Assembly (NCBI GenBank): GCA_964579435.1
Contig: CAZOGI010000010.1
Span: 23,583 to 87,582 of the forward strand
Direction of reading: 5' to 3'
From: an uncultured Planctomycetales bacterium
Lineage (GTDB): Bacteria > Omnitrophota > Gorgyraeia > Gygaellales > Profunditerraquicolaceae
Length of the DNA stretch: 64,000 nucleotides
The translations under genes and the position numbers were made by a program. Each line of letters starts with the position of its first letter. Within the stretch, counting starts at the first letter, position 1. The notes under the pieces were generated by a model. It ran no database searches. It had not been told where the DNA came from and saw only the letters and a program-made list of their open reading frames with translations. Shown here one piece after another: positions 1 through 64,000 of this stretch.

Positions 1-39
1 CCAAAGGCCGGCCGGTTTTTATCGTGAAGGAATCCTCCC

Positions 40-774
40 TTGAGCGCTAAAATCCTTCCCAAAGTAGTCATCCTCTGCGGCGGACAGGGCAAGAGACTGC
101 GCCCCCTGACCCAGAAACTCCCCAAGCCCCTGATCAAGCTCCACGACAAGCCGGTTCTGGAGCACATCATCGAGTTTTACTGGAAACGGGGATTCAAGGA
201 CTTCGTGCTGCTAGTCGGGTTCAACGCAGCCGCAATCAGGCGTTTCGTCGTGCGCTTGAAGCTGCCGGTCAGGATCGAACTTTCCGACGCGGGTGAAAAG
301 GCGGGGATCCTGGAACGCATCTACCGGGCGCGCGGACTGTTCGGGGACCGCGCGATCATCACCTACGGCGACACCTTCATCGACGTGGATATCGCAGCGA
401 TGCTCAAACGCCACCTTGCCCGAAAGCCTCTGGCGACGATCACCATCGCCGACATCCGCAGCCCCTTCGGACTGGTATCGCTGGACAGACAATCCCGTAT
501 TCGATCATTCGACGAGAAACCCCTGCAGCCATTCTACATCGGACATATGATCCTGGAAAAAACGGCCCTGCGGCGCCTTGACCGGCGAACGGTCAGCCTG
601 CCGGACGGGGAGGGGCTGGTCCGTTTCTTCAAACAGCTTATCCGCGGCAAGCATATTGACGCCTTCAAGCACGCAGGCCTGCAGATCACCTTCAACACGA
701 TGCAGGAATACCGCAAAGCCCAGACCGCATTCCTTCAATTCTACACCCAACGTGAGGAGAACGAAAGACCATGA
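40..774 (+). CDS. sugar-1-phosphate nucleotidyltransferase (NTP_transferase fold)
   Basis: 244-aa ORF with TTG start. N-terminal VVILCGGQGKRLRPLTQKLPKPL pyrophosphorylase signature. Stop overlaps the next start (ATGA at 771-774). Confidence 0.8.
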   Translation: MSAKILPKVVILCGGQGKRLRPLTQKLPKPLIKLHDKPVLEHIIEFYWKRGFKDFVLLVGFNAAAIRRFVVRLKLPVRIELSDAGEKAGILERIYRARGLFGDRAIITYGDTFIDVDIAAMLKRHLARKPLATITIADIRSPFGLVSLDRQSRIRSFDEKPLQPFYIGHMILEKTALRRLDRRTVSLPDGEGLVRFFKQLIRGKHIDAFKHAGLQITFNTMQEYRKAQTAFLQFYTQREENERP

Positions 775-1751
775 GCACCCTCAAGGGAAAACGAATCCTG
801 GTAACCGGAGGCAGCGGATTCATCGCTTCGCATCTGGTCAAGCGGCTCCTCGGCGAGGGCGCGCGCGTCGCGATCCTCACCAAATACAACAGCGTCATCG
901 ATAACGTGCGCCTCAGCGGCGTCTGGAGCCGGATACTGCCGCTGGAGGCGGACCTGCGCAACGGCGACTCCCTGGAGAAGGTGCGCGCGCTGCGGCCCCA
1001 GATCGTCTATCACTTCGCCGCCTACAACCACGTCGGCGACAGCTTCGAAAACGTCGCCGAGGCTATCGACTCAAACTCCAAAGGAACCGTCAACCTCATG
1101 CAGGCCTACGGCGGTTACGAGCGCTTCGTCTACATCTCTTCTTCCGAGATTTACGGGTTCCAGAAGACGGTTCCCTTCAAGGAAACGATGACGCCGTTTC
1201 CGACCTCCCCCTACGCGGTCGGCAAATACTCCGGAGAACTCTATGCGCGCATGGTCCGGCACGTCTTTAAAAAACCGGTGGTCGTCCTGCGTCCGTTCAA
1301 TGCCTTCGGCCCCTACCAGAGCCCGCGCGCGATCATCGCCGAGCTTATCCTCAAGGCCCTGCGCGGGGAGGAGATCGTCACCACCAAAGGCATCCAGACC
1401 CGCGATTTCAACTTCGTCGAAAACCTCGTCGACGGATTCATCCTCGCCGCACAGAAAGACGCGGCGATCGGGGAGGTCATCAACATCGGCTCGGGCCGGG
1501 AGATCACTATCCGCGACCTGGTGACACTGGTCCACTCCCTCAGCGGCTCCCGCTCGAAGCTCTCGATCGGCAAACTCCCGTACCGGCCGACCGAGATCTG
1601 GCGCATGCAGGCTGACGCAAGAAAAGCGAAAAAGATCCTCGGCTGGTCACCGCGGGTGAACCTCGAAGAAGGGCTGCAGCGCACCATCGCCTGGTTCCGG
1701 GATTTCGTCGCGCTCTATACGCAGGAAGATTCCCCCCTCAACCAGTTATGA
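771..1751 (+). CDS. NAD-dependent sugar epimerase/dehydratase (extended SDR)
   Basis: 326 aa. Rossmann motif ILVTGGSGFIASHL and catalytic YAVGK (YxxxK). ATGA coupling at both ends. Confidence 0.85.
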   Translation: MSTLKGKRILVTGGSGFIASHLVKRLLGEGARVAILTKYNSVIDNVRLSGVWSRILPLEADLRNGDSLEKVRALRPQIVYHFAAYNHVGDSFENVAEAIDSNSKGTVNLMQAYGGYERFVYISSSEIYGFQKTVPFKETMTPFPTSPYAVGKYSGELYARMVRHVFKKPVVVLRPFNAFGPYQSPRAIIAELILKALRGEEIVTTKGIQTRDFNFVENLVDGFILAAQKDAAIGEVINIGSGREITIRDLVTLVHSLSGSRSKLSIGKLPYRPTEIWRMQADARKAKKILGWSPRVNLEEGLQRTIAWFRDFVALYTQEDSPLNQL

Positions 1752-2596
1752 GCAAAGATCGGCGCAAGATACTGGTGACCGGGGCGCAAGGCTTTTTGGG
1801 CACACACCTCCTCAAGGCCCTGCGCGACGGCGGGCTCATTCCCTTTCAGTACGAGGGGGACGTGCGTCTCATCCACACCCTGCGCGCGCATTTCCCCGCG
1901 GTCTGCCATCTCGCAGGTTTCACGAAGACAAGCCCCTGCGTCTCCGAGCGGCTGCTGTTTGACTCCAACGTCACCGGCACCGCCAGCGTGATGCTCTACT
2001 GCGCGAGGGAAAACGCGCGCTGCGTATTCGCCTCGTCGGCTGCCGTGTATGAGCCGAAACCTATACTCCGGCGGATCAAAGAGGAAGACGCACTCGCCCC
2101 GGTTTCTGCCTATGGGATCAGCAAGCTGCTGGCGGAAAACATCTGCGCCCAATTCGCCCAGAGCGCCGGCGTCGCGACCGTTGCCCTGAGGATCTTCAAC
2201 CTTTACGGGCCGGGACAGAAGATGCCGTTTCTCGTCCCGTCCCTGCTGGATGCGCTCTCCCGGAACAAACCGGCGGACCTGGCCACCCCCGCAGCCATGC
2301 GCGATTTCGTGCATGTCCAGGATGTCTGTGCGGCGTTCGTGGCTGCCTGCGGGATAAAAACTTCAGGTTTCCTGGCCCTGAACGTCGGCACCTCCCAGGG
2401 CCACTCGGTCGAAGAAGTTGCCCGCCTGGCGGCGCAGATCCTGAAAGTGAAACCGCGGTTGCGACGCGATCCCCGGCGCAGAAAAGAACGGGACTTCGTC
2501 ATCGCTGAAACACGCGCCATCAGAAGAACGCTTGGCTGGAAACCATCCGTGCTTTTGCGCGCCGGGCTGGAACAGACAGCACAAACAGTATCCTAA
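1748..2596 (+). CDS. NAD-dependent sugar epimerase/reductase (extended SDR)
   Basis: 282 aa. ILVTGAQGFLGTHL Rossmann motif and SAYGISK YxxxK motif. Confidence 0.8.
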   Translation: MSKDRRKILVTGAQGFLGTHLLKALRDGGLIPFQYEGDVRLIHTLRAHFPAVCHLAGFTKTSPCVSERLLFDSNVTGTASVMLYCARENARCVFASSAAVYEPKPILRRIKEEDALAPVSAYGISKLLAENICAQFAQSAGVATVALRIFNLYGPGQKMPFLVPSLLDALSRNKPADLATPAAMRDFVHVQDVCAAFVAACGIKTSGFLALNVGTSQGHSVEEVARLAAQILKVKPRLRRDPRRRKERDFVIAETRAIRRTLGWKPSVLLRAGLEQTAQTVS

Positions 2597-2601
2597 CCCA
2601 T

Positions 2602-3315
2602 ATGCAAAAATCGACCATCGATCCGGCGCTGCGCCGGCACATCGAATCAGTAGGGGGCAAATACCGCCAGCTCACCGATACCCCCAGCTTCCGCTACTAC
2701 CTGAAGCGCCGGACCCGGCTGATGCAGGAACTTTTATGCCCCCGTATCAACGCCTCAACCGTTATACTGGACCTGGGCAGCGGCAACGGCGACTACCTGC
2801 AGACACTGCCGGGGCGCAAAAAACTCATCTGCCTGGATTTGTCTTTCAACGCCCTCAAGGCAAGCCGCAACGAAGCCGAAGATACCGTGCCGCTGAATGC
2901 CGACGTCCTGCGCCTGCCCCTGCAGGACGGCTGCATCGACGCGATCCTGCTCTTCGGCATGCTCCACCACGCCCCCGACCACCTGGCGCAGATATTCCGG
3001 GAGCTGGCGCGCGTCCTGCGCGCAGGCGGCATCGTGCTTATCGACGAGCCGAACGGCTACAACCTCTTCTGGTTCCTCTTCATGAAACTCAACGAGATAG
3101 ACCGCATCGGCGCCCGGCCCCTCTTTGCCCATACCCTCAAGAGATGCGCGCGACACAGCGGCCTGACCTTGAAAAGCTCCTCCTTCTGGGGCCTGGTTCC
3201 GCCGTTTTTGAAAGGAGAGTCGGGCGTGCTTTTTTTCGAACGGCTCTCCCGGGCGCTTGAGCGCACCCCGCTGGCCTTTGTCTGCACGCGCCTGACCATG
3301 GTGCTGGAGAAGTAA
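2602..3315 (+). CDS. class I SAM-dependent methyltransferase
   Basis: 237 aa. Motif I VILDLGSGNGDY, plus downstream LRAGGIVLIDEPN typical of Methyltransf_11-like enzymes. Confidence 0.8.
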   Translation: MQKSTIDPALRRHIESVGGKYRQLTDTPSFRYYLKRRTRLMQELLCPRINASTVILDLGSGNGDYLQTLPGRKKLICLDLSFNALKASRNEAEDTVPLNADVLRLPLQDGCIDAILLFGMLHHAPDHLAQIFRELARVLRAGGIVLIDEPNGYNLFWFLFMKLNEIDRIGARPLFAHTLKRCARHSGLTLKSSSFWGLVPPFLKGESGVLFFERLSRALERTPLAFVCTRLTMVLEK

Positions 3316-3317
3316 CC

Positions 3318-5156
3318 GTGCGCCCACTCATTCCCCGGCTGATACTCTGCGCGGCGCTGGCCTTTCCGGCGCTCCTGAGCGTTCCGGCGATCACCAGCCA
3401 TATCGATGATCCCAATGCGATCGTCTACTTCAACAACGACGAAGGCTACCTCATGGACCTGGTCTGGCACTATTACTCCGGGGAAAAACGCGCCAGTTAC
3501 CAGGCGGATTTCGATTACGGGCTGCAGCTGCTCTACCTCTCCGACGCCGCGAAGCTCTTCCTGCCGGCACACATCCGATTGAGCCCCGGATCGTTCGTCC
3601 TCTTCCTGCGCTGGCTCCACCTGTGCGCCTGGATCGCCTGCATCGCACTGCTCTACCGGATCATGGCGAAGCAGTTCAACTCTGAGGCTGCGGCAGCCGC
3701 GGCCGCAGCGCTCCTTGCGGTGCGGCCGGCATTCGCCTATTTTTCGATGAACCTCAAGCCCGAACCACTCGTCTTGCTCTTTACACTCCTGGGACTCTTT
3801 TTCTGCCTGCGCATTCTTCATGAAAAACCCCTGCCGAACATGCTGCTCTCGTGCGCATTCGCGTCCCTGGCGTTCCTGACCAAGTACGCCGGGGCGCTGC
3901 TCTTGCCGGCGATAGTCTGCGCGCTGTACCTGCGCCAGCGGACGGACCGTTCGACGCCGCGCCTGCGCGTCAGCACATTGCTGCCTTCTCTTTTCGGTCT
4001 GGCGCTTGTGGGGATCATACTCTTCCTCGTCACCGGCTACGTCCGCAAATCAACCGGCACGACCTGGGCGCAGGAATACGGGATAGGCCACTGCCTTTTC
4101 GCCGAACGCGCTTTCAGCCTCCCTTTTGCCTTAGCCATACTGCTGATACTCGTTCCGCTCATCGCCGCGCTGCTCAAGCGTATCCGTCACCCGCCTATCG
4201 AGCGTCTGGTCAAAGAAGGAGAGAGGCTCGAGGCCGCTGCGCTTCCGGTCTGCGCCGCCTTTGCTGCCTTCAGCACGATTTTCGGGATTCGCTGGCTTTT
4301 CAATCCCCGGCATTTCGTAACCACCTACGCCTTCCTGGGCTCATCCGCCACATCCTCTCGCCACCTCAGCGCACTCACGGGCAACGCCTCGATCGCGGTT
4401 GAGTTCCTGAAGAATGCGCTTGAGCAGATCGTTGCCCTCGACCCCTTCCTGTGCCTGGGACTGCTGGCGTACGCTTACGCCGAATACAGAACCGTTTGCC
4501 GCCTCAACGCCGCAGCGGACCGCTTTGCGGCACACCAACGCCTCGTGCTCGTCGTTTTTCTCTTGCCCGGGCTGGCCCTGGCCTTCTCGATGCTGCGCAT
4601 GGCGCAACACCACCTGCTCGCCTACACGGCGGTCATGATCGTACTGACCCTGCAGGCGATCCCGCTCCTTGCCGGGTTCCTGCGTCCGCCGAAGCTGCGT
4701 ACGGCCCTCGCCGTCCTTTTGTGCGCGGGGATAATCCTTGATCTGTCGATCAACGGCTCGATCGTCATCGCCCAACGCAGGAGATATCTCCTGCAAAGTC
4801 ACGACGTGGCTTTCCGGGTCAAAGACTGGTTCCTGCGCACCATCCCCAGAAACGCGCGGATCGTCGCCGACCATCCGACGCGCGTCTATGTGCCCGATGG
4901 ATACACGGCTATACGCCATTTCATCGGTTATCAGGATGACCGGGTCGAGCAGCTCCGAAGCCTGGTTGAGCTTGTGAAGCCGGAGTTTATCTATTATAAT
5001 AGAGGTCCCAGCGGCGGGGAACCGATCCCGGCGCTCGAGCGGATACTTCCGGAAGCACCCTACCGGCTTATCAAGCTTTTTAAAGACGATACCGGACCCT
5101 TCCAGCGCAGGGAGGGCGACGAATTCGCGCTGTACCAAAGGACCGTCAAACAGTAA
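3318..5156 (+). CDS. polytopic membrane protein, probable GT-C type (ArnT/PMT_2-like) glycosyltransferase
   Basis: 612 aa. GTG start 2 nt after the previous stop, behind a GGAGAAG SD. About 10 or more hydrophobic helices, acidic first-loop motif NNDEGY, C-terminal soluble domain. Confidence 0.55.
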   Translation: MRPLIPRLILCAALAFPALLSVPAITSHIDDPNAIVYFNNDEGYLMDLVWHYYSGEKRASYQADFDYGLQLLYLSDAAKLFLPAHIRLSPGSFVLFLRWLHLCAWIACIALLYRIMAKQFNSEAAAAAAAALLAVRPAFAYFSMNLKPEPLVLLFTLLGLFFCLRILHEKPLPNMLLSCAFASLAFLTKYAGALLLPAIVCALYLRQRTDRSTPRLRVSTLLPSLFGLALVGIILFLVTGYVRKSTGTTWAQEYGIGHCLFAERAFSLPFALAILLILVPLIAALLKRIRHPPIERLVKEGERLEAAALPVCAAFAAFSTIFGIRWLFNPRHFVTTYAFLGSSATSSRHLSALTGNASIAVEFLKNALEQIVALDPFLCLGLLAYAYAEYRTVCRLNAAADRFAAHQRLVLVVFLLPGLALAFSMLRMAQHHLLAYTAVMIVLTLQAIPLLAGFLRPPKLRTALAVLLCAGIILDLSINGSIVIAQRRRYLLQSHDVAFRVKDWFLRTIPRNARIVADHPTRVYVPDGYTAIRHFIGYQDDRVEQLRSLVELVKPEFIYYNRGPSGGEPIPALERILPEAPYRLIKLFKDDTGPFQRREGDEFALYQRTVKQ

Positions 5157-5167
5157 GGGAGAGACCG

Positions 5168-5965
5168 ATGAAGGCAGCAGCCAATATCCCGGCCATCATT
5201 CTCTGCGGCGGCAAGGGAGAGCGCATGCGGGAAGAGACCGAGATCAAGCCCAAACCGATGGTTGAGATCGGCGGAAAACCGATCCTCTGGCACATCATGA
5301 AATATTACTCTCATTTCGGAATGAGTTCGTTTATCCTGGCCCTTGGCTATAAGGGCGACCTCATCAAAAAGTACTTTTTCGACTATCGACTGCTCTGCAG
5401 CGACCTGACGATCTCACTCGACCCGAAGGTCCCGGCGCATATCCGCTCCCTTTCGACCGAAACCCACTGGGAGATCACCTGCGCCGATACCGGAGAAAAT
5501 ACGCTTAAAGGCGGCAGGATCAAACGGCTGGAACCGTACCTGAAGAACGAGCTCTTCCTTTTGACCTACGGCGACGGGCTGTGCACGGTCGACATCAAAA
5601 AACTCCTGGCGTTCCACCGTTCCCACGGCAAAATCGGCACCGTCACCGCCGTGCGTCCGCCGTCGCGCTTCGGCGAGATACTGCTCTCGGGAGACCGGGT
5701 CAGGGAATTCGAGGAGAAACCGCAGCTGACCAGCGGTTACATCAACGGCGGATTTTTCGTCTTCAAGCGCGAATTCCTCGAATACCTCACCGCCGAGGAA
5801 ACCTGCGATCTTGAATTCGGCGCCTTGCAGCAACTGGCCCGGGACAAACAGCTCATGGCCTACCGGCACGACGGATACTGGCAGTGCATGGACACGATCC
5901 GCGACCGGGACTACCTCAACAAACTCTGGGAGACAGAGACACCTCCCTGGAAGGTATGGAAATGA
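5168..5965 (+). CDS. rfbF: glucose-1-phosphate cytidylyltransferase
   Basis: 265 aa, full length. AIILCGGKGERMREETEIKPKPMVEIGGKPILWHIMKYYSHFG is the characteristic RfbF N-terminus. Confidence 0.9.
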   Translation: MKAAANIPAIILCGGKGERMREETEIKPKPMVEIGGKPILWHIMKYYSHFGMSSFILALGYKGDLIKKYFFDYRLLCSDLTISLDPKVPAHIRSLSTETHWEITCADTGENTLKGGRIKRLEPYLKNELFLLTYGDGLCTVDIKKLLAFHRSHGKIGTVTAVRPPSRFGEILLSGDRVREFEEKPQLTSGYINGGFFVFKREFLEYLTAEETCDLEFGALQQLARDKQLMAYRHDGYWQCMDTIRDRDYLNKLWETETPPWKVWK

Positions 5966-7029
5966 CCCCGTCCGCTCAAAGAACGGTCCTGGTGACCGGG
6001 AACCTTGGCTACATCGGTCCGGTAATGGTCAAAACTCTCAAGGAAAACGGATACCGGGTCGTGGGGCTGGATACCGGCTGGTTCGGCGATTGCGACTTCT
6101 TCAGGCTCCCGCCGGCGTACCTGCCGGACCGACAGATCCGCAAGGACGTACGCCGCGCCGGCCCCGAAGACGTAGCCGGGATAGATGCGATCGTGCATCT
6201 GGCGGCGCTCTCCAACGACCCCCTCGGGGAGCTCAACCCCATTCTGACCGACGAGATCAACCGGCAGGCGAGCGTACGCCTGGCGCGGATCGCCAAGGAA
6301 GCGGGGACGCAGCGCTTCATCTTCGCCTCATCCTGCAGCGTCTACGGCATCATGGACTCCGACGCGCCCATCGATGAGAGCGGACAGCTCAACCCCCTCA
6401 CCGCGTACGCGAAGGCAAAGGTCGGCGCAGAGGAGGAATTGCGCGCGCTGGCCGATGACTCCTTTCACCCGGTCTTCCTGCGCAACGCCACCGTGTACGG
6501 CGTTTCGCCCCGGTTACGCCTGGACCTGGTCGTCAACAACCTCTGCGCCGTCGGCTTTCTCACCAAGGAGCTGCTTATCCTCAGCGACGGCACGCCCTGG
6601 CGTCCGTTGGTGCACATCGAGGATTTCTGCGCCGCATTCGCCGCCGCCCTGCAGGCGCCGGCGGAACAGATCCATGCCCAGGCATTCAACGTGGGCACGG
6701 ACGCGGGAAATTACCGGGTGAGCGAAATCGCCGAGGCTATACGCCTGCAGCTGCCGGGTGCGACCGTACGCATCTCCCGCACCAGCTCTCCCGACGAACG
6801 CAGTTATCGCGTCAGTTTCTCCAAGATACGCTCGAGACTGCCCGGGTTCAAACCGTGCCGCGACCTGCGCCAGGGCATCGCCGAGATCCTGCAGGCGTAC
6901 GCGCAGCAACGCCTCTGCCCAGACGATTTCCAGGGAAAACAGTTCTTCCGCCTGCGCGCGCTCAAGGCCCTCATTGAGACAGGCTCGCTGGATGAGCGGT
7001 TATATCAAACCATAAGGAGCTCACGATGA
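5956..7029 (+). CDS. NAD-dependent sugar epimerase/dehydratase (extended SDR)
   Basis: Track ORF 5884-7029 trimmed to in-frame ATG 5956; ATG 5962 is an alternative that forms an ATGA overlap with the rfbF stop. TVLVTGNLGYIGPV Rossmann motif and YAKAK YxxxK motif. Confidence 0.8.
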   Translation: MEMTPSAQRTVLVTGNLGYIGPVMVKTLKENGYRVVGLDTGWFGDCDFFRLPPAYLPDRQIRKDVRRAGPEDVAGIDAIVHLAALSNDPLGELNPILTDEINRQASVRLARIAKEAGTQRFIFASSCSVYGIMDSDAPIDESGQLNPLTAYAKAKVGAEEELRALADDSFHPVFLRNATVYGVSPRLRLDLVVNNLCAVGFLTKELLILSDGTPWRPLVHIEDFCAAFAAALQAPAEQIHAQAFNVGTDAGNYRVSEIAEAIRLQLPGATVRISRTSSPDERSYRVSFSKIRSRLPGFKPCRDLRQGIAEILQAYAQQRLCPDDFQGKQFFRLRALKALIETGSLDERLYQTIRSSR

Positions 7030-7475
7030 TCGACGGAGTTCAGGTCATTCCCTTGAAAAAAATATGCGACGAACGCGGCATGATCATGCACATGCTCAAA
7101 AAAACCGATCCGCACTTCGAGCAGTTCGGCGAGATATATTTCGCCACCGCTTATCCCGGGGTGGTCAAAGGCTGGCACGAGCATACCCGTCAGGTACAGA
7201 TGTACGCCTGTATCGTCGGCATGATCAAACTGGTCCTCTACGACAACCGGCCGAAATCGCCGACGATTCGGCAACTGGCGGAGCTCTTCATCGGAGAGGA
7301 CAACTACCAGCTCGTGCGCATCCCCACCGGCGTCATCAACGGCTGGAAGAACATCGGCACCGATACCGCGATCCTGGCGAACTGCTCCAGCCTGCCTCAT
7401 GAGCAGGACGAGATGCTGCGCTATGACCCGCACGGGGAAACCGTGCCGTACCGCTGGGAACGGGCCGACCGCTGA
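7026..7475 (+). CDS. cupin-fold sugar-nucleotide 3,5-epimerase-like protein (RmlC-related)
   Basis: 149 aa. GVVKGWHEH and IPTGVINGW beta-barrel motifs. Sits between an SDR gene and an RmlD-like gene. Confidence 0.6.
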   Translation: MIDGVQVIPLKKICDERGMIMHMLKKTDPHFEQFGEIYFATAYPGVVKGWHEHTRQVQMYACIVGMIKLVLYDNRPKSPTIRQLAELFIGEDNYQLVRIPTGVINGWKNIGTDTAILANCSSLPHEQDEMLRYDPHGETVPYRWERADR

Positions 7476-7478
7476 GCC

Positions 7479-8369
7479 ATGATCAAAACCTATGCGTTGG
7501 TGATCGGGGCAAACGGTCTTATCGGACGGCAGGTTGGCAGGCTCCTGGGGGAGGAGTCCAAGAGCTGGCAGGGAACGGTGCGCAGCCGGCCGGAAGAGCG
7601 CCTGCGGCAACTGGACCTCACCGACTCCGTGGCTACCGAACGGCTCCTGTACGAACTGATGCCGGAGGGGGTATACCTATGCGCGAACCTTGCCGGAGGG
7701 GTCGACTTCTGCGAACGCACCCCCGAGGCCGGCAGGGCCTTCTACGTCGAAGGCACCCGCACGATCGCCCTGGCCTGCAAACGTCTTGGCTGCTGGCTGG
7801 GGTTCATCTCGACGGACTATGTCTTCGACGGGCAGGCCGGCCCCTACCGCGAAGAGGATGCGACGCACCCCCTGAACAAATACGGGGAGTTCAAGCTCGA
7901 GGCAGAGGATATCATCCGGCAGACCCTGCAGCGTTACTCGATCGTGCGCACCACCAACGTCTACGGATGGGACCCGCTCACCGTGACCCCGAATTTCATG
8001 ATGCAACTCTACCGCAGCATCTCTCAGGACAAACCCTTTCGCGCCGCCAGCTACCTCTGGGGAAACCCGACCTACGCGGCGGACCTGGCTGCGGCCCTGA
8101 TCGAGCTGCAGGAGAAAAGAGGCTACGGGACCTTTCACGTCGTGGGCCCGACCTTCATTAACCGCTACGATTGGGCCCTGAAGGCATGTGCCGCCTGGGG
8201 TTTCAACACCTCGCTCATCGAAGAAGCTCGCGAGATTCCTCCGGGAATGGTAGCGCGGCCCCTGAAAGCCCCGCTTTCCTGCGAACGGTTCCAGACAAAC
8301 TACCGCACGCGCCTGATGCCGCTGGAGGAAGGGCTGCTGCGCATGAAGGATACGATGGGCGGACGATGA
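7479..8369 (+). CDS. RmlD-family NAD(P)-dependent 4-keto-sugar reductase
   Basis: 296 aa. VIGANGLIGRQ Rossmann motif, STDYVFDG, and NKYGEFK (YxxxK). Confidence 0.8.
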   Translation: MIKTYALVIGANGLIGRQVGRLLGEESKSWQGTVRSRPEERLRQLDLTDSVATERLLYELMPEGVYLCANLAGGVDFCERTPEAGRAFYVEGTRTIALACKRLGCWLGFISTDYVFDGQAGPYREEDATHPLNKYGEFKLEAEDIIRQTLQRYSIVRTTNVYGWDPLTVTPNFMMQLYRSISQDKPFRAASYLWGNPTYAADLAAALIELQEKRGYGTFHVVGPTFINRYDWALKACAAWGFNTSLIEEAREIPPGMVARPLKAPLSCERFQTNYRTRLMPLEEGLLRMKDTMGGR

Positions 8370-9289
8370 ACAAACCGTTTTTCAGCGTGATCATCTCCAC
8401 ATACAACCGCGCGGCGGTTCTGCCCCGGGCGATCGCCAGCGTCCTCGACCAGACCGAGAAGGATTTGGAGCTCATCATCATCGACAACGGCTCAACCGAC
8501 TCCACCCCGCAGACGCTCGCCCAAATCAAGGATCCGCGCATCATCGCCCTGCGCAACCCCGTTTCCACCGGCTCCTGCGACGGGCCGCGCAACCTCGGCA
8601 TAGAGAAAGCCCGCGGCGCTTACACCTCTTTTCTCGACGATGACGACCTCTGGTACCCCGAGAAACTCGCCAAGACCCGCGCCGCGATCGAGCGCCATCC
8701 CGGGATAGACGTCGTCGCTCATTACGAGAACAGGCGCGTCAACGGGATCTTAAGCGGATTGATCCGGCACGAAGCAGAACCGGACCAACTCTTTGAAACC
8801 CTGCTCTACGATACCAACTGCCTTTCGCCCTGCGCCATCTCTTTGCGCACGCCGCTGCTGCGAGAACTGAAAGGGTTTGACCTGCGCCCGGAGTTCGCCG
8901 CGGCAGCGGATTACGATTTCTGGCTGCGCATGGCAAAACGGGGGGTGAGCATCCATTTCATAAAGGAGGCGCTGGGGGAATTCAACCAGAACGCAGAAAA
9001 CGGCAGCGTCACCGACGGCCGCTTCGATGCCAAGATCGCCTGGCTCATCGAATACCACATCCGTCTTTACGAGCACAGACGTTTCCCCCGGTATTCCGCC
9101 CGGGCCCTCAACCGGCTCTTCGTCCTCAACCTGATCGCCGCGCGCTCGTTTTTTTGCCGCCGCGCGATCGGCTCGGCGCTGCGCCACGCGACCAAGGCGG
9201 CGGCCTGCCTCATCTTCGAACCGCTGATGCCCAACCGCATACCGAAAGAGAAAAACCCATGCCCCGGCATGAACGCATCGCCCTCATAG
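8366..9289 (+). CDS. glycosyltransferase family 2
   Basis: Track ORF 8171-9289 trimmed to ATG 8366 (ATGA with the upstream stop). FFSVIISTYNRAAVLPRAI...LELIIIDNGSTD, with the DxD motif present as FLDDDD. Confidence 0.85.
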   Translation: MNKPFFSVIISTYNRAAVLPRAIASVLDQTEKDLELIIIDNGSTDSTPQTLAQIKDPRIIALRNPVSTGSCDGPRNLGIEKARGAYTSFLDDDDLWYPEKLAKTRAAIERHPGIDVVAHYENRRVNGILSGLIRHEAEPDQLFETLLYDTNCLSPCAISLRTPLLRELKGFDLRPEFAAAADYDFWLRMAKRGVSIHFIKEALGEFNQNAENGSVTDGRFDAKIAWLIEYHIRLYEHRRFPRYSARALNRLFVLNLIAARSFFCRRAIGSALRHATKAAACLIFEPLMPNRIPKEKNPCPGMNASPS

Positions 9290-10227
9290 GAGGGGCCGGT
9301 TTCATCGGCGTCTCCCTCGCAGAGCGTCTGGTCGCGGACCAGCGCGTCCTGATCATCGACAACCTCCACCGCAACGCCCTGCACAAAAATCCCTTACGGC
9401 GCAACAGGAACCTGCGGCTGATCAAGGCCGACATCCTGAAGCCACGGACCTTCGCCCCGCACCTGCGCGGCGTCAATACGATCGTGCACCTGGCATCGAT
9501 CGCGGGAGTAGATACCGTCATCTCCCATCCGGTCAAGACCATGGAGGTCGCCCTGATCGGAACCTATAATGTCCTGAAGGCGATCAAAGATCCCGGGACC
9601 CTGCGGCGGTTCGTCTTTTTCTCGACAAGCGAGATCTACGGCCCGCAGGCGGAACAGGTCAAAGAGACCGACCCGGCGACGATCGGCCCGGTTTCGCAGC
9701 CGCGCTGGACCTACGCGGCGGCAAAGTACGCCGCCGAGCACCTGGTCATGAACTGGGCGCGCCAGAACCGGGCGGATGCGCTCACCGTCCGGCCGTTCAA
9801 TGTCTTCGGCCCGCGACAGGTGGGGATCGGCGCCATCCACACCTTTATCCGCCGCGCCCTCGCCGGGCAAGACCTCCTGCTCAACAACGCCGGAACGTCC
9901 GTGCGCTCCTGGTGTTACATCGACGATTTTATCGACGGGCTCCTGCGCTGCCTGAGCGTCAAAGAGGCAAACGGATATGCCTTTAACCTGGGCAATCCCG
10001 ACAATACCGTCCGGACGCGCTCGCTCGCAGAGACGATCGTGGCGTTGACCGGGTCAAAGAGCCGGATACTGAAAACCCCGCAGGCCGGGGTCGACGTGCG
10101 CACACGTATCCCGGATATCACCCTGGCAAAGAGCATCCTGGGGTACTGCCCGCGCATTGACCTGGAGACCGGCCTCAAACGCACGATCGAGTGGTACCGC
10201 AGGCAGAAAGACGAAGGCAGGCCATGA
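9259..10227 (+). CDS. NAD-dependent sugar epimerase/dehydratase (extended SDR)
   Basis: Track ORF 9154-10227 trimmed to ATG 9259. [14 protein letters not shown] Rossmann motif and YAAAK YxxxK motif. Confidence 0.8.
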
Positions 10228-10748
10228 ATTCCCGACCGTTCAGATCCCACGGAAACGGCACCTTCAAGCGCGCGGACTTCGCCGCGCTGGGTAAGAACGT
10301 CATTTTCGAAAAGGGAGTGCTGGTCTTTCATCCCGGAACGATCCGCATCGAAGATAACGTCTACATCGGCCACAGCACGATCCTCAAAGGCTATCATCAG
10401 AACACCCTAAAGATCGGCAGCGGCACCTGGATCGGCCAGCAGTGCTTCCTGCACAGCGCCGGAGGCCTGCGCATCGGCAGGAACGTCGGCATCGGCCCCG
10501 CGGTCAGGATCTTGACGTCTTCCCACAGCGCCGAGCCGCGGGGCATCCCCATACTGCAGACGCCGCTCATTTTCAGAGCGGTCGTGATCGAAGACGACGG
10601 CGATATCGGGACGGGAGCGATCATTTTGCCCGGGGTTTCCATCGGCCGCGGCGCCCTTATCGGGGCCGGCAGTGTCGTCACCAGGGACATACCCGCATAC
10701 AGCGTCGCCGCGGGTGTCCCGGCCCGCGTCAAGCGCAAACGAACTTGA
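10224..10748 (+). CDS. hexapeptide-repeat (left-handed beta-helix) O-acetyltransferase
   Basis: Trimmed to ATG 10224 (ATGA overlap). Tandem hexapeptide units, e.g. [25 protein letters not shown]. Confidence 0.8.
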
Positions 10749-10753
10749 ATACC

Positions 10754-11458
10754 GTGAACGCGCCGCCGCAGATCAGCGCTGTCGTCATGGCCTACAACGA
10801 GGCTGGGTCCCTGCGCAGCGTCGTCGAAGAGATCGGCAGGGAATTGCAGGGGCTCTCGCGTCCCTGCGAGATCATCATCGTAAACGACGGCTCGACCGAC
10901 GGGTCCGCGCAAGCGGCAGAGGAGCTCGCCCGGGCCAACCCGTCGGTAAGCGTGATACATCATCCGGCCAACCGCGGGTTAGGGGGGGTGTACGCGACCG
11001 GATTCGCCAAGGCGCGCGGCGACTACATCACCTTTTTCCCCGCGGACGGCCAATTCCCCGCCTCGATCATCAAACGCTTCTTGTGCCGCATGGACGATGC
11101 GGACCTGATCCTGGGATACATCCCCGAACGCAAAAGCCCCGTCCTGGGGATACTTCTGTCGGCATGCGAAAAACTGCTCTACCGCTGCCTTTTCGGCCCG
11201 GTCCCGCGGCTCCAGGGGATATTCATGGTGCGCCGCTCGATACTCCGGGAGCTGAACCTGCAGAGCGACCCCGCGCGGGGATGGGGGATCGTCATGGAGC
11301 TGATCATCAGGGCCCACCGCGCACGAATGCGGATCGCGCACGAATCAACCACCATGCGCCCCCGTTCCTGCGGCTCCTCGAAAGTGAACAACATACGGAC
11401 TGCAGCGGCTAATTTCAAACAGCTCCTGCGGCTCTTCTTCATCCTCAGACGCCGATGA
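10754..11458 (+). CDS. glycosyltransferase family 2, polyprenyl-phosphate glycosyltransferase-like (DPM1/ArnC/GtrB type)
   Basis: Track ORF 10442-11458 trimmed to GTG 10754 (TTG 10745 also possible). ISAVVMAYNEAGSL...IIIVNDGSTDGS...ANRGLGG. ATGA-coupled to the downstream GT-C-like gene. Confidence 0.75.
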   Translation: MNAPPQISAVVMAYNEAGSLRSVVEEIGRELQGLSRPCEIIIVNDGSTDGSAQAAEELARANPSVSVIHHPANRGLGGVYATGFAKARGDYITFFPADGQFPASIIKRFLCRMDDADLILGYIPERKSPVLGILLSACEKLLYRCLFGPVPRLQGIFMVRRSILRELNLQSDPARGWGIVMELIIRAHRARMRIAHESTTMRPRSCGSSKVNNIRTAAANFKQLLRLFFILRRR

Positions 11459-12975
11459 AACGCTCTAGCGGCATTATCCTGGCCGTACTGCTGGCGGCCA
11501 ACCTCGTTGCGCATTTCCTGCCCCTGGAACGCCAGGCCCTGGCGCCCGACGATTACGCGGCACTGGTCCGCGCCCGGGGAGTCTCCCTGAAACAGGCCCT
11601 GAGCAACACGCTGCGCTACCCCGACCGGCCGCTCAATTATCTGGTCCTGTATCTTCAGGCGCGCTTTACCGGCGACCATCCGCAAAGAGGGCTTGTCCTT
11701 GTATTTCTCTCCAGCACGCTTTTGCTGCTGTGCGTTTTCCTCCTCTTTGATGCGCTCACCGGCGAGCGGCGCCTGGCGCTGCTGGCAGGATTCTTTTACT
11801 GCCTGCTCCCTGTAAAGCTGGAGACCTACCATACGCCGATCTTTTTCAACACCAACCTCGCCAGCTGCCTTTTCGTGCTGAGTTTCTATTTCTTTGTGCG
11901 TTTCGCGAACGAAAACCGGCGTCTTTATCTGTCTCTGTCGCTGTTGCTCTACGGAACCGGCATCTTCTGGTACGAAATCGGATTTTTCCTCCCCATCATC
12001 GCCGCGTGCTACTACCTTTTCCAGCGCAAAGAAAAGATCGACTCCCGGGCGCTCCTGCCGTACCTGTCTCTCATGGGTATCTATGCGGCGTATCGCCTCT
12101 CGGGCGGGTTCGGTTGTGCGGACAGACCGGAGAGCACGCACCAGCTCCGGGCGGCGGCGTTTCCGCTCAATCTGCTGGAGCTGGCGCACCACCTGGGCGG
12201 CCGCTATCTCCTGCGCACCGCCGGCTACGGCCTTATGCAATTTTTCAAAGCGGATCTTGCCTGGCCGCTGGTATGGGCCGGGTGCAATGCGGCGTTACTC
12301 ACCCTGATCCAAAAGAGACACATGACACAGGACACAAGACACAAAAAAGAACCGGTCAACAACCTGTTTCTGACGTGTGTCTTCGCCTTTTTCGCGCTGC
12401 CCATCCTGCTCAACGGGGCAGGGGGGGTTGCCGGAAGACACCTGGTCCTGCCGTCGCTGGCCCTGGCACTGTGGCTTGCCCTCTGGTGCGACCGGCCTGC
12501 GCCCGCGGGCCGCCGGTTTTGGATCTGGATCAGCGCAGGGCTCCTGTGCATCAGCCAGGGGACTGCCTGGAGCCAGGTCGTCGCCTGCCGGATCAATGCG
12601 GGGATCTACCGCGCATTGAAAGCCAATGCCCCGCAGTTGCAGAAGGCCGAAACGGTCATCATCGATCTGGAGAGCTTCGCCCGCCACATCCCGTTCACCC
12701 TCGTGCAGCGCGATTTCAATGTGCTCAACACCTATTACGGCGTCCAGTGCCTGGAAGACTGGGGACTGGTCTCGATGGTGCGCCTTGCCGGCGGCTCCCG
12801 GCACCGGACGTATAGCGCGGTTTCTACGCCCGCTCCCGAAGGGGCCGATGAGCTGCGCTTCTCGATACTGCAGGACGCCGGCTACCGTACCAAGAAACGC
12901 CTGACGATAACCGTGCCGAAGAAAAACTCCTTCCTCCTCGACTATGCAGACGCACAACGATACTTTCCCCGCTAA
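11455..12975 (+). CDS. polytopic membrane protein, probable GT-C glycosyltransferase
   Basis: 506 aa. Many TM helices and a first-loop acidic motif APDDY. Carries an in-frame GACACNN heptamer repeat at 12316-12344. Confidence 0.5.
   Translation: MKRSSGIILAVLLAANLVAHFLPLERQALAPDDYAALVRARGVSLKQALSNTLRYPDRPLNYLVLYLQARFTGDHPQRGLVLVFLSSTLLLLCVFLLFDALTGERRLALLAGFFYCLLPVKLETYHTPIFFNTNLASCLFVLSFYFFVRFANENRRLYLSLSLLLYGTGIFWYEIGFFLPIIAACYYLFQRKEKIDSRALLPYLSLMGIYAAYRLSGGFGCADRPESTHQLRAAAFPLNLLELAHHLGGRYLLRTAGYGLMQFFKADLAWPLVWAGCNAALLTLIQKRHMTQDTRHKKEPVNNLFLTCVFAFFALPILLNGAGGVAGRHLVLPSLALALWLALWCDRPAPAGRRFWIWISAGLLCISQGTAWSQVVACRINAGIYRALKANAPQLQKAETVIIDLESFARHIPFTLVQRDFNVLNTYYGVQCLEDWGLVSMVRLAGGSRHRTYSAVSTPAPEGADELRFSILQDAGYRTKKRLTITVPKKNSFLLDYADAQRYFPR
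12316..12344. repeat. GACACNN heptanucleotide tandem repeat (4 units), copy inside a CDS
   Basis: AGACACATGACACAGGACACAAGACACAA matches 29274-29302 at 26 of 29 positions (23 of the 26-nt paired 12-mer core). Read in the same codon phase at both loci. Confidence 0.75.
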
Positions 12976-12991
12976 AAGCGGGAGATCGCCG

Positions 12992-14281
12992 ATGCGCATG
13001 CTGCTGGCAGCCGCCTTTGTGGGCGCCTGCGCGCTCTCTCCCGCATTCGGGCTCTGCAGCGCGCTCACCGTTGCATTTTTCCTCTTTGCGCGCTCCAGAA
13101 CCCCGAAAGAGTACCGGCTGCCCCTGACCGTTATCCTGGCAGGATCGCTTGCCGTCAGGCTGTTCCTGTTGGCCCTGCTGCAGCTGTTTTTACTCTCCCA
13201 GCAGCGGCTGGACCTCTTCGGCGACGCTGCCGACAATATCACGCACGGCATCCTGATCGCCCGGGCCCTGCCTGATCTAAACAGCCCCCTGGTCTACCAC
13301 ATCTCGCATCTCTGGTCGAATATCGCCTATAATATCCACATCAAAACCTTCTTCAACGGATTCTTCTTCCTCTTGGCCGGCCCGGATCTGCTGAGCCTCA
13401 AATACACCAACGCCCTGGCGATCGCCGCGGCCGCGTTTCTGCTCTTCCGGGTAGGCTGCGCGCTGCGCGGCCCCCGGACCGGGCTGTTCGCAGCAGCCCT
13501 GCTTTGCTTCTGGCCGACCCTGTTGATCTGGTCGCTCTCGGATCTTAAAGAGGCGCAGACGATCCTGACTATTTGCCTGCTCTTATTCTGCGGGGTGCGC
13601 ATCATCCTCAACCCTGGCGATGCGCGGATACTCGGTGCGCTCGTTCTCGCCGGAGGATACCTGGTGCTGCTGCGGACGAAACTGTTGCCGATCGTGATCG
13701 CCTATACGACGGCGGTCACGGTAACCGCTTTTTTCAAAACCATCCCTTCCGGCAAGCGCCCCTTCGCGGTTCTGATCCTGGCGCTGCTTTCGGGTGCGCT
13801 GCTCCTCTGGCAGCAAAAATACTTCTGGATCGGGTACGATCTGGTCCTCGGCGCCCAGATCGGCTTTCTCACCAGCGGCGGATGGAATTACGATTTCCTC
13901 CGTTATCTCAACGTACTCCCGCCACATTCACCCGGCTTCATGCTGCTTTTCTCTCTCTTTGCCTGGTTCCATTTCCTGAGCGAACCCTTGCCCTGGCACG
14001 GTTTTTCGCTGGGGCTGCGCACGCTCATTCCCTTTACCCTGCTCTGGTATGCGCTCTTGGCGATGGCCGTGCGCGGACTCTTTATGGTTTGGCAGCACCC
14101 GAACAAACGGTCCCGGATCGTACCTCTTTGCCTGTGGTTCTTGATCTACGGGACGATGGTCGGTATGTCCATCGCCAATATCGGCACCGCCGTGCGTTTT
14201 CGCGACGCGCTGCTGCCGGCCGTCGTCCTCCTGGCCGGCTGCGGGCTGCGCTCACACGATGACTCGACCGCCTGCCCATAA
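12992..14281 (+). CDS. polytopic membrane protein (glycan polymerase or GT-C-like; function unknown)
   Basis: Track ORF 12944-14281 trimmed to ATG 12992, which is preceded by a GGGAG SD. About 11 hydrophobic helices. No diagnostic motif recognised. Confidence 0.45.
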   Translation: MRMLLAAAFVGACALSPAFGLCSALTVAFFLFARSRTPKEYRLPLTVILAGSLAVRLFLLALLQLFLLSQQRLDLFGDAADNITHGILIARALPDLNSPLVYHISHLWSNIAYNIHIKTFFNGFFFLLAGPDLLSLKYTNALAIAAAAFLLFRVGCALRGPRTGLFAAALLCFWPTLLIWSLSDLKEAQTILTICLLLFCGVRIILNPGDARILGALVLAGGYLVLLRTKLLPIVIAYTTAVTVTAFFKTIPSGKRPFAVLILALLSGALLLWQQKYFWIGYDLVLGAQIGFLTSGGWNYDFLRYLNVLPPHSPGFMLLFSLFAWFHFLSEPLPWHGFSLGLRTLIPFTLLWYALLAMAVRGLFMVWQHPNKRSRIVPLCLWFLIYGTMVGMSIANIGTAVRFRDALLPAVVLLAGCGLRSHDDSTACP

Positions 14282-15416
14282 CCGTTTTTTCGATCCGCAA
14301 CGCTGCCGGCTCTTTGCCCTCGGCCGTAACGGCATGTATGCGGCAGGGCTCCTTGCCGGTATCGGTAAAGGGGATCAGGTGCTAACCCCTGCCTTTGACT
14401 GTGACGCAGCGCTACAGCCTTTCCGCGCGCTCGGGGCCGACTGCGTCTTTTACCGCAGCGATCCGCTGACCCTGGAGGCAGACCGGCAGGACCTCCAACG
14501 GCGGATCGGCCCGCGCACCAAGCTCATCCACATCATCCAGCATTTCGGCATGCCGCAACCGTGGGATGAGATCGCAAAGATCCGGGAGAGAACCGGCATC
14601 CCGATCCTGGAAGACAATGCCTACTCGCTTTTTTCCTCGTACCGCAACCGCCCCTTCGGCACGTTCGGCGACATGGCGGTCTTCTCCCTGCGCAAGAATT
14701 TTCCGTTGACCGACGGGGGGATGCTGCGCCTCAATGCCCCGGGATACAGCCTGCAACGCTTTCCCGACCGGAAACCGCCATTGCTGTACCGCGAACAGAC
14801 AGGCCCGCTCCTGAGCCTGACCAAACGCCGCCTTGTTTCGATGCCATATTTGGGGACCGCACTGCGCGGCCTCCGGCACCGCCTGGGGCAGGCCCCTTTG
14901 GTTGCGCCGCCGCTCTATTGCGAAAACGCCGGGATCCCCGTAGTGGCGCAGCGCGACAAAACCGGCACAGAATTCTCCTGCGACTATCTGCGGCCGATGT
15001 CGGGGTATGCGCGAAAGCGATTTTTCTCCTATACGGACGGACTGATCCGGGAGATAGGGGAGAAGAAACGCTTTTTCTACGCGCAGGCGACGCTGCGGCT
15101 TAAACAGGCGCCGGGAATCTCGGTACTCTGGCCACAGCTGCCCGAAGGCATCGTTCCCTTCGGCGTGCTGTTACTGGTACCGCGCGGCCGCGACCGGCTC
15201 TATGAGCGCCTCTGCAGGCAACACGAAGTATTGACCTGGCCGACCCTGCCGGGCGCGGTCCTGGAACGCCTTGCGGAATTTCCCGAAGTCCTCACCCTGG
15301 GAAGGCAACTGCTGATACTCAACCTTCCCGCCGACAGGATCCTGCGCAAAGACTTTGCCTCATCCTGGGAGCAGCTCCTTGAACGGACCGCCTCACTGAG
15401 CGCAGAATATTCATGA
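14259..15416 (+). CDS. DegT/DnrJ/EryC1-type PLP-dependent sugar aminotransferase-like protein
   Basis: 385 aa. GDQVLTPAFDCDA, ILEDNAYS, and FSLRKNFPLTDGGML with Lys at the expected PLP position. Confidence 0.65.
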   Translation: MTRPPAHNRFFDPQRCRLFALGRNGMYAAGLLAGIGKGDQVLTPAFDCDAALQPFRALGADCVFYRSDPLTLEADRQDLQRRIGPRTKLIHIIQHFGMPQPWDEIAKIRERTGIPILEDNAYSLFSSYRNRPFGTFGDMAVFSLRKNFPLTDGGMLRLNAPGYSLQRFPDRKPPLLYREQTGPLLSLTKRRLVSMPYLGTALRGLRHRLGQAPLVAPPLYCENAGIPVVAQRDKTGTEFSCDYLRPMSGYARKRFFSYTDGLIREIGEKKRFFYAQATLRLKQAPGISVLWPQLPEGIVPFGVLLLVPRGRDRLYERLCRQHEVLTWPTLPGAVLERLAEFPEVLTLGRQLLILNLPADRILRKDFASSWEQLLERTASLSAEYS

Positions 15417-16528
15417 GACACTCCTGGATCACGAGCCTGGAAGACTTTCTGCCCCTCGCCGCCGAATGGGACGCGGCCGCACAAAAGGCCAACAACGATA
15501 ACCCGTTTCTTCTTTCCAGTTTCATCACCGCCTGGTGGCAGTATTTCAAAAAGGGAAAGGCGTTGCGGATACTGGCCCTCTTCGACCACGGCCGGCTGTG
15601 CGCGGGACTGCCGCTCTTTAAAGAACGCCTCGGCACCCGGGCCGCAGGCATATCCGTCCTGCGTTACCCGGGCGGTTCAGCGGCGAATTACACCGAACCG
15701 TTCACGCTACTTGACGGAGCGCATTTTTGGGAGGCCTTCGAGGAAGCGCTGGGCGCACGCCGGGACTGGGACGCGCTTGCGCTCACCGACGTGCGCGCCT
15801 CATCGGTCCTCGTCGCTTCACAACCGTCTCTCTCTTTTGCGCGGACCGCGCAGCTGATTGCGCTGCACGACCATGACAATTACGTCCTGGACCTGGGCGC
15901 TGCCGCAGGTCCCGGCGCGCAACTCTCCAAAAAGCTCCTCAAAGATCTGCGCGCCAAACGCAAACACGCCGAAACGCGGCTGGGCCCGATCAGCTTGCGC
16001 GAAAAGACCGCTGAAGGGCACGTCCGGGAGCTCTTCGATACCTATCGCGCCTTTTCGCGCGCCGCCTTTTCGCAGCGCAGCCGCAGGAGCGCCTTCGAAG
16101 ACGGCGCCTACGCCGATTTTTTCCGGACCTTCCTGTCGGATATGCAGCGCCAGGGCCGCCTGGAGGCGCACGGGCTCTACGCGGGAGAGACCATCCTGGC
16201 GATCAGCTTCGCCTACCGCTTCGGCCCGGGATTCAACTGGGTACTCACCGGTTTTGACTACCGCTACCGGTATTTCCGGCCCGGCTACCTTCTCATCGAG
16301 GAGATCATTAAAATGCTCCTGAAGAGGGGAGAGACGCGCTATAATTGGTACGGGTACGGACGTTTTTACAAGGACCAGTGGTGCAACCGTACCGAGCCGC
16401 TCCTGCGCTTCTGGGCGATACGCAACAGCTTTCGCGGCGCGGCGTTCTGGACCGGGGAACGGATCAAACAGCGCGCCAGGCAGAACCCCTTGCTGGCAGG
16501 GATCAAACGAAAGCTCCAGCCCCGCTAA
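15413..16528 (+). CDS. GNAT/FemAB-like acyltransferase (CelD/BcsL-type)
   Basis: 371 aa with ATGA start. The C-terminal FNWVLTGFDYRYRYFRPGYLLIEEIIK region is typical of the Acetyltransf_6-like family. Confidence 0.55.
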   Translation: MRHSWITSLEDFLPLAAEWDAAAQKANNDNPFLLSSFITAWWQYFKKGKALRILALFDHGRLCAGLPLFKERLGTRAAGISVLRYPGGSAANYTEPFTLLDGAHFWEAFEEALGARRDWDALALTDVRASSVLVASQPSLSFARTAQLIALHDHDNYVLDLGAAAGPGAQLSKKLLKDLRAKRKHAETRLGPISLREKTAEGHVRELFDTYRAFSRAAFSQRSRRSAFEDGAYADFFRTFLSDMQRQGRLEAHGLYAGETILAISFAYRFGPGFNWVLTGFDYRYRYFRPGYLLIEEIIKMLLKRGETRYNWYGYGRFYKDQWCNRTEPLLRFWAIRNSFRGAAFWTGERIKQRARQNPLLAGIKRKLQPR

Positions 16529-16532
16529 CACC

Positions 16533-17495
16533 ATGAAGATCGCCTCTGGCCTTCTGAACTCATACCGCAGCGTCAAAAAAAGCGCCCGCCATTTTCATAA
16601 TACCCGGCTGGACCGCTCGCCCAAGATGCTGGTGATTACCTATCACCGGGTAGTGCCTGCGGCCTGCTTCGATCCGCTGGGCGTCACCGTGAACCTGGAG
16701 ACGTTCAGGAAACAGATCCTCGGGATCGGCAGGAGATATCCGATCATTCCCCTGGCGACTGCCGCGGATTGGAGCAAAAACGGATTCCCCCGCCTGCCGC
16801 GCACGCACGCGGTCATCACGTTCGACGACGGCTATGCCGACAATTTCGCGTACGCCGCGGAATTCCTGAATGCACAGGGCATCCCGGCGGCATTCTTTGT
16901 GGTGACCGACTGGGCCGGTTCAAACCGGCTGCCCTGGGAGCATGTGCTGATGAGCGAACTCCTTCGGAAGAACACGGCGCTACGCGAACTGACGATCGGC
17001 ACTCGAACGATTTCCCAACGCACCGCCGAGTCGCGGCGGGCGTTCGCCCTGCGCGTCTTTGCGGCGGTCAAAACCGCTGCGCCCCAGGCGCGCCGCGGGC
17101 TTCAGGAGCGCCTCAACGACGGCGAAAAAACAGGAGAGCGCCTTTTTATGACCTGGGAGGAGCTGCACAGCCTCACCCGTTTTGGCCATGAGATCGGCTC
17201 CCACACCCAAACGCACCAATCGCTGCCGACCCTGCCGTTGGAAGAAGCGCTCCGGGAGATCCGTCAGAGTAAGGTTACCGTCGAGCGTCATACCAAAAGG
17301 CCCTGCCGTCATTTCGCCTTTCCCTTCGGCAGCCCCGACGACTACACCGATGAGCTTATCGAAGCGGTGCGCGCCGCCGGATATGATACCTGCCTCCTGA
17401 ATACCCAGGGCCCGACCCGGTTCGGACCGGAAACGTTCTGTTACCGCAGGATCGCCATGAGTGAGACAACCCGTATCTCCTCGCTGGCGGGATGA
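16533..17495 (+). CDS. polysaccharide deacetylase (NodB homology domain)
   Basis: 320 aa. HAVITFDDGYADNF (TFDDG motif) and a downstream His-rich HTQTH. Confidence 0.8.
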   Translation: MKIASGLLNSYRSVKKSARHFHNTRLDRSPKMLVITYHRVVPAACFDPLGVTVNLETFRKQILGIGRRYPIIPLATAADWSKNGFPRLPRTHAVITFDDGYADNFAYAAEFLNAQGIPAAFFVVTDWAGSNRLPWEHVLMSELLRKNTALRELTIGTRTISQRTAESRRAFALRVFAAVKTAAPQARRGLQERLNDGEKTGERLFMTWEELHSLTRFGHEIGSHTQTHQSLPTLPLEEALREIRQSKVTVERHTKRPCRHFAFPFGSPDDYTDELIEAVRAAGYDTCLLNTQGPTRFGPETFCYRRIAMSETTRISSLAG

Positions 17496-18448
17496 CCATG
17501 ATCTCCGTCGTCATCCCGACGCACAACCGGGCGGCATTCCTGCCCGAAGCGATCGAAAGCGCGCTGGCGCAGACGCACCCCGAGCGCGAGGTCATCGTTG
17601 TCGACGACGCCTCCACCGACGGGACCGGGGCGATCCTCACGCGCTTCGGCACGCGCATCCGCGCGCTCTTTCAGCAAAACAGCGAACGCGCCGCCGCGCG
17701 CAATAACGGCATCCGCCACGCACGCGGCGAGATCATCGCGCTGCTTGATTCCGACGACGCCTGGCTGCCCGAACACCTGGAATCCTGCTGGAAGTTGCTG
17801 CGGGATAACCCGCGCCTGGGCGTCGCTTTTGCGGGGTCCTACCTGATCGACGGGCAGGGACGCACCCTGGGGCGGATGCCGATACGCCGCCAGGAAGGGG
17901 CGCTTTTCGAAAAGATCGTCTCGAGCTTCTCCTCGGGCGGCTGCAACGCCTCATCCTGCCTGATCCGCCGGGATATCCTGCTCAAAGCGGGGCTCTTCAA
18001 CGAAAACCGGGCCCTCTGCGGCTCAGAGGACTGGGAGCTCTGGGCGCGCCTTGCGGCGCTAACACAGATCGCCCCGACCGACCGCTACACCGTCAAGGTC
18101 CGCACCCACGCACAGCAGACCTCCGCCAACGCCGAGCGCATGAGCGCGTCGATGCAGCTTGCCCTGCGCACGGTACTTGACAACCCGGCGCTGGCCGCAC
18201 GCACCGCCGGATTGCGCCGGCAGGCCGAATGCAGCATGCATACGGTCATCGCGACCGGCTATTACGGCTGCAAGGATATGCGCCGCGCCCGTGCGCACCT
18301 GGGTAAGGCGCTGCGCGCGTATCCAGCGGGGCTCTTCACCAACCGCCTCATTATCTTTACGCTGCTGCGTTCGCTCCTCGGAGGAGAACTCAGCAGTGCG
18401 CTGCGAAAGCTCAAATGGAAACTCCAGCACCAAACACTCAGCCGATAA
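17492..18448 (+). CDS. glycosyltransferase family 2
   Basis: 318 aa with ATGA start. ISVVIPTHNRAAFL...VIVVDDASTDGT and LLDSDD (DxD). Confidence 0.85.
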   Translation: MTMISVVIPTHNRAAFLPEAIESALAQTHPEREVIVVDDASTDGTGAILTRFGTRIRALFQQNSERAAARNNGIRHARGEIIALLDSDDAWLPEHLESCWKLLRDNPRLGVAFAGSYLIDGQGRTLGRMPIRRQEGALFEKIVSSFSSGGCNASSCLIRRDILLKAGLFNENRALCGSEDWELWARLAALTQIAPTDRYTVKVRTHAQQTSANAERMSASMQLALRTVLDNPALAARTAGLRRQAECSMHTVIATGYYGCKDMRRARAHLGKALRAYPAGLFTNRLIIFTLLRSLLGGELSSALRKLKWKLQHQTLSR

Positions 18449-19698
18449 ACACCCTCTTCATCAGCTATAACGGGGCGCTGCAGCCGCTCCTGCAATCGCA
18501 GGGCATCCCGTATCTGGAAGGCCTCACCCGCCACGGGTTTCGTCCGGTACTCCTCACCTTCGAGCGTCCGGATGACCTAAAGAAAGAGGGAGGCGAAGAC
18601 ACGGAAGAGACGCTGCGCAGGCGTCTCCGGGGAAGCGGCCTCATCTGGCGCCGCCTTATCTACCACAAACGGCCGACGGTTCCGGCGACTTTTTTCGACA
18701 TCGCCCTGGGGACGTGCGCCTCTATCGGCCTGGTCCTGAAATACCGGATCCGCCTCATCCACTGCCGCGCAACCATCCCGGCGCTCATCGGGTTCCTGGT
18801 CAGCCGCCTGACCCGGACACCCCTGATCTTCGACCTGCGGGGGCTGATGGCAGAGGAGTACGCTGACGGTGGGATGTGGAAGAAAAACGGGTTCCTCTAC
18901 CGCCTGACCCGCTGGATCGAAAAAAGGCTCCTCGTCAAATCAGACGCGCGCATCGTGCTGAGCGAGAATATCGCAACGTTCCTGAAGGAGAGCGATTACC
19001 TTCCGGCCCCGGCGGGCGATCCGGGAAAGGAGAGCACGGTCATTCCCTGCTGCGTCGACTCCCGCCGCTTCAGTCTAAACGCCGCCCCGGCATTGCCCGA
19101 ACCTGCCCGCACTGCCTCTGCCGGGCGTTTCGTGCTTCTCTACAGCGGGTCACTGGGCACCTGGTATCTCCTGGATCAGATGCTTGACTTTTTCCAAGAG
19201 CTGCGGCTGCGCGTTCCCGCAGCGCACTTCGTACTGGCAACCCATACCGGCACGGACGCTGTGCTCCGGCGCAGAGACGAACGCCGGATTCCCCAAAACT
19301 CCCTTTCGGTCATCGAAGCCGCGTTTGCGCAGATGCCCGGGGTAATCTCGGCAGCCGACGCCGGCATCTTTTTCATAAAGCCGGTTTTTTCGAAACGCTC
19401 TTCCTGCCCGATAAAATTCGCCGAATACCTGGCCTGCGGCAAACCCGTGGTGCTCAATGCCGGGATCGGGGACACCGACGCGATTGTCGAGAAGAGGAAG
19501 GTAGGAGTGGTAATAAAATCCTTCCATAGACGCGATCTTTCGGATAAGATAAGTGAATTGCTCGCCCTTCTGGCCCAGCCGCGCAGCATCCTGGCGCAGC
19601 GCTGTGCCGAGACCGCGGAGGAACTCTTCGGCCTCGCCGAAGGGATAGAGCGTTACGCGGCGGTGTATCGACGCGTTTTGGCGCGCAGCACCCCGTGA
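18415..19698 (+). CDS. glycosyltransferase family 4 (GT-B fold)
   Basis: 427 aa. C-terminal FAEYLACGKPVVLNAGIGD donor-binding motif. Confidence 0.7.
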   Translation: METPAPNTQPINTLFISYNGALQPLLQSQGIPYLEGLTRHGFRPVLLTFERPDDLKKEGGEDTEETLRRRLRGSGLIWRRLIYHKRPTVPATFFDIALGTCASIGLVLKYRIRLIHCRATIPALIGFLVSRLTRTPLIFDLRGLMAEEYADGGMWKKNGFLYRLTRWIEKRLLVKSDARIVLSENIATFLKESDYLPAPAGDPGKESTVIPCCVDSRRFSLNAAPALPEPARTASAGRFVLLYSGSLGTWYLLDQMLDFFQELRLRVPAAHFVLATHTGTDAVLRRRDERRIPQNSLSVIEAAFAQMPGVISAADAGIFFIKPVFSKRSSCPIKFAEYLACGKPVVLNAGIGDTDAIVEKRKVGVVIKSFHRRDLSDKISELLALLAQPRSILAQRCAETAEELFGLAEGIERYAAVYRRVLARSTP

Positions 19699-19709
19699 GA
19701 GAGGAATCC

Positions 19710-20594
19710 ATGCCCCCCAAAGCTTTCGTTACCGGCGCCAACGGCATGCTCGCCGACGCGCTCTGCCCGCTCCTGGCCAAAAGCGGCATGACCGTTATCG
19801 GTTCGGACATAGTCCCTGCTGAAGGGCTCCTGAAGCTCAATGTCGCCGAACGCAGCGCCGTCCAAGAAGCGATCCGGGAATGCCGGCCCGCCTTTGTCTT
19901 TCATCTTGCCGCAGAGACCAACGTCGACAAATGCGAGAGCGAAAAGGAACACGCCTTCGCCATTAACTGGCGGGGAACCGAATACGTGGCGCAGGCGGCG
20001 GCCGCGGCCGGCGCGACGCTGGTCTATATCAGCACCGGTGCGGTCTTTGACGGCCGCAAGAAAGGCGGCTACACCGAAGAGGATACCCCGGCGCCTTTGA
20101 GCGTTTACGGCACCAGCAAGCTCAAAGGAGAAGAGGCGGTCCGCTCCATCACCCCGCGCCATTGTATCGTACGCGCCGGATGGATGATCGGCGGCCTCAA
20201 TAAGGACAAAAAATTCGTCTGGAAGATCCTTCAGCAGCTCAAGGAGAACAAACCCCTCAAGGCGGTGGTCGACAAATTCGGCAGCCCGACCTTCACCGCC
20301 GATTTTTCCCGCGGGATCCTTTCGATCGTCGAGAAGGGCGCCTACGGCACCTACCATTGCGCCAACGAAGGGATCTGCACCCGCTACGATATCGCGCGAA
20401 AGATCGTCGAATTCCTGGGCCGCCGGGACATTGTTGTCGAAGCGGTCACCTCGGAGGCATTTCCGCTCCCGGCACCGCGCGGAGAATCAGAAGCGCTCCT
20501 CAACGCACAGATGCGCCGGCTGGGGCTTCCTGCGCAGCGGCACTGGGAAGAAGCCTTGCGGGAATACCTGAAAACCGCGACCGCCCCGGTATGA
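19710..20594 (+). CDS. RmlD-like NAD(P)-dependent sugar reductase
   Basis: Track ORF 19695 trimmed to ATG 19710, behind a GAGAGAGGA SD. AFVTGANGMLADAL and VYGTSK (YxxxK). Confidence 0.8.
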   Translation: MPPKAFVTGANGMLADALCPLLAKSGMTVIGSDIVPAEGLLKLNVAERSAVQEAIRECRPAFVFHLAAETNVDKCESEKEHAFAINWRGTEYVAQAAAAAGATLVYISTGAVFDGRKKGGYTEEDTPAPLSVYGTSKLKGEEAVRSITPRHCIVRAGWMIGGLNKDKKFVWKILQQLKENKPLKAVVDKFGSPTFTADFSRGILSIVEKGAYGTYHCANEGICTRYDIARKIVEFLGRRDIVVEAVTSEAFPLPAPRGESEALLNAQMRRLGLPAQRHWEEALREYLKTATAPV

Positions 20595-21676
20595 GGATCC
20601 TGTTCCTGCAGCCGTATCCGACCGAAGGACCCAGCAGCCGATACCGCGTCGAGCAGTTCATTCCCGGACTGCGCGCGCGGGGATGGGACTGCTGTGTGCG
20701 GCCGTTTCTTTCACCCGGGTTCTATCGCATCCGCTACACGAAAGGCCAGACCCTGCGCAAGATCTGGCTCTTCTTTCTCTGCAGTATCCGCCGCGCCGCA
20801 GACCTGGGGCGCGCCTTCGCCAGCGATATCGTCTTCATCCATCTTGAGGCATTCCCCCTGGGGCCGCCGCTCTTTGAATGGATACTCTTTCGCTGCGGCA
20901 AAAAAATAGTCTACGATATCGACGACGCCATCTACCTGGGCAGGACCAGCCCCGCAAACCGTTCCCTGCGTTTCCTGAAATGCCCCGGGAAGATCCCTCA
21001 CCTCATCCGCATGGCAGATGCGGTCGTCACCTGCAACACGTACCTGGGAGACTATTGCCGGCGCTGGAACAAAGAGGTATCCGTCATCCATACCGCCCTC
21101 GACACCGACCGCTTCAGCCCGCCGCCGGCATCCCGGCGGGGCGCGGGAGCGTTGACGATCGGCTGGATCGGCTCCCACAGCACCGCTGCCTACCTGGACC
21201 GGCTGCAGGGCATACTCGTGACGCTGGCCCGGGAATTTTCCTTCCGGTTCCTCATCGTCGGCGCAGGAGAATACCTCTTGCGCGCGCCGGGGGTTCGCGT
21301 CGAATACGCCGCCTGGCGGCTCGACGAAGAGGTGGAGCGCTTCCGGTCTCTCGATATCGGCGTCTACCCCTTACCGGACGACGAATGGGTGTTGGGCAAG
21401 ACCGGCTTCAAGACGCTGCAGTTTATGAGCGTCGGCGTCCCGTGCGTCGCCTCGGCAGTCGGGACGAACAGGCAGATCATCCGCGACGGCGTCAACGGCT
21501 TCCTGGCCAAGACCGACGATGAATGGCTGCGCAAGCTGCGGCTGCTGCTGCAGGATGAGCGGCTGCGCCGTTCGATCGGCGATGAAGGCCGCCGTACCGT
21601 CGAAAGCACCTATTCCCTCAAAATCGCTGCGGCGCGCCTGGAAGCGCTCCTGCAGTCAGTTCACCAACGGCGATAG
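20591..21676 (+). CDS. glycosyltransferase family 4 (GT-B fold)
   Basis: Track ORF 20357 trimmed to ATG 20591 (ATGA overlap). MRILFLQPYP N-terminus and LQFMSVGVPCVASAVGTN...DGVNGFL. Confidence 0.75.
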   Translation: MRILFLQPYPTEGPSSRYRVEQFIPGLRARGWDCCVRPFLSPGFYRIRYTKGQTLRKIWLFFLCSIRRAADLGRAFASDIVFIHLEAFPLGPPLFEWILFRCGKKIVYDIDDAIYLGRTSPANRSLRFLKCPGKIPHLIRMADAVVTCNTYLGDYCRRWNKEVSVIHTALDTDRFSPPPASRRGAGALTIGWIGSHSTAAYLDRLQGILVTLAREFSFRFLIVGAGEYLLRAPGVRVEYAAWRLDEEVERFRSLDIGVYPLPDDEWVLGKTGFKTLQFMSVGVPCVASAVGTNRQIIRDGVNGFLAKTDDEWLRKLRLLLQDERLRRSIGDEGRRTVESTYSLKIAAARLEALLQSVHQRR

Positions 21677-21680
21677 CCTT

Positions 21681-23585
21681 ATGTGCGGCATCTGCGGATT
21701 CATCGACAACCGGGCAGACGGGGCATGCGGCGAAGAGGTGCTGCGGGAGATGAACCGCCGCCTTTCGCACCGCGGACCCGACGACGAAGGAACCTACCTT
21801 GCCCGTTCGCCCCGTGTGGGGACCGTGGGCCTGGGCCACCGGCGCCTCAAGATCATCGATCTCTCCGCCGCCGGAAGGCAGCCGATGGCCAATGAAGACG
21901 GCAGCATCCGCCTCGTCCTCAACGGGGAAATCTACAACTACCGCCAGCTGCGCGCCCTGCTGCAGGAGAAAGGCCATGTCTTCTCTTCCGAGACCGACAC
22001 CGAAACCCTGGTCCATCTCTACGAAGAGGAGGGGACGGGACTGCTGCAACGGCTGCGCGGGATGTTCGCCTTCGCCCTCTGGGACGAAAAGAAACAGCTC
22101 CTCTTGCTTGCGCGTGACCGCATCGGGAAGAAACCGCTCGTGTACGCACAGGACGGCCGGTTTTTCTGTTTCGCTTCGGAGCTCAACAGCCTGATGGCTG
22201 CGGCAACCGGCCGCCCCCAGATGGAAATGCCGGCGCTGGACGACTACTTAAGCTTCGGGTACATCCCGGCGCCGCTGACCATTTACAAGGGTATCCGCAA
22301 ACTCCCGCCGGGACATTTCCTCATACTCAGGGATGGGCGGATGAGCCTGGAGCGCTACTGGCGGCTGCAGTACGGGCCGAAGCGGCGCATCAGCGAAGAG
22401 GATGCCGCCCAGGAAACCCTGCGGCTGCTGGAGGAATCGGTGCGCGTTCGGCTCAACAGCGACGTGCCCCTGGGCGCTTTCTTAAGCGGAGGTATCGACT
22501 CAAGCGCGGTGGTCGCGCTCATGAGCCGGGCAGGGGCGGGACAAGTCAAAACCTTCTCGATCGGATTCGGCGACGCCGATTACGACGAGCTCAAATTCGC
22601 GCGCCTCATCGCCCGCCGTTACGGGACCGACCACCACGAATTCACCGTCCGGCCCAACGCCCTCGGGATCATCGACGAGCTCGTGACCCGTTACGGCGAA
22701 CCGTTCGCCGACTCCTCCTGCATCCCGACCTACTACGTCTCCGAGATGACCCGCCGCTCGGTCACCGTCGCCCTCAACGGCGACGGGGGAGACGAATTGT
22801 TCGCCGGCTATGACCGGTACCGGGCGATGCTCATCGCGCAAAAGCTCTTCGAATACCCGCATGCGCTGCGCAGCAGGCTGCGGGCGCTGGAACGGCTCCT
22901 GCCGGATTCACCCAACCCCCGCAGCAGGCTGCGCAGGGCAAAACGGTTCCTGCAGGCCGCGTTCATGCCCGAAGCGAAACGCTACTGCCGGTGGCTGGGG
23001 ATCTTCACCCCCGAGCAGCGGCACAGCCTCTATTTAACGCGGGACAGCAGCCTGTACGAAAAAGACCGCGCCGCTGACCTCATCACCGCACTCCTGGGCG
23101 AGGCAAACACCGAGGCGCTTCTGGACAGGATACTCTATACCGACAGCCTCCTGTACCTGCCCTTTGATCTGCTGGTCAAAGTCGATATCGCCAGCATGAC
23201 CCATGCGCTGGAAGCGCGTTCTCCGTTCCTGGACCAGGAACTCATCGAATTCGTCGCCCGGCTTCCGGCGGATTACAAGCTGCGCGGCTCGACGAGCAAG
23301 TACCTCCTCAAAAAAGCGCTCCACCCCCATCTGCCCGGCCCGATACTGTCGCGGGGCAAGATGGGATTCGGCGTCCCCCTGGGCAGGTGGTTCCGCGGAG
23401 AGCTGCGCGATTTCGTCAAAGACAACCTCTGCTGCGCGCAGACGCGTATCACCTCATTCCTGAACGCGGAAGAGATCGACCGCATCGTCCACGAGCACAT
23501 CGTGCTGAACAAAGACCGTTCGTACCAGATATGGAGCCTGCTGATGCTGGAGTTGTGGCATCGCCGTTTTATGCCGTCGCCGTAA
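21681..23585 (+). CDS. asparagine synthase (glutamine-hydrolysing) family amidotransferase
   Basis: Track ORF 21519 trimmed to ATG 21681, giving the N-terminal MCGICG nucleophile. PP-loop FLSGGIDSS. Confidence 0.9.
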   Translation: MCGICGFIDNRADGACGEEVLREMNRRLSHRGPDDEGTYLARSPRVGTVGLGHRRLKIIDLSAAGRQPMANEDGSIRLVLNGEIYNYRQLRALLQEKGHVFSSETDTETLVHLYEEEGTGLLQRLRGMFAFALWDEKKQLLLLARDRIGKKPLVYAQDGRFFCFASELNSLMAAATGRPQMEMPALDDYLSFGYIPAPLTIYKGIRKLPPGHFLILRDGRMSLERYWRLQYGPKRRISEEDAAQETLRLLEESVRVRLNSDVPLGAFLSGGIDSSAVVALMSRAGAGQVKTFSIGFGDADYDELKFARLIARRYGTDHHEFTVRPNALGIIDELVTRYGEPFADSSCIPTYYVSEMTRRSVTVALNGDGGDELFAGYDRYRAMLIAQKLFEYPHALRSRLRALERLLPDSPNPRSRLRRAKRFLQAAFMPEAKRYCRWLGIFTPEQRHSLYLTRDSSLYEKDRAADLITALLGEANTEALLDRILYTDSLLYLPFDLLVKVDIASMTHALEARSPFLDQELIEFVARLPADYKLRGSTSKYLLKKALHPHLPGPILSRGKMGFGVPLGRWFRGELRDFVKDNLCCAQTRITSFLNAEEIDRIVHEHIVLNKDRSYQIWSLLMLELWHRRFMPSP

Positions 23586-23601
23586 GGCCCAAGAGAACCC
23601 C

Positions 23602-25488
23602 ATGACCGAAACCGTCAAAGAAGACATCATCTGCATTTCCTCCATCGACTGGGATTTCATCTGGCAGGGGCACCAGGAGATCTGCTCGACCCTGGCCCGC
23701 CAGGGCAACCGCGTCCTCTTCATCGAGAATACGGGAGTTCGCTCCCCCGGGATCCGGGATATGGGCAGGCTGCGCAGCCGCATCCGCAACTATCTGCGCG
23801 GGACCAAAGGCATACGCAAGGAAGCCCCCAACCTCTACGTTTACTCGCCGCTTGCCCTGCCGTTCCCGTATTCCCGCCTCGCCCGGATGATCAACCGGCG
23901 GCTGATGCTCTCGATGATCCGGCGCTGGATGGATGCGATCGGGTTCCAGCGGCCCGTGATCTGGACCTTTCTGCCGACCGGCACGGCGCTGGACCTCATC
24001 CACAGCCTCGAACCGAAACTCCTCATCTACTATTGCATCGACAATTTTACCGCCAGTTCCGCAGCCGCCGCCAGGATCCGTTCCAGCGAGCGAGCGCTGA
24101 TCAGGGAAGCGGACCTGGTCTTTACGACCTCGCACGCCCTCTATGAGTACTGCGCCCGGGACAGCTCCCGCGTGCACCTGTTCCCTTTCGGGGTCAACAT
24201 AAGCCGCTTCGAGGCGGTGCGCGACGATCCCAACGCGCCCGTCCCGCCGGACATCGCGGCGCTGCGCCCGCCGATCGTCGGCTACGTCGGCGGCATCCAC
24301 AAATGGATCGATTTTCCCCTCCTGGAGCATGCGGCGCGCGCGCTTCCCGATGTCACCTTCGCCCTGGTCGGCCCCCTGCAGGCCGACCCGGGAACGCTGC
24401 GGGGCCTGCCCAACGTGCATTTCCTGGGGAACAAACAGCACACCGAACTGCCGCACTACATAAAACGGTTCTCGGCTGCCGTCATTCCCTACCGCCTCAG
24501 CGAATACACCCGTAACGTCTATCCGACAAAACTCAACGAATACCTCTCCCTCGGCACCCCGGTTGTCTCAACCGCGCTGCCGGAAATAGAGGCATTCGCG
24601 CGCAAACATCCCGGGACCGTCGAGCTTGCCGATTCTCCGGAATCTTTTTCCCAGCGCCTCAAGGAAACCCTCCGCAAGAAAGAGGATGCGCCGCAACGCT
24701 CGGCGCGGATAGCCGCCGCGCGCCTGAACAGCTGGGAGGCGCGCATCGCCGAGATGTCCGCGCTTATCGGCGAAGCTCTGGAGAAAAAACGCATCCAGCA
24801 GGAAGCGCACTGGACGGAAAACATTCTGGCCTTCTCCCGCGCTGCTTCGCGCAAGATCTCCTCCATAATCCTCTTGACCGGCCTCGCCTACGGCGCCCTT
24901 TTTTACACCCCCTTGCTCTGGACCCTGGCCCGGCCGTTGCTGGTGGTCGAGAAACCGCTCAAGAGCGACGCGATAGTCGTCTTTGCCGGAGGGGTGGGGG
25001 AGTCGGGGAAATGGGGGCAAGGGTACGAGGAACGCGTGCAGTATGCCGTCGAACTGTACCGGCAGGGATTCGCCCCCAAGCTCCTCTTCTCCTCCGGCTA
25101 CAGCTACGCCTTCAAGGAACCGCAGATCATGAAAGCCCTGGCCGTTTCGCTGGGCGTCCCAACCACTGACATACTCCTGGAAGAGAATGCGATCCGCACC
25201 TACGAAAATGCCCTCTACAGCAGCGCCCTGTGCCGCGCGCACGGCTGGCACTCGATCCTCCTGGTCACTTCGCCCTATCATACGCGCCGCGCCTGCCTGG
25301 TCTTTCGAAAGATCGCGCCGCAGCTTTACGTCAGGTATACGCCCATTCCCCAAAGCCTTTTTTACACCCCGCCTGCCCGCAACGCAGGCGGCGGTATCCT
25401 GAAGAGATGGGCCACCCCCGATCAGGTCAGCGGCATACTGCATGAATATATAGGCATCGTCTACTATTGGATCAAAGGCTGGATTTAA
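23602..25488 (+). CDS. fusion protein: GT-B glycosyltransferase (TuaH-like) + C-terminal DUF218/YdcF-type domain
   Basis: 628 aa. N-terminal ICISSIDWDFIWQGHQE, a central hydrophobic segment, and C-terminal AIVVFAGGVGESG...LLVTSPYHTRRA. Confidence 0.65.
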   Translation: MTETVKEDIICISSIDWDFIWQGHQEICSTLARQGNRVLFIENTGVRSPGIRDMGRLRSRIRNYLRGTKGIRKEAPNLYVYSPLALPFPYSRLARMINRRLMLSMIRRWMDAIGFQRPVIWTFLPTGTALDLIHSLEPKLLIYYCIDNFTASSAAAARIRSSERALIREADLVFTTSHALYEYCARDSSRVHLFPFGVNISRFEAVRDDPNAPVPPDIAALRPPIVGYVGGIHKWIDFPLLEHAARALPDVTFALVGPLQADPGTLRGLPNVHFLGNKQHTELPHYIKRFSAAVIPYRLSEYTRNVYPTKLNEYLSLGTPVVSTALPEIEAFARKHPGTVELADSPESFSQRLKETLRKKEDAPQRSARIAAARLNSWEARIAEMSALIGEALEKKRIQQEAHWTENILAFSRAASRKISSIILLTGLAYGALFYTPLLWTLARPLLVVEKPLKSDAIVVFAGGVGESGKWGQGYEERVQYAVELYRQGFAPKLLFSSGYSYAFKEPQIMKALAVSLGVPTTDILLEENAIRTYENALYSSALCRAHGWHSILLVTSPYHTRRACLVFRKIAPQLYVRYTPIPQSLFYTPPARNAGGGILKRWATPDQVSGILHEYIGIVYYWIKGWI

Positions 25489-25501
25489 AAGAGGAGACCG
25501 C

Positions 25502-26353
25502 ATGAAACTCATCGACCCCAAAGGCAGACTCTTCGGCGTCATCAACGTCATCGACCTTCTCGCGCTCATCTTCCTTCTTTCCTTCATCCCGCTTTTCATC
25601 TTCTCCCTGCGCCTGCTCATGCCGCGCAAAATCGCCAAGCCGCAGGTCGAATACGTGACCATCGAGCTCTATGGGCTGTTCAAAAAGCTTCCGGCCGAAA
25701 CAGCCGAGACAGTTGCCGCCGCCGACACCGAACGCGCGCCCGACGGCTCTATCCTGGGCACCATCCTCTGGCGCGGAGAAACACGGCCGCACACCTGGAA
25801 GATAGACCTGGGCAACAACAAATTCCAGACCGTCCAGGACCCCTCCCTCAAGGAAATCCCGGTGAAACTGGCGCTTCGCGTCGAGCGGGTCGGCGAAAAG
25901 GCGACCTATAACATGCACCCAATCTCGCTGAATGAAGAACTGATCTTTTGCGCGGAAAAATACACCGCCCGCCTTCAGCTCAGGCCCGAGGGATTCCCGA
26001 CGGAATGGCTTACCGTTAAGGTCTGCTTCACCGGCCTATCCCCCGAATTGAGCAAATTGATCCGGGAAGGGGCCAACGAAAAAGACGAAACAAACCAGAT
26101 CATCGGCAAGGTCAGCAGGATCATCTCGTCGATCGTTTTAGAGCCCTCCCCGAACAAACTGCTGCAGGCGCAATTCGATCAAAACACAAAAGAGTACAAT
26201 CGCGTGATGACCGTGGTCGCAATGAAGCTTTTCTGCAGGAAGAGCCCTACCGGAGAATTCCAGTACAAGGATTTCGCCGTGCGCGTCGGCTCCCAGATCG
26301 TTTTCGCGACGCCGCACTTCATCATATCCGGGGATGTTCTCGAAATGGAATGA
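25502..26353 (+). CDS. DUF4330-like membrane-anchored protein
   Basis: 283 aa. The N-terminus MKLIDPKGRLFGVINVIDLLALIFLL resembles that family as I remember it. Confidence 0.5.
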   Translation: MKLIDPKGRLFGVINVIDLLALIFLLSFIPLFIFSLRLLMPRKIAKPQVEYVTIELYGLFKKLPAETAETVAAADTERAPDGSILGTILWRGETRPHTWKIDLGNNKFQTVQDPSLKEIPVKLALRVERVGEKATYNMHPISLNEELIFCAEKYTARLQLRPEGFPTEWLTVKVCFTGLSPELSKLIREGANEKDETNQIIGKVSRIISSIVLEPSPNKLLQAQFDQNTKEYNRVMTVVAMKLFCRKSPTGEFQYKDFAVRVGSQIVFATPHFIISGDVLEME

Positions 26354-26991
26354 CCATGAAATCTGAGGTCCTCAGCAAAAGCCTGACCAGACACCTCTTG
26401 AACGGGATGCGGCTATCCGCTATCCGGTGGCTGCGCCTGTTCGCATATGCCTATCCGCAGAGCGTCTCCTGCCGGTCGCTGCAACGCCTCGGATCCCCGT
26501 ACGGCAACAGCCGCACGCGCACGACAATCGCTCTGGCTCAACAGCTCTTTAATAATTCCGCTCACGGATACCCGTTCAGTCTTTTGCGAAGAGCCATGCT
26601 CATGCTTTCAGGAGTGCTGCTGCGGGAAAGGGGATTGCTCAAGAGCAGCCTTTTCGCTGCCGGCATGCGCACCGCAGGCGCACGGCTTATGCGCACGCTC
26701 GTTGACATTTCCGAGAACAGCATCCTGCGCGTCAGGGCAAAGCAACAAACCCGCGCGCCGGAATGGGCGATACTCCTTTTCTGCGGCCTGGGCATCGCCG
26801 CGGCACAGGCGCTCCTGGCACCGCCTCTGTGGACTTGCGTGTCTCCCCCCGTCGTCGTTTTTCGCAGCCTGTGCGCAGGACTGGGGGCATTGTCGGCGAT
26901 CGGCCTCATCGCCTTTCCCGATGAGCTCAAAAGGACCGCTGCGGGAAGCCTCGTCGCGGGGATCATAAATAGGTGTTGTAAAGGGGGCTGA
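26350..26991 (+). CDS. hypothetical membrane protein
   Basis: 213 aa. ATGA-coupled start, GC3-rich codons, C-terminal hydrophobic helices. No recognisable motif. Confidence 0.35.
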   Translation: MTMKSEVLSKSLTRHLLNGMRLSAIRWLRLFAYAYPQSVSCRSLQRLGSPYGNSRTRTTIALAQQLFNNSAHGYPFSLLRRAMLMLSGVLLRERGLLKSSLFAAGMRTAGARLMRTLVDISENSILRVRAKQQTRAPEWAILLFCGLGIAAAQALLAPPLWTCVSPPVVVFRSLCAGLGALSAIGLIAFPDELKRTAAGSLVAGIINRCCKGG

Positions 26992-27004
26992 TTTCCCTTA
27001 CAAT
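26976..27004 (+). promoter_or_regulatory. sigma70-like promoter TTGTAA-17 nt-TACAAT
   Basis: -35 at 26976-26981 and -10 at 26999-27004 with an exact 17-nt spacer. Lies across the stop of the upstream gene, about 45 nt before ATG 27053, which has a GAGGA SD. Confidence 0.4.
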
Positions 27005-27052
27005 ATGCGCCAGATGAAAGATAACCAAGGCTCACCCAAACGAGGACAAAAG

Positions 27053-28027
27053 ATGAATATACTGATCACCGGCGGCGCCGGATTCATCGGTTCGCACCTG
27101 GCAGAGCGCCTCCTGCGCGCGGGACACCGGGTAACGGCATTGGACAACCTTTCGACCGGCAAGATTTCCAATATCGCGCACCTGCAGAAAGACCGATCCT
27201 TCCAGCTGGTCATCGGCACGATCCTCAACGAGATGCTCGTCGACAAGCTGGTGGAGCGTTGCGACTGCATCTTCCATCTGGCGGCGGCGGTCGGCGTTGA
27301 GCTCATCGTCAAAAAGCCGATGGAATCACTCACCACCAACATCAAGGGCAGCGAGATCGTCCTGAACATGGCCCACCGTTACCACAAAAAGATCCTCATC
27401 ACCTCCACCTCCGAGATATACGGCAAAAACACCTCCGGCCCCCTCAAGGAAGACGGCGACCGGATCCTCGGATCCCCCTTAAAGACCCGCTGGAGCTACT
27501 CGACCGCCAAGGCAGTCGATGAGATGCTGGCATACGTCTACTGGAAGGAATACGGGGTCCCCTCGGTTATCGTGCGGCTCTTTAACACCGTCGGCCCGCG
27601 GCAATCAAGCGCCTACGGCATGGTCATGCCGCGTTTTATCGAGCAGGCGCTGGCAAACAGGCCGCTGACGGTCTTCGGCTCGGGCAAGCAAACGCGCTGC
27701 TTTATCCACGTCAAGGACGTGGTGAGCGCCCTCATCAAGCTCAGCAACGAGCCGCGCGCGATAGGGGAGGTCTTCAACATCGGCTCCCAGGAAGAGATCA
27801 GCATCGAAAAACTCGCCCTCAGGATCATCGCGCTCACCAGGAGCAAATCCAAGATCCAATACCTCCCGTACGAAAAGGCCTACGAAGAGGGATTCGAGGA
27901 TATGCAGCGTCGTGTCCCCGACACCTCCAAGATAAAAAAACTGGTCGGTTTTAAGCCGACGGTTTCCCTCTCCGGGATCATCCTCGACACCCTGCGCTCT
28001 CTTAAGAAAACAGCCAAGACACGCTAG
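27053..28027 (+). CDS. NAD-dependent sugar epimerase/dehydratase (UDP-sugar 4-epimerase/decarboxylase-like SDR)
   Basis: Track ORF 27005 trimmed to ATG 27053, behind a GAGGA SD. MNILITGGAGFIGSHL and YSTAK. Confidence 0.85.
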   Translation: MNILITGGAGFIGSHLAERLLRAGHRVTALDNLSTGKISNIAHLQKDRSFQLVIGTILNEMLVDKLVERCDCIFHLAAAVGVELIVKKPMESLTTNIKGSEIVLNMAHRYHKKILITSTSEIYGKNTSGPLKEDGDRILGSPLKTRWSYSTAKAVDEMLAYVYWKEYGVPSVIVRLFNTVGPRQSSAYGMVMPRFIEQALANRPLTVFGSGKQTRCFIHVKDVVSALIKLSNEPRAIGEVFNIGSQEEISIEKLALRIIALTRSKSKIQYLPYEKAYEEGFEDMQRRVPDTSKIKKLVGFKPTVSLSGIILDTLRSLKKTAKTR

Positions 28028-28049
28028 GCTCTTGCGCCATACGCACGCT

Positions 28050-29297
28050 ATGGCCGACTCCCGTCACCGACAACCAACCGCTGCGGTGCGCGTCATGCGC
28101 ATCATCGCCCGCCTGAATATCGGCGGCCCGGCAATCCATGCGGTACTGCTCAGCAGCTGCCTGGACCGGAACCGTTTCGAAACGCTCCTGGTCACCGGGG
28201 AAAAAGAGCCCCGGGAAGGGGACATGTCCTATCTGGCCAGGCGCGCGCGGATAGAAGCGGTGGTCATCCCGCAGATGCGCCGGTCACTCAACCCCTTGCT
28301 CGACCTGATCGCCTTCTTTAAGATCTGCGGCTTGATCTCCCGTTTCCGGCCGCAGATCCTGCACACCCACACCGCCAAAGCCGGCACCCTCGGGCGCCTG
28401 GCTGCCTTAACGATCAACCTCTGGCGCGCCCTGACCTTGAGCCCCTTCATCCGCACGGTGCATACGTTCCACGGTCATGTGCTCAGCGACTATTTCAACC
28501 CGATCCAGACCGCTTTCTTCCGAACGCTTGAACGCCTTCTCGCGGCAGGGACCGACCGGCTCGTGACCGTCAGCGAAACGGTTAAACAGGATCTACTGCG
28601 CCTCAAGATCTCCTCCGGGAAACGATTGAGCGTCATCCGGCTTGGGTTCGACCTCGAGCCTTTTTTGTCGCTTGAGCCGGCCCGTTGCGCTACCAGACCG
28701 CGGGTCGGCATCGTCGGCAGGCTCGTGCCGATCAAGAACCACCGCATGTTCCTGGACGCGGTCACGCTCCTGGAAACGGACGCGCAGGCGCATTGTGACT
28801 TTGAAATCATCGGTGACGGCGAGCTGCGCGAATCGCTTCAGTCTTATGCGCAACAGAAAGGCATCGCAGCGCACCTTGAGTTCCGGGGCTGGCAACAGGA
28901 CCTGCCGGCCGTCTACCGCAACCTCGACATCGTCGCGCTGACCTCACTCAACGAAGGCACGCCCGTCTCGATCATCGAAGCGCTCGCCTCAGGGCGAGCG
29001 GTCGTCGCAACCCAGGTCGGAGGGGTCAGCGATCTGCTCGGAGCGGCCCGCAGCGGTTTCGAGGATAACGCTGGTTTCAAAGTATGCCAGCGGGGAATAC
29101 TCATCCGCTCCGGCGATGCGCGCGGCCTCTTTGAGGCGCTGCGGTTTCTCTGCGCGCATCCGCAGCTGTGGCCGGCGCTTACCGAAGCAGGCAGGATATT
29201 CGCCCGGGAGAATTTCGGCAAGGAGCGGCTGGTGGGGGAGATAGAGCGACTGTACGGGGAGTTATTGAAACATAGACACATGACACCTGACACATGA
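28050..29297 (+). CDS. glycosyltransferase family 4 (GT-B fold)
   Basis: Track ORF 28032 trimmed to ATG 28050. RIIARLNIGGPAIH and EGTPVSIIEALASGRAVVAT. The last 8 codons and the stop lie inside the GACACNN repeat. Confidence 0.75.
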   Translation: MADSRHRQPTAAVRVMRIIARLNIGGPAIHAVLLSSCLDRNRFETLLVTGEKEPREGDMSYLARRARIEAVVIPQMRRSLNPLLDLIAFFKICGLISRFRPQILHTHTAKAGTLGRLAALTINLWRALTLSPFIRTVHTFHGHVLSDYFNPIQTAFFRTLERLLAAGTDRLVTVSETVKQDLLRLKISSGKRLSVIRLGFDLEPFLSLEPARCATRPRVGIVGRLVPIKNHRMFLDAVTLLETDAQAHCDFEIIGDGELRESLQSYAQQKGIAAHLEFRGWQQDLPAVYRNLDIVALTSLNEGTPVSIIEALASGRAVVATQVGGVSDLLGAARSGFEDNAGFKVCQRGILIRSGDARGLFEALRFLCAHPQLWPALTEAGRIFARENFGKERLVGEIERLYGELLKHRHMTPDT

Positions 29298-29334
29298 CAC
29301 AAGGTGGAGCACACGAACACAGGAACACAAGGAA
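29274..29334. repeat. GACACNN heptanucleotide tandem repeat
   Basis: GACACATGACAC CT GACACATGACAC is a perfect 12-mer repeated at a 14-nt period, i.e. 4 GACACNN units. It is followed by degenerate 7-nt units (GGTGGAG CACACGA ACACAGG AACACAA). Confidence 0.8.
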
Positions 29335-29390
29335 ATCCCGTGCCCTGATGCTCTTGTGCACCGGTGCGCCTGGCTCTTATAACTGGTGTC

Positions 29391-29419
29391 TTGTGCCTGG
29401 TCACCCGATTTGTTATAAT
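29391..29419 (+). promoter_or_regulatory. sigma70-like promoter TTGTGC-17 nt-TATAAT, leaderless-type
   Basis: -35 at 29391-29396 and -10 at 29414-29419. Only 8 nt separate the -10 from ATG 29428, and there is no SD. Confidence 0.5.
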
Positions 29420-29427
29420 ATAGACTT

Positions 29428-31233
29428 ATGACTCTGCCGATCGCACCCATACTCAGCTACCTGCCGGTATTCCTGCTGGCCTTCGCCCTGAGTTTTTTCG
29501 CCACCCCGATCGTGCGGCGCATCGCTCTGCACCAGGGCCTCATCGCCTACCCGCGCTCCGACCGCTGGCACAAGCAACCGACCGCCCTCATGGGAGGCAC
29601 CAGCATCTTCCTGGCAACGCTGGGGACGATCCTTTTTTTCCGGCTCTTTTCGCCCCCGATGACCGGGCTGCTCCTGGGAGGGACATTCCTCTTCCTCGCC
29701 GGCCTTGCCGATGATAAAATCCACCTGACGCCCTATACCAAGCTTTTCTTCCAGATCGCCGCCGGGTGCATCGCGGTCCTCTTCGGGACGACCCTGCCGC
29801 TCCCGCTGCACTCGATGCTCACCGTGCCGCTGACCCTGCTGTGGATCGTCGGGGTGACGAATTCTTTCAACCTCCTCGACAATATCGACGGCCTCGCGGC
29901 GGGGATCGCGACCATCTCCTCGCTCATGCTCTTCTTCACTTCACTGGTGCTCTCGCAGAACCCCTTCAGCATATTCGCGCTGATCCTGGCTGCTGCCGCG
30001 CTGGGATTCCTGCCCTATAATTTCAATCCCGCCCGGATCTTCATGGGAGACTCCGGCAGCATGTTCCTGGGATTCTCCCTGGCGGTCATCTCGATCTCGG
30101 GGAGCGGACGGCACCTCTCGAGCCTGTCCCTGACCATGCTCATCCCGGTCCTCATCCTTTCGGTGCCGATCTTCGATACTCTTTTCGTGATGATCGTGCG
30201 CACGCTCAACGGCCGCCGGATATTCGACGGCGGCAAAGACCATACCTCGCACCGTCTGGTCACCCTGGGGCTCTCCCAGCGCAAAACCGTCCTTCTGCTC
30301 TACGCCGTCAGCGTCGCCTTCGGCCTGATCGCAATACTCTATACCGCCCGCTTCAACCTCTTCGTCATCTCGGCGGTCGCCTTTCTTTCGGCGACGGTCC
30401 TGCTGTTCTTCGGCATCTTCCTCTTCGACGTAACCTCTTTCCCCGACGAAAAATCGGTCCGCCGCAAACAGCGGATGATGGCCGATGCCACGATCCTCAA
30501 CAACATCCTCATGCACAAACGCCGCTTCGTCGAGGTGCTCCTGGACCTGTCCTTTATCTTTATCGCCTACTACGCGTCGTATTTCCTGCGCTTTGAGGGC
30601 GTGGCCCTGCGGACCAACCTCGTGCTGATGCGGGAATCGCTCCTCTGGGTCATCCTCATCAAACTCTCGGTTTTCTTCATCTTCGGCATGTACCGGGGGA
30701 TGTGGCGTTATATCAGCGTCTCCGACCTGCTGACGATCTTCAAGGTCGTTTCCATCGGCTCGGTCTCCTCGATTATCTTCGTGACTTTCCTCTACCGCTT
30801 CCAGGATTATTCGCGCAAGGTCTTCTTCATCGACTGGATACTGCTGCTCTTTTTGACCTTGGGCTCGCGCATCATCATCCGGGTCATGGGCGAATTCTTC
30901 AGCGGATCGAAAAAAGGCAACACCAAGGTACTGATCTTCGGGGCAGGGGACACCGGCGAGATGCTCGTGCGCGAGATAAAACGAAACGCCGCGCTCTGCT
31001 ACAGCCCCGTCGGTTTCATCGATGACGACCCCACCAAGATCGGCACCAAGATACAGGGGGTCGCGGTTTTGGGCAACCGCGAACGCCTCGACCAGATCGT
31101 CCGGGAACGGGGGATACAGCTGCTCCTGGTCGCGGCCCCGGACATCGGCACCGAAGAATTCCAGGAACTGAGCGCCTACTGCAAGGAAAAAGGTATCGCG
31201 CTCAAGAAGATCAAGGGGCTTCTCGACGACTAA
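29428..31233 (+). CDS. WecA/MraY-family polyprenyl-phosphate sugar-1-phosphate transferase fused to a CapD/WbpM-N-terminal-like membrane + Rossmann module
   Basis: 601 aa. NSFNLLDNIDGLAAG and FMGDSGSMFLGF signatures. C-terminal KVLIFGAGDTGEMLVREI...VGFIDDDPTKIGTKIQGVAVLG. Confidence 0.8.
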   Translation: MTLPIAPILSYLPVFLLAFALSFFATPIVRRIALHQGLIAYPRSDRWHKQPTALMGGTSIFLATLGTILFFRLFSPPMTGLLLGGTFLFLAGLADDKIHLTPYTKLFFQIAAGCIAVLFGTTLPLPLHSMLTVPLTLLWIVGVTNSFNLLDNIDGLAAGIATISSLMLFFTSLVLSQNPFSIFALILAAAALGFLPYNFNPARIFMGDSGSMFLGFSLAVISISGSGRHLSSLSLTMLIPVLILSVPIFDTLFVMIVRTLNGRRIFDGGKDHTSHRLVTLGLSQRKTVLLLYAVSVAFGLIAILYTARFNLFVISAVAFLSATVLLFFGIFLFDVTSFPDEKSVRRKQRMMADATILNNILMHKRRFVEVLLDLSFIFIAYYASYFLRFEGVALRTNLVLMRESLLWVILIKLSVFFIFGMYRGMWRYISVSDLLTIFKVVSIGSVSSIIFVTFLYRFQDYSRKVFFIDWILLLFLTLGSRIIIRVMGEFFSGSKKGNTKVLIFGAGDTGEMLVREIKRNAALCYSPVGFIDDDPTKIGTKIQGVAVLGNRERLDQIVRERGIQLLLVAAPDIGTEEFQELSAYCKEKGIALKKIKGLLDD

Positions 31234-32466
31234 ATGACCGCGCCTTCGGCTCTGCTGACGCTCATCCAGGCACTCCTCTTCGGCGGCTGCCTGTGCTTTT
31301 TGCTCTTCGCCCCGTTCTCCAACGTCCTGGTCAAGGTCTGCTTCGGCGTCGGATCCTTTCTCTGGCTCGTCTATAACGTCCTCGATCGCAAAAAAAAGTT
31401 CCTCCGGGGCGTCCTGCCCGCACACCCGGTCAACCGCGCCCTTGCGTTCTTCGCCCTTGCCGGGCTGGCGTCGGTCCTCCTGGGCCATAACCCCTACCAG
31501 AGCCAGGGCGTATTTTTCGACAAATACCTGACCTATTTCTTCCTCTACGCTATCGGCATGGGACTCGCCGCGCGCATCGCTTCGGCGCCGCGCTGCCTCT
31601 CCTGGATACTGGTAACCGTCGCCCTGCTTTTCGGGATAGGGGGGGTGCACGATCTTATTCTCTACCACCGCATCAATGCGGCGCTCGCCGAACGGTTGTG
31701 GTCTGTCTTCAGGCACCAGATTAAATTCTACGCCTTCCCGCTGTATGTGACCTTCTATCTGCCGTTGTGCTTTTACCTTTTCATCGGATCCCGCAAACGG
31801 TTCCTGCGCGCCTCGGCGGCATGCGCCACGGCGCTCTTGTCCGTCTGCCTCTTCGCCAATGCCTCGCGCATCGCCTTCGGCGCCGTCCTCTCCAGCATCC
31901 TGCTGATCGCCTTTCTGCGCAGCCGCCGCAGCGCCCTCACCGTTTCGGCATTCTGCCTCCTGGCCGTCGGCGCGGTCCTGCTCATCCCGCAGGCGCGCGT
32001 GCGCATGAAGACCATCCCCAAGCCGGCTGAATGGTCCAACCGCCTGCCCCTGTACCGCTCGGCCTGGATGATCTACCGCGACAATCCGCTCTTCGGCGTC
32101 GGGGTCGGCAACTTTGAGCGGAGCCTGCATATCCCCAAATACGAACTCCCCGCCGATTATCCGGTCCCCCGCGAGCTTAACCTCCATGCCCACAACACCT
32201 ACCTTGAGCTGGCTGCCGAGATGGGGACGATCGGCCTTGCCGCGTTCCTGGGCGTATTTGCGGCATTCTTCATCGCCCTGCGGCGCAGGCTTACGCACAC
32301 TCCTGCCCCGCAGGACACCGCGCTTCTCTGCGGCATGGCGGCATCGATACTGGCGGTTTTGATTTTCGGCGTCGGCGCCTCGATCATTACCGTCGGCCTT
32401 ACCGTCTCCAGTTATTTCTGGCTTTTCTTCGGCCTGGCTTCCGGATTGCTGATCTCTAAACAATAA
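31234..32466 (+). CDS. O-antigen ligase/polymerase family (Wzy_C-type) membrane protein
   Basis: 410 aa with about 10 TM helices. Loop motif LHAHNTYLELAAEMGTIGL. Confidence 0.75.
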   Translation: MTAPSALLTLIQALLFGGCLCFLLFAPFSNVLVKVCFGVGSFLWLVYNVLDRKKKFLRGVLPAHPVNRALAFFALAGLASVLLGHNPYQSQGVFFDKYLTYFFLYAIGMGLAARIASAPRCLSWILVTVALLFGIGGVHDLILYHRINAALAERLWSVFRHQIKFYAFPLYVTFYLPLCFYLFIGSRKRFLRASAACATALLSVCLFANASRIAFGAVLSSILLIAFLRSRRSALTVSAFCLLAVGAVLLIPQARVRMKTIPKPAEWSNRLPLYRSAWMIYRDNPLFGVGVGNFERSLHIPKYELPADYPVPRELNLHAHNTYLELAAEMGTIGLAAFLGVFAAFFIALRRRLTHTPAPQDTALLCGMAASILAVLIFGVGASIITVGLTVSSYFWLFFGLASGLLISKQ

Positions 32467-32482
32467 CCGCTCCTTTTCCCGC

Positions 32483-34717
32483 ATGAACCGGTTTGCCGCA
32501 GGCATTACCTTCAGCGCCGCCGCAGGCATCATTGCCCAAGCGCTCCTTTTCCGGGAACTCTCGGTTGCCGTCTATACAAACGAGCTGCTCCTGGGGGCGC
32601 TTTTGTGCCAGTGGCTCATCATTGCCGCCCTGGGCGCAGCCGGTGCGATTTTCTTTCTGCGCCGCGCTACCCCTGCAAATTGGTTTTTTCTTTTCCTTGA
32701 GATCGCCTTCGCCCTTACCCTGGCTGCCGCCGTTACCTTCATTCGCTCCTTCAGGATTGTCTTTGCGATCGCTCCGGGAAAAGAACCGGGCCTCGGCATC
32801 GCGCTCCTCGTCTGCGGCATGAGCTGTCTGATCCCGGCCCTTATTCACGGAGCGCTGTTCCCTCTCTGGGCGCGCGTGCTGCCCGGGGAAAAAACAGTCG
32901 CACGGGCGTACGGCTGGGAAGCCCTCGGAGCGGCAGGCGGGGGAGTACTCTGCAGCTTCTGGCTCTTCCCGCACTTTTTTACGTACACAATACTCTTTGC
33001 GCTTTTTTCGGGTTGTCTGTGCATCGGCATAAGCATGCTGCGCAGGCCGGCGAAAACACGTCTGGCTTGGTGCGCCTTGGTTCTCGGAACCGCCCTGATC
33101 GTACGGCACCCGCTCGGCGCAGCCCTGGACCGGATCGAAAAAACAACCGCAGCCCGGCAGTGGGCGCATGCCGGCAGGCTCCTGGATTCCCGGCATTCGC
33201 GTTACGGACACCTCGCCCTTATTGCACGCAACGGACAACATACATATTATTACAACGGGACGCCGTTGCTGAGTTTGCCCGGATCGGACATCGACTTCGA
33301 AGAAACCGTCTCCCATCTGGCGCTTCTGGCGCATCCGTCTCCGGCGCAGGTACTGCTCCTGGGCCAAGGAAGCATCCGGCTCATCCCGCAGATACTCAAA
33401 CACCCCGTCGAAAAACTCGACTACGCCGAGCTTGACGACACACTCTTCTTTCTCATGGAACACAACGACCCGCAGAGCTCCCGCGCCTCCCTCAGCGACC
33501 CGCGCGTCAACCTGCGCTACCGCGACGGCCGCGCCTTCCTGACGGAGACGAACGCACTCTATGACGTCATCCTTATCATGCCTTCGAGTCCCCGCAGCCT
33601 TTTTACCAACCGCTTTTTGACGCGCGAATTTTACCTTCTGGCGCGCCAACACCTGAAACCGGGCGGCATCGTTGCCGCCTGGCAGGACGGATCAGACCAT
33701 TACCTGAGCCCGCAGAGAAATCGTATCCTCTCCAGCGTCTATGCCGCTTTCTCTTCTGCGTATCCCCGAACCCTGCTGCTGCCCGGGACGACCACCGTTC
33801 TTATCGGAACCGAAGACGAAGCCGCGTTTACAAAGACAGGGGATTGGGCCGAAGAACGCTACAGTGAACGCGGGCTGAAGCTATCGACGACGAACGAAAT
33901 GCACCTGCGCGATCGTTTCGCGCTGGGCCTGCCGCCTGCGAACTGGATGCTGCGGGAACTCCTCCCGCAAACACCCCGCAACAGCGACCGCCGTCCTTTT
34001 GGCGTCTTTGCCGGGATGGCCTTCTGGCAGAAACAGAATAGCCCCTCAACGGCATGGATTCTGGAGTCTGTCTCAGGCATCAGGACAAAACACTTGCTTT
34101 TCTTTTTACTGTCGGCAATGGCGTTTTGGGGAACAGCGCTTCGGCGCAGAAGAGACCCGGTCTCCCGCATTACAGAAATCGCGGTCTTTTCAACCGGATT
34201 CTGGGGGATGTGCTCTTCGATGCTGATCCTGTGTTCCTATCAAACAGTTCAGGGATACATCTTCGAGCGCTACGGGCTGATCGCGGGACTGTACATGGCA
34301 GGCCTGGGCATCTCAAGCTTCTGGGCGGCGAGAAGCGGAAGAAGAACAACGCGGCAGTTTCTCCTGCGCACCGAGATCGGCATGGTGCTGGCCTCATTCG
34401 GGCTCCTCCTGCTGCCGTCGATACGGGTACCCCATGCAACTGCGGTTTTTTGCCTGGCCTCTTTTGCGGCGGGCCTTCTCTGCGGGGCGGATTTCGCTTT
34501 TTCCAGCATCCTTGCATCAAATGATTCCGGCAAAGAAAACGCCCGGTTATACGTCGCGGATTTGGCCGGAGGATGCCTGGCGGCTTTGAGCGCGGGGGTC
34601 GTCCTGCTGCCGGTCATCGGGATGGCCTCGACGGCAGCGCTTTTGGCTGCGCTCAAAGCCTGCAGCGCCGCCTTCGCCTGGCGTTTAGGGCGCTTCCTGC
34701 CGCTGCCTTCCGATTAA
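32483..34717 (+). CDS. polytopic membrane protein with embedded spermidine-synthase-like (class I MTase fold) domain
   Basis: 744 aa. VLLLGQGSIRLI, ELDD, RDGRAFL and YDVILI motifs lie between two TM bundles. Confidence 0.65.
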   Translation: MNRFAAGITFSAAAGIIAQALLFRELSVAVYTNELLLGALLCQWLIIAALGAAGAIFFLRRATPANWFFLFLEIAFALTLAAAVTFIRSFRIVFAIAPGKEPGLGIALLVCGMSCLIPALIHGALFPLWARVLPGEKTVARAYGWEALGAAGGGVLCSFWLFPHFFTYTILFALFSGCLCIGISMLRRPAKTRLAWCALVLGTALIVRHPLGAALDRIEKTTAARQWAHAGRLLDSRHSRYGHLALIARNGQHTYYYNGTPLLSLPGSDIDFEETVSHLALLAHPSPAQVLLLGQGSIRLIPQILKHPVEKLDYAELDDTLFFLMEHNDPQSSRASLSDPRVNLRYRDGRAFLTETNALYDVILIMPSSPRSLFTNRFLTREFYLLARQHLKPGGIVAAWQDGSDHYLSPQRNRILSSVYAAFSSAYPRTLLLPGTTTVLIGTEDEAAFTKTGDWAEERYSERGLKLSTTNEMHLRDRFALGLPPANWMLRELLPQTPRNSDRRPFGVFAGMAFWQKQNSPSTAWILESVSGIRTKHLLFFLLSAMAFWGTALRRRRDPVSRITEIAVFSTGFWGMCSSMLILCSYQTVQGYIFERYGLIAGLYMAGLGISSFWAARSGRRTTRQFLLRTEIGMVLASFGLLLLPSIRVPHATAVFCLASFAAGLLCGADFAFSSILASNDSGKENARLYVADLAGGCLAALSAGVVLLPVIGMASTAALLAALKACSAAFAWRLGRFLPLPSD

Positions 34718-37456
34718 CGCAGAGAGCTCCGGGGCAAGGGGAGAACGCATCTGCCGCAATCTCTGCAGCTGCTCCTGCGCCGAAGCGAAATCCTTACGTT
34801 CCAAAAAAAGCCTCCCGAGGTGAAAAACTGCCAGGGGAGAGGGGCTGGGCAGCGACAAAGCCCGGACGAACGCCTCCTGAGCCTCATCGAGCCTGCCGCG
34901 TGCCATTTCAATGACACCGACGCTCACCCATGCCTCGCAGGATTTGGGGTCTCGCGCAAGGAAATCCTGAAGCACAGCCAGGGCATCATCGAAACGCCGC
35001 TGCGTTGCCAACAGAGCGCTCAGGTTCAACGCTGCCCGCCGGTGTCCCGGCTCAAGCCGGAGGGTTAAGCGGTATTCATCGATCGCCGGCGCCGTGATCT
35101 TCTGGCTTTCGTACGTGACTGCAAGATTGTAATGCGCCCGGGCGTTGGAAGGATCCAGGTCCAGCGCGCGCTTCAGGGCATTCGCCGCTTTGACGGGATC
35201 GCGCCGTTTTCCGCTCAAGATCCCCATCCGCAGGAATGCCTCGGCTGAACCCGGGTCGATCTCGGCCGCCGCCTGGTACAGGCGCAACGCTTTCTCCTGC
35301 ATCCCCAGCTCCTCCAAAACGCCGCCGAAGGCAAGATACGGTCCCGCACCCGGGGTTTGGCGCCGCGCCTTTTCAAAAGCCTGCTCCTGCGCCGTAAACG
35401 TCGCCTGTTCCTCCCGCAAGCCGATTAGTTGCCGCAGAAGGCGTTTGTCCTGAGGCCGGCGGGAAGCCTCTGACTGCAGAAGCTCCAGCGCCTGCGCGAA
35501 GAGTCCTTCCTGGCGGTAAAGCTTCAGGAGCAAGCGCAGGGCCGGGACAAAATCAGGCGAACGCTGCACGCACTCCCGGGCATACCGGATTGCTTGCGGG
35601 GAATCATTCTTCTGCTCAAAAAGCTGAGCCAGAGTGTAGAGCGCCAGGTAATCCCCGGGGTTCAAAGAGAGAGCGGTGCGCAGCGATTCTTCGGCGCGTT
35701 CCATCATACCCTTGCGCAGATACAACGCTCCCAGATCGGAGTAAACCCGGGATTCCTGCGGTTCTCGGGAAATAAGCTTCAGATACGTATCGATCGCTCC
35801 GGTAATATTGCCTGCCGCCACATAAGATTCGGCAAGGTTAAAATACGCCTCTTGGTATCGCGGTTCGACGGAAATCGCGGTCCGGAATGAGGCGATTGCC
35901 CGCTCATACCGCTCGCGCGAACGGTACAGTACGCCCAGGTTATTATGCACCTCCGGCAGCCGGGGATTGACCGCAAGGGCCTGGCGCAGGAACGCCTCGC
36001 CTTTATCCGTTTCGCCCCGCTCAAAATAGAGCACGCCCAGATTGGCGATTCCCCTGACATACGAAGGGTCAAGGCGGAATGATTCGCGAAACGCCCGCTC
36101 GGCGCGCTGGAAATCATGCGCATTCTTGTAGGCCATCCCCAGGTTGAGCTGCGCGCGCGGCTTGCGGGGAGATTTGGAGACCACATCCTCCCACAGTCCG
36201 GTATCGGTAAGCCAGACATTTCCGTAACGCAGCGTCCCCGCGCCGAAGGCGAAAACAACCAGAGCCAGAAACAAAACCCATGCACGCGTTGCCGCCTGAG
36301 CGCCGAGTTCGGCCCGCTGCTGCGGCATGATGCGCCCGAAAAAACGGTACAGGGCCAGCACCCCCAGCACGATCCAGCCCACGGAGGGCAGATACAGCCG
36401 GTGCAGGAAGACCGTATCTTTAAGCGGCACAAAACTGGAATCGGGAGCGCTGATCAGAAAATAGAACAGCGCCCAGAAAACCAGGGACGGATGCGACCGG
36501 AAGCGGCGTCGCAGCCACACCAGAAGCGAAAACAGCGCCGCGCAGGCCACAAAGGTCAGCGGCTCGAATATCGACGCCGCATAACGCCAGTCATAATCGA
36601 GGTTGAGCCCAACGGGAAAAATAAGGATAAAAAGGTAATACCAGAAAACCGAACACTGCGTCAGCAAATACGTCCAGGCGCTCACAAACGGTATGCCAAA
36701 ACCTGCAGCCGCTTGTTCCCCGTACGCGCCGCTGCGGTAACCTCCCCCGATCAGATATGCGCCGAAGAGCAGGGTCGCCGCAAGGCACAGGTAGAACCAG
36801 CGTCTCCTTGAAAGTGCGCGCAACGAGCGCCCGGAAATAAAACAGTAATCGAAGAGCGCAATTACCAGGGGGGCGGTATTTCCGGTCTCCTTGGAGCCGA
36901 TCGCGCACAAAACCGCAACGACGGTTGCCGAAAGCAGCGGCACGCGGAAACGCCGAAACCGTTCGGCGAGGATGAATAAAACCAGAGACGCCAGATAAAA
37001 GAACGAACACAACAGGACTGACCGGCTCGAGACATAGACGACTGACTCCACGCGCACCGGATGGACCACGAAAATAAGCGCGCTCAGGAACGCGGCACGA
37101 ATCCCCGGCGCACGCCATCTCTCGGGCACCGACGGGAGCGAAAACGTCAGGGAGAGGAAAACGAAGAGCAAAACCCCGTTGAGCGCATGCAGCAGCGTAT
37201 TGAAGAGATGGTATCCGAAAGGCTCGAGCCCGCCGAGGCGATAATTGATCGCGAAACTCAATTGGTACAGCGGACGCTCGCTGAAACGCAGGAAGGGATT
37301 GCTCAGGTTCCGGATAAACCGGTTCTCGGTAACCGTCCCCTGGTCGTCGAACTGAAAAGGGCTGCTCAGCGTGTGGGCATACAGCAGGAAGGCGCTTGCC
37401 ACCAGCAGCACCGCCAGGAATACGACCGGAACGGTTTGTTTCGAGCTCATAGTCAT
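34685..37456 (-). CDS. TPR-repeat GT-C glycosyltransferase-like protein (TMTC/DUF1736-type)
   Basis: Track ORF runs to 37795; trimmed to ATG 37456 (MTMSSKQ...). TM1 is followed by FQFDD, then about 10 TM helices, then 10 or more TPR units. Confidence 0.7.
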   Translation of the reverse strand: MTMSSKQTVPVVFLAVLLVASAFLLYAHTLSSPFQFDDQGTVTENRFIRNLSNPFLRFSERPLYQLSFAINYRLGGLEPFGYHLFNTLLHALNGVLLFVFLSLTFSLPSVPERWRAPGIRAAFLSALIFVVHPVRVESVVYVSSRSVLLCSFFYLASLVLFILAERFRRFRVPLLSATVVAVLCAIGSKETGNTAPLVIALFDYCFISGRSLRALSRRRWFYLCLAATLLFGAYLIGGGYRSGAYGEQAAAGFGIPFVSAWTYLLTQCSVFWYYLFILIFPVGLNLDYDWRYAASIFEPLTFVACAALFSLLVWLRRRFRSHPSLVFWALFYFLISAPDSSFVPLKDTVFLHRLYLPSVGWIVLGVLALYRFFGRIMPQQRAELGAQAATRAWVLFLALVVFAFGAGTLRYGNVWLTDTGLWEDVVSKSPRKPRAQLNLGMAYKNAHDFQRAERAFRESFRLDPSYVRGIANLGVLYFERGETDKGEAFLRQALAVNPRLPEVHNNLGVLYRSRERYERAIASFRTAISVEPRYQEAYFNLAESYVAAGNITGAIDTYLKLISREPQESRVYSDLGALYLRKGMMERAEESLRTALSLNPGDYLALYTLAQLFEQKNDSPQAIRYARECVQRSPDFVPALRLLLKLYRQEGLFAQALELLQSEASRRPQDKRLLRQLIGLREEQATFTAQEQAFEKARRQTPGAGPYLAFGGVLEELGMQEKALRLYQAAAEIDPGSAEAFLRMGILSGKRRDPVKAANALKRALDLDPSNARAHYNLAVTYESQKITAPAIDEYRLTLRLEPGHRRAALNLSALLATQRRFDDALAVLQDFLARDPKSCEAWVSVGVIEMARGRLDEAQEAFVRALSLPSPSPLAVFHLGRLFLERKDFASAQEQLQRLRQMRSPLAPELSALIGRQRQEAP

Positions 37457-37475
37457 CGGGCCGTTTTGCGGCCGT

Positions 37476-37814
37476 TCATGTCTTCTGGCCCTCTGCCTCC
37501 AGCAGCACGAGTCTTTGGGTAAGCAGTTTGATCTTCTGTTCGAGACAGGAGATAGCGATCGAAAAATGGAGCAGCATCGCCGTGATGACGAAAAACGCTG
37601 CAAGAAAGAGCAGGGAGGGAGGGTAGTAGACGCCGACGAGCGCCGAGACCCGCTCCAGCAACGCGCGCCAAAGGCACAGGGAGAGGAGCATCCCGCAGCC
37701 CAGAAGCCACAGCAGGGCATACTTCTCCTTAAGACGCCCCGTGCGGATGCTGTAGAAGACAAAACCGACCAGCGCCAGGATCCCGCATACCGCAAACACT
37801 TGTATCCGGCTCAT
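37476..37814 (-). CDS. DUF2304-family small membrane protein
   Basis: 112 aa. LKEKYALLWLL...YYPPSLLFL core plus a C-terminal coiled-coil tail. Start overlaps the stop of the upstream GT2. Confidence 0.7.
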   Translation of the reverse strand: MSRIQVFAVCGILALVGFVFYSIRTGRLKEKYALLWLLGCGMLLSLCLWRALLERVSALVGVYYPPSLLFLAAFFVITAMLLHFSIAISCLEQKIKLLTQRLVLLEAEGQKT

Positions 37815-38548
37815 TCCTCGCCTCCCGGGTTATCCGTTTTTCCTGCCGACACCAGCAACAGCGCCAAAGAGACTTTGGCCATGTAATACAACGCCCGCAA
37901 AGGGGTAATGCTCGAGCGGCCGCCGCAACGTCCCCGCATCGCCACCGGCACCTCAAGCACCCGGAAACCGCTCTTGAGCGCCAAAACCGTCGATTCCGGC
38001 TCCGGATAATCATCCGCATACTCCCGGGAAAAAAGCTCGACCACCTCACGCCTCATGAGACGCATACCCGAAGTCGGATCGGTTATCCAAACTCCGGTCC
38101 GCAGCCAGATCAGGCAGGACAGGAACCGGATACCGATCCTGCGCAGGAACGTGGAAGGATAGCCGCCTGCGGCACGGAAACGCGAGGCAATGACCATATC
38201 CGCACCCGCCTGCGAAGCGCGGCGGCACAGCAGCGCCGCCATCGCCGGGAGCGCCGCGGCGGGATGCTGTCCGTCGCCGTCAACCTGAACGAGGGCGTCA
38301 AATCCTTGGCGCAGGCAATAACGGAAACCCGTCTGCATGATCGCGCCGATCCCCATGTTGAAAGGCATCCGTAACACCGTAGCCCCGGCGGCACGGGCGG
38401 ACTCATCCGTCGCGTCCCCAGAAGCATCGTCGATCACCAGGACCTCGGCAGCCACGCCCGAACCCTTGACCTCGGCGATGACACCCCGAATGCTCTCTTC
38501 CTCGTTGTATGCGGGGACCACCGCCAGAACCCGCAATTGCTCACTCAT
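37811..38548 (-). CDS. glycosyltransferase family 2, polyprenyl-phosphate glycosyltransferase-like
   Basis: Track ORF trimmed to ATG 38548 (MSEQLRVLAVVPAYNEEESI). VLVIDDASGD and VDGDGQHP. Confidence 0.8.
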   Translation of the reverse strand: MSEQLRVLAVVPAYNEEESIRGVIAEVKGSGVAAEVLVIDDASGDATDESARAAGATVLRMPFNMGIGAIMQTGFRYCLRQGFDALVQVDGDGQHPAAALPAMAALLCRRASQAGADMVIASRFRAAGGYPSTFLRRIGIRFLSCLIWLRTGVWITDPTSGMRLMRREVVELFSREYADDYPEPESTVLALKSGFRVLEVPVAMRGRCGGRSSITPLRALYYMAKVSLALLLVSAGKTDNPGGEE

Positions 38549-40769
38549 AGGCCGGCGCATCCTCCCGCAACGGATCAACCGCTGCCCCCGCGAGGCTGCG
38601 CTCGATCATCCAGATCTTATCCTTCAACTGCTCCTTTATCAACGCCTCCTGCCGGGAATCCCCGAGCCGTTCCACCACCCGCCGGTAGACGGCAATACTC
38701 TCCTGCGCACGGCCAAGGCGCTCATAGCACACCCCCAGGTAATACTGTGACAGGGAAAATTCCGGGACAACGCAGACGATCCCTTCCAGATGGGGGAGCG
38801 CCTCGCTAAAAAGGGACTGGGACATAAGCGTCATGGCCAGGTTATACCGGGCCGGCAGCAGGGCCGGCATGATCTCCAAGCAGCGCTGATACAGCCGGAC
38901 CGCTTTTTGCGGATTTCCCGCGCTGCGGTAACAGACCGCCGCGTTTATCATCGCTTGCACCGCCTGCGGGTGCTCCTTAAGGACGGCCTCGAACGAGGCG
39001 ATCGCGTCAGAGTAGCGTTTCTGCTGCAGGAAAGAAAACCCCTGCGCATACGCCGGGCTGGCGCCTGCGTCATTGAGGAACGCAGCGATCTTCTTCTCTA
39101 CTCCCATCTTCAGGAAGGCCTCGCGGGCATCCCGGGGCGCCATCCCCTGTAACCGCAGCGCCGCCTCGAGCAACAGGTACAGCTCAAGCGCATCATGATG
39201 CAGGAGCAGCGTCTGCTTGATGACCGTTTCCGCCGCCGCAGCCTCGCCGCTGCGCAGCAGCGCCTCGGCGAGATTGCGCCCGGCCCACAGATGGTTCGGG
39301 CGCAAACGCAGAGCCTCCCGGTATTCGCCGATTGCCCGCGGCAAATCCCCCCGCGCGTGATAGAGGAGCCCGACCTGATTATGCGCATCCGCCAGCGGCA
39401 CCTGGTCGAAATTGGGCGCGTGCAGGCTCGTCGCCCTTACCATGACCAGCACCAGCGCGCCCCGCGCCAGGAGTTCCCTGCCGCGCTGCGCGCGCGCGGC
39501 ATTCACGGTTGCGGCCAAAAAATCAGCCGCCCAGAGAGCCAAAACCGGCACCAGGACTTCCCGGTACCGGTCGATTATGTGGCCCAGGATCAACACCAGC
39601 GACGTCACAAAAAAATAGAGGATCAGCGGACCGTGCCCTTCCAGACCGCGCCGGCGCAGGATCATCCACGCCAATCCGCTTAGACCAAAGACGGCCAGCG
39701 GCCAGAACCCGATCGAGCCGTAGCGCAGGAGGCGCGAGCGCAGCCGGAAATACGCCATCTGGTAATTATCGGAGAGCCCGGTCCGGTTTACCAGGAGTAT
39801 GGATTTGCGGCCGAGAAGCTGCCAGAAATGCGCCGGATCGGACCGGATCTCCTCGATCGTCTGTCGGGTCCAGAAACGGGAGACCTGCGACGGCTTCAGG
39901 GGACGGCCGCTGCGGCGCCGGGCCTCGCGCAGCGAATCGATCTCTTCGAACGCCGGGTCGATGCGCATGAAATCCGGCTCTTTGAGGCCGCCGTCGGCAC
40001 CCCGGAAATTACCGATGTAAAAGTTGATCCCGGCGCCGTAGGTCGTCAAAACCGCATCTTTACCGACAACCAAATTGCGCACGGCAAGGACGCCGATGAC
40101 CAGGCCGAAACCGAGCAGGAAAGAGAAAACGCGCTTGACGGCGGGTGCGCTGAGGCGGCCGGTAACGGCGATGAAAACGGCCAACGCCAGGGCAAAAACA
40201 AGCACGGTATCCTTTGCCAGGGCGGCAAACCCCAGGCACATCCCCGCGGCGAACCAGGCCGCAGGTTTCAAAGAACGCTGCGCCCGCATGACGCACCAGA
40301 GGCCGGCCGTGCACCAGAAGACTTCCAAAACCGATTTCAGGAGCAAGCTCTCGAAAAAGATCGCCGGTCCGTAGAAAACGCTGATCAGGGAAGCCAGGAG
40401 CGCCCTGCGGCGCGACATGAGCATGCACCCCATCGAATACACGAAAAGCGGGACGCAGGAACCGATCAGGAACTGGATAAGGCGAGCGGCGGTGATCGAA
40501 CCTCCGAGGGCGTACACCACCGCCAAAAAATACGCGTACAGCGGCGAGACAAAATAGATGCCGTTGCCCAGCCACCCTTTGGAGAGAAGCGAGCGCGCCC
40601 AGGCGTCATAATACTGGGAATCGAAAAGGAGGGAACCAAAAAGGATGTCGCCGCGCACCTCAAAAAAATAGGCCAGGCGCAGCACAAGGGCGGCGGCAAA
40701 GAGAGCTCCCCAGAGCCATCGGGGGGGAGGTTTGAGCGCCGCACCGGGAGTGGCGGGTGATCGCGACAT
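38541..40769 (-). CDS. ArnT/PMT_2-like GT-C glycosyltransferase with C-terminal TPR domain
   Basis: 742 aa. N-terminal LFDSQYYDAWARSLL...SPLYAYFLAVVYALGG, about 11 TM helices, and a C-terminal TPR array (e.g. AIASFEAVLKEHPQAVQAMINAAVCY). Confidence 0.7.
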   Translation of the reverse strand: MSRSPATPGAALKPPPRWLWGALFAAALVLRLAYFFEVRGDILFGSLLFDSQYYDAWARSLLSKGWLGNGIYFVSPLYAYFLAVVYALGGSITAARLIQFLIGSCVPLFVYSMGCMLMSRRRALLASLISVFYGPAIFFESLLLKSVLEVFWCTAGLWCVMRAQRSLKPAAWFAAGMCLGFAALAKDTVLVFALALAVFIAVTGRLSAPAVKRVFSFLLGFGLVIGVLAVRNLVVGKDAVLTTYGAGINFYIGNFRGADGGLKEPDFMRIDPAFEEIDSLREARRRSGRPLKPSQVSRFWTRQTIEEIRSDPAHFWQLLGRKSILLVNRTGLSDNYQMAYFRLRSRLLRYGSIGFWPLAVFGLSGLAWMILRRRGLEGHGPLILYFFVTSLVLILGHIIDRYREVLVPVLALWAADFLAATVNAARAQRGRELLARGALVLVMVRATSLHAPNFDQVPLADAHNQVGLLYHARGDLPRAIGEYREALRLRPNHLWAGRNLAEALLRSGEAAAAETVIKQTLLLHHDALELYLLLEAALRLQGMAPRDAREAFLKMGVEKKIAAFLNDAGASPAYAQGFSFLQQKRYSDAIASFEAVLKEHPQAVQAMINAAVCYRSAGNPQKAVRLYQRCLEIMPALLPARYNLAMTLMSQSLFSEALPHLEGIVCVVPEFSLSQYYLGVCYERLGRAQESIAVYRRVVERLGDSRQEALIKEQLKDKIWMIERSLAGAAVDPLREDAPAYE

Positions 40770-40773
40770 TGGG

Positions 40774-41757
40774 TTACCTCTCCTGGCGCGCCTGAAAAAG
40801 CGCCAGCGCTTTCAGGACGACGCAGGTGGTATGCAAATAGAACCCCTCATCGACGCGCCTGCCGTAGAGGGCGCGCAAGCGCTCGTAGTCCCCGAAGGAG
40901 CCGTTCGGATTCTGGCAGGAGAGAAGGAACTTTACTCCCTGAGGGATAATCGTTGCTGTGCGCATTTTGAGCAGTTCCATGCACAGTAAAAGCTCGGCCA
41001 CCAGGTCGGGATCCCGCTTTCCGATATATGCCGCAGCCAGATCGCTCAGGACCGAATCCAGGTATTGCGCATCGCTTTCGCTCAGCAGCTCCGACAGGGA
41101 GTCGTCACCGAAGCCGGCGAGCGCCAGGACCTCATGCGTCAGCGCGTACACCTCCAGCGTATCGAGGGCAGAAGCATCGGGACGCGCCTGGATAATGCCC
41201 GCGCGGTATGCCGCACGCAGGTCAAAGGGCGGCTCGATGCCGAAAAAACGGTAATAGACGGCGAAAGCCAGCTGCTGGTTAACGCCCCGGGAAGAAAGGT
41301 GCGCGTTCAGGCGGGGGAGGATGGCGCGGATCTCTTGGCGGTATGCGGTTGTCTCGAAGCCGGATTTCTCCAGGAGGTAACAAAAACGCAGGTACGAGGT
41401 CGCATCCTCGGCAAACTGCTCCGCCGGGATCGCTCCCATATCGTGAAACGAAGCCTCCTCGGTGATGCGGGCGATCTTGCGCAGGCGCAGCTCGAGGGAC
41501 GGCCGCAGCTGCGGCGGCAGACGGGGCGCGATCGCCGTATACGCTTCAAAAAGCTCGACGGTCTTTTTCTTCCCCTTGATCCCGAAACGGCGCAATTGCC
41601 CCGGGTTAAACTCGATCGTATCCAGCCAGGGCGCAGCCTTGATCATGCTGCGCAGCAGGAGTTCCCGGAGCAAAGGCTCCGAGGAAGCGCCGCAACCGGG
41701 CACCGCGACAGAGAGGCCGACAACCAAAGCAAGGGGGAGGAAGGTACGGTTCGTCAT
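40774..41757 (-). CDS. secreted protein or lipoprotein with a prenyltransferase/terpene-cyclase-like alpha/alpha-toroid repeat
   Basis: 327 aa. Signal peptide LALVVGLSVAVPGCG with a possible lipobox. C-terminal LLSCQNPNGSFGDY. Confidence 0.45.
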   Translation of the reverse strand: MTNRTFLPLALVVGLSVAVPGCGASSEPLLRELLLRSMIKAAPWLDTIEFNPGQLRRFGIKGKKKTVELFEAYTAIAPRLPPQLRPSLELRLRKIARITEEASFHDMGAIPAEQFAEDATSYLRFCYLLEKSGFETTAYRQEIRAILPRLNAHLSSRGVNQQLAFAVYYRFFGIEPPFDLRAAYRAGIIQARPDASALDTLEVYALTHEVLALAGFGDDSLSELLSESDAQYLDSVLSDLAAAYIGKRDPDLVAELLLCMELLKMRTATIIPQGVKFLLSCQNPNGSFGDYERLRALYGRRVDEGFYLHTTCVVLKALALFQARQER

Positions 41758-41773
41758 AGCGACTTGAGGAAAT

Positions 41774-41802
41774 ATTATAACATGAAAGGTCGCAGGGACA
41801 CA
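41774..41802 (-). promoter_or_regulatory. candidate promoter for the minus-strand block (TGTGTC-17 nt-TATAAT)
   Basis: On the minus strand, TATAAT (plus-strand 41774-41779) lies 16 nt upstream of ATG 41757. The -35 is weak. Confidence 0.3.
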
Positions 41803-41831
41803 ATGACCCTTGATACCAGCCTAAAATCCCA

Positions 41832-41860
41832 TTGAGTTAACCGGCGGCGGTTGATAGAAT
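41832..41860 (+). promoter_or_regulatory. sigma70-like promoter TTGAGT-17 nt-TAGAAT, leaderless-type
   Basis: -35 at 41832-41837 and -10 at 41855-41860. ATG 41869 lies only 8 nt after the -10. Confidence 0.5.
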
Positions 41861-41868
41861 AAGGGCAG

Positions 41869-43308
41869 ATGAATATATTACTCCTGAACCCCTCCTTCGG
41901 CCCCGACTTCTGCAAATCCGCCCGCTGGTTCGCCCGCTCGCGCGGCAGGGTGCAGCGCCATCCCGATTTCCTCTGCGAGGCAACGGCGCTTCTGGAAGCG
42001 CACGGACACGACTGCGCGCTTATCGACGCGGCTGCCGGGAACCTCGGCGCCGAAGAGACCGCCCAACACATACGCCGCATCCGGCCGCAGTTGACGCTCA
42101 TCCAGGCAACGACCCCGAGCATCGATTCCGACATCTCCTGGGCCCGGCAGGCAAAAGAGCTGACCGGCGGCAGGTCCCGCACCGTTCTGGTCGGAGCGCA
42201 CGTGACCGCCGAACCCGAAGACACCTTGCGGCGGGGCAGGGGCGCGGTTGATGCCGTTGCCCGGGGAGAGTACGACCTGACGCTCAAGGAACTGGCAGAT
42301 GGATCTGACTTCGGCTCGATCCTTGGCCTTGCGTACCTGAGCGCCGACACGTTCGTCGCCACCGCGCCGCGCCCGTTCATCGAAGACCTGGACACGCTGC
42401 CCTTTCCGGCGTGGAGACACATCGACCCGCGCACCTACCGCGACGGGACCAAACGCCACCCCTTTATCACGCTGCTGGGCTCCCGGGGGTGCTTGGGGAC
42501 ATGCACCTTCTGCCTTTTGCCGCAAACGATGTACGGCCGCCGCGCCCGGACCAAGAGCCCGCAGCGCATTATCGATGAGATCCGCTACGATCTTGGCCTC
42601 TTCCCGTTCCTGAAGGAGATCATGTTCGAGGACGACACCTTTGTCAGCGCCGCTAACGCGGGGCGCCTCGAAAGCATATGCCGCCTCCTGGAAAAAGAAC
42701 GCATCCGCATACCCTGGAGCGCAAACGCGCGCGCCGACCTGCTCGACCGCGCGCTCCTGGAGCGCCTTAAAAAATGCGGTTGCAGGATGCTCTGCGTCGG
42801 TTACGAATTCGGCGCCCAGGAGATGCTGGATGCGGCCGGCAAGAATATTCCGCTTTCGACGATGCGCGAATTTTCCGCGTGGGCTGCCGAAGCCGGTATC
42901 CGCCTGCACGGCTGTTTCATGTTCGGCGGACCGGGGGAGAACGAGCGGACCTGCAGACAGACCCTGGAGTTCGCCAAAGAGCTTCCCCTGGAAACGGCCC
43001 AGTTCTCGGGGATCGCCGCGTACCCGGGCACCGCGTATTACCGGTGGTCGAAAGAGAAGGGATATCTGTGCGCCCGCGACTGGAGCGACTGGGTCCGCGC
43101 AGACGGCGAGCAGGCGACGGTGCTGCAGTTCCCCGGACTCCCCAAAGAAGAAATAAACCGCTGGATCAACAGGAGCCTGCGCGAATTTTACCTGCGTCCG
43201 GCGCAGCTCGCCCGGCTCGCGGGGGCGAGCCTGCGCAGCTGGAACGATTTCGAAACAAGGCTCTACGGTCTGCGTCAATTACTCGCGGGCGAGGCGCTCA
43301 AACGATGA
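41869..43308 (+). CDS. B12-binding-domain radical SAM enzyme (paralogue 1)
   Basis: 479 aa. N-terminal MNILLLNP...HGHDCALIDA (B12-binding-like). LLGSRGCLGTCTFC CxxxCxxC cluster motif. Confidence 0.85.
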   Translation: MNILLLNPSFGPDFCKSARWFARSRGRVQRHPDFLCEATALLEAHGHDCALIDAAAGNLGAEETAQHIRRIRPQLTLIQATTPSIDSDISWARQAKELTGGRSRTVLVGAHVTAEPEDTLRRGRGAVDAVARGEYDLTLKELADGSDFGSILGLAYLSADTFVATAPRPFIEDLDTLPFPAWRHIDPRTYRDGTKRHPFITLLGSRGCLGTCTFCLLPQTMYGRRARTKSPQRIIDEIRYDLGLFPFLKEIMFEDDTFVSAANAGRLESICRLLEKERIRIPWSANARADLLDRALLERLKKCGCRMLCVGYEFGAQEMLDAAGKNIPLSTMREFSAWAAEAGIRLHGCFMFGGPGENERTCRQTLEFAKELPLETAQFSGIAAYPGTAYYRWSKEKGYLCARDWSDWVRADGEQATVLQFPGLPKEEINRWINRSLREFYLRPAQLARLAGASLRSWNDFETRLYGLRQLLAGEALKR

Positions 43309-44705
43309 ACGTGCTCTTTATCGAACCTCCTGCCTTCGGCCCGTTCGGGACCCTGCGGATCCTGGGCAGCATCGGCTCGCTCAAGGCCGACATCCGCTGG
43401 CCGCCGTACGACCTGATGATCCTGGCGGGGATGGCGCGCGCGCAAAAACATCGCGCGCAGATCATCGATGCCCAAACCCGGGGCATGGACCTGCGCGCCG
43501 TGAAAGCCGCGATCGCCTCGCGCAATCCCGATTTTGTCGTTTTCACGACGACGCCGTTGACGCTGAGAGAGGATGCCCGCGTCGCAGAAGCCGCAAAAGC
43601 GGCTTCTGCCGCCATTCGCACCGTTGCCGTCGGACTCTCCATGCGCGCCTATCCGCTCAACCCCCTGCAGGAGACCCCGGCGCTGGACTATGCGGCGTAT
43701 GCCGATCCCGAGCCGATCCTCTCACAACTCCTGGAAGGGTGCCCCCCCGAAACAATCCCCGGGATATACCGCAGAGGCGCCGATCTTGCCGTCAAGAACC
43801 CGCCTGCGCAGCCGGCCCCGGATCTTGACCGCTTCGGTATACCCGCCCAGGACCTCATCGAGCATGCGCGATACCGCGATCCGCTCATGCGCGCGCGGCC
43901 GATGACCATCGTCAACTGTTCCCGCGGCTGTGCGGGATCCTGCGCCCACTGCCTCTCCGTTTTCCAGAAACCCCTGCGCTACCGAAGCGTCGCTTCGGTG
44001 ATGGAGGAGCTGCGGCTGTGTTGGCGGCTGGGCGTGCGCGAGATAAAATTTTTCGATTGCGGATTGACCAACGACCCTGACTGGACACGAAGGCTCTGCG
44101 AGGAGATGCTGCGCGGGGGGCTGTGCTTCTCCTGGAACGCAAACAGCCGTTGCGACCGTCTCAGCCTGCCGCTTTTGAAGCTGATGAAAAGAGCGGGGTG
44201 CCATACGGTGGCGATCGGCTCGGAGAGCGCAAGCAATACGGTACTGCGGGAGATGAACAAAGGGGTCACCCGCGATGGCATTGCCAAAGCCGTCGCAGAA
44301 GCCCGGAAGGCAGGCCTACGCATCATGCTCTATTTCACCCTGGGGCTCAAAGGGGAAACCGAAGAGACCGTCAAAGAGACCATCTCCTTCGCAAAAAGAA
44401 TGAACCCGGACTTCGCCACCTTCGGCCTGGCCGTGCCCATCCCGCAGACTCCCTTTTACGATTATCTCGTATCACAGGGGCTGCTCAAGAACGCCGGGAA
44501 CGCCTCCGGCGACCCGGACAACATACCCGCGTTTTCCTATCCGGGTTTAAGCGCTGCGCGGCTCTTTGCGCTCTCCCGAGAAGCATACCGTTCGTTTTAT
44601 CTGCGCCCGTCCTACATCCTGAAGAAACTCCTGGGGGCAACGCCCCGGGGGCTGATCAACGACGCGCGCAACGCCGTATACCTGGCGAAACGGATACTGC
44701 AATGA
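43305..44705 (+). CDS. B12-binding-domain radical SAM enzyme (paralogue 2)
   Basis: Track ORF 42774 trimmed to ATG 43305 (ATGA overlap). MNVLFIEPP..., VNCSRGCAGSCAHC. Confidence 0.85.
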   Translation: MNVLFIEPPAFGPFGTLRILGSIGSLKADIRWPPYDLMILAGMARAQKHRAQIIDAQTRGMDLRAVKAAIASRNPDFVVFTTTPLTLREDARVAEAAKAASAAIRTVAVGLSMRAYPLNPLQETPALDYAAYADPEPILSQLLEGCPPETIPGIYRRGADLAVKNPPAQPAPDLDRFGIPAQDLIEHARYRDPLMRARPMTIVNCSRGCAGSCAHCLSVFQKPLRYRSVASVMEELRLCWRLGVREIKFFDCGLTNDPDWTRRLCEEMLRGGLCFSWNANSRCDRLSLPLLKLMKRAGCHTVAIGSESASNTVLREMNKGVTRDGIAKAVAEARKAGLRIMLYFTLGLKGETEETVKETISFAKRMNPDFATFGLAVPIPQTPFYDYLVSQGLLKNAGNASGDPDNIPAFSYPGLSAARLFALSREAYRSFYLRPSYILKKLLGATPRGLINDARNAVYLAKRILQ

Positions 44706-46093
44706 CCGGACAAACAATCCTCCTGGTCAATCCCGGTCACCGCGAATGGGCGCGTGTGCTGCCGCTGGGCATCGCCTACGTTGCCGCTGCCGCCCGGAAA
44801 GCGGGATTCCCGGTGCGCACGATCGACGCAACCGCCGAACGACTTTCACCGCAGGCGCTGGCCCTGCGATTGAAAAAACTCAAACCTGCGGTCCTGGGGA
44901 TCACCGCGACCACGGTGCAGATCGCCTCTGCCTGGGAGATCGCCCGCCTGGCAAAAGAGCATGATCCCGGCTGCGTCACGGTGCTGGGAGGAGTCCACCC
45001 CAGCGCGCTGCCCGAGGAGAGCCTGGGACAGCCGTCTGTTGATTTCGTCTGCAGGGGAGAGGGAGAAGCAACTTTCGTTTCTTTACTCAGCGCCCTTTCC
45101 TCCCGCACTCACCCAGGGTCGGTCCAGGGGATATCCTTCCGCTCAAACGGCTCTGTCGTGCACACGCCGGACCGCCGGCTCGTTCCCGATCCGGACCTCT
45201 TCGCGTTTCCGGCGCGGGAGCTCTTTGACTTCCCCCGCCGGTACCAAAGCCCCCTTGCCCTGCGAAGAAGATGCGCGACGATCCTGACCAGCAGGGGCTG
45301 CCCGGGCACCTGCACCTTCTGCAACAAAAATATCTCCGGAAGCGTCTTTAGGCCGCGCAGCCCCGCCTCGGTCATCGAAGAGATGGAATCGCTCATCCGC
45401 ACCTTCGGCATCCAGGAATTCCATATTGCCGACGACTGTTTCAGCTGGGACATGCAGCGGGTCATGGACCTCTGCGCGCTGATGCGCAAACGCATCCCCG
45501 CCATCCGCTGGGCCTGCACCAACGGCATCCGCGTCGACCGCTCGACCAAACCGTTCTTTCGCGAAATGAAAGCCGCCGGCTGTTACCGCGTCTCCTTCGG
45601 CGTCGAATCGGGAGACGAGGCGCTGCTGAAGCGCATCGGCAAGAATATAGACCAGGAATCGATACGCAGGGCCGTCTCGCTTGCCCAAAGCGCAGGACTC
45701 GTCACCATCTGCTTTTTTATGCTCGGCAATCACGGCGAGACTGCCGCTCACGCTCAAAAAACCATCGAATTCGCCCGCTCTCTGCGCACCGATTACGCCC
45801 AGTTCACGCTGGCCATGCCCTATCCGGGAACCGCATTTTTCAGGCAGCTGGAGAAAGAAGGCCGGATCCGCAGCCGCGATTGGAGGAGGTATTCGGTGTA
45901 CGGGCCGGACATTCCCTACGAGCCGGCCGGGATGAGCGCAGAGGAATTGCTGGGCTTCTACAGACAGGCGTACCGCGCCTTTTATCTGCGGCCACGGCAG
46001 ATCGCCTTTCTCCTTTCCCGGCGGCTGCGCCTCGGCGCCGGCATCGGCAGCTTCGTACGCTCATCAGCGGAGGTCTTGCGCCGTGCCCGATAA
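44702..46093 (+). CDS. B12-binding-domain radical SAM enzyme (paralogue 3)
   Basis: Track ORF 44123 trimmed to ATG 44702 (ATGA overlap). TILLVNPGH..., LTSRGCPGTCTFC. Confidence 0.85.
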   Translation: MTGQTILLVNPGHREWARVLPLGIAYVAAAARKAGFPVRTIDATAERLSPQALALRLKKLKPAVLGITATTVQIASAWEIARLAKEHDPGCVTVLGGVHPSALPEESLGQPSVDFVCRGEGEATFVSLLSALSSRTHPGSVQGISFRSNGSVVHTPDRRLVPDPDLFAFPARELFDFPRRYQSPLALRRRCATILTSRGCPGTCTFCNKNISGSVFRPRSPASVIEEMESLIRTFGIQEFHIADDCFSWDMQRVMDLCALMRKRIPAIRWACTNGIRVDRSTKPFFREMKAAGCYRVSFGVESGDEALLKRIGKNIDQESIRRAVSLAQSAGLVTICFFMLGNHGETAAHAQKTIEFARSLRTDYAQFTLAMPYPGTAFFRQLEKEGRIRSRDWRRYSVYGPDIPYEPAGMSAEELLGFYRQAYRAFYLRPRQIAFLLSRRLRLGAGIGSFVRSSAEVLRRAR

Positions 46094-47084
46094 GAGCGCC
46101 ATGCCGGACATAGCCATCATCATTCCCGCCCGCAACTGCGCCGGCACCATACCGCTTGCGCTACAGGCGTGCCTCAAGCAGGATTACGCCGGCAGATACG
46201 AAATAATCGTCGTGGATGACGGCTCAACCGATGATACCGCAGCGGCCGTCAAAAATTTCCCCGTGCGTCTCATCGAACAAAAACACGCCGGCCCTGCCTG
46301 CGCGCGCAACCGGGGGACAAAAGCTTCAGAGGCGCAGCGCTACGCTTTCATCGATGCGGACTGCGTGCCGCCGTGCGATTGGCTGCGGCGCCTCAACGCT
46401 GCCTTCACGGCAACGGGGTACGCCTGCGCCTACGGCAGCTACACGATCCGCAACAAAAACTCCCTCCTGGCGGAAGGGATCTACCGGGAAATACTCCTGC
46501 GCCACAGCCGCCTCAAACAGGACTCTGCCGCACTCGGCTCCTACAACGCAATCTTCGACGCGACAGTCTTTCACGAATGCGGCGGCTTCGACGAATCATT
46601 CCGGGACGCAAGCGCCGAGGACACGGAGCTGGCGTACCGCCTTCGCCGCAACGGCAAACGCATACTTTTTCTGCCGGAGTGCACAGTGGCGCATCTTTTC
46701 CCCGAGCAGCTGGATTTCTATCTGGCTTCCCAATTCCGCCACGGTTTCTGGAGAGCGCGTCTCTACAGGCTGCATCCGGCAATGGCGGCAGGGGACGGAT
46801 ACACGCGGCTCAAGGACATCATCGAGACGCCCGCGGCGCTCCTGCTGAGCCTCTGCGCCGCGTTCTTTTTTCATCACGCCTGCCGCGTTGCCGCACTCCT
46901 GCTCTTTGCGGGACTGCTGCTTGCGCATGGCGCCTCCGCGGCGCAGCTCTCCCTGCAGGCGAAAAAGCCGGCGCTCCTCCTGTATGCCGGCGCGCTGCTC
47001 CTGCGCAGTTTTGCGCGGGCATACGGATTCTTTTTCGGGCTTCTGGCACTTCCCGGCAAAAACCGATGCGCTGCTCGATCGTAA
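46083..47084 (+). CDS. glycosyltransferase family 2 with C-terminal TM helices
   Basis: 333 aa; GTG 46083, or ATG 46101 as an alternative start. IAIIIPARNCAGTI...IIVVDDGSTDDT and FIDADC. Confidence 0.75.
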   Translation: MPDKSAMPDIAIIIPARNCAGTIPLALQACLKQDYAGRYEIIVVDDGSTDDTAAAVKNFPVRLIEQKHAGPACARNRGTKASEAQRYAFIDADCVPPCDWLRRLNAAFTATGYACAYGSYTIRNKNSLLAEGIYREILLRHSRLKQDSAALGSYNAIFDATVFHECGGFDESFRDASAEDTELAYRLRRNGKRILFLPECTVAHLFPEQLDFYLASQFRHGFWRARLYRLHPAMAAGDGYTRLKDIIETPAALLLSLCAAFFFHHACRVAALLLFAGLLLAHGASAAQLSLQAKKPALLLYAGALLLRSFARAYGFFFGLLALPGKNRCAARS

Positions 47085-47752
47085 TCCCCGCCCACAACGA
47101 AGAGGGCACGATCCGGACGCTCCTGGAAAGAACCCGGGAGTTTCTCGGCGGAACCGGGGAATGCGAGATCATTGTGGTCGATGACGGCTCAAGCGATAAA
47201 ACCGCAGAGCGGGTGCAGAAACTGGCGGCATCGATCCCGACGATACGGCTCCTGCGTCTTTCTCCCCGCAGAGGGCAGGGGATGGCGCTTGCCGCCGGGA
47301 TTGCTGCCGCACAGACCGGCATCATCGTCACGATGGATGCCGACCTGCAGAACGACCCGGCCGATATCCCGGCCCTGCTTGAGCGTCTCGAAAACGGCTT
47401 TGACGTTGTCTGCGGCTGGCGCAAAAACAGGAAAGACCCGTTCGTAAAACGAATAAAATCCCGGGTCGCCAACCTCTTGCAACGCCTTTTGCTCGGCGTT
47501 AAACTGCATGATATGAGCTGCACCCTGCGCGCCTACCGGCGGGAGGCGCTCGAAGGGATCGAATTCGGGCGGGGGTATGATTTTTCGCTCCTGCCGTACC
47601 TGATCGCGCGCCGCAAAGCCATGCGCATCTGCGAGGTCCCGGTCAGCCACGAGCGCCGGCACAGCGGCACCTCCAAATACGGGTTTTGGGGGACCTGCGC
47701 CGGGACATTCGTCAGTTTTGTGCGCTGCGTTGCAGCGCGACCGCATAAATGA
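47066..47752 (+). CDS. glycosyltransferase family 2, polyprenyl-phosphate glycosyltransferase (ArnC/GtrB/DPM1 type)
   Basis: Track ORF 46373 trimmed to ATG 47066. CSIVIPAHNEEGTI...IIVVDDGSSDKT...MDADLQNDP...CTLRAYRREAL. Confidence 0.85.
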   Translation: MRCSIVIPAHNEEGTIRTLLERTREFLGGTGECEIIVVDDGSSDKTAERVQKLAASIPTIRLLRLSPRRGQGMALAAGIAAAQTGIIVTMDADLQNDPADIPALLERLENGFDVVCGWRKNRKDPFVKRIKSRVANLLQRLLLGVKLHDMSCTLRAYRREALEGIEFGRGYDFSLLPYLIARRKAMRICEVPVSHERRHSGTSKYGFWGTCAGTFVSFVRCVAARPHK

Positions 47753-47799
47753 GGCGTGACCATCTAGAAACAAGAGACCTGGGTCAGGAAACATGCACA

Positions 47800-49704
47800 A
47801 TGCAAGGATACCCCATGACTGATCGCCGATTCAACCTTTTCATCAGCTTCGCCTGCCTGGCGCTCATCGCGCTCTCCTACGCCAACACTCTCAAGGCGGA
47901 TTTCCACTTCGACGATTTCGACAGCATCGTCAATGTCCCGGCGATCCGCAGCCTGACCAATTTCAAGGAGATATTCCGTCTCACCGAACGGCCGCTCGTC
48001 AACTACTCCTTCGCCGTCAACTACTTCTTCGGAAAACTCAACGTCACCGGATTCCATCTGGTCAATATCGGGCTCCACGCGCTCTGCACGCTGCTGGTCT
48101 TTTTCTTCCTGCGGGAATTGCTTGGCGTACCCCTGCTTAAGGAACGCTACAGCCAAAAGATTGGCCGGTGGCTCTCTGCGGGAAGCGCGTTTCTTTTTGC
48201 CGTCCATCCGGCCAGAGTGGAAGCGGTCACGTATATTACCGCCCGATCGGAGAGCATGGCGTCGGCTTTTTATCTGCTCTCCTGCCTTTGCTTCCTGAAA
48301 TCCCTCTCTGACATCAAGAGAGAGCGGCTCTTCCAAGCGGCGGCAATTGTAGCCAGCGCCATCGGCATGGCAACCAAGGAGATCGTCGCCACACTGCCGG
48401 CGTCCCTGCTGCTGCTCGATTATCTTTTTGTGTGCGCCGGGAATCCCGCCTGCCTGAAGAAACGCGCCCGGTTCCATGCCTCGATGTTCGCCACGATCGC
48501 CGTTACCGTTGCGCTGGTGCTCTATTCGGACAAATGGGGAGCAGCCGGACTGGGTAACCCGAACCTGCACACGCCCCTTCAACACGCCCTCAGTGGTTTG
48601 CGCGCGTACGTCTATTATCTGGCCCTTTTCATCTTTCCGGCACCCGGACGCCTTAACTTCGACACCGATTTTGCCCTCTCCCGCAGCTTCACCGAACCGC
48701 AGGTCCTCGGCGCAAGCCTCTTCATCGCCGCGGCACTTGTCTTGGCCCTGTACGAATCGCGCCGGTGCCCCTTGATCACCTTCGCGATCTTGTGGTATTT
48801 TCTCCTGCTTCTGCCGACCACCAGCTTCATTCCGATCGAAGACCTCGTCTATGAGCGCAGGATGTATCTGGCCGCGCTCGGGCCCGGGCTCATCACGCTC
48901 CTTGCCCTCGGGCCGCTTCCCCGACGCCTGCGCATCGGCATTCTGGCGCTGACAGTCGGGATCCTCTCCCTGTGGACCATCCAGCGCAACGCCATCTGGC
49001 GAACCGAATTCTCCCTCCTGAGCGATTCGCTCAAAAAATCTCCGTACAAAACCCGCACGCTTACGAATATGGGCATGTTTTACCTCACCAAACAACAGGA
49101 CTTAGCTGCTGCCCGCTCCTACCTTGCCAGGGCCTTGCACTACAACCCGGATGCGGCAAACAGCCTGCTGAATATGGGCGTGGTGCAGCTGTTGGAGAAC
49201 AATCTGTCCGGGGCAGAACAACTTTTCCGTAAATTGCTTTATCTCTTTCCGGACGCAACCGCCGGCTATGTCAACCTGGCGACCGTATACCGCCGCTCCG
49301 GCCGGCTCCGGGAAGCAGAAGAGCTTCTACGAACCGCAATCACCATCGAACCTTCCTTCGCGGAAGCGTACGGGAATCTGGGCGTTATTCTGGCAAGCAA
49401 AAGAGAATTTGAGGAAGCCGAAAAGGCGCTTATTAAATCAATCGCTCTGAATCCCGATCTGCCTGAGCCGCACCATAGCCTGGGGCTCATCTATCAGAAG
49501 AGGGGTGACCATAAAAACGCTATCACTCAATTCCAGAGAGCCGTCACTTTGCAGCCTCAATTTTCAAAGGCTCTTTACAGCATGGGCATCTCGTACCTGG
49601 CGCTTGGAGATAAAGAAAAAGCAGAGGAGACGTATGCGAAGCTCCTGAAAATCAATCTTGATCTGGCGCTAAACTTGTTGTCCAGGATTGAGTTAAGACT
49701 TTAG
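47800..49704 (+). CDS. TPR-repeat GT-C glycosyltransferase-like protein (TMTC/DUF1736-type)
   Basis: Track ORF 47749 trimmed to ATG 47800. TM1 then FHFDDFD, about 10 TM helices, and a C-terminal TPR array. Paralogue of 34685-37456. Confidence 0.7.
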   Translation: MQGYPMTDRRFNLFISFACLALIALSYANTLKADFHFDDFDSIVNVPAIRSLTNFKEIFRLTERPLVNYSFAVNYFFGKLNVTGFHLVNIGLHALCTLLVFFFLRELLGVPLLKERYSQKIGRWLSAGSAFLFAVHPARVEAVTYITARSESMASAFYLLSCLCFLKSLSDIKRERLFQAAAIVASAIGMATKEIVATLPASLLLLDYLFVCAGNPACLKKRARFHASMFATIAVTVALVLYSDKWGAAGLGNPNLHTPLQHALSGLRAYVYYLALFIFPAPGRLNFDTDFALSRSFTEPQVLGASLFIAAALVLALYESRRCPLITFAILWYFLLLLPTTSFIPIEDLVYERRMYLAALGPGLITLLALGPLPRRLRIGILALTVGILSLWTIQRNAIWRTEFSLLSDSLKKSPYKTRTLTNMGMFYLTKQQDLAAARSYLARALHYNPDAANSLLNMGVVQLLENNLSGAEQLFRKLLYLFPDATAGYVNLATVYRRSGRLREAEELLRTAITIEPSFAEAYGNLGVILASKREFEEAEKALIKSIALNPDLPEPHHSLGLIYQKRGDHKNAITQFQRAVTLQPQFSKALYSMGISYLALGDKEKAEETYAKLLKINLDLALNLLSRIELRL

Positions 49705-49810
49705 TGAGGAGTGAGGAGTTAGGAGTTTGGAGTTTGGAGCTATGCTTTTAGTTCGTATTTTCTCCCAACTCCTAACTCCCTACCCCCAACTCCCTACTCC
49801 CAACTCCCGA
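49705..49810. repeat. inverted arrays of heptanucleotide tandem repeats (long imperfect hairpin; possible terminator/insulator)
   Basis: Left arm: GAGGAGT GAGGAGT TAGGAGT TTGGAGT TTGGAGC. About a 20-nt AT-rich spacer. Right arm: CTCCCAA CTCCTAA CTCCCTA CCCCCAA CTCCCTA CTCCCAA CTCCCGA. The arms are largely complementary. Confidence 0.8.
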
Positions 49811-49910
49811 ATCACCTTGCCGCCTAAAATGAGCGATGGCATACTTTATAATAGGTAAGAAGATCGGCAACAAAAACCATGACACCAGAGACAAGAAAAC
49901 AAAAAAGAAA

Positions 49911-49938
49911 GTGACTCTTGAGAATAAAATAATATAAT
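49911..49938 (+). promoter_or_regulatory. candidate promoter GTGACT-16 nt-TATAAT, very short leader
   Basis: Sits in the AT-rich 245-nt intergenic region. -10 at 49933-49938, with ATG 49951 lying 12 nt downstream and no SD. Confidence 0.4.
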
Positions 49939-49950
49939 AATAGTTAAGCC

Positions 49951-52900
49951 ATGAAGAGCTTACCGACAAAGAAATTTTTCCGCACTTTTCTCATCCTGGG
50001 GATAACGACGCTCCTGTGCGCAACCCCGCATGCCCTTGCCGCAACCCGTTTCTATTTCGACGCCTCAACCGCAGCAGATGTCACTGCCTCCTATGACGCC
50101 GGCTGGGAATACCAATCCGAGGCAGGCCGCTACAAACTCAACAGGACCAAAGGCTCCTCCGCAATAACCATCGGCACCCAGATCGGCCCCTGGACCGCCG
50201 GCAGCGCCAACCAGGCCCTTGACCGCCAGTACATAAGCGATCCGATCGAAGCCCAGACCATAAGCGGCACGGTCAAAGGCCAGGTCATGTCGCGTGAATA
50301 CAACACCAGCGATAACGTGAACCGGATGTACATCACGGTCAAAGTCGTCTCCAACGACGGTTCCAGCGTGCGGGGGACACTCCTTGCCCTCAATACCTAT
50401 TACACGAATGCCGAACTGATCAGCAACGTAACCCACCGCAACGCCATCCTTGCCAATTCCGACACCGTCACCAACGTCACCGCGCAGCAGGGCGACCGCA
50501 TCCTCATCGAGATCGGCTTCGGCAGCTCGACAACCCAGACCACGCCCGAAGGCTCCTGCAAATGGGGGGAGAATGCATCCGACCTCCCGGAAAACGAAAC
50601 CCAAACAACCGACGGTGCGGGGTGGTTTGAGTTCTCCGCGGATATCACTTTCTATACTCCGCCCAAACCGCAATTCACCCAGAAAGCCTACCAGTGGGAG
50701 AATGACGATTCAACCTCAGGCGTCAACGCCAATTCACAGGCAGCCGAAGACAATACCGCCCTTACCGACGTGCGCATCGGACAGCGCCTCACCTGCAGGA
50801 TGCAGGTCGAGAACGACTCAACCGCCGCATCGAGCGACACCGTCTATCAGCTGCAGTGGGAGAACAACACCGATAACCCCGGGCGCTGGTTCCCGGTCGG
50901 CTACGGGACGCAGATCTCGTACGCAACCGGGCTCGCCGGCTTAAGCGGCGCCTCAACCGGCACCACCGCGCTCTGCGGAACCCCCACGTACACCATGGTC
51001 GCCGGCACCTGGCAGTCAGGGACGAGCCAGAACCCGCCCCACTCCATGGAGACGCAGCGAAGCGCGGAATTCTCTTTTGTCATCGACACCGCCAACGCAA
51101 AAGAAAATAAAGTCTATCGCCTGCGCCTCTTCGACAAAACAAACGCCCAGGCTTTCAATGCCTACACCGTCTATCCGCAGCTGACCACCGTCACCGCCGC
51201 CAACAACACCCTGCGCTACAGCAAAGAGCCACTCGATGCGGTGCAGAACACCTGGCGCATGGCCTCCTATCTGGACGAAACCGGCTATGACAACAGCGCC
51301 TCGGATAACTCGGTTTACGATTCGCTCCCCGCCCGGCGGCTTGCCCTTCGTGCGCAAGCCGACCTGACCTTTACCTCATTCGATGTTTCGCAATACCCGA
51401 CCTCGCAGATGGCCGTAGGCGTGGGAGACTTCAACAACGACGGCTACAACGACCTGCTCATGGGCGGCCAGCGCTACGCGACCTATGTCGGCCGGGCATA
51501 CCTTTATCTCGGCGGCAGCCCGATGGACAGCGTCTGTGACCTCACCATGCAGGCCGGTGCCCTCTACACCAATTCTTATTTCGGCTCCGCGGTCGCGGTC
51601 GGAGATATCAACAACGACAGTTTCGACGACGCCGTGGTCGGCAACTGGGGGTATTACCGTATGTACCTCTACTACGGCTCCACGACCATGAACAACGTCA
51701 TCGACATGACCTTTACCGGCGAAGCGACGAGCGACTACTACGGCTATTCGATCGGCATCAACGACGTCAACGGCGACAGCTTCAAGGATATCGTCACCAA
51801 CGCCCAGTGGTGGAATAACGGCCAGGGAAGACTCTACGTCTATTACGGCGGCACCACGATGAACAATGTTTGTGACCTGACGATAAACGGACAGGGAGGG
51901 GTGCACAACTATCCCGGGTTCGCCTGCGTCGTCGAAGACGTCAACAACGACAGTTTTGCCGACATACTCGTCAGCTCTCCCTACTACTACTATTCGGACA
52001 TGCGCGGCAGGGCATGGCTCTGGTACGGCGGAAACCCGATGGATGCCACCTGCGACAAGACCTTTACCGGAGAGACAACGGGCTCCTATTTCGGCGCTTC
52101 GGGATTATCGATCGGCGAAGTCAATAACGACGGCTTTAAGGACATCCTTATCGGAGCCTACGTCTACAGCTCCACGAAGGGCCGATCGTATCTTTTTTAT
52201 GGAGCGACCGGCACGAGCATGGATATAACCGCTGACAAAACCATCACCGGGAACGCGGGAGACTATCAGGGACAGGGAGAGCAGATCGTCGACGTCAATA
52301 ACGACGACTACGCTGACCTGGTCATCGGCGCCGATGCCTTCGGCAACAGCAGGGGAGTGGTCAAGATTTACTACGGCGGCGCCGACATGGACATCGTCGA
52401 AGACCTCAGCATCGCCACGGGCCAGACAGGCAACTATTTTTCCCAATCGGTCAATACGGGCGACCTGAACAACGACGGGGCCGCTGACCTGATCATCGGA
52501 GCCAACAGCTATCCGAGCCTCACCTACCAGGGCCGCGCCTGGGTTTATTACACCAAACCCCTCTTTGCCCCAACCCAGATCTTCGCCAAAAAGAACACCA
52601 ACAACACCGATTACATCGCCTTTGCCTGGAAAGGCAAAACCGACATGGCCGCAACTTCCGACAACATCATCGTCGAGGCTGCCCAGCAGACGGCGATGGA
52701 TGGCACTAACGACGAGACATTCACCGGAGAAGCGGGGAGCAATTTTTTCAGCAACTGTATCGCGCTTGCCGATTTCAACAACGACCATTACCAGGACCTG
52801 GTGCTGGGCGCCGACGGCTACAACAGCAACCAGGGCCGCGCCTATCTCTACTACGGCGGCACCGGCATAGTCGACACCGCCGCGGCACTTACGTTTAATT

Positions 52901-55900
52901 GTCCGGACACCGGCACCAATTATTTTGCGGGAGGCGGCTGGACCGTATCAACCGGGGACGTAAACGGGGACCTTTATGCCGACCTGCTCCTGGGGGCCGT
53001 CGGCTATAACACGAACATGGGCCGGGCTTTCCTGTACTTAAGCAAGCGCTTCGGCCTCATGGACGGCAGCCCTGACCTGACGCTCACCAGCCCGGCGACC
53101 GGCACAAACTCTTTCGGCAGGAACGCCGTCGGAGACGTCAACGGCGACGGTTTTGCCGATATGCTTATCGGTGCGCCCAGCTACGACACCAATAGGGGCC
53201 GGGTATACCTCTACTACGGCGCCTCAACTCCCGACGCCACTGCTGACCTGGTCCTCGCCGGCGAGACAACCGGAACCTATTTCGGCGACCGGATTGCGGT
53301 CAGTGACGTGAACGGCGATTATTTCTCGGACGTGCTGGTTATGGCTTATGCCTATGCCTCGACCCGCGGCAGGGCATACCTCTATTACGGCGGCACGACC
53401 ATGGATGCCACCTGTGACAAGACCTTTACCGGAGAAGCATCAAACACCAATTTCGGCCGCAGCGGCGGCATCGGCGATATCGATAACGACGGCTACGGCG
53501 ACGTCGTCATCGGGGCCAACCTGTACGCAACAAGCAGCGGCCGCGCCTATCTGTTCTGGGGCGCCACCAACATGGATGTCACCTGCGACAAAACCTTCAC
53601 CGGCGAAACAGCAAGCATACAGTTCGGCCAGGATGTCAGCATTTCCGACCTCAACGCCGACTCCTACGGGGATCTGGTCGTCACCGCCTACACCTGGAAC
53701 ACCAGCCAGGGCCGCGCCTATGTCTACAAAGGCGCCAGCCAGGCCTCCTTTGATACGACCTGTGACCTCACCTTAAGCGGCCTCACCACTACCGACAACT
53801 ACGGACGGGCCGCCCGCTCAGGCGATGTCAACAACGACGGATTCGCCGACCTGGTCGTCGGCGCCTACAATTACAACAGCGGACGCGGCCGGGCGTACCT
53901 CTATTACGGCGATACCGTCTCCTGGGTGACCCAGGCAACCGAAAGTTCCCTGGCAGCAGACACCCCCGGATGGATATACGCGTTCATCGATACCGACCCG
54001 AACCTCTATTACACGCCGGATAACTGGACGTATTGGCGGGTCTATCAGGCTCCGGGACAAGATACCAAAATTCTGGATATCGATTACGTGCAGTTCGACT
54101 TCCAGGCAACGGCGGTCAAGCTCATCTCTTTCTGGGCATTCGGCAAGGACGAAGAGGTCCAGGTCAGATGGGAAACCGCCTCTGAATCGCAGAACCTGGG
54201 CTTCAACCTCTACCGCTCGACATCCTCCGACGGAACTTACACCAAGATAAACGCAGGGATCATCTCCGGCCTCGGCAGCTCGCTGACCGGCAAAGAATAC
54301 TCCTTTACCGACGCCGATGTCTCAAACGGCCGCACCTACTACTACAAGCTGGAATCGATCGAGTTCACCGGCACCCGCGTCATGCACGGCCCCATCGAAG
54401 CGCATCCCGGGCTCGATGCCGACTCAGACGGCATGAGCGACGACTGGGAGGCGCATTACGGGCTCAACAGCGCTGACGCCTCGGACGCAGGGGCAGACCG
54501 CGACAGCGACGGACTGACGAATCTGCAGGAATACACCCTGGGCACCGACCCGACCCGCTCGGGCCAGGTAAGCGCAGGCGCAAGCGGCAGCGGCGGGCTC
54601 ACCGTCGTCTCCAGCGACTCAACCGGCATCACCCTGGAACTGCGCACCCCCGGGATCGAAAGCCGCACCGTCACCGTCAACAAACAAGCGTATCAATCCC
54701 TGAGCATCCCTGCCTATGCGCACGGCTATACGGCCATAAGCGCAAGCGCGCGCATGCCGGTCAAGCCGGTGATGCTTGCCCTGCCGCCCAATGCCGGCTG
54801 TTCCGTAGAAATCCTCAGCGAAGAGACGGAGATCTTCAGTAATTATACGGTAGAGCCGGTTACCACCTACACCCTGGAAGCGGATGCCAACGAAGAAGCG
54901 CTGCAATCGGGAGGCTTCGGCAAAACAGGACCGCTCGAGATAACGGTCGATCCGGCCGCGATCAACACCGTCTTCTATCAGCAGGACAGCAGCTATCCCG
55001 GGGAGCGCGCCGAGGTCGAATGGGTGGGAGATCTGCGCTCTCAGCGTATCGCCTGCCTGCGCCTGGCGCCGCTGCGCTTCAACCCGGCAAAGAAGGAGCT
55101 GACGATCTCCAAAGTCCTGCGCGTGCGGGTCACCTTTACCCAGGGAGGCGCTGCATCGGGAAACTGGCAGCTCTCCGAAACGGCCAAAAACGCGCGCATC
55201 AAGATCAAAACCGAAGGAGGCGGCATCCGCCGGCTTACCTGGACCGACCTGTATAACGCCGGCCTCACCGACGTGATCTGGTCCGACCCGCGACTCCTTT
55301 CCATGACCAACCTCGGCACGGAAATCGCTATCCGCGTCAAAGGCGAAGAGGACGGGATCTTCAATTTCGACGATTACGTGGAATTTTACGCCCGGGAAAT
55401 ACCGGCGCATTACGATGGATCGAGCCCCTACGCCGCGTATGCAAAATACTCTCCCCACAATGTTTACTTTTTGGGCTTTGGATCCTCCAACGGCAAACGC
55501 ATGGAGACGCGCGAAAGCAGCGCCAATGAAGGAAGCGTCTCGCCCGCGCGCTTCCGCCACACCGCCACCTTCGAGCAGAACGATTTTTACTGGAGCACCC
55601 GGGCGGGAGGGGAGCACGCAGACCGCTGGTTCTGGTCGCCTGCCCTCTGGGAAGACACGAGCCAGGAATACGCGCTGAACCTGCCCCATGTCGATGTCGA
55701 CAGCGCCGCCGAGACGGCAAGCGTCTCTTTGGTGTACTACCCGCTCCTGTACCTGCCGCAGCCCAGCGAAACCGCCAAAGCGACCGTCGCCCACGAAACA
55801 AGCGCAACCCTCAACGGCGTCTCCCTCGGCAGTGACACCTGGCAGGGCATGCAGGAACGCACCATCGAGGCGGAAATCGCACACGCCAGCCTTATTACCG

Positions 55901-57924
55901 GAAGCAACACCCTCAAGCTCGCGCACAAGAAAGTATCGCCTGCCGAGCACGACGCTCTTATCGCCAATTATTGCACGATCACCTACTGGCACACATTTGA
56001 GGCGGATTCGGACGCGCTCTCCTTCTCCTGCGCGAGCGAAACAGGGGACACCGCCGCATTCACGGTCACCGGCCTGACGACCCAGGAATGCTCTGCTTAC
56101 GATATTACCGATCCTGCCCAGCCGGTCGCCTTTTCCGGGCTCTCCGCGGTTTTCGACCCCGGAACCAACACCTACTGCGTTTCCTTCAAAGACGATATCC
56201 CGGCGGCGCAGGAGCGCCGTTATCTGGTGCTGGCCGACGCGCAAAAGACAGCCCCCGCGGCCCTTTCCTTCGTTGCCGCGCCGGCGCTTGACCTGAGCCT
56301 CGCCGGCAACCACGCCGATTACCTGATCATCACTCATTCCTCTTTTTCGGACGCCCTGGAGCCCCTCAAAAACCTGCACACCGCCCAGGCACTCGACGTG
56401 CAGATCATCGACATCGAAGATATCTATAACGCCTTCGCGTACGGGTTCCCGACGCCGCAGGCGGTCAAGGACTTCGTCAGCTACGCCTACGCGAACTGGA
56501 AAGGGCTCTGCCAAAAAACCTCGCCGCCCCGGGTCATGGCCCCGACGTACGTGCTCCTCGTCGGAGACGCCCACTACGATTACCGCGACAATCTCGGGAC
56601 CGGGCGCAGCATCTATGTGCCGACCTACCTCATTGCGGATCAACCCAATATCGGCGAGACCGCATCCGACAACTGGTTCGCCTGCATGGGGGGACAGGAG
56701 GATACCCTTGCGGATCTCTTTATCGGAAGGCTGCCGGTCAGGACAAACCAGGAGTGCCAGGCGGTAGTCTCCAAAACAATCGCCTACGCGGCACAGGAGG
56801 CCGGGGGAGCGTATACGCGGGCAACCTTCCTGGCCGATGTCGGCAGCGAATTCGAGCAGACCTGCGAGAGCCTCTCCGGCAAACTCTCCGCCGAAGTAAC
56901 CGGGCAAAAACTCTATTTGTCGGACTACCCCAGCGCCGCCTCGTTCGTCTCCGGACTCATCTCCTCCGTCAACAGCGGGACGCTCCTCTTGACCTATGTC
57001 GGCCACGCCGCAACCTATCTCTGGACCGCCGACGGCTCATTCGACACCGACTCCGTCGCCTCTCTGAACAACACCGCCGCCTTCCCGCTGGTCGTTTCCC
57101 TCGACTGCCTCGACGGCTACTTTATCAACCCCCAGGAACAGTACGAATCCCTCGCCGAGACCTTCCTGCGCAAATCCGGCTCCGGCGCCGTCGCCTGTTT
57201 CTCGCCCTCGGGCATGGGCATGCCGTCAAGCCATCTCATACTCGGCACCTATTTCTATAAAGCGCTCTTTGAGAGCGGCTCAACCCATCTGGGACAGGCG
57301 GCAACCGAAGCAAAACTCAATTATTTCGCCAGCACCGGCGCCGCCGGGCTGGACTTGGTGCATACCTATAACCTCTTGGGGGACCCGGCGCTCGCCCTGA
57401 AGATCCCGGCCGCTGCGTCCCAGACCGGCCAGACCGCCGTGACGACGACTGCCGCCGCGACAACTCAAACCGCAACAGAATCGGAATCCGCAACGACAAC
57501 GAGCGCGGAAACAGACGCCTTTACCTCGATCCTCGGCTCGGCGCTGGCCAACGTTGAAGAAGGCAAGAAATGGCGCGACGAAACCAAACAGGCCAAAGAC
57601 CCCCAGGACCCGGCAGAAACATCCGCGGAACCGCAGGGCGTCCTCGCGAAACTGCCGATCCCCAGGATCATCAAAGAGATCGTCAAGAAACAGAAGACGG
57701 CGCTGACGCAGCCAGCCGGCCAACCCGCGGCAACCGGTCTCACCCATGCGGATACCGCGCCGGAGGGAAGCGAATACGCTCAAGACGCAACAGTCCCGGA
57801 GCGTTCATCCGCCGTGCAGCAGAAATCCCCGCGCACGAATATCCTGCGCACCGTCATCGAAACAGTCTGGAAAGCTGTAGTCACCTTCTTCAAAAAACTC
57901 CTGGCCCTGATCCTGGGTAAATGA
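49951..57924 (+). CDS. giant secreted protein: 14 FG-GAP repeats (two predicted 7-bladed propellers) + TSP3-like acidic motif + peptidase C25 (gingipain-like) domain
   Basis: 2657 aa. Signal peptide ...LLCATPHALA. 14 D-x-N-x-D-x-x-x-D / GRAYLYYG units. DADSDGMSDDWE...DSDGLTNLQEYTLGTDP. C25-like ADYLIITH..., YVGHA (His codon 57004-57006), SLDCLDGYF (Cys codon 57106-57108). T/A/E-rich linker and a hydrophobic C-terminal tail. Confidence 0.9.
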   Translation: MKSLPTKKFFRTFLILGITTLLCATPHALAATRFYFDASTAADVTASYDAGWEYQSEAGRYKLNRTKGSSAITIGTQIGPWTAGSANQALDRQYISDPIEAQTISGTVKGQVMSREYNTSDNVNRMYITVKVVSNDGSSVRGTLLALNTYYTNAELISNVTHRNAILANSDTVTNVTAQQGDRILIEIGFGSSTTQTTPEGSCKWGENASDLPENETQTTDGAGWFEFSADITFYTPPKPQFTQKAYQWENDDSTSGVNANSQAAEDNTALTDVRIGQRLTCRMQVENDSTAASSDTVYQLQWENNTDNPGRWFPVGYGTQISYATGLAGLSGASTGTTALCGTPTYTMVAGTWQSGTSQNPPHSMETQRSAEFSFVIDTANAKENKVYRLRLFDKTNAQAFNAYTVYPQLTTVTAANNTLRYSKEPLDAVQNTWRMASYLDETGYDNSASDNSVYDSLPARRLALRAQADLTFTSFDVSQYPTSQMAVGVGDFNNDGYNDLLMGGQRYATYVGRAYLYLGGSPMDSVCDLTMQAGALYTNSYFGSAVAVGDINNDSFDDAVVGNWGYYRMYLYYGSTTMNNVIDMTFTGEATSDYYGYSIGINDVNGDSFKDIVTNAQWWNNGQGRLYVYYGGTTMNNVCDLTINGQGGVHNYPGFACVVEDVNNDSFADILVSSPYYYYSDMRGRAWLWYGGNPMDATCDKTFTGETTGSYFGASGLSIGEVNNDGFKDILIGAYVYSSTKGRSYLFYGATGTSMDITADKTITGNAGDYQGQGEQIVDVNNDDYADLVIGADAFGNSRGVVKIYYGGADMDIVEDLSIATGQTGNYFSQSVNTGDLNNDGAADLIIGANSYPSLTYQGRAWVYYTKPLFAPTQIFAKKNTNNTDYIAFAWKGKTDMAATSDNIIVEAAQQTAMDGTNDETFTGEAGSNFFSNCIALADFNNDHYQDLVLGADGYNSNQGRAYLYYGGTGIVDTAAALTFNCPDTGTNYFAGGGWTVSTGDVNGDLYADLLLGAVGYNTNMGRAFLYLSKRFGLMDGSPDLTLTSPATGTNSFGRNAVGDVNGDGFADMLIGAPSYDTNRGRVYLYYGASTPDATADLVLAGETTGTYFGDRIAVSDVNGDYFSDVLVMAYAYASTRGRAYLYYGGTTMDATCDKTFTGEASNTNFGRSGGIGDIDNDGYGDVVIGANLYATSSGRAYLFWGATNMDVTCDKTFTGETASIQFGQDVSISDLNADSYGDLVVTAYTWNTSQGRAYVYKGASQASFDTTCDLTLSGLTTTDNYGRAARSGDVNNDGFADLVVGAYNYNSGRGRAYLYYGDTVSWVTQATESSLAADTPGWIYAFIDTDPNLYYTPDNWTYWRVYQAPGQDTKILDIDYVQFDFQATAVKLISFWAFGKDEEVQVRWETASESQNLGFNLYRSTSSDGTYTKINAGIISGLGSSLTGKEYSFTDADVSNGRTYYYKLESIEFTGTRVMHGPIEAHPGLDADSDGMSDDWEAHYGLNSADASDAGADRDSDGLTNLQEYTLGTDPTRSGQVSAGASGSGGLTVVSSDSTGITLELRTPGIESRTVTVNKQAYQSLSIPAYAHGYTAISASARMPVKPVMLALPPNAGCSVEILSEETEIFSNYTVEPVTTYTLEADANEEALQSGGFGKTGPLEITVDPAAINTVFYQQDSSYPGERAEVEWVGDLRSQRIACLRLAPLRFNPAKKELTISKVLRVRVTFTQGGAASGNWQLSETAKNARIKIKTEGGGIRRLTWTDLYNAGLTDVIWSDPRLLSMTNLGTEIAIRVKGEEDGIFNFDDYVEFYAREIPAHYDGSSPYAAYAKYSPHNVYFLGFGSSNGKRMETRESSANEGSVSPARFRHTATFEQNDFYWSTRAGGEHADRWFWSPALWEDTSQEYALNLPHVDVDSAAETASVSLVYYPLLYLPQPSETAKATVAHETSATLNGVSLGSDTWQGMQERTIEAEIAHASLITGSNTLKLAHKKVSPAEHDALIANYCTITYWHTFEADSDALSFSCASETGDTAAFTVTGLTTQECSAYDITDPAQPVAFSGLSAVFDPGTNTYCVSFKDDIPAAQERRYLVLADAQKTAPAALSFVAAPALDLSLAGNHADYLIITHSSFSDALEPLKNLHTAQALDVQIIDIEDIYNAFAYGFPTPQAVKDFVSYAYANWKGLCQKTSPPRVMAPTYVLLVGDAHYDYRDNLGTGRSIYVPTYLIADQPNIGETASDNWFACMGGQEDTLADLFIGRLPVRTNQECQAVVSKTIAYAAQEAGGAYTRATFLADVGSEFEQTCESLSGKLSAEVTGQKLYLSDYPSAASFVSGLISSVNSGTLLLTYVGHAATYLWTADGSFDTDSVASLNNTAAFPLVVSLDCLDGYFINPQEQYESLAETFLRKSGSGAVACFSPSGMGMPSSHLILGTYFYKALFESGSTHLGQAATEAKLNYFASTGAAGLDLVHTYNLLGDPALALKIPAAASQTGQTAVTTTAAATTQTATESESATTTSAETDAFTSILGSALANVEEGKKWRDETKQAKDPQDPAETSAEPQGVLAKLPIPRIIKEIVKKQKTALTQPAGQPAATGLTHADTAPEGSEYAQDATVPERSSAVQQKSPRTNILRTVIETVWKAVVTFFKKLLALILGK

Positions 57925-58745
57925 CAACCCGTCTTTTTTGCATCGAAATAGCCGATTATCCCTTCGGCATAGAAGCGCCCGAACCCCTCTGGGGCGCATT
58001 TCAGGAAACCTATCTGCCGTTCCTGAGCGCCCGGGAGCCGCGCTACCGCATCCGCGCCGAGATCGACCCCACCGCGCAACCCGTTGACCTCTGGGAGGGG
58101 ATGACCCTGGATAAGACGACGCTCTCGATCAGCGATGACACCTCGAGTGCGCGTTTCGATTTCAAGACAAAAGAAGGGACGATCCGCCTGAACCCCGCCA
58201 GACTCCTGGTGCCGTTGGGCGCCTTCCTGCGCAATATCGTCACTGTGCTCTTGAGCCTCCAGGATGACGGCCTCCTGATGCATGCCTGCGGGGTCCTGTA
58301 CGAAGAGGAAGCATTCCTCTTCACCGGGCGTTCCGGCGCCGGAAAAACGACGGTATCGCGCGCGCTCGCCCATTTGCCGACGATCTCCGACGATCTTTTG
58401 CTGGTCAAGCCCACCCCCGGAGGATTCGGCGTCTGGCCGCACCCGCGCTGGGGAGACCGCCAGAGCGGATCATTCCAAAACCGGCCGCACCGGATCAGCA
58501 GTATTTACCTCTTGTGCCAGGATACCGGGGTTTTCGTGAAAAGGCTCGGCCCGGCCCGGGCCACCGCGCACCTCTTGACCGTTCCGCACGTCCCCGTCAA
58601 CCGCATCCCCGCCGCGCGCATCCTGGAAAGCACCCAACGCCTGGCGGAGACGGTCCCGGTGTACGAACTGCACTTCCGGCCCGACCCGTCGTTCTGGGAA
58701 AAGATACTGCAGGAGAGAGAAAGGATTGTCGCTGCATGGAAATGA
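57921..58745 (+). CDS. HPr kinase-related (HprK-like) P-loop kinase
   Basis: 274 aa. ATGA overlap with the giant gene stop. MHACGVLYEEEAFLFTGRSGAGKTTVSRAL...ISDD aligns with the HprK C-terminal catalytic core. Confidence 0.7.
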   Translation: MTTRLFCIEIADYPFGIEAPEPLWGAFQETYLPFLSAREPRYRIRAEIDPTAQPVDLWEGMTLDKTTLSISDDTSSARFDFKTKEGTIRLNPARLLVPLGAFLRNIVTVLLSLQDDGLLMHACGVLYEEEAFLFTGRSGAGKTTVSRALAHLPTISDDLLLVKPTPGGFGVWPHPRWGDRQSGSFQNRPHRISSIYLLCQDTGVFVKRLGPARATAHLLTVPHVPVNRIPAARILESTQRLAETVPVYELHFRPDPSFWEKILQERERIVAAWK

Positions 58746-59017
58746 AATCAGCAATCCCGTTCAAGAACGAGAAGACCGCTTCCCGCATCATCCAGGACCA
58801 GGCCGTGATCGTCATCCTGGAAAACCAGGAGACGGTGGTCCTCAACGAGAGCGCCTCGCGCATCTGGGAACTAAGCGACGGGAAACGCACGCTCGGGGAA
58901 ATCGCCCGCATACTGGAAGAGGAATTTTCGGTATCCGCGCAAACCGCCCTGCAGGACGCCGCCGCCTTCCTGGGCGAAGCGGAAGGCAAGGGGATCTTTT
59001 CACTCAACCGCCCATGA
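58742..59017 (+). CDS. PqqD-family protein (stand-alone RiPP recognition element-like)
   Basis: Track ORF 58514 trimmed to ATG 58742 (ATGA overlap); ATG 58736 is an alternative. VVLNESASRIWELSDGKRTLGEIARILEEEFSV...AAFLGEAEGKGIF. Confidence 0.75.
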   Translation: MKSAIPFKNEKTASRIIQDQAVIVILENQETVVLNESASRIWELSDGKRTLGEIARILEEEFSVSAQTALQDAAAFLGEAEGKGIFSLNRP

Positions 59018-60036
59018 CCCCGACCGGCTTCACCGATATCTTTGCGCACAGCATGCGGCAGAACCTCTGCCTGATCGCGCACCTGGAGCTCACCCACGCC
59101 TGCAACCTGCGCTGCCGGCACTGTTACTGCGTCCCCGACGCGGACCGGCCGGAGTGCTCGTTCGGGGAAATCCGCTCGGTCCTGCGGCAGCTCAAAGAAG
59201 CGGGAACGCTCTTTTTGTGCCTCAGCGGAGGCGAACTGCTCTGCAGAGCGGACATCTTCGAGATACTCTCCTGCGCGCGCGCCGAAGGGTTCGCCCTGCG
59301 CCTGATGACCAACGGCACGCTCATCGACGAAACGGCAGCCGCGCGCATCGCAGCCGCAGCCGCGGTTACGGTCGACATGAGCATCTACGCGGCAAATCCC
59401 CGGCTGCACGACGCGGTGACGGGAAAACCCGGATCGTTGCACCTGACCCTGCAGGCAGCAGCGCTCCTGAGGGAACGGGGGATACGCGTCGTGTTCAAGT
59501 TCATCGTCATGAAAGACACCGTCGGGGAATTCAAAAACATCCGCGCGCTCTGCCAAGAGAGAGGGATCGATTTCATCTACGACGTCTGCCTGGTCGAGCG
59601 CACCGACGGCGACGCCCGGCCGCTGCAGTACCGCCTGGACAAAGAAGGAATCAAATCGTTCCTGCGCCGGAACGCGCTGTCTCCCGCGGCATCGCCCGAC
59701 GGGTCGGTTTTGTGCACCGCCGGACTCAACAACATCTTCATCTCTCCGCAGCTGGACGTCTATCCCTGCATCGGCATCCGTGAAAAGATCGGCTCCCTGC
59801 GCCAAGGTTCCCTGAAGGACATCTGGGAATCCGCGCCGCTGCTGCGGAGGCTGCGCACCCTCACCGATGCCGAACTGAACGCCTGCTCTTCCTGCGCGAA
59901 GCGCGCCTACTGCTTCCGCTGCGCCGGCCTGGCGCTGGAAGCGTCAAACGACCTCTGCGCCCGCTCGCCGTTCGACTGCGAAGTTGCCCAGGCGCTCGCG
60001 GAAACCGCACAAAGAGAAAAGGAGACCGTCCTATGA
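59014..60036 (+). CDS. radical SAM enzyme with C-terminal SPASM domain (peptide-maturase type)
   Basis: Track ORF 58726 trimmed to ATG 59014 (ATGA overlap). LELTHACNLRCRHCY. C-terminal Cys array CTAG...YPC...CSSCAKRAYCFRCAG...C...C. Confidence 0.85.
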   Translation: MTPTGFTDIFAHSMRQNLCLIAHLELTHACNLRCRHCYCVPDADRPECSFGEIRSVLRQLKEAGTLFLCLSGGELLCRADIFEILSCARAEGFALRLMTNGTLIDETAAARIAAAAAVTVDMSIYAANPRLHDAVTGKPGSLHLTLQAAALLRERGIRVVFKFIVMKDTVGEFKNIRALCQERGIDFIYDVCLVERTDGDARPLQYRLDKEGIKSFLRRNALSPAASPDGSVLCTAGLNNIFISPQLDVYPCIGIREKIGSLRQGSLKDIWESAPLLRRLRTLTDAELNACSSCAKRAYCFRCAGLALEASNDLCARSPFDCEVAQALAETAQREKETVL

Positions 60037-60194
60037 ACAAGAAAAATCAACCCGCCGCGAAACGACCGTACACCAAACCCGCTATCGCCTTCAGCAAAAA
60101 GATCGAGATCATCTCCGCGGTATGCGATTCCGGCTTCGGCGGACTGAGCAACTGCCGCAAATCATCGACGCCCTGCCTGCGTTCCCGGGCCTAA
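60033..60194 (+). CDS. 53-aa candidate precursor peptide (not in the supplied ORF track)
   Basis: ATG 60033 overlaps the rSAM stop (ATGA), with GGAG 8 nt upstream. Translation: MNKKNQPAAKRPYTKPAIAFSKKIEIISAVCDSGFGGLSNCRKSSTPCLRSRA. GC3-rich codons. Three Cys and several Ser/Thr lie in the C-terminal 23 residues. Confidence 0.55.
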   Translation: MNKKNQPAAKRPYTKPAIAFSKKIEIISAVCDSGFGGLSNCRKSSTPCLRSRA

Positions 60195-60207
60195 GCTCAG
60201 GCGTACC

Positions 60208-61824
60208 GTGGACCGTTCAGACCCCGAGACCGTCTCGCTCTCGCTGGTACGCGACAGCCTCAATGTCCGCGGCGGGACGATCACCCTCACGATCGCCGGA
60301 TCCTGCATGTCGCCGCTGATCCGGGCAGGAGACCGCGTCACCATACGATCGGTTTCTTTCGCTGAACTCACTCCCGGCGACATAATCGCCTTCCAGGACC
60401 GCAACCTGCTCTACGCGCACCGCCTGACCGGCAAAGATCCCCGCACGCAGAATCTGCACACCCAGGCGGACCGGTCATGGCAGACGGACATCGCGTTCTC
60501 CTTTTCCCAGGTGTTGGGAAAAGTGACCGCCGTCTCGAAACAGGGCAGGACCCTGCATCTTGACCGCTTCCCCGGCCGGCAGATCAACCGTGCCTATGGC
60601 GCCTGCCGCCGCCTGCTTCAGGCGATCACGCTCCCCGCGCGAGCGGCGCATGAGGCCCTGCGCCGGAGGCAGGGGACAGAGGAGCGGCAAGCACTCTTTG
60701 CGGTTGTCTCTGTCGCCAGCCGCGGCTTTCTGGAGACCCCGTTCCCGCTGCCGGAGCGCATCGATGAGCCCCTCTTTGGGGAACAGGCGCGCGCCCAAAC
60801 ACTGGCACCCTGGTGCTTTTGCGTACTGCGCGATCGGCAGCGCGACCACGATGTTTTTTCTCCCACTCTGCGCGAAACGCTCAGGCTCGAATATTACGAA
60901 ACCTTTTCCCTGAATGCCCAATCCCTCCCCGGGACACAGGAACTCTTCGCTCACCTGCGCGCCCAGGAGATCGGATTCCTCGTCTTCAAAGGCCTGGTGC
61001 TGGCCCAGGGCGTCTATGCGGATATCGGAGCGCGCCGCCTGGGAGACACCGATATCCTCATCAGAAGGGAGGACCTCTCCCGTCTCGACCGGGTCCTGCG
61101 CGAGAGAGGCTTTCGTTGTCCGGTTCCCCTCACGGCAGTCCCGGAGGCGCCCAACGCGTACCGCAATGCGCTGCTGTATTTGCCTCCCGACGGATCCCTG
61201 CAGAGACCGCTGCATGTGTACTGGCACTGGGTCAATCTCGCCGCGTTTTCCCGGCGCCTCCCCGGGTCGATACGGATGGAACGGATCTGGCAGGACCGCA
61301 TCAAGGTCGACATCGCCGGCATCTGCCTGGAGACGTTCTCCTGGGAACATCACCTCATCTACCTGTCCATGCACGCGCTCGCCCATTCCTATTTCCCGCT
61401 CAGCACCCTTATCGACATCGCCGGGCTGCTGACGAAACGCCGAAAAGACCTCGAGTGGAACGGCATCCTCAAAGACGCCCAGACCTTCGGCCTGGAGCGG
61501 CCGCTCTTGCTTGCCCTCACCCTGGCCCGGGAGATCTGCTCCGCCCCGGTTCCCGCCGCGGCGTTAAGCCGGCTACGGCCAACCCGCCTGAGCTTATTCG
61601 AAAGACGCTTCATCGCAGACGCGCAGCGGTTACGGCTGAAAACGGGAAAAGAGTGGCTCCTTTACCTGGGCATGAACGACACGCCGCTTGAGCGCCTCGA
61701 TTTTATCCTCCGCGCGCTTTTTCCGCCCGCGCACCTTCTTGCCCTCATCCGCCAGCAGCCGCGCGCCGCCCTCGCCGCATCGTACGGGAAACGCCTGGTC
61801 GCGGCAATGCGCAGCGCCTCCTAA
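60208..61824 (+). CDS. fusion protein: S26B (SipW/Sec11)-like signal-peptidase domain + NTP_transf_5-type nucleotidyltransferase
   Basis: 538 aa with GTG start. N-terminal IAGSCMSPLIRAGDRV...GDIIAF...YAHRL...ADRSWQTD...LGKVTAV follows the ER-type SPase pattern. Central KGLVLAQGVYADIGARRLGDTDILIRREDL nucleotidyltransferase motif. Confidence 0.7.
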   Translation: MDRSDPETVSLSLVRDSLNVRGGTITLTIAGSCMSPLIRAGDRVTIRSVSFAELTPGDIIAFQDRNLLYAHRLTGKDPRTQNLHTQADRSWQTDIAFSFSQVLGKVTAVSKQGRTLHLDRFPGRQINRAYGACRRLLQAITLPARAAHEALRRRQGTEERQALFAVVSVASRGFLETPFPLPERIDEPLFGEQARAQTLAPWCFCVLRDRQRDHDVFSPTLRETLRLEYYETFSLNAQSLPGTQELFAHLRAQEIGFLVFKGLVLAQGVYADIGARRLGDTDILIRREDLSRLDRVLRERGFRCPVPLTAVPEAPNAYRNALLYLPPDGSLQRPLHVYWHWVNLAAFSRRLPGSIRMERIWQDRIKVDIAGICLETFSWEHHLIYLSMHALAHSYFPLSTLIDIAGLLTKRRKDLEWNGILKDAQTFGLERPLLLALTLAREICSAPVPAAALSRLRPTRLSLFERRFIADAQRLRLKTGKEWLLYLGMNDTPLERLDFILRALFPPAHLLALIRQQPRAALAASYGKRLVAAMRSAS

Positions 61825-61859
61825 CCCAACTCCTTCAGCGACTGGGAATTAAAAAAATC

Positions 61860-61888
61860 TTGCCCGATCGGATGAATTGTGTTAGAGT
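61860..61888 (+). promoter_or_regulatory. sigma70-like promoter TTGCCC-17 nt-TAGAGT
   Basis: -35 at 61860-61865 and -10 at 61883-61888. The downstream gene has an AAGAGGGG SD 4 nt before ATG 61915. Confidence 0.4.
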
Positions 61889-61914
61889 ATTAAAAATATA
61901 GGTAAGAGGGGACA

Positions 61915-63846
61915 ATGCCGCAATACGATTTCAACCTTCGCGATTATTTCCGGATCTTCCGCAAACGCAAGCTCGTCATCATCCTGACCTTTCTTCTGGT
62001 TTGTGCCGTCAGCTATGCCTTTCTTTCCACCCAGCCGACCGTCTATCAGGCCGATTGCACCGTCAAGATCGAAGAGCGCAAGACCATCGCCGGGCTCCTG
62101 ACCGAATGGATCATGTACAATCCGGGCGATGTCATGGAATCCCAGACCAAGATCATCCGGGGGTTCCCGATCATGCGCCAGGTCGCCCTGCGCCTGAAGC
62201 TCATCGACCAGAACAGCTCGGAGGATCAGATAAACGAAGCGGTGAACCGGCTCCAGGACCAGGTCGAGACCGAGCGTATCGAGTCGACCAACATGATCAA
62301 GATCAAGACCTCTTCCGCATCGCCCGACGAAGCGATGAACCTGGCCAATACCGTCGCCGAGGTCTATATAGAAGAGAACCTCACCGAAAAAGCCAAACAG
62401 GCACGCCACGTGCGCCAGTTCATCCAGGACCAGCTCTCGGGGCTTGACTCCCGACTCAAGGAATCAGAAGAGAAACTCAAGGAATTCGGGACCGGTACCG
62501 ACGTCAAATTTGCCGCGCCCATCGAACAGAAACTCATCGAGCTGGAATTCCAGCGCGCGGAACTCCTGCAGAAATACACCGAAAAACACCCTCTGGTCAT
62601 CCAGATCCGCGAACAGATCAAAGAGCTCCAGCAACGGGTCAGCGATTACAGCGGCCAGGAGCTGGAGTACGCGCGGCTGACCCGGGAGATCGATGTCAAT
62701 AAGAAGCTCTACGCCATACTCAAGGAAAAGCTCGAAGAGGCGCGCATAACCGAGGCACAGAAGGTCGGCGACATCTCGATCGTCAACCCGGCCTTTTTGC
62801 CGACGACGCCGCTTTCCGGGAACAAACAACTCAAATTTCTCATCGGCGCCTTCCTCGGGCTCCTGCTGGGACTGACCTTCGCCTTCGTGACCGAAACCCT
62901 GGACACCTCCATCGCCACGATCGAGGACGTCGAATCGGTGATCAAGCTGCCGGTCCTGGGGGTCGTGCCTTCCTTCGAATCCGCGGCCCAGGAAGACCGC
63001 AGCATGCTCGACGAAATAAAAGAGCTCTTCCGGGGGAAAAAACGCACGCCGAGCGAAGAAGCCGCGATCCGGCTCATCGCGCACTATAAGCCGCAGTCGC
63101 CGATAACCGAGGCCTACCGCAACATCCATACCAACCTGAAACTGGACCAGAGCAAGAAGACGATCCTCATCACCAGTTCCAACCCGCAGGAAGGCAAGAG
63201 CAGCGTCGTCTGCAACCTGGCCATCGTCATGTCGCAGCTGGGGCTTAAAACCCTGATCATCTCCTCAGACCTGCGCCGTCCCGTGCTCTCCAAAACCTTC
63301 GGGATCCCGCGCGAACCGGGGCTCAGCGAGCTTGCCATGGGTACGGCGACCCTGGACCAGGCCCTCTACAGCATCACCGACATCCTGCTGGGGACCCTCA
63401 AGATCGAAGACATCCAAAAGACCCGCGGCATCGACAATATCTGGATCATCCCCTCGGGGAGCATGGTCACCAACCCCGTGGAGATCATCGAATCCGCCAA
63501 GCTGCAGGAGATCGTCGAGGCCGCCAAGAAACGTTTCGATTTCATCATCTTCGATTCCCCGCCGGTCCTTCCCGTCACCGACGCCAGCCTCCTGGCGCCG
63601 AAAATGGATTGCGTCATCATCGTCTACGAGATCGGCCGCACCAGCCGTGAAGCGCTCCTGCGCACCAAGATCCAGCTGGAAACCGTCGGCGCGCGTATAA
63701 CCGGGATCGTGCTCAACCATACCAAGCCCCAGACCGAAGCCCTGGCGACCTATCCCTACAATTACCGGTACAAATACCGCTACTATGACGAAGAGCACCA
63801 GAAGAAGCAGGGAGGGTTTTTCAAAAAGGCGCGCAAGAGAAGCTAA
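61915..63846 (+). CDS. polysaccharide co-polymerase (Wzz domain) fused to BY-kinase tyrosine autokinase
   Basis: 643 aa. N-terminal TM + coiled-coil Wzz region. Walker A SSNPQEGKSS, A-prime ISSDLRRP, Walker B IIFDSPPV. C-terminal Tyr cluster YPYNYRYKYRYYDEE. Confidence 0.9.
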   Translation: MPQYDFNLRDYFRIFRKRKLVIILTFLLVCAVSYAFLSTQPTVYQADCTVKIEERKTIAGLLTEWIMYNPGDVMESQTKIIRGFPIMRQVALRLKLIDQNSSEDQINEAVNRLQDQVETERIESTNMIKIKTSSASPDEAMNLANTVAEVYIEENLTEKAKQARHVRQFIQDQLSGLDSRLKESEEKLKEFGTGTDVKFAAPIEQKLIELEFQRAELLQKYTEKHPLVIQIREQIKELQQRVSDYSGQELEYARLTREIDVNKKLYAILKEKLEEARITEAQKVGDISIVNPAFLPTTPLSGNKQLKFLIGAFLGLLLGLTFAFVTETLDTSIATIEDVESVIKLPVLGVVPSFESAAQEDRSMLDEIKELFRGKKRTPSEEAAIRLIAHYKPQSPITEAYRNIHTNLKLDQSKKTILITSSNPQEGKSSVVCNLAIVMSQLGLKTLIISSDLRRPVLSKTFGIPREPGLSELAMGTATLDQALYSITDILLGTLKIEDIQKTRGIDNIWIIPSGSMVTNPVEIIESAKLQEIVEAAKKRFDFIIFDSPPVLPVTDASLLAPKMDCVIIVYEIGRTSREALLRTKIQLETVGARITGIVLNHTKPQTEALATYPYNYRYKYRYYDEEHQKKQGGFFKKARKRS

Positions 63847-63852
63847 GAACGC

Positions 63853-64000
63853 ATGTCCGGCATGAACTCGTTTTGCACCCCAGGGCCACAGCGCCTTTTT
63901 TTTTCGCCCCGCGATGCTTTTGCGCAAAAGAGAGCGCAGGCAAGCCTTGCCCTCGTTTTTTCCCTCATCGCCCTCGCGCTCATCCTGCCGGTCGGCCTCC
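63853..64000 (+). CDS. 5-prime fragment of a downstream ORF (truncated by the window edge)
   Basis: ATG 63853 is open to the window end (49 codons). MSGMNSFCTPGPQRLFFSPRDAF...LVFSLIALALILPVGL suggests an N-terminal TM helix. Function unknown. Confidence 0.3.
   Translation, partial: MSGMNSFCTPGPQRLFFSPRDAFAQKRAQASLALVFSLIALALILPVGL

Follow-up and report, generated by a model that had tools for sequence, protein, structure and literature searches.

A giant gene overlaps a putative peptide-modification cassette

The window, by which we mean the whole 64-kb stretch of DNA analysed here, is a polysaccharide locus. Inside it, a giant open reading frame (ORF) is followed by genes for an HprK-like kinase, a PqqD-family protein, a radical SAM (rSAM) enzyme, a short precursor peptide, a peptidase–nucleotidyltransferase fusion and a Wzc-like autokinase (Table 1). 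The giant was present in the ORF list as the earlier note had it, and its exact 2657-aa product is a singleton in a collection of 5.8 billion proteins. Four successive ATGA overlaps join giant to kinase, kinase to PqqD, PqqD to rSAM and rSAM to precursor; the first, at 57921-57924, is the overlap of giant stop and kinase start reported previously. No convincing terminator was seen within the operon until after 63846. Given the four overlaps and the same gene order in locus L011, the closest relative (43% identity), giant and cassette are predicted to be co-expressed as one operon. The promoter-like site upstream of the giant is a consensus match only; the region contains 3 such sites, whereas shuffled sequence would be expected to give 5.0.

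Table 1 Features of the giant gene and the adjoining cassette. All coordinates are positions in the 64-kb window, + strand.
Feature	Position	Strand	Details and basis
Promoter-like site GTGACT-16 nt-TATAAT	49911..49938	+	13 nt upstream of giant ATG; 10/12 consensus matches
Giant ORF, predicted secreted multidomain FG-GAP/C25 protein	49951..57924	+	2657 aa, ATG start
Sec signal peptide	49951..50040	+	Residues 1-30, A-L-A at 28-30; sequence
N-terminal jelly-roll beta-sandwich (modelled)	50041..50715	+	Residues 31-255; AlphaFold pLDDT >90, Foldseek
Second N-terminal region	50716..51360	+	Residues 256-470; AlphaFold pLDDT <50, poor alignment coverage
FG-GAP units 1-7	51391..52599	+	Ca loops at residues 493-838; Pfam, motif scan
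Insert between FG-GAP units 7 and 8	52600..52734	+	~45 residues (~884-928); unit spacing 103; pLDDT ~21-29
FG-GAP units 8-14	52735..53970	+	Ca loops at residues 941-1292; Pfam, motif scan; Foldseek match to integrin alpha propellers
Beta-sandwich W-E-T...GFNLYR...YYYKLE	54100..54405	+	Residues ~1384-1485; blastp
Two TSP3-like acidic Ca-binding motifs	54415..54540	+	DADSDGMSDDWE at residue 1489, DRDSDGLTNLQEY at residue 1516 (DxDxDG)
Propeptide_C25-like module	54601..55146	+	Residues 1551-1732; Pfam PF08126
PorU-like module	55198..57420	+	Residues ~1750-2490; Pfam, NCBIfam, structure-sequence match
Catalytic codons of C25 module	57004-57006, 57106-57108	+	His2352, Cys2386
T/A/K/E-rich linker and C-terminal amphipathic helix	57421..57921	+	Helix in last ~25 residues
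HprK-like kinase	57921..58745	+	PF27840 'ScmC', 274 aa; start overlaps giant stop
PqqD-family RiPP recognition element (RRE)	58736..59017	+	93 aa; overlaps kinase stop; TIGR03859 E=1.7e-11
Radical SAM/SPASM enzyme	59014..60036	+	340 aa from MTPTGF; Pfam Radical_SAM, SPASM; ATGA overlap with PqqD
Precursor peptide	60033..60194	+	53 aa, MNKKNQPAAKRPYTKPAIAFSKKIEIISAVCDSGFGGLSNCRKSSTPCLRSRA; ATGA overlap with rSAM stop; GGAG ribosome-binding site
Signal-peptidase-I-like (S24/S26B)–NTP_transf_5 nucleotidyltransferase fusion	60208..61824	+	538 aa; Cys33/His71/Asp88
Wzz/GNVR and tyrosine autokinase (Wzc-like)	61915..63846	+	Last gene before terminator-like sites 63882-63951

Fourteen FG-GAP units follow a jelly-roll domain

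An AxA-type signal peptide had been proposed for the giant, and its sequence bears this out: the peptide and its cleavage context read MKSLPTKKFFRTFLILGITTLLCATPHALA, with AT behind the cut, and form the most hydrophobic 19-residue stretch of the protein; the conserved N-terminal domain of homologues begins at residue 31, directly after it. The best explanation is that the giant is a surface or matrix protein whose export by Sec is predicted from this signal. Of two N-terminal beta-rich regions previously left without a type, the first can now be given one. Residues 31-255 have 201 homologues at ≤65% identity, nearly all without a recorded Pfam domain, and the profile search gave no Pfam or NCBIfam match; Foldseek placed the model with the jelly-roll found at the C-terminus of CocE/NonD hydrolases (E~2e-6) and with Cry4Ba (E~9e-4). 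As modelled, the region is a jelly-roll sandwich of a widespread unannotated family, with glycan binding as a possible function. The second, residues 256-470, had no family match in the profile search.

Exactly 14 Ca-binding units were recovered by motif scan, the number originally counted, with loops at residues 493, 552, 605, 663, 723, 781 and 838 (units 1-7) and 941, 1003, 1062, 1119, 1176, 1233 and 1292 (units 8-14), and Pfam FG-GAP (PF01839) matched above threshold in 13 stretches (E=1.3e-79, 261.5 bits). Units are spaced 53-62 residues apart with the sole exception of 103 between units 7 and 8, which gives an insertion of ~45 residues where ~50 had been claimed. Its position exactly after unit 7 would fit the proposed pair of seven-bladed propellers, as would the result of Foldseek, which aligned ~460 columns (about half of the region) to the seven-bladed headpieces of integrin alpha, the best fold matches to these repeats (E~1e-11, TM 0.5). 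Against this, the AlphaFold model of residues 471-1340 has a pLDDT of 52.6 and a pTM of 0.43, units 8-14 being the better-modelled half (70-80 in places), and comparing unit i with unit i+7 revealed no similarity pattern among the 14 units. Because the structure model is of low confidence, the 7+7 reading is only plausible; the 14 blades, most simply arranged in this way, would serve as adhesin or scaffold. FG-GAP repeats with Ca-binding DxNxDxxxD loops are common to the giant and integrin alpha-type propellers, whereas the giant has 14 units in one chain, with a putative 7+7 closure. Bacterial FG-GAP giants P0002-P0004 share 31-33% identity with it over the repeat region, and among the proteins retrieved none other joins FG-GAP repeats to a C25 module.

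The C-terminal module is a predicted PorU-like peptidase

Beta-sandwich, TSP3-like Ca sites, C25 prodomain and PorU-like peptidase together make up a conserved C-terminal 'supermodule'. The sandwich, described earlier by the pattern W-x-T...GFNLYR, was located as W-E-T...GFNLYR; in P0005, P0006 and P0009-P0019, blastp places it just upstream of that module, and it always accompanies C25 in homologues. In L006, the beta-sandwich is also found as separate membrane-anchored proteins. The TSP3-like assignment holds by motif (DxDxDG at 1489 and 1516) and by matches of residues ~1480-1543 to proteins rich in TSP3-type repeats, but Pfam TSP3_bac is sub-threshold in the giant (E=0.005). The propeptide-like module scored well above threshold with Propeptide_C25 (E=1.8e-17 in the whole protein, 5.3e-19 in the sub-sequence; 63.6 bits against a cut-off of 22), and Peptidase_C25 (PF01364) was matched along its entire profile (1-374/374) by residues 2124-2483 (E=1.2e-77, 262.2 bits against a cut-off of 23). 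FG-GAP, Propeptide_C25 and Peptidase_C25 are thus all supported by HMMs.

Both motifs named in the earlier note, YVGHA (His2352) and SLDCLDG (Cys2386), are present and align with their His and Cys counterparts in PorU (6za2) and RgpB (1cvr/4ief), which in RgpB are the catalytic residues; the two are invariant across 7 cassette-linked C25 modules. By sequence, the module is a PorU-like cysteine peptidase with an intact dyad and predicted peptidase activity. The label 'gingipain-like' was right as to family and less so as to closest relative. PorU, the C25 sortase of the T9SS (PDB 6za2, NF033707), is the best solved-structure match (E=7e-15), and the similarity reaches beyond the catalytic domain to cover 690 of 1095 profile positions; like PorU, the giant is secreted or surface-located, in its case by prediction. 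It falls short of the PorU model NF033707 (273.1 bits against a cut-off of 420) and of the PorU2 model (208.8 against 450), and leaves the PorU profile unmatched in its C-terminal portion (positions 754-1095). No T9SS component was found among ~50 annotated ORFs of the window, which covers 64 kb of the genome. Unlike PorU, the module stands at the C-terminus of an FG-GAP protein, has a prodomain of the gingipain type and is tied to an operon for peptide modification; any transpeptidase activity is assumed by analogy. With the gingipains RgpB and Kgp, the giant shares Peptidase_C25 and Propeptide_C25 above thresholds, and the YTGHG and ACVNG of RgpB align with its dyad; compared directly, however, the giant resembles RgpB weakly (E~1e-4), and it is without gingipain-type haemagglutinin or adhesin domains.

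The tail had been described as hydrophobic and not T9SS-like. The second point stands, as no T9SS CTD model matches tail or sandwich sub-sequences of the giant; the first needs correction. The C-terminal 168 residues are T/A/K/E-rich, and the helix made by the last ~25, with a hydrophobic moment of ~0.57 and a Kyte-Doolittle mean of 1.4, is amphipathic and not of the transmembrane kind. Linker and amphipathic tail are absent from the nearest relatives, and the giants of L001, L004 and L011 stop at a GDPAL motif.

The cassette resembles LPP clusters

Profiles of the kinase family match PEPCK and HPr kinase structures, and the Walker A motif G136-x-S138-G139-x-G141-K142-x-T144 (GRSGAGKT) and D157 are invariant. 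In the PDB, the PqqD protein matches 9x8z, a member of the PqqD family, and TbiB1, a lasso protein; the radical SAM/SPASM enzyme reaches no NCBIfam equivalog. At 53 aa, the precursor was too short for the default ORF list. Its Y13 and P16 do not vary among 15 precursors of independent loci; these form one family with the invariant leader Tyr and Pro of YxxPx(L/I/V), and the counterpart in L011 is 47% identical. Core peptides differ greatly, and only some contain Cys; every locus with an rSAM gene has three conserved cysteines in the core, and the rSAM-less L006 and L007 have no core Cys. As in sactipeptide/ranthipeptide-type RiPPs, an rSAM/SPASM maturase, an RRE and a Cys-containing core are all present, and thioether cross-links are predicted. 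In the fusion protein, the nucleotidyltransferase domain is clear (PF14907, E=5e-40), and the peptidase domain stays below cut-off with both Peptidase_S24 (E=7.7e-4; whole protein 0.0091) and TIGR02228 (E=4.4e-6), a model that the L001 homologue passes (54.4 against 51.85). Aligned to 19 homologous ORFs from other loci, it conserves His71 and Asp88, with Cys33 as nucleophile where 18/20 have Ser.

Phosphorylated lasso peptides and LPP peptides have been described only recently, and LPP clusters, together with the tailoring enzymes of paeninodin and pseudomycoidin, count among the closest known systems. LPP clusters were described in Bacillota, as restricted to them (Popov et al., Nat Commun 2026, PMC13381572); inside capsule loci, an SpI-like peptidase, an RRE and an HprK-like kinase polyphosphorylate serine and remove the leader of peptides whose biological role is stated there as unknown. 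The kinase PsmK places a phosphate on a C-terminal Ser, and this phosphate receives a hexose from PsmN (PMC6993621). The window cassette likewise has a discrete RRE (PqqD models) and HprK-like kinase (PF27840 with P-loop, PEPCK/HprK matches), lies inside a polysaccharide locus and shares the YxxPx(L/V/I) leader; the rest of the published motif, YxxPxVLxHQxIxFETxxS, is absent. In contrast to LPP clusters, it includes a radical SAM/SPASM enzyme, its precursor has three Cys in the core, no MsbA-like exporter lies between 57921 and 63846 (nor does one recur in 33 related loci), and its peptidase is fused to a nucleotidyltransferase, with Cys replacing the nucleophile Ser of the Ser/His/Asp triad that marks the archaeal-type signal-peptidase-I-like enzyme of LPP clusters. 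The LPP NTP transferase is of the LppN/PsmN type; the term PF14907 does not appear in PMC13381572, which makes no mention of C25 or radical SAM either. Related loci here come from Chloroflexota and Myxococcota MAGs, placing LPP-like machinery outside Bacillota. We conclude from these comparisons that the cassette resembles the LPP family, with a radical SAM enzyme added and without an exporter. SynChlorMet (SCM; ScmC, ScmD, ScmE/F) offers the same trio of HprK-related protein (the Pfam kinase family is itself named 'ScmC'), PqqD relative and radical SAM/SPASM enzyme, but scores against TIGR04248-04251 lie far below the cut-offs (ScmC 23.8 against 125, ScmD 17.5 against 100, ScmE 99-100 and ScmF 73-74 against 400 each).

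Giants recur beside the cassette in unrelated loci

The earlier note had asked whether such giants regularly accompany the cassette or do so here by coincidence. The cassette adjoins C25 or FG-GAP giants in 6 of ~9 distinct loci selected by the kinase. In L001 and L004, C25 giants (2900 and 3017 aa) are separated from the cassette by 4-14 nt; in L005 and L008, an FG-GAP/PQQ giant lies directly upstream; and in L006 and L007 (Chloroflexia, Anaerolineales MAGs), the genes for kinase, precursor and PqqD are interspersed with those for two C25 proteins. Selecting metagenome loci by the C25 module instead, we found kinase, PqqD or S24-like genes in 28/80, in 14/30 of those with at least 5 kb downstream and in 5/7 of those with near-full flanks (at least 8 kb upstream and at least 5 kb downstream). 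The gap between the C25 gene and the nearest cassette gene is usually <150 nt, often with overlap. All-against-all clustering of the 33 positive loci returned only C25, PqqD, S24/NTP_transf_5, kinase and rSAM as recurring families, and no transporter; nor is an exporter for the peptide encoded in the window. The C25 partners nearly always begin with a signal peptide or signal anchor. Because the same cassette adjoins C25 or FG-GAP giants in unrelated loci, the partnership is real as judged from gene neighbourhoods.

To our knowledge, C25 peptidases outside Bacteroidota, common in metagenome giant proteins, have no assigned role. In Chloroflexota MAGs and in many taxonomically unassigned metagenome loci, a secreted giant with a PorU-like C25 module lies beside an LPP-like cassette. 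LPP-like peptides and C25 giants may belong together, and their pairing in distant bacteria hints at a so far undescribed connection between peptides of this kind and proteins of the cell surface. The window giant fuses two kinds of partner that are separate elsewhere, FG-GAP giant and C25 module, and the compact gene set so defined is suited to heterologous reconstitution.

A proposed role outside the cytoplasm

We hold with moderate confidence that the giant forms the extracytoplasmic part of a peptide system whose other genes share its operon, its C25 module acting outside the cytoplasm on or with the peptide. This reading builds on the domain architecture, the aligned dyad, the overlapping genes and the recurring neighbourhood; from these we infer every enzymatic step, the export of the peptide and the C25 substrate. 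The PqqD protein would bind the YxxPx(L/I/V) leader of the 53-residue precursor, the HprK-like kinase would phosphorylate the precursor, the radical SAM/SPASM enzyme would introduce cross-links at the three precursor cysteines, leader removal would fall to the signal-peptidase-like domain, and the fused nucleotidyltransferase may decorate the phosphate. We favour a PorU-type cleave-and-transfer (sortase-like) reaction that would fix the peptide or the giant to a surface polymer, with simple proteolysis as the next choice. The peptide could be substrate, linker or regulator of a surface cysteine peptidase/sortase in matrix assembly. Several observations speak against this role. C25 is not needed for leader removal, as a leader peptidase is already in the cassette; no exporter that would bring the cytoplasmic peptide to the secreted enzyme is encoded in the window or recurs in related loci; the PorU model score is below its cut-off, and the window has no T9SS genes; the cassette lacks a giant within 10 kb in L002/L003 (Myxococcota EPS locus) and L010 and adjoins a non-C25 giant in L009; and about half of the well-flanked C25 loci (16/30) are without cassette.

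There is a small but genuine chance that the C25 module is instead a plain maturation protease, which after export would trim the modified peptide (second-step leader/follower removal) and free its active form. The intact dyad and zymogen-like prodomain would suit this, L006, L073 and L086 have PqqD and C25 with no S24-like peptidase detected, and dedicated extracellular proteases are common in RiPP pathways. However, most loci encode an SpI-like leader peptidase, for which the same job has been shown in LPP systems; no exporter is conserved; and a 750-residue PorU-like module on a surface protein of 1000-3000 residues would be an extravagant leader peptidase.

Rather unlikely, in our judgement, is that giant adhesin and cassette are both accessory cargo of exopolysaccharide/biofilm loci, neighbours that are co-expressed without direct interaction; C25 would then have other substrates, host proteins, matrix proteins or the C25 prodomain itself being examples. 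The polysaccharide setting of the whole window, the solitary cassettes of L002, L003 and L010, the C25 loci without cassette and a non-C25 giant beside the cassette in L009 would fit this, as would the Bacillota LPP clusters in capsule loci without any C25 protein (PMC13381572). But the adjacency is immediate (0-150 nt, often overlapping), is found also in L001, L004 and L005, where no polysaccharide genes lie nearby, takes an interleaved form in Chloroflexota and persists across kinase identities of only 25-37%, and selection by C25 alone recovers the rare kinase family in 14/80 loci.

PorU attaches cargo to anionic LPS, and by analogy the C25 module could be the sortase of a T9SS-independent, peptide-mediated surface attachment, although we regard this as a long shot. 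The cassette would make a cross-linked, phosphorylated, glycosyl-phosphate-tagged peptide that serves as linker or acceptor amine. C25 would cleave a C-terminal signal, for which the candidates are the linker and amphipathic helix of the window giant or the 'GCFI' motif, membrane helix and basic tail of relatives, and would transfer the giant adhesin or the peptide onto exopolysaccharide. If true, this would parallel PorU and give the LPP-type peptides of capsule loci their missing biological role.

Very unlikely is a modified peptide devoted to inhibiting or regulating the C25 peptidase encoded alongside it and keeping that enzyme inactive until needed. The idea rests on analogy with cysteine-protease/inhibitor gene pairs and on the tight genetic coupling of a small peptide with predicted cross-links to a cysteine peptidase, and several RiPP classes are known protease inhibitors; the module has its own Propeptide_C25, though, the cassette also pairs with peptidase-less giants (L005, L009), and the core peptides are highly variable.

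The earlier note had also entertained the giant itself as a substrate. Its modification by the kinase and radical SAM enzymes is scarcely credible even with the gene overlap and with LPP precursors of up to 200 residues (PMC13381572), because a separate 53-residue precursor with an RRE-binding leader is conserved in every locus type; in addition, the giant starts with a Sec signal, not a leader, and its relatives stop right after the C25 domain, sharing no tail as a possible core peptide.

A radical-SAM-containing peptide cassette beside PorU-like C25 giants

On sequence grounds, the system appears to be an LPP-like (linear polyphosphorylated peptide) cassette that contains a radical SAM enzyme (rSAM) and is tied to PorU-like C25 giants. 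This combination is what is new here; the giant by itself is a new member of already known kinds, C25 and FG-GAP. The ATGA overlap of its stop with the kinase start, described in the earlier note, was seen at 57921-57924 (TGA at 57922-57924, ATG at 57921-57923), and such overlaps occupy four junctions in a row: giant/kinase, kinase/PqqD, PqqD/rSAM and rSAM/precursor. The precursor, MNKKNQPAAKRPYTKPAIAFSKKIEIISAVCDSGFGGLSNCRKSSTPCLRSRA, has a GGAG site upstream of its ATG. The sole terminator-like match at the giant/kinase overlap is weak (5 bp stem, 8-nt loop, then TCTTTTTTGC) and could attenuate read-through; the total of such matches is not above shuffled expectation, and better candidates lie after 63846.

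Features of the window; genes downstream of the giant are given with corrected starts
Feature	Position	Strand	Remark
Spermine/spermidine synthase-domain gene	32483-34717		744 aa
DUF6895 gene	40774-41757	-	
B12-binding radical SAM gene	41869-43308		
B12-binding radical SAM gene	42774-44705		
B12-binding radical SAM gene	44123-46093		
Long imperfect hairpin	49703-49805		37-nt arms, 76% complementary
Promoter-like site	49911-49938		upstream of giant
Giant	49951-57924	+	2657-aa ORF, ATG start, no stop inside translation
Giant residues 31-255	50041-50715		
Weak terminator-like hairpin	57914-57931	+	
HprK-like kinase	57921-58745	+	Pfam PF27840 'ScmC'
PqqD recognition protein	58736-59017	+	
Radical SAM/SPASM enzyme	59014-60036	+	
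Precursor	60033-60194	+	53 residues, under default ORF-list length
SpI-like (S24/S26B) domain fused to NTP_transf_5	60208-61824	+	
SpI-like domain	60208-60630		
Cys33 codon	60304-60306		
Wzc-like chain-length regulator/tyrosine kinase	61915-63846	+	

Outside these genes, the 64-kb window is mainly devoted to polysaccharide synthesis (nucleotide-sugar enzymes, glycosyltransferases, Wzy, AsnB, priming transferase), interspersed with genes for large TPR proteins and with three B12-radical SAM genes. The B12-radical SAM genes stand in a row with overlapping ORF calls, beside the DUF6895 gene in the part of the locus upstream of the giant. The gene that immediately follows that of the Wzy-like polymerase encodes a spermine/spermidine synthase-domain protein, unusual for a polysaccharide locus. 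A long hairpin of 7-nt repeats (GGAGTKW and its complement), which directly follows the stop of a TPR gene and precedes the promoter-like site, could be a terminator or repeat element.

Recurrence of the pairing

Among loci retrieved through kinase homologues (25-37% identical to the window kinase), L001 and L004 carry C25 giants of 2900 and 3017 residues immediately 5' of PqqD-rSAM-peptide-kinase-S24-like peptidase genes. In L006 and L007, from MAGs of Chloroflexia and Anaerolineales, the cassette genes for kinase, precursor and PqqD are interleaved with those for two C25 proteins, one of 1051 residues and placed between precursor and PqqD, the other following a membrane-anchored GFNLYR protein that comes after PqqD; neither has an rSAM gene, and their precursors are without Cys. 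A 1900-residue FG-GAP/PQQ-type giant lies immediately upstream of the cassette in L005 and L008, one kinase-selected locus holds the kinase alone, and in L010 and the Myxococcota EPS locus L002/L003 the cassette is accompanied by NTP_transf_5, with no giant within 10 kb. The L005 giant (2736-8438) lacks a C25 module, as does a 2033-aa giant in L009 (10942-17043; F5/8 type C, LTD and CotH domains), which likewise adjoins a kinase/precursor cassette. When contigs were scanned with the kinase alignment, generic Walker A matches predominated and only two loci were recovered.

Searching instead with a four-sequence C25 alignment yielded 80 metagenome loci, which we scanned with HMMs built for this analysis. 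Kinase, PqqD or S24-like genes were present in 28 of the 80; cassette genes were found in 14 of 30 loci with at least 5 kb downstream and in 5 of 7 with near-full flanks (at least 8 kb upstream, at least 5 kb downstream). Near-duplicates among the positives (L021-23, L029/30, L055/63, L086/89) leave ~22 distinct loci, and the nearest cassette gene is mostly <150 nt from the C25 gene. The closest relative, L011 (43% identity), has a gene order identical to that of the window and a precursor 47% identical. ORF clustering of 33 positive loci returned only C25, PqqD, S24/NTP_transf_5, kinase and rSAM as recurring families; no transporter recurs among them.

The cassette-giant pairing is frequent, spans phyla and is not obligatory. 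Coincidental adjacency, which the earlier note had entertained should the cassette occur elsewhere without such a neighbour, does not fit this frequent recurrence in kinase- and C25-selected loci. The window giant joins in one chain partner types that are separate elsewhere, FG-GAP giants and C25 modules. Overall, the original observation is confirmed and its interpretation largely supported.

Domain architecture of the giant

The giant opens with MKSLPTKKFFRTFLILGITTLLCATPHALA (residues 1-30) and then AT, a textbook Sec signal that is its top-scoring 19-residue window for hydrophobicity; A-L-A at residues 28-30 bears out the proposed AxA type, and the conserved domain of homologues begins just past it, at residue 31. 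Residues 31-255 represent a widespread family for which Pfam and NCBIfam lack a model; they gave 201 homologue hits (identity up to 65%), mostly of 240-760 aa and from soil/sediment metagenomes, Terriglobales, Syntrophales and Planctomycetes. The region is a jelly-roll sandwich in the AlphaFold model (pLDDT >90), with Foldseek matches to CocE/NonD hydrolases in their C-terminal jelly-roll (E~2e-6) and, less strongly, to Cry4Ba (E~9e-4). Of two N-terminal regions previously called untyped, only residues 256-470, matched by no Pfam or NCBIfam model, remain so.

Pfam matched FG-GAP (E=1.3e-79, 13 stretches) and FG-GAP_3, and a motif scan found exactly 14 Ca-loop units, 53-62 residues apart with 103 after unit 7, so the earlier count of 14 units and the insertion after unit 7 (~45 residues) are correct. 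The AlphaFold model of residues 471-1340, built from an eight-row alignment, was of low confidence (pLDDT 52.6, pTM 0.43). As a hint only, Foldseek matched half of it (~460 columns) to integrin alpha headpieces, which are seven-bladed (E~1e-11, TM 0.5). Given this match and the insert exactly after unit 7, two seven-bladed propellers would be the simplest reading. Comparing each unit i with unit i+7 revealed no preferential similarity and no signal of a seven-unit block duplication.

Propeptide_C25 (residues 1551-1732, E=1.8e-17) and Peptidase_C25 (2124-2483, full profile, E=1.2e-77) were matched by Pfam, as had been anticipated together with FG-GAP. As also proposed, the YVGHA and SLDCLDG motifs supply a catalytic-type pair: His2352 and Cys2386 align with the His/Cys of PorU (6za2) and RgpB (1cvr, 4ief) and are invariant across seven related C25 modules. 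The module, called gingipain-like in the earlier note, is nearer PorU than the gingipains (PDB sequence match, E=7e-15 for PorU versus E=1e-4 for RgpB). The NCBIfam PorU model aligns with residues 1790-2503 on profile positions 63-753 at 273 bits, below its 420-bit cut-off. Closer to PorU than RgpB yet under this cut-off, the giant falls on the PorU branch as a predicted C25 peptidase, and it is not a PorU equivalog. We rejected T9SS cargo or PorU proper, the PorU score being sub-threshold and T9SS context absent from the window.

By blastp against retrieved homologues, the PorU-like module (~1750-2484) is accompanied by the GFNLYR sandwich (~1384-1497), and the two make up the C-terminal end of many giants whose N-terminal parts vary (CLIPPER, SdrD_B, SpaA, others). 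No second case of FG-GAP repeats and this supermodule in one chain was found among retrieved proteins; in a 1.84-billion-representative search, where repeat scores were dominant, the query alone among listed proteins spans the FG-GAP/sandwich junction. The TSP3-like acidic motif noted earlier is present twice, at 1489 and 1516, in a region matching TSP3-repeat-rich proteins, although the Pfam hit is sub-threshold.

The final 168 residues comprise a T/A/K/E-rich linker, T/A/E-rich in the earlier note, and a terminal helix, earlier called hydrophobic, that proved amphipathic and not membrane-spanning. Since the related giants of L001, L004 and L011 (3' ends read) terminate just past a GDPAL motif, this tail is an add-on. 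It is not PEP-CTERM, LPXTG or T9SS-like, as the earlier note held, and anchoring by PEP-CTERM, LPXTG or T9SS-CTD was rejected, with neither motif nor model matched. Neither the sandwich, nor this tail, nor the sorting-signal-like tails of relatives are covered by an NCBIfam or Pfam model.

Precursors and cassette enzymes

In an alignment of fifteen precursors the basic leader, (K/R)xYxKPx(L/I/V), is invariant at Tyr and Pro; Y-x-x-P-x-(L/I/V) has been described as the RRE-binding motif in leaders of lasso peptides and LPP (PMC13381572). Among these precursors, a core always has three Cys when an rSAM gene accompanies it, and most cores terminate in Gly-Ser. In pseudomycoidin, a kinase phosphorylates the C-terminal Ser and PsmN puts a hexose on the phosphate (PMC6993621). 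The precursors are not covered by any NCBIfam or Pfam model, and no cassette protein reached an NCBIfam equivalog cut-off, SynChlorMet models included.

LPP clusters lie inside capsule loci, are said to be restricted to Bacillota and have a role stated as unknown (PMC13381572); LPP-like cassette relatives occur in MAGs outside Bacillota. The window cassette has component types in common with LPP and pseudomycoidin systems but is missing an exporter, and it differs from LPP in its added rSAM/SPASM enzyme and in the fusion of peptidase to nucleotidyltransferase. Neither C25 nor radical SAM is mentioned in the LPP paper (PMC13381572). Full-text literature searches found nothing linking peptidase C25 with RiPPs or radical SAM, and literature searches found nothing on SynChlorMet or on radical SAM, PqqD and HPr kinase together.

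In the SpI-like domain, Cys33 (GSCMSP) occupies the nucleophile position, which is Ser in 18 of 20 aligned sequences (GxSMxP) and S29 in LppS of LPP; His71 and Asp88 are kept. One other ORF, in L013 (3383-3883), has Cys at this position.

A candidate role for the C25 module

By analogy with characterised homologues, the kinase would phosphorylate the precursor under RRE guidance, the SpI-like domain would remove the leader, the phosphate might be glycosylated and thioethers would form at the three core Cys. The C25 module may, more speculatively, act on or with the exported peptide. Ahead of the leading rival, in which the module is a simple maturation protease, we favour a putative PorU-like cleave-and-transfer reaction, because the module is nearer the sortase PorU than the gingipain proteases, the leader already has its own peptidase, the system is located in a polysaccharide locus and related C25 giants have sorting-signal-like tails (motif, membrane helix, basic cluster). 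Two findings are problems for the proposed mechanism: the cassette encodes no exporter for the peptide, and it can exist without a giant. Second among rivals is co-location of giant and cassette without interaction, and third is a peptide that inhibits the C25 peptidase. The giant as substrate of the cassette enzymes, as the earlier note had suggested, ranks last and is rejected, since a separate, conserved precursor gene exists.

C-termini and paralogues of related C25 proteins

C25 partners nearly always start with a signal peptide or anchor. In several, the chain extends past the C25 domain into another GFNLYR-like sandwich, then a run of Gly and a 'GCFI' motif (L083 ~12500-12800, L027 ~6400-6897, L020 ~7500-7627, L026 ~12300-12490); the ORFs of L083 and L027 go on to encode a membrane helix and an Arg/Lys cluster, a layout resembling that of a C-terminal sorting signal. 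NCBIfam has no model matching these tails. A common extreme C-terminal motif in other partners, (N)LIFLPLI(V/M)x or (I/Y)(F/Y)LPLVT(K/R), could likewise serve in sorting and may be characteristic of Chloroflexota (L029 12740-12772, L017 ~2980-3016, L007 ~14870-14904, L059 ~2780-2813, L077 ~2800-2828). Nine cassette-positive loci encode two paralogous C25 proteins (L006, L007, L035, L037, L052, L055, L059, L069, L077), and two of them, L006 and L007, additionally encode the GFNLYR sandwich by itself, in small proteins flanked at each end by membrane helices.

Follow-up and report, generated by a model that had tools for sequence, protein, structure and literature searches.

Five genes on the + strand (g1–g5, 57921–61824) lie directly behind a giant gene encoding an FG-GAP/C25 protein (g0, 49951–57924, +; 2,657 aa) in the window, i.e. 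the whole 64-kb stretch of DNA analysed here. ORFs and coordinates of the five-gene cassette were as a sequence-only reading had given them, and the ATGA start/stop overlaps which it claimed at 57921, 58742, 59014 and 60033 were all readable in the sequence. The genes were g1 (57921–58745; a ScmC-family P-loop kinase-fold protein of 274 aa), g2 (58742–59017; a stand-alone PqqD-family protein of 91 aa, not ~92 aa as first read), g3 (59014–60036; a radical SAM (rSAM) enzyme of 340 aa with SPASM), g4 (60033–60194; a candidate precursor peptide of 53 aa) and g5 (60208–61824; a peptidase/NTP_transf_5 fusion of 538 aa with a GTG start). Downstream lay g6 (61915–63846, +), by profile matches a Wzz/GNVR and tyrosine-autokinase (Wzc/EpsG-type) polysaccharide co-polymerase. 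The best sigma-70-like promoter match (49911–49938, +; 10/12 consensus) was found just upstream of g0, and a consensus scan gave no comparable match from 49938 to the end of g5. This promoter call, a consensus match only, weakly suggests that g0–g5 may be one transcription unit.

The g0 protein matched FG-GAP (261 bits), Peptidase_C25 (262 bits, aa 2124–2483) and Propeptide_C25 (aa 1551–1732) of Pfam. It contained an N-terminal signal-peptide-like segment and at least 10 FG-GAP repeats and was predicted to be secreted. Both catalytic motifs of the gingipain type were intact, VGH with the His at about aa 2352 and SLDC with the Cys at aa 2386. The stop codon of g0 overlapped the start of g1, indicating translational coupling.

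A Walker A motif (GRSGAGKTT) and an ISDD metal-site motif were present in g1, and by Foldseek its AlphaFold (AF2) model (pLDDT 89.7) matched ATP-PEPCK (E 3e-9) and HprK/P (E 1e-5 to 5e-4). Profile search gave no Pfam Hpr_kinase_C match, and the best NCBIfam scores, for ScmC (23.8 bits, cutoff 125), HprK_rel_B (18.7, cutoff 200) and HprK_rel_A (15.8, cutoff 200), were all far under cutoff. The earlier assignment as HPr-kinase-like thus stood for fold and motifs but not for profiles, where every cutoff was missed. A 90% identical protein (P0048) carried Pfam PF27840 (ScmC), as did other homologs. Weak matches to PEPCK_ATP were seen in 25 of 51 family members, and 7 of the 51 matched Hpr_kinase_C; 22–29 of 35 proteins sampled from the wider family matched the HprK_rel_A/HprK_rel_B models weakly. 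On its model, g1 is predicted to be a ScmC-family protein with the P-loop kinase fold of PEPCK and HprK. It missed all curated kinase-family cutoffs, and an ATP-dependent activity other than peptide phosphorylation is possible.

The PqqD-family and rSAM/SPASM assignments of g2 and g3 were both borne out by Pfam. g2 scored 58.8 bits on PqqD (cutoff 23.4) and is presumed to be a RiPP recognition element (RRE); none of the NCBIfam equivalogs was reached (score/cutoff: PQQ_PqqD 43.9/46, GeoRSP 26.6/100, lasso 21.5/80, ScmD 17.6/100). g3 was over cutoff on Radical_SAM at 74.5 bits and on SPASM at 35 bits. It had the motifs CNLRCRHC and GGE and a complete SPASM domain, with no N-terminal RRE of its own. 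Residues C30, C34, C37, G72-G73-E74, C234, C252, C291 and C294 were invariant in its family, and C300 and C303 near-invariant, the rSAM and SPASM Cys sets being intact throughout. The solved structures nearest by sequence were PqqE (closest), SkfB and chains of 5v1q and 5wgg; MftC, PqqE, AhbD and NirJ were among the top rSAM profile matches. The best NCBIfam scores were 94–120 bits against corresponding cutoffs of 265–625. Individual models gave (score/cutoff) MftC 109/265, PqqE 93.5/381, GeoRSP rSAM 94/400, ScmE 100.5/400 and ScmF 74.2/400, and the sactipeptide models StsB 96/625 and AlbA 62/850. No NCBIfam model of an enzyme with a known substrate reached its cutoff.

The g4 peptide (MNKKNQPAAKRPYTKPAIAFSKKIEIISAVCDSGFGGLSNCRKSSTPCLRSRA), first noticed as a hidden Cys-containing ORF, matched no Pfam or NCBIfam family. 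Its leader motif was KRPYTKPAI (family form (K/R)(K/R)PYxKPx(I/V); longer form (K/R)(K/R)PYxKPx(I/V)xFxKKIE, with a basic N-terminus). We infer a leader/core junction around ISA↓VC, the core being of 24 residues and rich in Arg/Lys. In the alignment Cys31 and Cys48 were invariant and Cys41 near-invariant, a single member having one of the three conserved Cys lost from its position. Among 5.8 billion proteins the family accounted for no more than 14 sequence clusters, and position, sequence and length were kept in every related locus. Differences per codon position (1/2/3) were 156/104/354 and pN/pS was mostly 0.1–0.45, indicating purifying selection. A Shine-Dalgarno sequence (AAGGAG, 60019–60024, +) was located 8 nt 5′ of the g4 ATG, within the 3′ end of g3, and GGAG preceded g4-type starts by 6–10 nt in 8/8 loci compared. 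These results pointed, far beyond chance, to a real gene. Spacing from Tyr to the first Cys was exactly 18 residues in 16/16 family peptides, a distance also kept by two distant cassettes, and the PYxKPx(I/V) leader motif was common even to distant cassettes. Each cassette had exactly one such peptide (no second was found by motif scan of the 64-kb window), and g4-type peptides occurred solely beside the cassette wherever flanking sequence sufficed. Peptides from rSAM-containing loci all had at least two Cys (20/20), whereas those of the rSAM-less loci L007 and L015 were Cys-free.

The g5 protein had been read as an ER-type peptidase fused to a nucleotidyltransferase. The second part was confirmed: the C-terminal domain (60769–61536, +; aa 188–443) matched NTP_transf_5 (PF14907) with 138.1 bits and contained a GDTD motif. 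The N-terminal domain (60208–60660, +) was below threshold on its own (Peptidase_S24 16 bits; TIGR02228 26.6 vs 51.85) and was supported through its homologs, which scored 41–58 bits on TIGR02228 (3/7 over cutoff) and matched SipW more weakly. In an alignment of eight sequences the nucleophile was Ser in seven and Cys in the window (Cys33, TGC, 60304–60306); His71-Arg72 and Asp88 were conserved, His and Asp being invariant among homologs. The S-M…H-R…(S/G)D…D pattern resembled that of SipW-type (archaeal/ER-type) signal peptidase I; proteins of the biofilm matrix are among those that SipW serves. Unlike SipW, the domain had no visible transmembrane anchor, sat in a peptide-maturation cassette and was fused to NTP_transf_5 (window) or ScmC (P0241), with a Cys nucleophile in the window copy. 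It is predicted to be a soluble archaeal/ER-type (SipW-like, S26B/S24) signal-peptidase relative and is presumed to be the leader peptidase. No S24 gene was found at L004 and L012; this, together with the Cys nucleophile, indicates that the leader-peptidase assignment is not universal. Peptidase and nucleotidyltransferase were unfused in most relatives, the latter being a separate gene in L001, L002, L004, L011 and L012 and, in L005, part of a fusion with an ABC exporter.

The gene order recurred in six unrelated metagenomic loci (L001, L002, L004, L005, L011 and L012), whose rSAMs were only 36–49% identical, and the small Cys ORF after the rSAM was likewise conserved. By this comparison the cassette appears to be a rare but conserved gene set. 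Homologous C25 giants lay directly 5′ of the cassette in L001, L004, L005, L011 and L012 (immediately upstream in 6/7 type-I loci). The rSAM-free type-II variants (L007 and L015) retained kinase, PqqD, peptidase and C25, with two C25 genes lying inside these cassettes. The giant protein thus appears to be a conserved, translationally coupled partner of the cassette, more than a neighbor, kept even in rSAM-free variants. Homologs of g6 were found downstream in L001, L004 and L005, and Wzc-type EPS and Poly_export genes were conserved neighbors across related loci. The envelope-glycan setting first proposed for the cassette stands.

Very probably the gene set yields a small three-Cys peptide with chemical modifications, by chemistry that we infer throughout. 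Judged by family, fold, fusion and neighborhood, the region is probably the tail of one operon (g0–g5) for the RiPP-type maturation of a peptide linked to the cell surface. Enzyme set, precursor, fusion and overlaps support the RiPP-like coupled cassette of the sequence-only reading, its product and chemistry being predicted; no described product was found for this enzyme combination. The fusions (S24 with NTP_transf_5, S24 with ScmC, and NTP_transf_5 with an ABC exporter) indicate that the parts belong to one pathway. g2 would bind the g4 leader, as PqqD-type RREs bind YxxPxL of lasso precursors, and present the peptide to g3, which would most probably cross-link Cys by thioethers like those of sacti- or ranthipeptides, the distance to the leader anchor being fixed. 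g1 would phosphorylate a Ser/Thr hydroxyl of the peptide, and the NTP_transf_5 domain of g5 may then add a sugar or nucleotide to the phosphate, steps analogous to those of PsmK/PsmN on the lasso peptide pseudomycoidin. The signal-peptidase-like domain of g5 would cut the leader at the small-residue site before the first Cys (…IS-A↓V-C…).

There is precedent for the later steps in lasso clusters (paeninodin, PadeK; pseudomycoidin, PsmK/PsmN), where an HPr-kinase homolog phosphorylates the C-terminal Ser of the precursor via a DD metal site and an NTP-transferase adds hexose to the phosphate; in some clusters this transferase forms a fusion with the leader protease, like that of g5. Likenesses to these clusters were a PqqD-type RRE, a YxxPx(L/I) leader, an HPr-kinase-fold enzyme with P-loop and DD site, an "uncharacterised NTP transferase" and a Ser or Thr end, the PsmK/PadeK target position, in 9/16 family peptides. 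In contrast, g4 of the window ended in Ala (…RSRA), which counts against the proposed pathway. The thioether RiPPs (subtilosin and SKF sactipeptides; ranthipeptides/SCIFF) resembled the cassette in having a complete SPASM domain, recognition that depends on an RRE, and a short multi-Cys precursor encoded beside the maturase, with SkfB and AlbA among the g3 matches. They differed in having the RRE as an N-terminal maturase domain rather than a separate protein, and in lacking kinase, NTP-transferase and signal-peptidase-like genes; g3 reached no cutoff of their families. The Cys nucleophile of the g5 peptidase, the loci without an S24 gene and the kinase-family cutoffs missed by g1 also count against the pathway. 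So do two other results: no exporter was seen among the genes of the 64-kb window, and conservation spanned the whole of g4 including the core, a pattern unusual in antimicrobial RiPPs and nearer to that of cofactor or structural precursors.

Alternatively, the cassette could serve the giant C25 protein as an accessory system. The modified peptide would then not be a free natural product but a dedicated substrate, ligand or inhibitor of this clan-CD enzyme, e.g. a tag which C25 cleaves or transpeptidates onto glycan or surface protein. Transpeptidation is an activity of clan-CD relatives (PorU, GPI transamidase, legumain-type ligases). The coupling of g0 to g1, the giants upstream in most type-I loci and inside the type-II loci, the intact C25 catalytic motifs, the conserved Arg/Lys-rich core and the Wzc and Poly_export neighbors all favor this explanation. 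However, L002 had a full cassette with no C25 giant nearby, the distant cassettes L013 and L014 lacked C25, and an interaction between C25 and peptide is hypothetical. We regard it as rather unlikely in its own right; it is compatible with the RiPP maturation steps and not exclusive of them.

It is improbable that g4 gives rise to a small redox cofactor or other intracellular metabolite, as in PQQ (PqqA/D/E) or mycofactocin (MftA/B/C), to be mostly discarded after rSAM chemistry. PQQ and mycofactocin systems likewise pair a stand-alone PqqD with an rSAM/SPASM enzyme lacking its own RRE, g2 came close to the PQQ_PqqD cutoff, the best matches of g3 included enzymes of this kind with PqqE as closest solved structure, and the precursor was highly conserved over its full length. 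Nevertheless, g3 fell far below the MftC and PqqE cutoffs, and g4 had three conserved Cys instead of the PqqA Glu/Tyr signature or the MftA C-terminal Val-Tyr. The genes near the cassette were surface and EPS genes, with no cofactor-dependent dehydrogenases among them, and exporter fusions or neighbors occurred at L005, L013 and L001.

Still less probable is membership in a catalogued system. ScmC was the best NCBIfam match of g1, ahead of HprK_rel_B and HprK_rel_A, and PF27840 marks its homologs; g2 matched the GeoRSP, lasso and ScmD models, g3 those of ScmE, ScmF and GeoRSP, and the g4 leader resembled lasso YxxPxL. Every curated cutoff of these models was missed by a wide margin. The cassette falls outside SynChlorMet (SCM), HPr-rel-A and GeoRSP and also outside the lasso, PQQ and mycofactocin systems. 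SCM cassettes (TIGRFAMs/NCBIfam; kinase-like ScmC, PqqD-like ScmD, and ScmE and ScmF as rSAM/SPASM) follow the same logic, with a P-loop protein of the ScmC type encoded together with a small member of the PqqD family and rSAM/SPASM; we know of no product for them. All four SCM equivalog cutoffs were missed 4- to 6-fold, and the present cassette had one rSAM instead of two. It also had, beyond SCM, a signal-peptidase-like leader peptidase, NTP_transf_5, a distinct three-Cys precursor family, and conserved coupling to the giant C25/FG-GAP protein and EPS export genes. HPr-rel-A (TIGR04352 HprK_rel_A, TIGR04355 HprK_rel_B and an associated PqqD), had first been named for such gene sets; the nearest named kinase family was instead ScmC (SynChlorMet, PF27840), and the curated cutoffs of both were missed. 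HPr-rel-A likewise combines a kinase-fold protein with PqqD and also includes a nucleotidyltransferase, whereas the present cassette had one kinase gene, plus rSAM and precursor. As for lasso clusters, rSAM/SPASM and the S26B-like peptidase stand in for lasso cyclase and B2 protease, g1 had no Hpr_kinase_C match and g2 stayed at 21.5 bits where the PqqD model for lasso clusters requires 80. Lasso cyclase and transglutaminase-type B2 protease, first noted as absent beside the cassette, were not found anywhere in the 64-kb window, where the sole Asn synthase had a GATase domain and lay 36 kb off. That g4, which matches no known family, is a chance ORF and the enzymes act on another target, e.g. 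the giant protein or a glycan, was effectively refuted by alignment conservation and the codon test, together with the Shine-Dalgarno sequences and the restriction of the family to the cassette.

Returning to the RiPP-type maturation pathway, its product would work with the secreted FG-GAP/C25 protease and Wzc-type polysaccharide export, and may thus belong to envelope or matrix biology rather than being a typical hypervariable antibiotic.

Five consecutive genes on the + strand were seen, in the ORF list and in the raw sequence, directly behind the giant FG-GAP/C25 gene (g0, 49951–57924, + strand, 2,657 aa), as the sequence-only reading had described them. These were g1, encoding a kinase-fold protein (57921–58745, 274 aa), g2, a PqqD protein (58742–59017, 91 aa), g3, a radical SAM (rSAM)/SPASM enzyme (59014–60036, 340 aa), g4, a Cys-containing peptide (60033–60194, 53 aa), and g5, a signal-peptidase-like domain joined to NTP_transf_5 (60208–61824, 538 aa, GTG start). 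ATGA overlaps occurred at the g0/g1, g1/g2, g2/g3 and g3/g4 junctions, and a strong Shine-Dalgarno sequence (AAGGAG, 60019–60024, + strand) preceded g4. In a promoter scan of the + strand, the best sigma-70-like match (10/12) lay immediately 5′ of g0 and no match of that kind was found inside the cassette, weakly suggesting that g0–g5 form one transcription unit. Intrinsic terminators (23, against 17±5 in shuffled sequence) were not in excess and were thus uninformative on the operon ends.

g4 is a real, rare precursor gene. An ORF of 48–63 aa was present directly after the rSAM gene in every related locus, and only 14 peptide clusters, the window's own peptide among them, were retrieved when 5.8 billion proteins were searched by profile. 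Residues Y13, P16, F20, K22, I24, E25, C31 and C48 of the aligned peptides were invariant and V30, C41 and K43 nearly so (consensus KKPYxKPAVIFSKKIEVISAVCxSARGGxxGCxKxxPCxRLL(S/T)). Over eight loci, codon differences numbered 156, 104 and 354 at positions 1, 2 and 3, pN/pS was mostly 0.1–0.45 with synonymous sites near saturation, and a GGAG was located 6–10 nt 5′ of the peptide start in all eight. In all type I loci a short Cys-containing ORF came directly after the rSAM gene. Scanning all the DNA compared for the motif gave exactly one such peptide per cassette, with no second one within the 64-kb window; scanning metagenomes with the peptide returned one short contig.

All family members carried the leader motif Y13-x-x-P16-x-I18. 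The spacing from this Tyr to the first Cys was exactly 18 residues in 16/16 peptides of the window family and also in L009 and L013a, 19 in L013b and 21 in L014; the constant 18-residue spacing looks like a molecular-ruler constraint. Ser or Thr was C-terminal in 9/16 family peptides, and in L009, L013b and L014. The window's own peptide ended in …RSRA, so its phosphorylation site is uncertain.

Conservation of gene order had been named in advance as a test of the cassette, and the order ScmC, PqqD, rSAM/SPASM, peptide was kept in six loci (L001, L002, L004, L005, L011 and L012), all relatives of the cassette being metagenomic. The rSAM proteins of these order-sharing loci were only 36–49% identical. 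NTP_transf_5 followed the peptide in all six; L001 (where it was displaced downstream), L002, L004, L011 and L012 encoded it on its own, and in L005 it was fused to an ABC exporter. The S24-type peptidase had its own gene in L001, L002, L005 and L011, was joined to NTP_transf_5 in the window and was missing from L004 and L012. A g0-like C25 giant lay directly upstream, often with overlapping stop and start, in L001, L004, L005, L011 and L012; unlike these five, L002 had none at its cassette copy (8237–17133). A Wzc homolog came after the cassette in L001, L004 and L005. The L002 copy also contained a 23S_rRNA_IVP-family gene between ScmC and PqqD, and ketosynthase, ACP and dehydratase genes of aryl-polyene-like type came after it. 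In L001 a second rSAM/SPASM gene (20086–21053) was found downstream of Wzy and a flippase in the same EPS locus, its product sharing just ~25% of residues with g3 in a 114-aa stretch.

Fusions of several kinds linked the components: S24 with NTP_transf_5 in the window, S24 (Peptidase_S24) with a ScmC-like kinase in P0241 (420 aa), a SAM methyltransferase with a ScmC-like kinase in P0217 (652 aa), and NTP_transf_5 with an ABC_membrane + ABC_tran exporter in L005 (11720–14266, 848 aa), the last tying the nucleotidyltransferase step to export.

More distant contexts were L009 (a Thermoanaerobaculia MAG; ScmC, PqqD, rSAM and a convergent 2-Cys ORF), L014 (FG-GAP proteins, a 61-aa ORF, PqqD, rSAM and ScmC) and L013 (1–11600). 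The latter carried ScmC-PqqD three times in tandem, twice accompanied by rSAM/SPASM and an S24 peptidase. Small Cys-rich ORFs with a YxxP leader, a pair of DsbA and VKOR and an ABC exporter were also present, and the locus looks like a relative of the system that has several precursors. Two type II loci (L007, 9821–18958, Anaerolineales MAG JBGSTO010000462.1; L015, 50–8688) were ordered ScmC, small ORF, C25, S24, PqqD, C25, without rSAM and NTP_transf_5, and their peptides (RKPYxKPxI…DLExRAGSPL…DPFNL) were without Cys. The type II cassettes show that the deeper core is C25, kinase, PqqD, S24 and peptide. Y-x-(K/A/S)-P-x-(I/V) was common to the small ORFs of all these distant contexts (L007, L009, L013, L014 and L015).

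An HPr kinase core had been read from the g1 sequence; its fold and motifs were borne out, but the Pfam profile Hpr_kinase_C (PF07475) gave no match at E ≤ 0.01. The best curated matches, to ScmC (23.8 bits, cutoff 125), HprK_rel_B (18.7, cutoff 200) and HprK_rel_A (15.8, cutoff 200), were confined to the P-loop region. Since a PDB profile search gave just P-loops and weak PEPCK matches, g1 was placed by fold search. An AlphaFold (AF2) model built with a 51-sequence alignment (pLDDT 89.7) matched ATP-dependent PEPCK in Foldseek at E 3e-9 and HprK/P structures 1knx, 1ko7, 3tqf and 1kkl at E 1e-5 to 5e-4, and PEPCK_ATP and Hpr_kinase_C were weakly matched by 25/51 and 7/51 family members, respectively. 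On this model and these matches g1 is predicted to be a PEPCK/HprK-fold P-loop protein, carrying GRSGAGKTT (Walker A) and then ISDD (an acidic DD metal site). PF27840 (ScmC) was precomputed for P0048, a protein of equal length 90% identical to g1, and for the g1 homologs of L001, L002, L004, L005, L011 and L012; on this indirect evidence g1 is placed in Pfam's broad ScmC family. The ScmC-like kinase family is large: at E ≤ 1e-3 it had 60,675 cluster representatives, of which 7,518 were left at E ≤ 1e-30, and most were 260–310 aa long. Sampled members matched ScmC, HprK_rel_B and HprK_rel_A only weakly. A genome scan with the ScmC alignment was swamped by the generic P-loop pattern and yielded 3 loci; L008, a lone ScmC-like gene adjoining dprA, was uninformative.

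The assignment of g2 to the PqqD family (Pfam PqqD, 58.8 bits) and of g3 to radical SAM enzymes with SPASM (Radical_SAM 74.5 bits, SPASM 35 bits) was confirmed. Cys residues C30, C34, C37, C234, C252, C291, C294, C300 and C303 (the CX3CX2C site and SPASM) were conserved in the g3 family, which was small (41 matches at E < 1e-20, nine of them at least 44% identical, the window's own excluded).

Named systems were then compared. The closest were the SynChlorMet cassette and lasso clusters with K/N tailoring. SynChlorMet (NCBIfam TIGR04248–04251) was rejected because the ScmC cutoff and those of ScmD (g2, 17.6 vs 100), ScmE and ScmF (g3, 100.5 and 74.2, both vs 400) were missed and one rSAM/SPASM gene was present, not two. 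A lasso cluster, which would supply a precedent for kinase and nucleotidyltransferase, was rejected since, as the sequence-only reading had noted for the adjacent genes, cyclase and B2 protease were missing, here from the whole 64-kb window. The window's only Asn_synthase (21519–23585) is a 688-aa glutamine-dependent asparagine synthase inside the glycan locus; its GATase domain (GATase_6/7) and its distance of 36 kb from the cassette rule it out as a lasso cyclase. Of the other lasso traits, a PqqD protein was present, though g2 scored 21.5 on lasso_PqqD_Bac (cutoff 80), and the peptide leaders read Y-x-x-P-x-I where lasso precursors have YxxPxL. Likeness to sacti- and ranthipeptide-type systems was seen in the CX3CX2C and SPASM auxiliary Cys of g3, in the discrete PqqD and in the short Cys precursor adjacent to the rSAM gene in all type I loci. 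PQQ and mycofactocin systems were set aside, as the cutoffs for PqqE (g3, 93.5 vs 381), MftC (g3, 108.9 vs 265) and PqqD (g2, 43.9 vs 46) were missed and g4 was without PqqA or MftA signatures. GeoRSP was rejected on its PqqD (26.6 vs 100) and rSAM (94.1 vs 400) models. The HPr-rel-A cassette, brought up in the sequence-only reading, was rejected, since g1 missed both kinase cutoffs (200 bits each) and none of the PqqD models belonging to it was matched by g2 (E ≤ 0.01). An anaerobic sulfatase maturase, set beforehand as a test, or another rSAM of known substrate was dismissed, g3 approaching no such equivalog score.

Of the proposed fusion in g5, the nucleotidyltransferase part was clear: NTP_transf_5 (PF14907) occupied the C-terminal 70% of the protein at 138.1 bits (gathering 31.2; profile positions 6–247 of 249). 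The peptidase part was not recognized by profile in g5 itself (Peptidase_S24, 16 bits; TIGR02228, 26.6 vs 51.85, sub-threshold), but homologs of the N-terminal domain scored 41–58 bits on TIGR02228, 3/7 above the cutoff, with weaker matches to SipW. Their alignment with g5 showed an S-M…H-R…D pattern with His71 and Asp88 invariant. The nucleophile position was Ser in 7/8 aligned sequences and Cys in the window copy (residue 33, TGC, 60304–60306, + strand, in GSCMSP; single assembly), and this Cys33 may belong to a working Cys-His-Asp variant, mark an enzyme that has lost its activity, or stem from an error in the assembly. As no N-terminal membrane anchor was seen by inspection, the domain looks like a soluble peptidase. 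The fusion occurred in the window alone (60208–61824, one assembly). The separate peptidase and NTP_transf_5 genes of L002 (11296–12850) and L011 (5225–6108) overlapped by 7–8 nt, so a 1-nt indel, real or artefactual, could have made it.

The window gene content agreed with a cassette inside an envelope-glycan locus. The window was one large glycan locus with sugar-nucleotide enzymes, many glycosyltransferases, Wzy_C, PMT_2 and three B12-rSAMs, and the gene downstream of g5 (g6) encoded a Wzc/EpsG-type co-polymerase and tyrosine kinase. g0 combined FG-GAP (at least 10 repeats) with Propeptide_C25 (63.6 bits) and Peptidase_C25 (262.2 bits), an N-terminal signal-like segment and, by motif resemblance, a catalytic His (VGH) and Cys (SLDC). 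No ABC exporter was found by domain search of the 64 kb. The region 41869–47752, immediately 5′ of g0, held three consecutive B12-binding radical SAM ORFs (41869–43308, 42774–44705 and 44123–46093); after them came two genes for GT2 glycosyltransferases and one for a TPR protein. On the − strand, 32483–34717 and 34685–40769 encoded a protein of 744 aa with a spermine/spermidine-synthase domain and a pair of very large TPR proteins, of which one contained PMT_2.

These genes probably form an RRE (RiPP recognition element)-dependent rSAM RiPP cluster, known in kind, and a maturation path for g4 can be proposed. The YxxPxL leader of lasso precursors is bound by PqqD-type RREs, and the leader motif of the g4 family resembled it, also in register. 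The g2 PqqD would bind the g4 leader, and g3 would then carry out RRE-anchored rSAM chemistry on Cys. Pointing to this step are the 18-residue ruler, the intact SPASM Cys and the joint occurrence of an rSAM gene and peptide Cys (few loci, just two rSAM-free). The product on the g4 Cys is most likely a thioether. For g1 and NTP_transf_5, the best precedent is the pair PsmK/PsmN of the lasso peptide pseudomycoidin. PsmK has a DD metal site and phosphorylates the C-terminal Ser of the lasso precursor, PsmN (an "uncharacterized NTP transferase") puts one or two hexoses on the phosphate, and N-type genes in lasso clusters are at times fused to a leader protease. Accepting this pair as a guide, g1 would phosphorylate the peptide and NTP_transf_5 would decorate the phosphate. 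The signal-peptidase-like domain might cut the leader at a small-residue site, …(V/I)-(I/L)-(S/A)-(A/T)|V-C…. Given conservation of the whole core and the conserved coupling of the cassette to C25/FG-GAP giants and Wzc/Wza genes, the mature peptide would have a conserved surface or matrix role.

A bolder alternative is a new RiPP class, in which a ~24-residue peptide, thioether-bridged, phosphorylated and decorated with a sugar or nucleotide, is not a free antibiotic but passes to the secreted C25 (clan CD) enzyme and the polysaccharide machinery (Wzc/Wza), where it would be, e.g., a primer, a part of the matrix or a covalent linker of peptide and glycan. We regard this as improbable; a new class would be possible if the product chemistry or the C25/EPS link proved distinctive, and, if true, it would mean that RRE, rSAM, kinase, NTP-transferase and signal-peptidase-like leader protease were recruited to envelope building. 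In the literature searched, no paper was found on this gene combination, on SynChlorMet, on PqqD combined with C25 or gingipain, or connecting ScmC or HprK with RiPPs or radical SAM enzymes, and no experimental study of the ScmC-like kinase family; PF14907/NTP_transf_5 was found in an unrelated context only, and RRE-Finder makes no mention of kinase, NTP-transferase or S24.

Returning to the RRE-dependent rSAM cluster, if the model is right the cassette defines a RiPP pathway still to be characterised, whose precursor family is verified and whose genes (<4 kb) are compact enough for heterologous expression. Its stand-alone RRE, rSAM/SPASM, ScmC-type kinase, NTP_transf_5 and soluble signal-peptidase-like protease would be a set absent from characterised clusters. 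It would carry the phospho-glycosylation of the lasso "K/N" pair over to a scaffold other than a lasso, and give a first handle on what the very large family of ScmC-like kinases does (at E ≤ 1e-30, about 7,500 cluster representatives). That the cassette is conserved together with giant C25/FG-GAP surface proteins and with genes for EPS export suggests a role of the modified peptide in matrix or envelope biology, an unusual and testable link.

What the first reader, a model, noticed from the sequence alone, without database searches (positions are those of the whole stretch)
60033..60194. Unannotated 53-aa ORF immediately after the rSAM/SPASM gene: candidate precursor peptide
This ORF falls below the apparent length cutoff of the supplied track. 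ATG 60033 overlaps the maturase stop (ATGA) and GGAG lies 8 nt upstream. Roughly 70% of codons end in G or C, like the bona fide genes here. Translation: MNKKNQPAAKRPYTKPAIAFSKKIEIISAVCDSGFGGLSNCRKSSTPCLRSRA. The architecture resembles a RiPP precursor. It has a basic and hydrophobic N-terminal leader-like half (KPAIAFSKKIEIIS, potentially the strand bound by PqqD). Its C-terminal core-like half has three Cys spaced 9 and 6 residues apart (possible thioether donors for an rSAM/SPASM enzyme) and several Ser/Thr (possible kinase or nucleotidyltransferase targets). AIA|F fits an AxA signal-peptidase-type site that the downstream S26-like domain could cut.
Basis: seen in the sequence. Interest (0 to 1): 0.8.

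Follow-up and report, generated by a model that had tools for sequence, protein, structure and literature searches.

The report
Real precursor peptide gene after rSAM
The 53-codon ORF is a genuine, widely conserved gene for a small cysteine-containing peptide that is very probably the substrate of the neighbouring peptide-chaperone, radical-SAM, kinase-like, peptidase and nucleotidyltransferase genes, which makes the locus a radical-SAM-bearing cousin of the recently described 'linear polyphosphorylated peptide' systems of polysaccharide loci.

Summary
The ORF at 60033..60194 (+) is as described: ATGA overlap with the rSAM stop, GGAG 8 nt upstream, and GC3 of 0.74 against 0.44 and 0.56 in the other frames. 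It is a real gene. I assembled 55 distinct homologous peptides. Y13, P16 and C31 are invariant, and E25, C41 and C48 nearly so. Synonymous sites are saturated while the protein is conserved. In all 13 loci with upstream sequence, the peptide gene lies directly after a homologous rSAM/SPASM gene. The usual order is giant FG-GAP/C25 protein, ScmC/HprK-like P-loop protein, PqqD, rSAM, peptide, archaeal-type signal-peptidase-like protease, NTP_transf_5, Wzc.

The closest characterised system is the LPP family (Popov 2026, Bacillota), which has an SpI-like leader peptidase, PqqD RRE, HprK-like kinase and NTP_transf_5. The leader here aligns in register with LppA (Y-16, P-13, small residue at -1).

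Two differences stand out. An rSAM/SPASM enzyme is added. An invariant Cys sits at +3, where LPP carries its phospho-serine.

No Pfam or NCBIfam model covers the peptide. The chemistry and the biological role are inferred, not shown. Verdict: a new variant of a known kind.

The parts
60033..60194 (+). Precursor peptide gene (53 aa plus stop): MNKKNQPAAKRPYTKPAIAFSKKIEIISAVCDSGFGGLSNCRKSSTPCLRSRA
   Evidence: Family of 55 distinct homologues. GC3 0.74. Coding-type substitution pattern.
60021..60024 (+). GGAG ribosome-binding site, 8 nt before the ATG, inside the 3' end of the rSAM gene
   Evidence: Read directly from the sequence.
60033..60116 (+). Predicted leader (residues 1-28). It has a Lys/Arg-rich N-terminus, then Y13-T-K-P16-A-I (60069..60086) and I24-E25-I-I-S28.
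   Evidence: Y13 and P16 are invariant in 55/55, E25 in 52/55. Position 28 is A, S, T or G in 55/55. The register is identical to the LppA leader, with Y-16, P-13, V-11, L-10 and T-1. The cleavage site is inferred, not shown.
60117..60191 (+). Predicted core (residues 29-53): AVCDSGFGGLSNCRKSSTPCLRSRA, with C31 (+3), S33 (+5), C41 (+13) and C48 (+20)
   Evidence: C31 55/55, S/T33 52/55, C41 51/55, C48 50/55.
59014..60036 (+). Radical SAM/SPASM enzyme (340 aa). Its start overlaps the PqqD stop (ATGA) and its stop overlaps the peptide ATG.
   Evidence: PF04055 74.5 bits and PF13186 35 bits. CxxxCxxC plus 7 conserved C-terminal Cys. AF2 model with pLDDT 89.5 is nearest to PqqE, SuiB, CteB, SkfB and anSME.
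58736..59017 (+). Discrete PqqD-family RiPP recognition element (93 aa)
   Evidence: PF05402 58.7 bits. The best solved relative is 9x8z_B (LppB), then the lasso RRE TbiB1. LppB residues N33, D70 and F74, which hold the leader Tyr and Pro, align with N37, D74 and F78.
57921..58745 (+). ScmC-family, HprK-related P-loop protein (274 aa), a putative peptide kinase
   Evidence: Weak NCBIfam hits to ScmC, HprK_rel_B and HprK_rel_A over residues 111-184. Homologues are hit by Pfam ScmC PF27840. Conserved GxSGxGK[ST]T and an S-[DE]-[DE] motif. Kinase activity is not shown.
60208..61824 (+). Fusion protein (538 aa). The N-terminal part is an archaeal/SipW-type signal-peptidase-like domain (about aa 1-150, 60208..60657). 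The C-terminal part is NTP_transf_5 (aa 188-443, 60769..61536).
   Evidence: TIGR02228 26.6 bits and PF14907 138 bits. Stand-alone homologues score 43.5-55.9 bits on TIGR02228. The SM.P / HR / (K)GD motifs align, and the window has C33/H71/D88.
49951..57924 (+). Giant 2657-aa protein with FG-GAP repeats, Propeptide_C25 and Peptidase_C25. Its stop overlaps the ScmC-like start.
   Evidence: A homologue lies directly upstream of the cassette in L001, L002, L006, L010, L094 and L096, next to it in L032, L071 and L072, and nearby on the opposite strand in L021 and L028.
61915..63846 (+). Wzc-like polysaccharide co-polymerase / tyrosine autokinase that flanks the cassette
   Evidence: The same flank is seen in L001, L002, L006, L010 and L092.

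Best explanation
The ORF encodes the precursor peptide of a RiPP-type modification cassette that is translationally coupled in the order ScmC-like protein, PqqD, rSAM/SPASM, peptide, peptidase-NTP_transf_5.

Shown here: the gene is real, conserved and syntenic. It has a two-part design. The leader carries invariant Y13 and P16. The core carries invariant C31 and nearly invariant S/T33, C41 and C48.

Inferred mechanism, step by step:
1. The discrete PqqD protein binds the leader through the YxxPx[I/V] motif, as the LPP and lasso RREs do.
2. It presents the core to the rSAM/SPASM enzyme, which modifies the Cys-containing core. The most likely chemistry is one or more Cys-derived thioether cross-links of the sactipeptide or ranthipeptide kind.
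3. The HprK-related ScmC-like protein phosphorylates a core hydroxyl. The best candidate is S33, at +5.
4. The NTP_transf_5 domain extends that phosphate, by analogy with PsmN and LppN.
5. The archaeal-type signal-peptidase-like domain removes the leader between S28 and A29. This releases a 25-residue core, AVCDSGFGGLSNCRKSSTPCLRSRA.

Biological role: the cassette is wedged between a giant FG-GAP/C25-peptidase protein and Wzc in a polysaccharide locus, and this arrangement recurs across phyla. The product therefore probably acts at the cell surface or in the exopolysaccharide matrix rather than as a free-standing antibiotic. This is the weakest inference.
For: Gene reality:
- The profile search returned 40 representatives, nearly all 45-67 aa.
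- 55 distinct sequences show the conservation pattern listed above.
- Third-codon-position differences exceed first and second in 15/15 pairs, with pS 0.68-1.02 against pN 0.30-0.51.
- GC3 is 0.74 in frame.

Synteny:
- The peptide ORF lies directly after the rSAM gene in the window, L001, L002, L003, L006, L007, L010, L089, L090, L092, L094, L095 and L096. That is 13 of 13 loci with upstream sequence.
- Among more distant rSAM homologues, ORFs with a YxxP motif followed by Cys are enriched just downstream of the rSAM gene. The count is 12/285 against 125/14605 elsewhere, odds ratio 5.1, p=1.3e-5.

Link to a characterised system:
- LPP clusters have an SpI-like peptidase (TIGR02228), a PqqD RRE, an HprK-like kinase and NTP_transf_5 inside polysaccharide loci. 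Their leader motif is YxxPxVLxHQxIxFET|xxS. Experiments showed RRE binding through Y-16 and P-13, cleavage after T-1 by LppS, and phosphorylation of S3 by LppK.
- The same models hit the window proteins.
- The window PqqD is nearest to LppB among solved structures and keeps LppB N33, D70 and F74.
- PsmK/PsmN give a precedent for an HprK-like kinase acting with an uncharacterised nucleotidyltransferase of the kind Popov et al. assign to NTP_transf_5.

rSAM enzyme:
- It has a full SPASM domain with 7 conserved Cys.
- Its model is nearest to the peptide-modifying enzymes PqqE, SuiB, CteB, SkfB and anSME.

Operon: no promoter-like site and no convincing terminator lies within it.
Against: - Nothing here shows binding, modification or cleavage.
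- The core is unusually well conserved for a RiPP. That would also fit a small structural or regulatory protein.
- The ScmC-like protein matches HprK-related models only weakly and only around the P-loop. It may not be a kinase.
- The position that is phosphorylated in LPP (+3) is Cys here, so the LPP chemistry cannot simply be transferred.
- The window's peptidase domain has Cys where homologues have the nucleophilic Ser. It could be inactive, or it could use a different mechanism.
- No exporter gene lies in the visible part of the window's cassette.
- The rSAM chemistry cannot be told from sequence or fold.
Confidence: 0.8

Rival explanations
1. The peptide is an LPP-type substrate only. It would be bound by the RRE, phosphorylated and extended by the kinase-like protein and NTP_transf_5, and cut by the SpI-like peptidase. 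The rSAM/SPASM enzyme would act on something else, such as the giant C25 protein, a sugar or a cofactor.
For: LPP systems work without any rSAM enzyme. The nearest NCBIfam matches of the rSAM enzyme are non-peptide enzymes (AhbD, NirJ), though all lie far below cut-off. The locus is rich in other rSAM and sugar-modifying genes.
Against: The rSAM gene is translationally coupled on both sides, to PqqD and to the peptide. The invariant Cys residues are not part of the published LPP motif, which has Ser at +3. Some distant loci show only PqqD, rSAM and a YxxP/Cys peptide, with no detectable ScmC, NTP_transf_5 or peptidase (L012 and L018). The fold is nearest to peptide-modifying SPASM enzymes.
Confidence: 0.08
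2. The ORF encodes a small unmodified protein that is a partner of the enzymes rather than their substrate. It could be a scaffold, a regulator, or a subunit of the rSAM enzyme or the peptidase.
For: Conservation extends over the whole length, including the 'core'. There is only one copy per locus. There is no hypervariable core of the kind typical of antimicrobial RiPPs.
Against: The leader is in exact register with an experimentally cleaved and RRE-bound leader, including the -3/-1 pattern. The RRE residues that contact Tyr and Pro are kept. A 25-residue Cys-rich tail is unlikely to fold on its own.
Confidence: 0.07
3. The product is a conventional secreted antimicrobial RiPP (bacteriocin), and its position in a polysaccharide locus is incidental.
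For: Most rSAM/SPASM-modified Cys peptides studied so far (sactipeptides, ranthipeptides) were found as antimicrobials or signals; this rests on my own knowledge. Some related loci carry ABC exporters (L006; L097).
Against: The arrangement of giant C25 protein, cassette and Wzc recurs in Omnitrophota, Nitrospirota, Desulfobacterales, Kiritimatiellae and Verrucomicrobiota MAGs. The core is conserved rather than diversifying. The window's cassette shows no immunity gene or exporter. LPP clusters sit in capsule loci too.
Confidence: 0.15
4. The ORF is a chance open frame in GC-rich DNA and encodes nothing.
For: ORFs of this size are common here (82 of at least 40 aa in 12 kb). A single-sequence word search found only the ORF itself.
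Against: All the conservation, synteny, codon-position and GC3 results.
Confidence: 0.01

Closest known systems
LPP (linear polyphosphorylated peptide) RiPP family: LppA/K/B/S/D/N of Paenibacillus alginolyticus (Popov et al., Nat Commun 2026, PMC13381572)
   Same: - Discrete PqqD RRE.
- Archaeal/SipW-type signal-peptidase-like leader peptidase (TIGR02228, Ser/His/Asp type).
- HprK-related P-loop protein.
- NTP_transf_5 protein.
- Location inside a polysaccharide locus.
- Leader with Y at -16, P at -13, aliphatic residues at -11 and -10, I at -5, a hydrophobic residue at -3 and a small residue at -1.
- The window's PqqD is closest to LppB among solved structures.
   Different: - An rSAM/SPASM gene sits between the RRE and the precursor.
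- The core is short (about 25 aa), conserved, and carries three conserved Cys.
- Cys, not Ser, occupies +3.
- The host phyla are not Bacillota, whereas the paper calls LPP restricted to Bacillota.
- The window's cassette has no MsbA-like exporter.
- The peptidase is fused to NTP_transf_5 and has Cys at the nucleophile position.
- The cassette is tightly linked to a giant C25-peptidase protein.
Phosphorylated or glycosylated lasso peptides (paeninodin, pseudomycoidin: PsmK/PsmN; PMC6993621)
   Same: - [Y/W]xxP leader bound by a PqqD-type RRE.
- HprK-type kinase paired with an 'uncharacterised NTP transferase'. The kinase phosphorylates a Ser, and the transferase is needed to add hexose to the phosphate.
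   Different: - The cassette has no macrolactam synthetase and no B2 cysteine protease.
- The phosphorylated C-terminal Ser of those peptides is not conserved here. Only 25 of 55 members end in S or T, and the window peptide ends in Ala.
SynChlorMet (SCM) cassette: ScmC, ScmD, ScmE, ScmF (NCBIfam TIGR04248-04251)
   Same: A ScmC-family protein, a PqqD homologue and PqqE-like rSAM/SPASM enzyme(s) in one cassette. The best NCBIfam hit of the window's P-loop protein is ScmC. From my own recollection of the TIGRFAMs text, no precursor was identified for SCM.
   Different: All scores lie far below the equivalog cut-offs: ScmC 23.8 against 125, ScmD 17.5 against 100, ScmE 100.5 against 400. There is one rSAM gene, not two. 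A three-rSAM relative (L031) is not SCM either.
Sactipeptide and ranthipeptide maturation (AlbA, SkfB, CteB, PapB, StsB)
   Same: An rSAM enzyme with a full SPASM domain, an RRE, and a Cys-bearing precursor encoded next to the maturase. The structural model is close to CteB and SkfB.
   Different: The RRE is a separate protein rather than an N-terminal domain. No family cut-off is reached. The kinase-like, NTP_transf_5 and signal-peptidase-like partners are not part of those systems. Thioether formation is untested.

Membership tests
RiPP precursor with a [Y/W]xxP leader read by a discrete PqqD-type RRE (lasso/LPP type) | [Y/W]xxPx[L/V/I/F/A] motif in the N-terminal part of a short peptide | tested here: met
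   Y13-x-x-P16-x-[I/V/L]18 in 55/55 family members. The motif definition comes from PMC13381572.
RiPP precursor with a [Y/W]xxP leader read by a discrete PqqD-type RRE (lasso/LPP type) | Discrete PqqD/RRE gene in the cluster that keeps the Tyr- and Pro-contacting residues | tested here: met
   PF05402 58.7 bits. The best PDB hits are LppB (9x8z_B) and TbiB1. LppB N33, D70 and F74 align with N37, D74 and F78.
RiPP precursor with a [Y/W]xxP leader read by a discrete PqqD-type RRE (lasso/LPP type) | Physical binding of the leader to the RRE | not testable with these tools
   Needs a pull-down, ITC or co-crystal. No multimer prediction tool was available.
LPP family (Popov et al. 2026) | SpI-like (archaeal-type, TIGR02228) leader peptidase with a Ser/His/Asp triad | tested here: met
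   The window domain scores 26.6 bits, below the 51.85 cut-off. Stand-alone homologues score 43.5-55.9 bits, two of them above cut-off. The motifs SM.P, HR[LIV] and (K)GD align. In the window the nucleophile position is Cys33.
LPP family (Popov et al. 2026) | HprK-like kinase | tested here: inconclusive
   Only weak hits limited to the P-loop region, to ScmC, HprK_rel_A and HprK_rel_B. The PDB profile search gives PEPCK-type P-loops. The single-sequence AF2 model is unusable, with pLDDT 31.6.
LPP family (Popov et al. 2026) | NTP_transf_5 'NTP transferase' | tested here: met
   PF14907 E=5e-40, 138 bits. The same Pfam family is listed for LppN in Supplementary Data 2.
LPP family (Popov et al. 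2026) | MsbA-like exporter in the core cluster | tested here: not met
   None lies between 49951 and 64000 in the window. One is present in some relatives: L006 has NTP_transf_5 fused to an ABC exporter, and L097 has one too.
LPP family (Popov et al. 2026) | Leader consensus YxxPxVLxHQxIxFET with cleavage after -1 | tested here: inconclusive
   The register and residue classes match: Y-16, P-13, [IV]-11, [IV]-10, I-5, [VAT]-3 and [AS]-1. The H-8, Q-7, F-3, E-2 and T-1 identities are not kept. Cleavage itself is untested.
LPP family (Popov et al. 2026) | Phospho-acceptor Ser at core position +3 | tested here: not met
   Position +3 is Cys in 55/55. S/T is at +5 in 52/55.
LPP family (Popov et al. 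2026) | No other core-modifying enzyme (linear product) | tested here: not met
   An rSAM/SPASM gene is always adjacent. 'Radical_SAM' and 'SPASM' are absent from the paper's text and from the held part of its domain tables.
SynChlorMet cassette | Equivalog-level matches to ScmC, ScmD, ScmE and ScmF, with two rSAM genes | tested here: not met
   23.8/125, 17.5/100, 100.5/400 and 74.2/400 bits. There is a single rSAM gene.
Sactipeptide / ranthipeptide | rSAM maturase with a full SPASM domain (7-Cys auxiliary-cluster motif) | tested here: met
   C30/C34/C37 plus invariant C234, C252, C291, C294, C300, C303 and C322. PF13186 hit.
Sactipeptide / ranthipeptide | Cys-to-carbon thioether cross-links in the product | not testable with these tools
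   Needs MS/NMR of the modified peptide.
Sactipeptide / ranthipeptide | Membership of a curated maturase family (AlbA, StsB, SkfB, PapB) | tested here: not met
   StsB 96.2/625 and AlbA 61.7/850 bits. PapB and SkfB are not among the best 25 of the 65 families matched.
Lasso peptide | Macrolactam synthetase (Asn-synthase-like) and B2 protease in the cluster | tested here: not met
   Neither is present in the cassette or in homologous cassettes. The only Asn synthase in the window lies 36 kb away and carries a GATase domain.

The most novel reading that the evidence does not exclude
This would be a previously undescribed RiPP class: an rSAM-remodelled relative of LPP that is part of cell-surface or exopolysaccharide assembly rather than a free natural product. 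In this reading, the invariant Cys at the position of the LPP phospho-serine is the site of new chemistry. Candidates are an rSAM-made cross-link, or an oxidised or thio-linked handle that the kinase-like protein and NTP_transf_5 then extend with a phospho-sugar. The modified peptide would then be handled by, or attached through, the co-conserved giant C25 (gingipain/PorU-family) protein and the Wzc machinery. It could serve, for example, as a primer, an anchor or a matrix cross-linker. The same peptide superfamily (YxxP leader, Cys-x9-11-Cys) may also supply the missing precursors of other ScmC/PqqD/rSAM cassettes.
Probability: 0.15. Interest if true: 0.85.

Novelty: new variant of a known kind. 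Interest (0 to 1): 0.62.

Why it matters
- It gives a concrete, testable substrate for an rSAM/SPASM enzyme family that has none assigned. No Pfam or NCBIfam model covers the peptide.
- It extends the LPP machinery, described only in 2026, well beyond the Bacillota to which it was thought restricted. That machinery comprises the RRE, the SpI-like leader peptidase, the HprK-like protein and NTP_transf_5. The new hosts include Omnitrophota, Nitrospirota, Desulfobacterales, Elusimicrobia, Anaerolineae, WOR-3, Kiritimatiellae and Verrucomicrobiota MAGs.
- It shows that this machinery has been combined with radical chemistry on a Cys-rich core.
- It ties a RiPP-like cassette to a giant C25-peptidase surface protein and to polysaccharide export across phyla. 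This bears on the open question of what LPP-type peptides do in capsule and biofilm loci.
- The predicted cleavage site, the binding motif and the candidate modified residues are specific enough to design the first experiments.

Tried and rejected
- Word-index search with the single peptide found only itself. Homologues appeared only after they were recovered through synteny and the search was repeated with an alignment.
- Exact look-up of the window peptide's contig failed, so the source organism was not identified.
With A2 it gave only 5 short contigs.
- Literature searches gave nothing relevant: SynChlorMet; ScmC; 'HPr kinase + nucleotidyltransferase + radical SAM + PqqD'; 'HprK + radical SAM + RiPP'; and PF14907.
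- Filing the cassette as the SCM cassette was rejected on score cut-offs. A three-rSAM relative, L031, is not SCM either.
- The AF2 model of the ScmC-like protein from a single sequence was unusable (pLDDT 31.6). Locus-derived homologues could not be submitted.
- The PDB profile search with the ScmC alignment gave only generic P-loop and PEPCK hits.
- The peptide profile against the PDB gave nothing meaningful.
- The fold search of the rSAM model did not discriminate between chemistries.
- The idea that C31-D-S-x-R mimics the sulfatase C-x-[PA]-x-R formylglycine motif (an anSME-like reaction) was kept only as a weak lead. Position +2 from the Cys is S/T, not P/A. Position +4 from the Cys (core +7) is R in only 22/55. 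The anSME model is not among the best 25 families listed for the enzyme.
- A phospho-acceptor at the C-terminal Ser, as in paeninodin, was rejected as a family feature. Only 25/55 members end in S or T.
- P0012 (40% identical rSAM) lies next to an NRPS with no peptide. L098 has no PqqD. The association therefore does not hold for every distant homologue.
Full report
**1. Observation.**
The ORF 60033..60194 (+) exists and translates exactly as quoted. Its ATG overlaps the TGA of the preceding rSAM ORF, giving ATGA. GGAG lies at 60021-60024, 8 nt upstream. GC3 in this frame is 0.74. The neighbouring genes have 0.76-0.82, and the other two frames of the same stretch have 0.44 and 0.56. The three Cys residues (C31, C41, C48) are separated by 9 and 6 residues.

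An ORF of this size is not remarkable in 61% GC DNA. There are 82 ORFs of at least 40 aa in 12 kb. The case therefore rests on conservation.

**2. Surroundings.**
The genes from 49951 to 63846 are all on the + strand, and those from the giant protein to the peptide gene overlap one another:
- a 2657-aa protein with FG-GAP repeats, Propeptide_C25 and Peptidase_C25;
- a 274-aa ScmC-family, HprK-related P-loop protein, 57921..58745;
- a 93-aa PqqD protein, 58736..59017;
- a 340-aa rSAM/SPASM enzyme, 59014..60036;
- the small ORF;
- a 538-aa fusion of a signal-peptidase-like domain and NTP_transf_5, 60208..61824, starting 13 nt after the peptide stop;
- a Wzc-like co-polymerase/tyrosine kinase.

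No promoter-like site and no convincing terminator lies inside this stretch. The rest of the window is a polysaccharide locus. It contains GT2, GT4 and GT1 glycosyltransferases, PMT_2/TPR proteins, an Asn synthase and B12-binding rSAM enzymes.

**3. Is the ORF a gene?**
A word-index search with the peptide alone found only the peptide itself. Going through the rSAM protein instead gave homologues of 44-50% identity. Every contig with downstream sequence carries a called 52-63 aa ORF directly after the rSAM gene, with an obviously related sequence (L001, L002, L003).

An alignment of these recovered 13 close peptides. A full HMM scan of 1.84 billion representatives then found 40 clusters at E<=1e-3, nearly all 45-67 aa long.

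Pooling everything gives 55 distinct sequences:

| Position | Conservation |
|---|---|
| Y13 | 55/55 |
| P16 | 55/55 |
| C31 | 55/55 |
| E25 | 52/55 |
| K15 | 50/55 |
| S/T33 | 52/55 |
| C41 | 51/55 |
| C48 | 50/55 |
| Position 28 | always A, S, T or G |
| Distance Y13 to first Cys | 18 residues in 52/55 |

Codon-level comparison of six loci shows more third-position than first- or second-position differences in 15 of 15 pairs. Synonymous sites are saturated (pS 0.68-1.02) against pN 0.30-0.51. That is the signature of a translated frame under purifying selection.

The peptide gene lies directly after the rSAM gene, from overlapping to about 45 nt away, in all 13 loci that have a strong peptide hit and upstream sequence.

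Among more distant rSAM homologues from a scan of 185,579 species genomes, ORFs with a YxxP motif followed by Cys are enriched just downstream of the rSAM gene. The count is 12/285 against 125/14605 elsewhere, odds ratio 5.1, p=1.3e-5.

A second architecture (L008, L097) places a related peptide between PqqD and rSAM. Its sequence reads ...YVAPxLxSRAMFYGAAGC-x9-C...GSS.

**4. What it is.**
No Pfam or NCBIfam model matches any member at a meaningful level.

The literature search turned up one directly relevant paper: Popov et al., Nat Commun 2026 (PMC13381572). It defines 'linear polyphosphorylated peptides' (LPP). These are RiPP clusters embedded in capsular polysaccharide loci of Bacillota. 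Their core genes are:
- a discrete RRE, LppB (PqqD);
- an HprK-like kinase, LppK;
- an uncharacterised NTP transferase, LppN (Pfam NTP_transf_5);
- an MsbA-like exporter.

Their precursors share YxxPxVLxHQxIxFETxxS. Three things were shown experimentally. LppB binds the leader through Y-16 and P-13. LppS cuts after T-1 only when LppB presents the leader, and F-3, E-2, T-1 and L-10 matter for this. LppK polyphosphorylates S3 of the core.

The window's cassette contains the same protein families:
- PF05402 at 58.7 bits;
- PF14907 at 138 bits;
- TIGR02228 at 26.6 bits for the fused domain, and 43.5-55.9 bits for the stand-alone homologues in L001, L003, L006, L094 and L095;
- weak ScmC, HprK_rel_A and HprK_rel_B matches for the P-loop protein.

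Among all solved structures, the window's PqqD is closest to LppB itself (9x8z_B, E=0.004), followed by the lasso RRE TbiB1. In that alignment, LppB N33, D70 and F74 fall on N37, D74 and F78 of the window protein. The paper describes those LppB residues as fixing the Pro kink, hydrogen-bonding the leader Tyr and sandwiching the Pro.

When the YxxP motifs are superposed, the leaders align without gaps:

| Window residue | Position relative to the predicted cut |
|---|---|
| Y13 | -16 |
| P16 | -13 |
| [I/V]18 | -11 |
| [I/V]19 | -10 |
| I24 | -5 |
| [V/A/T]26 | -3 |
| [A/S]28 | -1 |

This predicts cleavage between S28 and A29. It also reveals a conserved signal-peptidase-type -3/-1 pattern at that site.

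**5. How it differs from LPP.**
- An rSAM/SPASM gene is always present between the RRE and the precursor. 'Radical' and 'SPASM' do not occur in the LPP paper, and no Radical_SAM or SPASM entry occurs in the held part of its domain tables.
- The core is short, conserved and carries three conserved Cys.
- The residue at +3, which is the phospho-serine of LppA, is an invariant Cys here. A conserved S/T sits at +5.
- The hosts are MAGs of Omnitrophota, Elusimicrobia, Anaerolineae, Nitrospirota, Desulfobacterales, WOR-3, Kiritimatiellae and Verrucomicrobiota. LPP was described as restricted to Bacillota.
- A giant C25-peptidase protein is co-conserved next to the cassette in at least 11 loci besides the window.
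- In the window, the peptidase is fused to NTP_transf_5, and Cys33 sits where homologues have the nucleophilic Ser (GSCMSP against G[DR]SM.P). H71 and D88 are in place.

**6. The rSAM enzyme.**
It has the CxxxCxxC motif and seven invariant C-terminal Cys, which make a full SPASM domain. By sequence it is nearest to PqqE, SkfB, BlsE, SuiB and CteB in the PDB. An AF2 model (pLDDT 89.5) matches PqqE, BlsE, SuiB, CteB, SkfB and anSME with TM-scores of 0.6-0.7. All curated NCBIfam families are far below cut-off. It is therefore a peptide-modifying-type SPASM enzyme of unassigned chemistry.

**7. Mechanism, and what is shown or inferred.**
Shown: a real, conserved, syntenic small gene with a leader/core design, and a set of neighbouring protein families that matches an experimentally characterised RiPP pathway.

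Inferred:
- PqqD binds the YxxP leader.
- The rSAM enzyme modifies the Cys-rich core. I commit to Cys-derived thioether cross-linking as the most likely chemistry.
- The ScmC-like protein phosphorylates a core hydroxyl, with S33 the best candidate.
- NTP_transf_5 extends the phosphate. The precedent is PsmN, which is required for hexose addition to the phosphate of pseudomycoidin.
- The signal-peptidase-like domain cuts at S28|A29.

The role is probably at the cell surface or in the exopolysaccharide matrix, given the recurrent position between the C25 giant protein and Wzc. This is the least secure step. The biological role of LPPs is itself unknown.

**8. Rivals.**
- The rSAM enzyme acts on another substrate and the peptide is only an LPP-type substrate.
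- The peptide is an unmodified partner protein.
- The product is an ordinary secreted bacteriocin.
- The ORF is a chance frame.

The last is excluded by the data. The others are less likely for the reasons given in their entries, but only experiments can exclude them.

**9. Novelty and verdict.**
The system is not a member of LPP as defined, nor of the SCM cassette, the lasso peptides or any curated sactipeptide or ranthipeptide family. Defining features were tested and not met in each case. It works most like LPP with an added radical-SAM step, so it is a new variant of a known kind. The peptide family had no model or description that I could find. Interest is moderate to high for RiPP and cell-envelope specialists.

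Noticed in passing
window 60208..60657 (aa 1-150 of the 538-aa fusion); also L027:4623-5246: The signal-peptidase-like domain has Cys at the nucleophile position (GSC33MSP), with H71 and D88 in place. L027 also has Cys there (GTCM). The other eight homologues aligned have Ser. All have His where LexA has the general-base Lys, which makes this the Sec11/SipW (Ser-His-Asp) type. A natural Cys-His-Asp version of this fold would be unusual.
   Followed up: partly
window 60208..61824; L003:7296-8850; L006:7232-10266: The peptidase and NTP_transf_5 are one fused ORF in the window but adjacent separate genes in L003, L006, L010 and L094. In L001 an ABC transporter and a polysaccharide-export gene lie between them. 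In L006, NTP_transf_5 is instead fused to an ABC exporter. L002 and L096 have NTP_transf_5 directly after the peptide, with no peptidase gene called.
   Followed up: partly
window 49951..57924; L001:1-4861; L002:1-3921; L006:1-4934; L010:3-3059; L032; L071; L072; L094; L096: A giant FG-GAP plus Propeptide_C25 plus Peptidase_C25 protein lies directly upstream of the cassette, with stop/start overlap in the window. It is co-conserved with the cassette across several phyla. Its relation to the peptide (processing, attachment or none) is unknown.
   Followed up: partly
L008:5801-6004 and L097:4741-5004: A second architecture exists in which a related peptide is encoded between PqqD and the rSAM gene. 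The peptide reads ...RRKLAYVAPxLxSRAMFYGAAGC-x9-C...GSS, with two Cys. NTP_transf_5 is divergently transcribed, and L097 has an MsbA-like ABC exporter.
   Followed up: partly
L012:5672-5950, L014:5593-6186, L021:5990-6214, L028:6000-6197, L031:7113-7328, L027:2157-2309, L032:5971-6159, L071:5968-6165, L072:6001-6213: Divergent small ORFs with a basic N-terminus, a YxxPx[VIL] motif and a Cys-bearing tail lie right after more distant rSAM homologues. This points to a wider precursor superfamily. L031 has three tandem rSAM genes. L019 and L026 (Acidobacteriota) share a different tail, ...VIICVSGC.
   Followed up: partly
window 41869..46093: There are three tandem paralogous ORFs of B12-binding-domain radical SAM type. 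The first was confirmed by Pfam (B12-binding plus Radical_SAM). The next two show the same layout and CxxxCxxC motifs by eye. They are followed by two GT2 glycosyltransferases and a membrane/TPR protein.
   Followed up: no
window 21519..23585: An Asn synthase with a glutamine amidotransferase domain lies 36 kb upstream of the cassette. It looks like an AsnB of polysaccharide loci rather than a lasso cyclase, but this was not examined further.
   Followed up: no
family-wide: The segment after the invariant Cys reads C-[DN]-[ST]-[AGS]-[RWY]. This loosely recalls the sulfatase formylglycine motif C-x-[PA]-x-R, which is acted on by the SPASM enzyme anSME. The resemblance is partial: R at that position in only 22/55.
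   Followed up: partly
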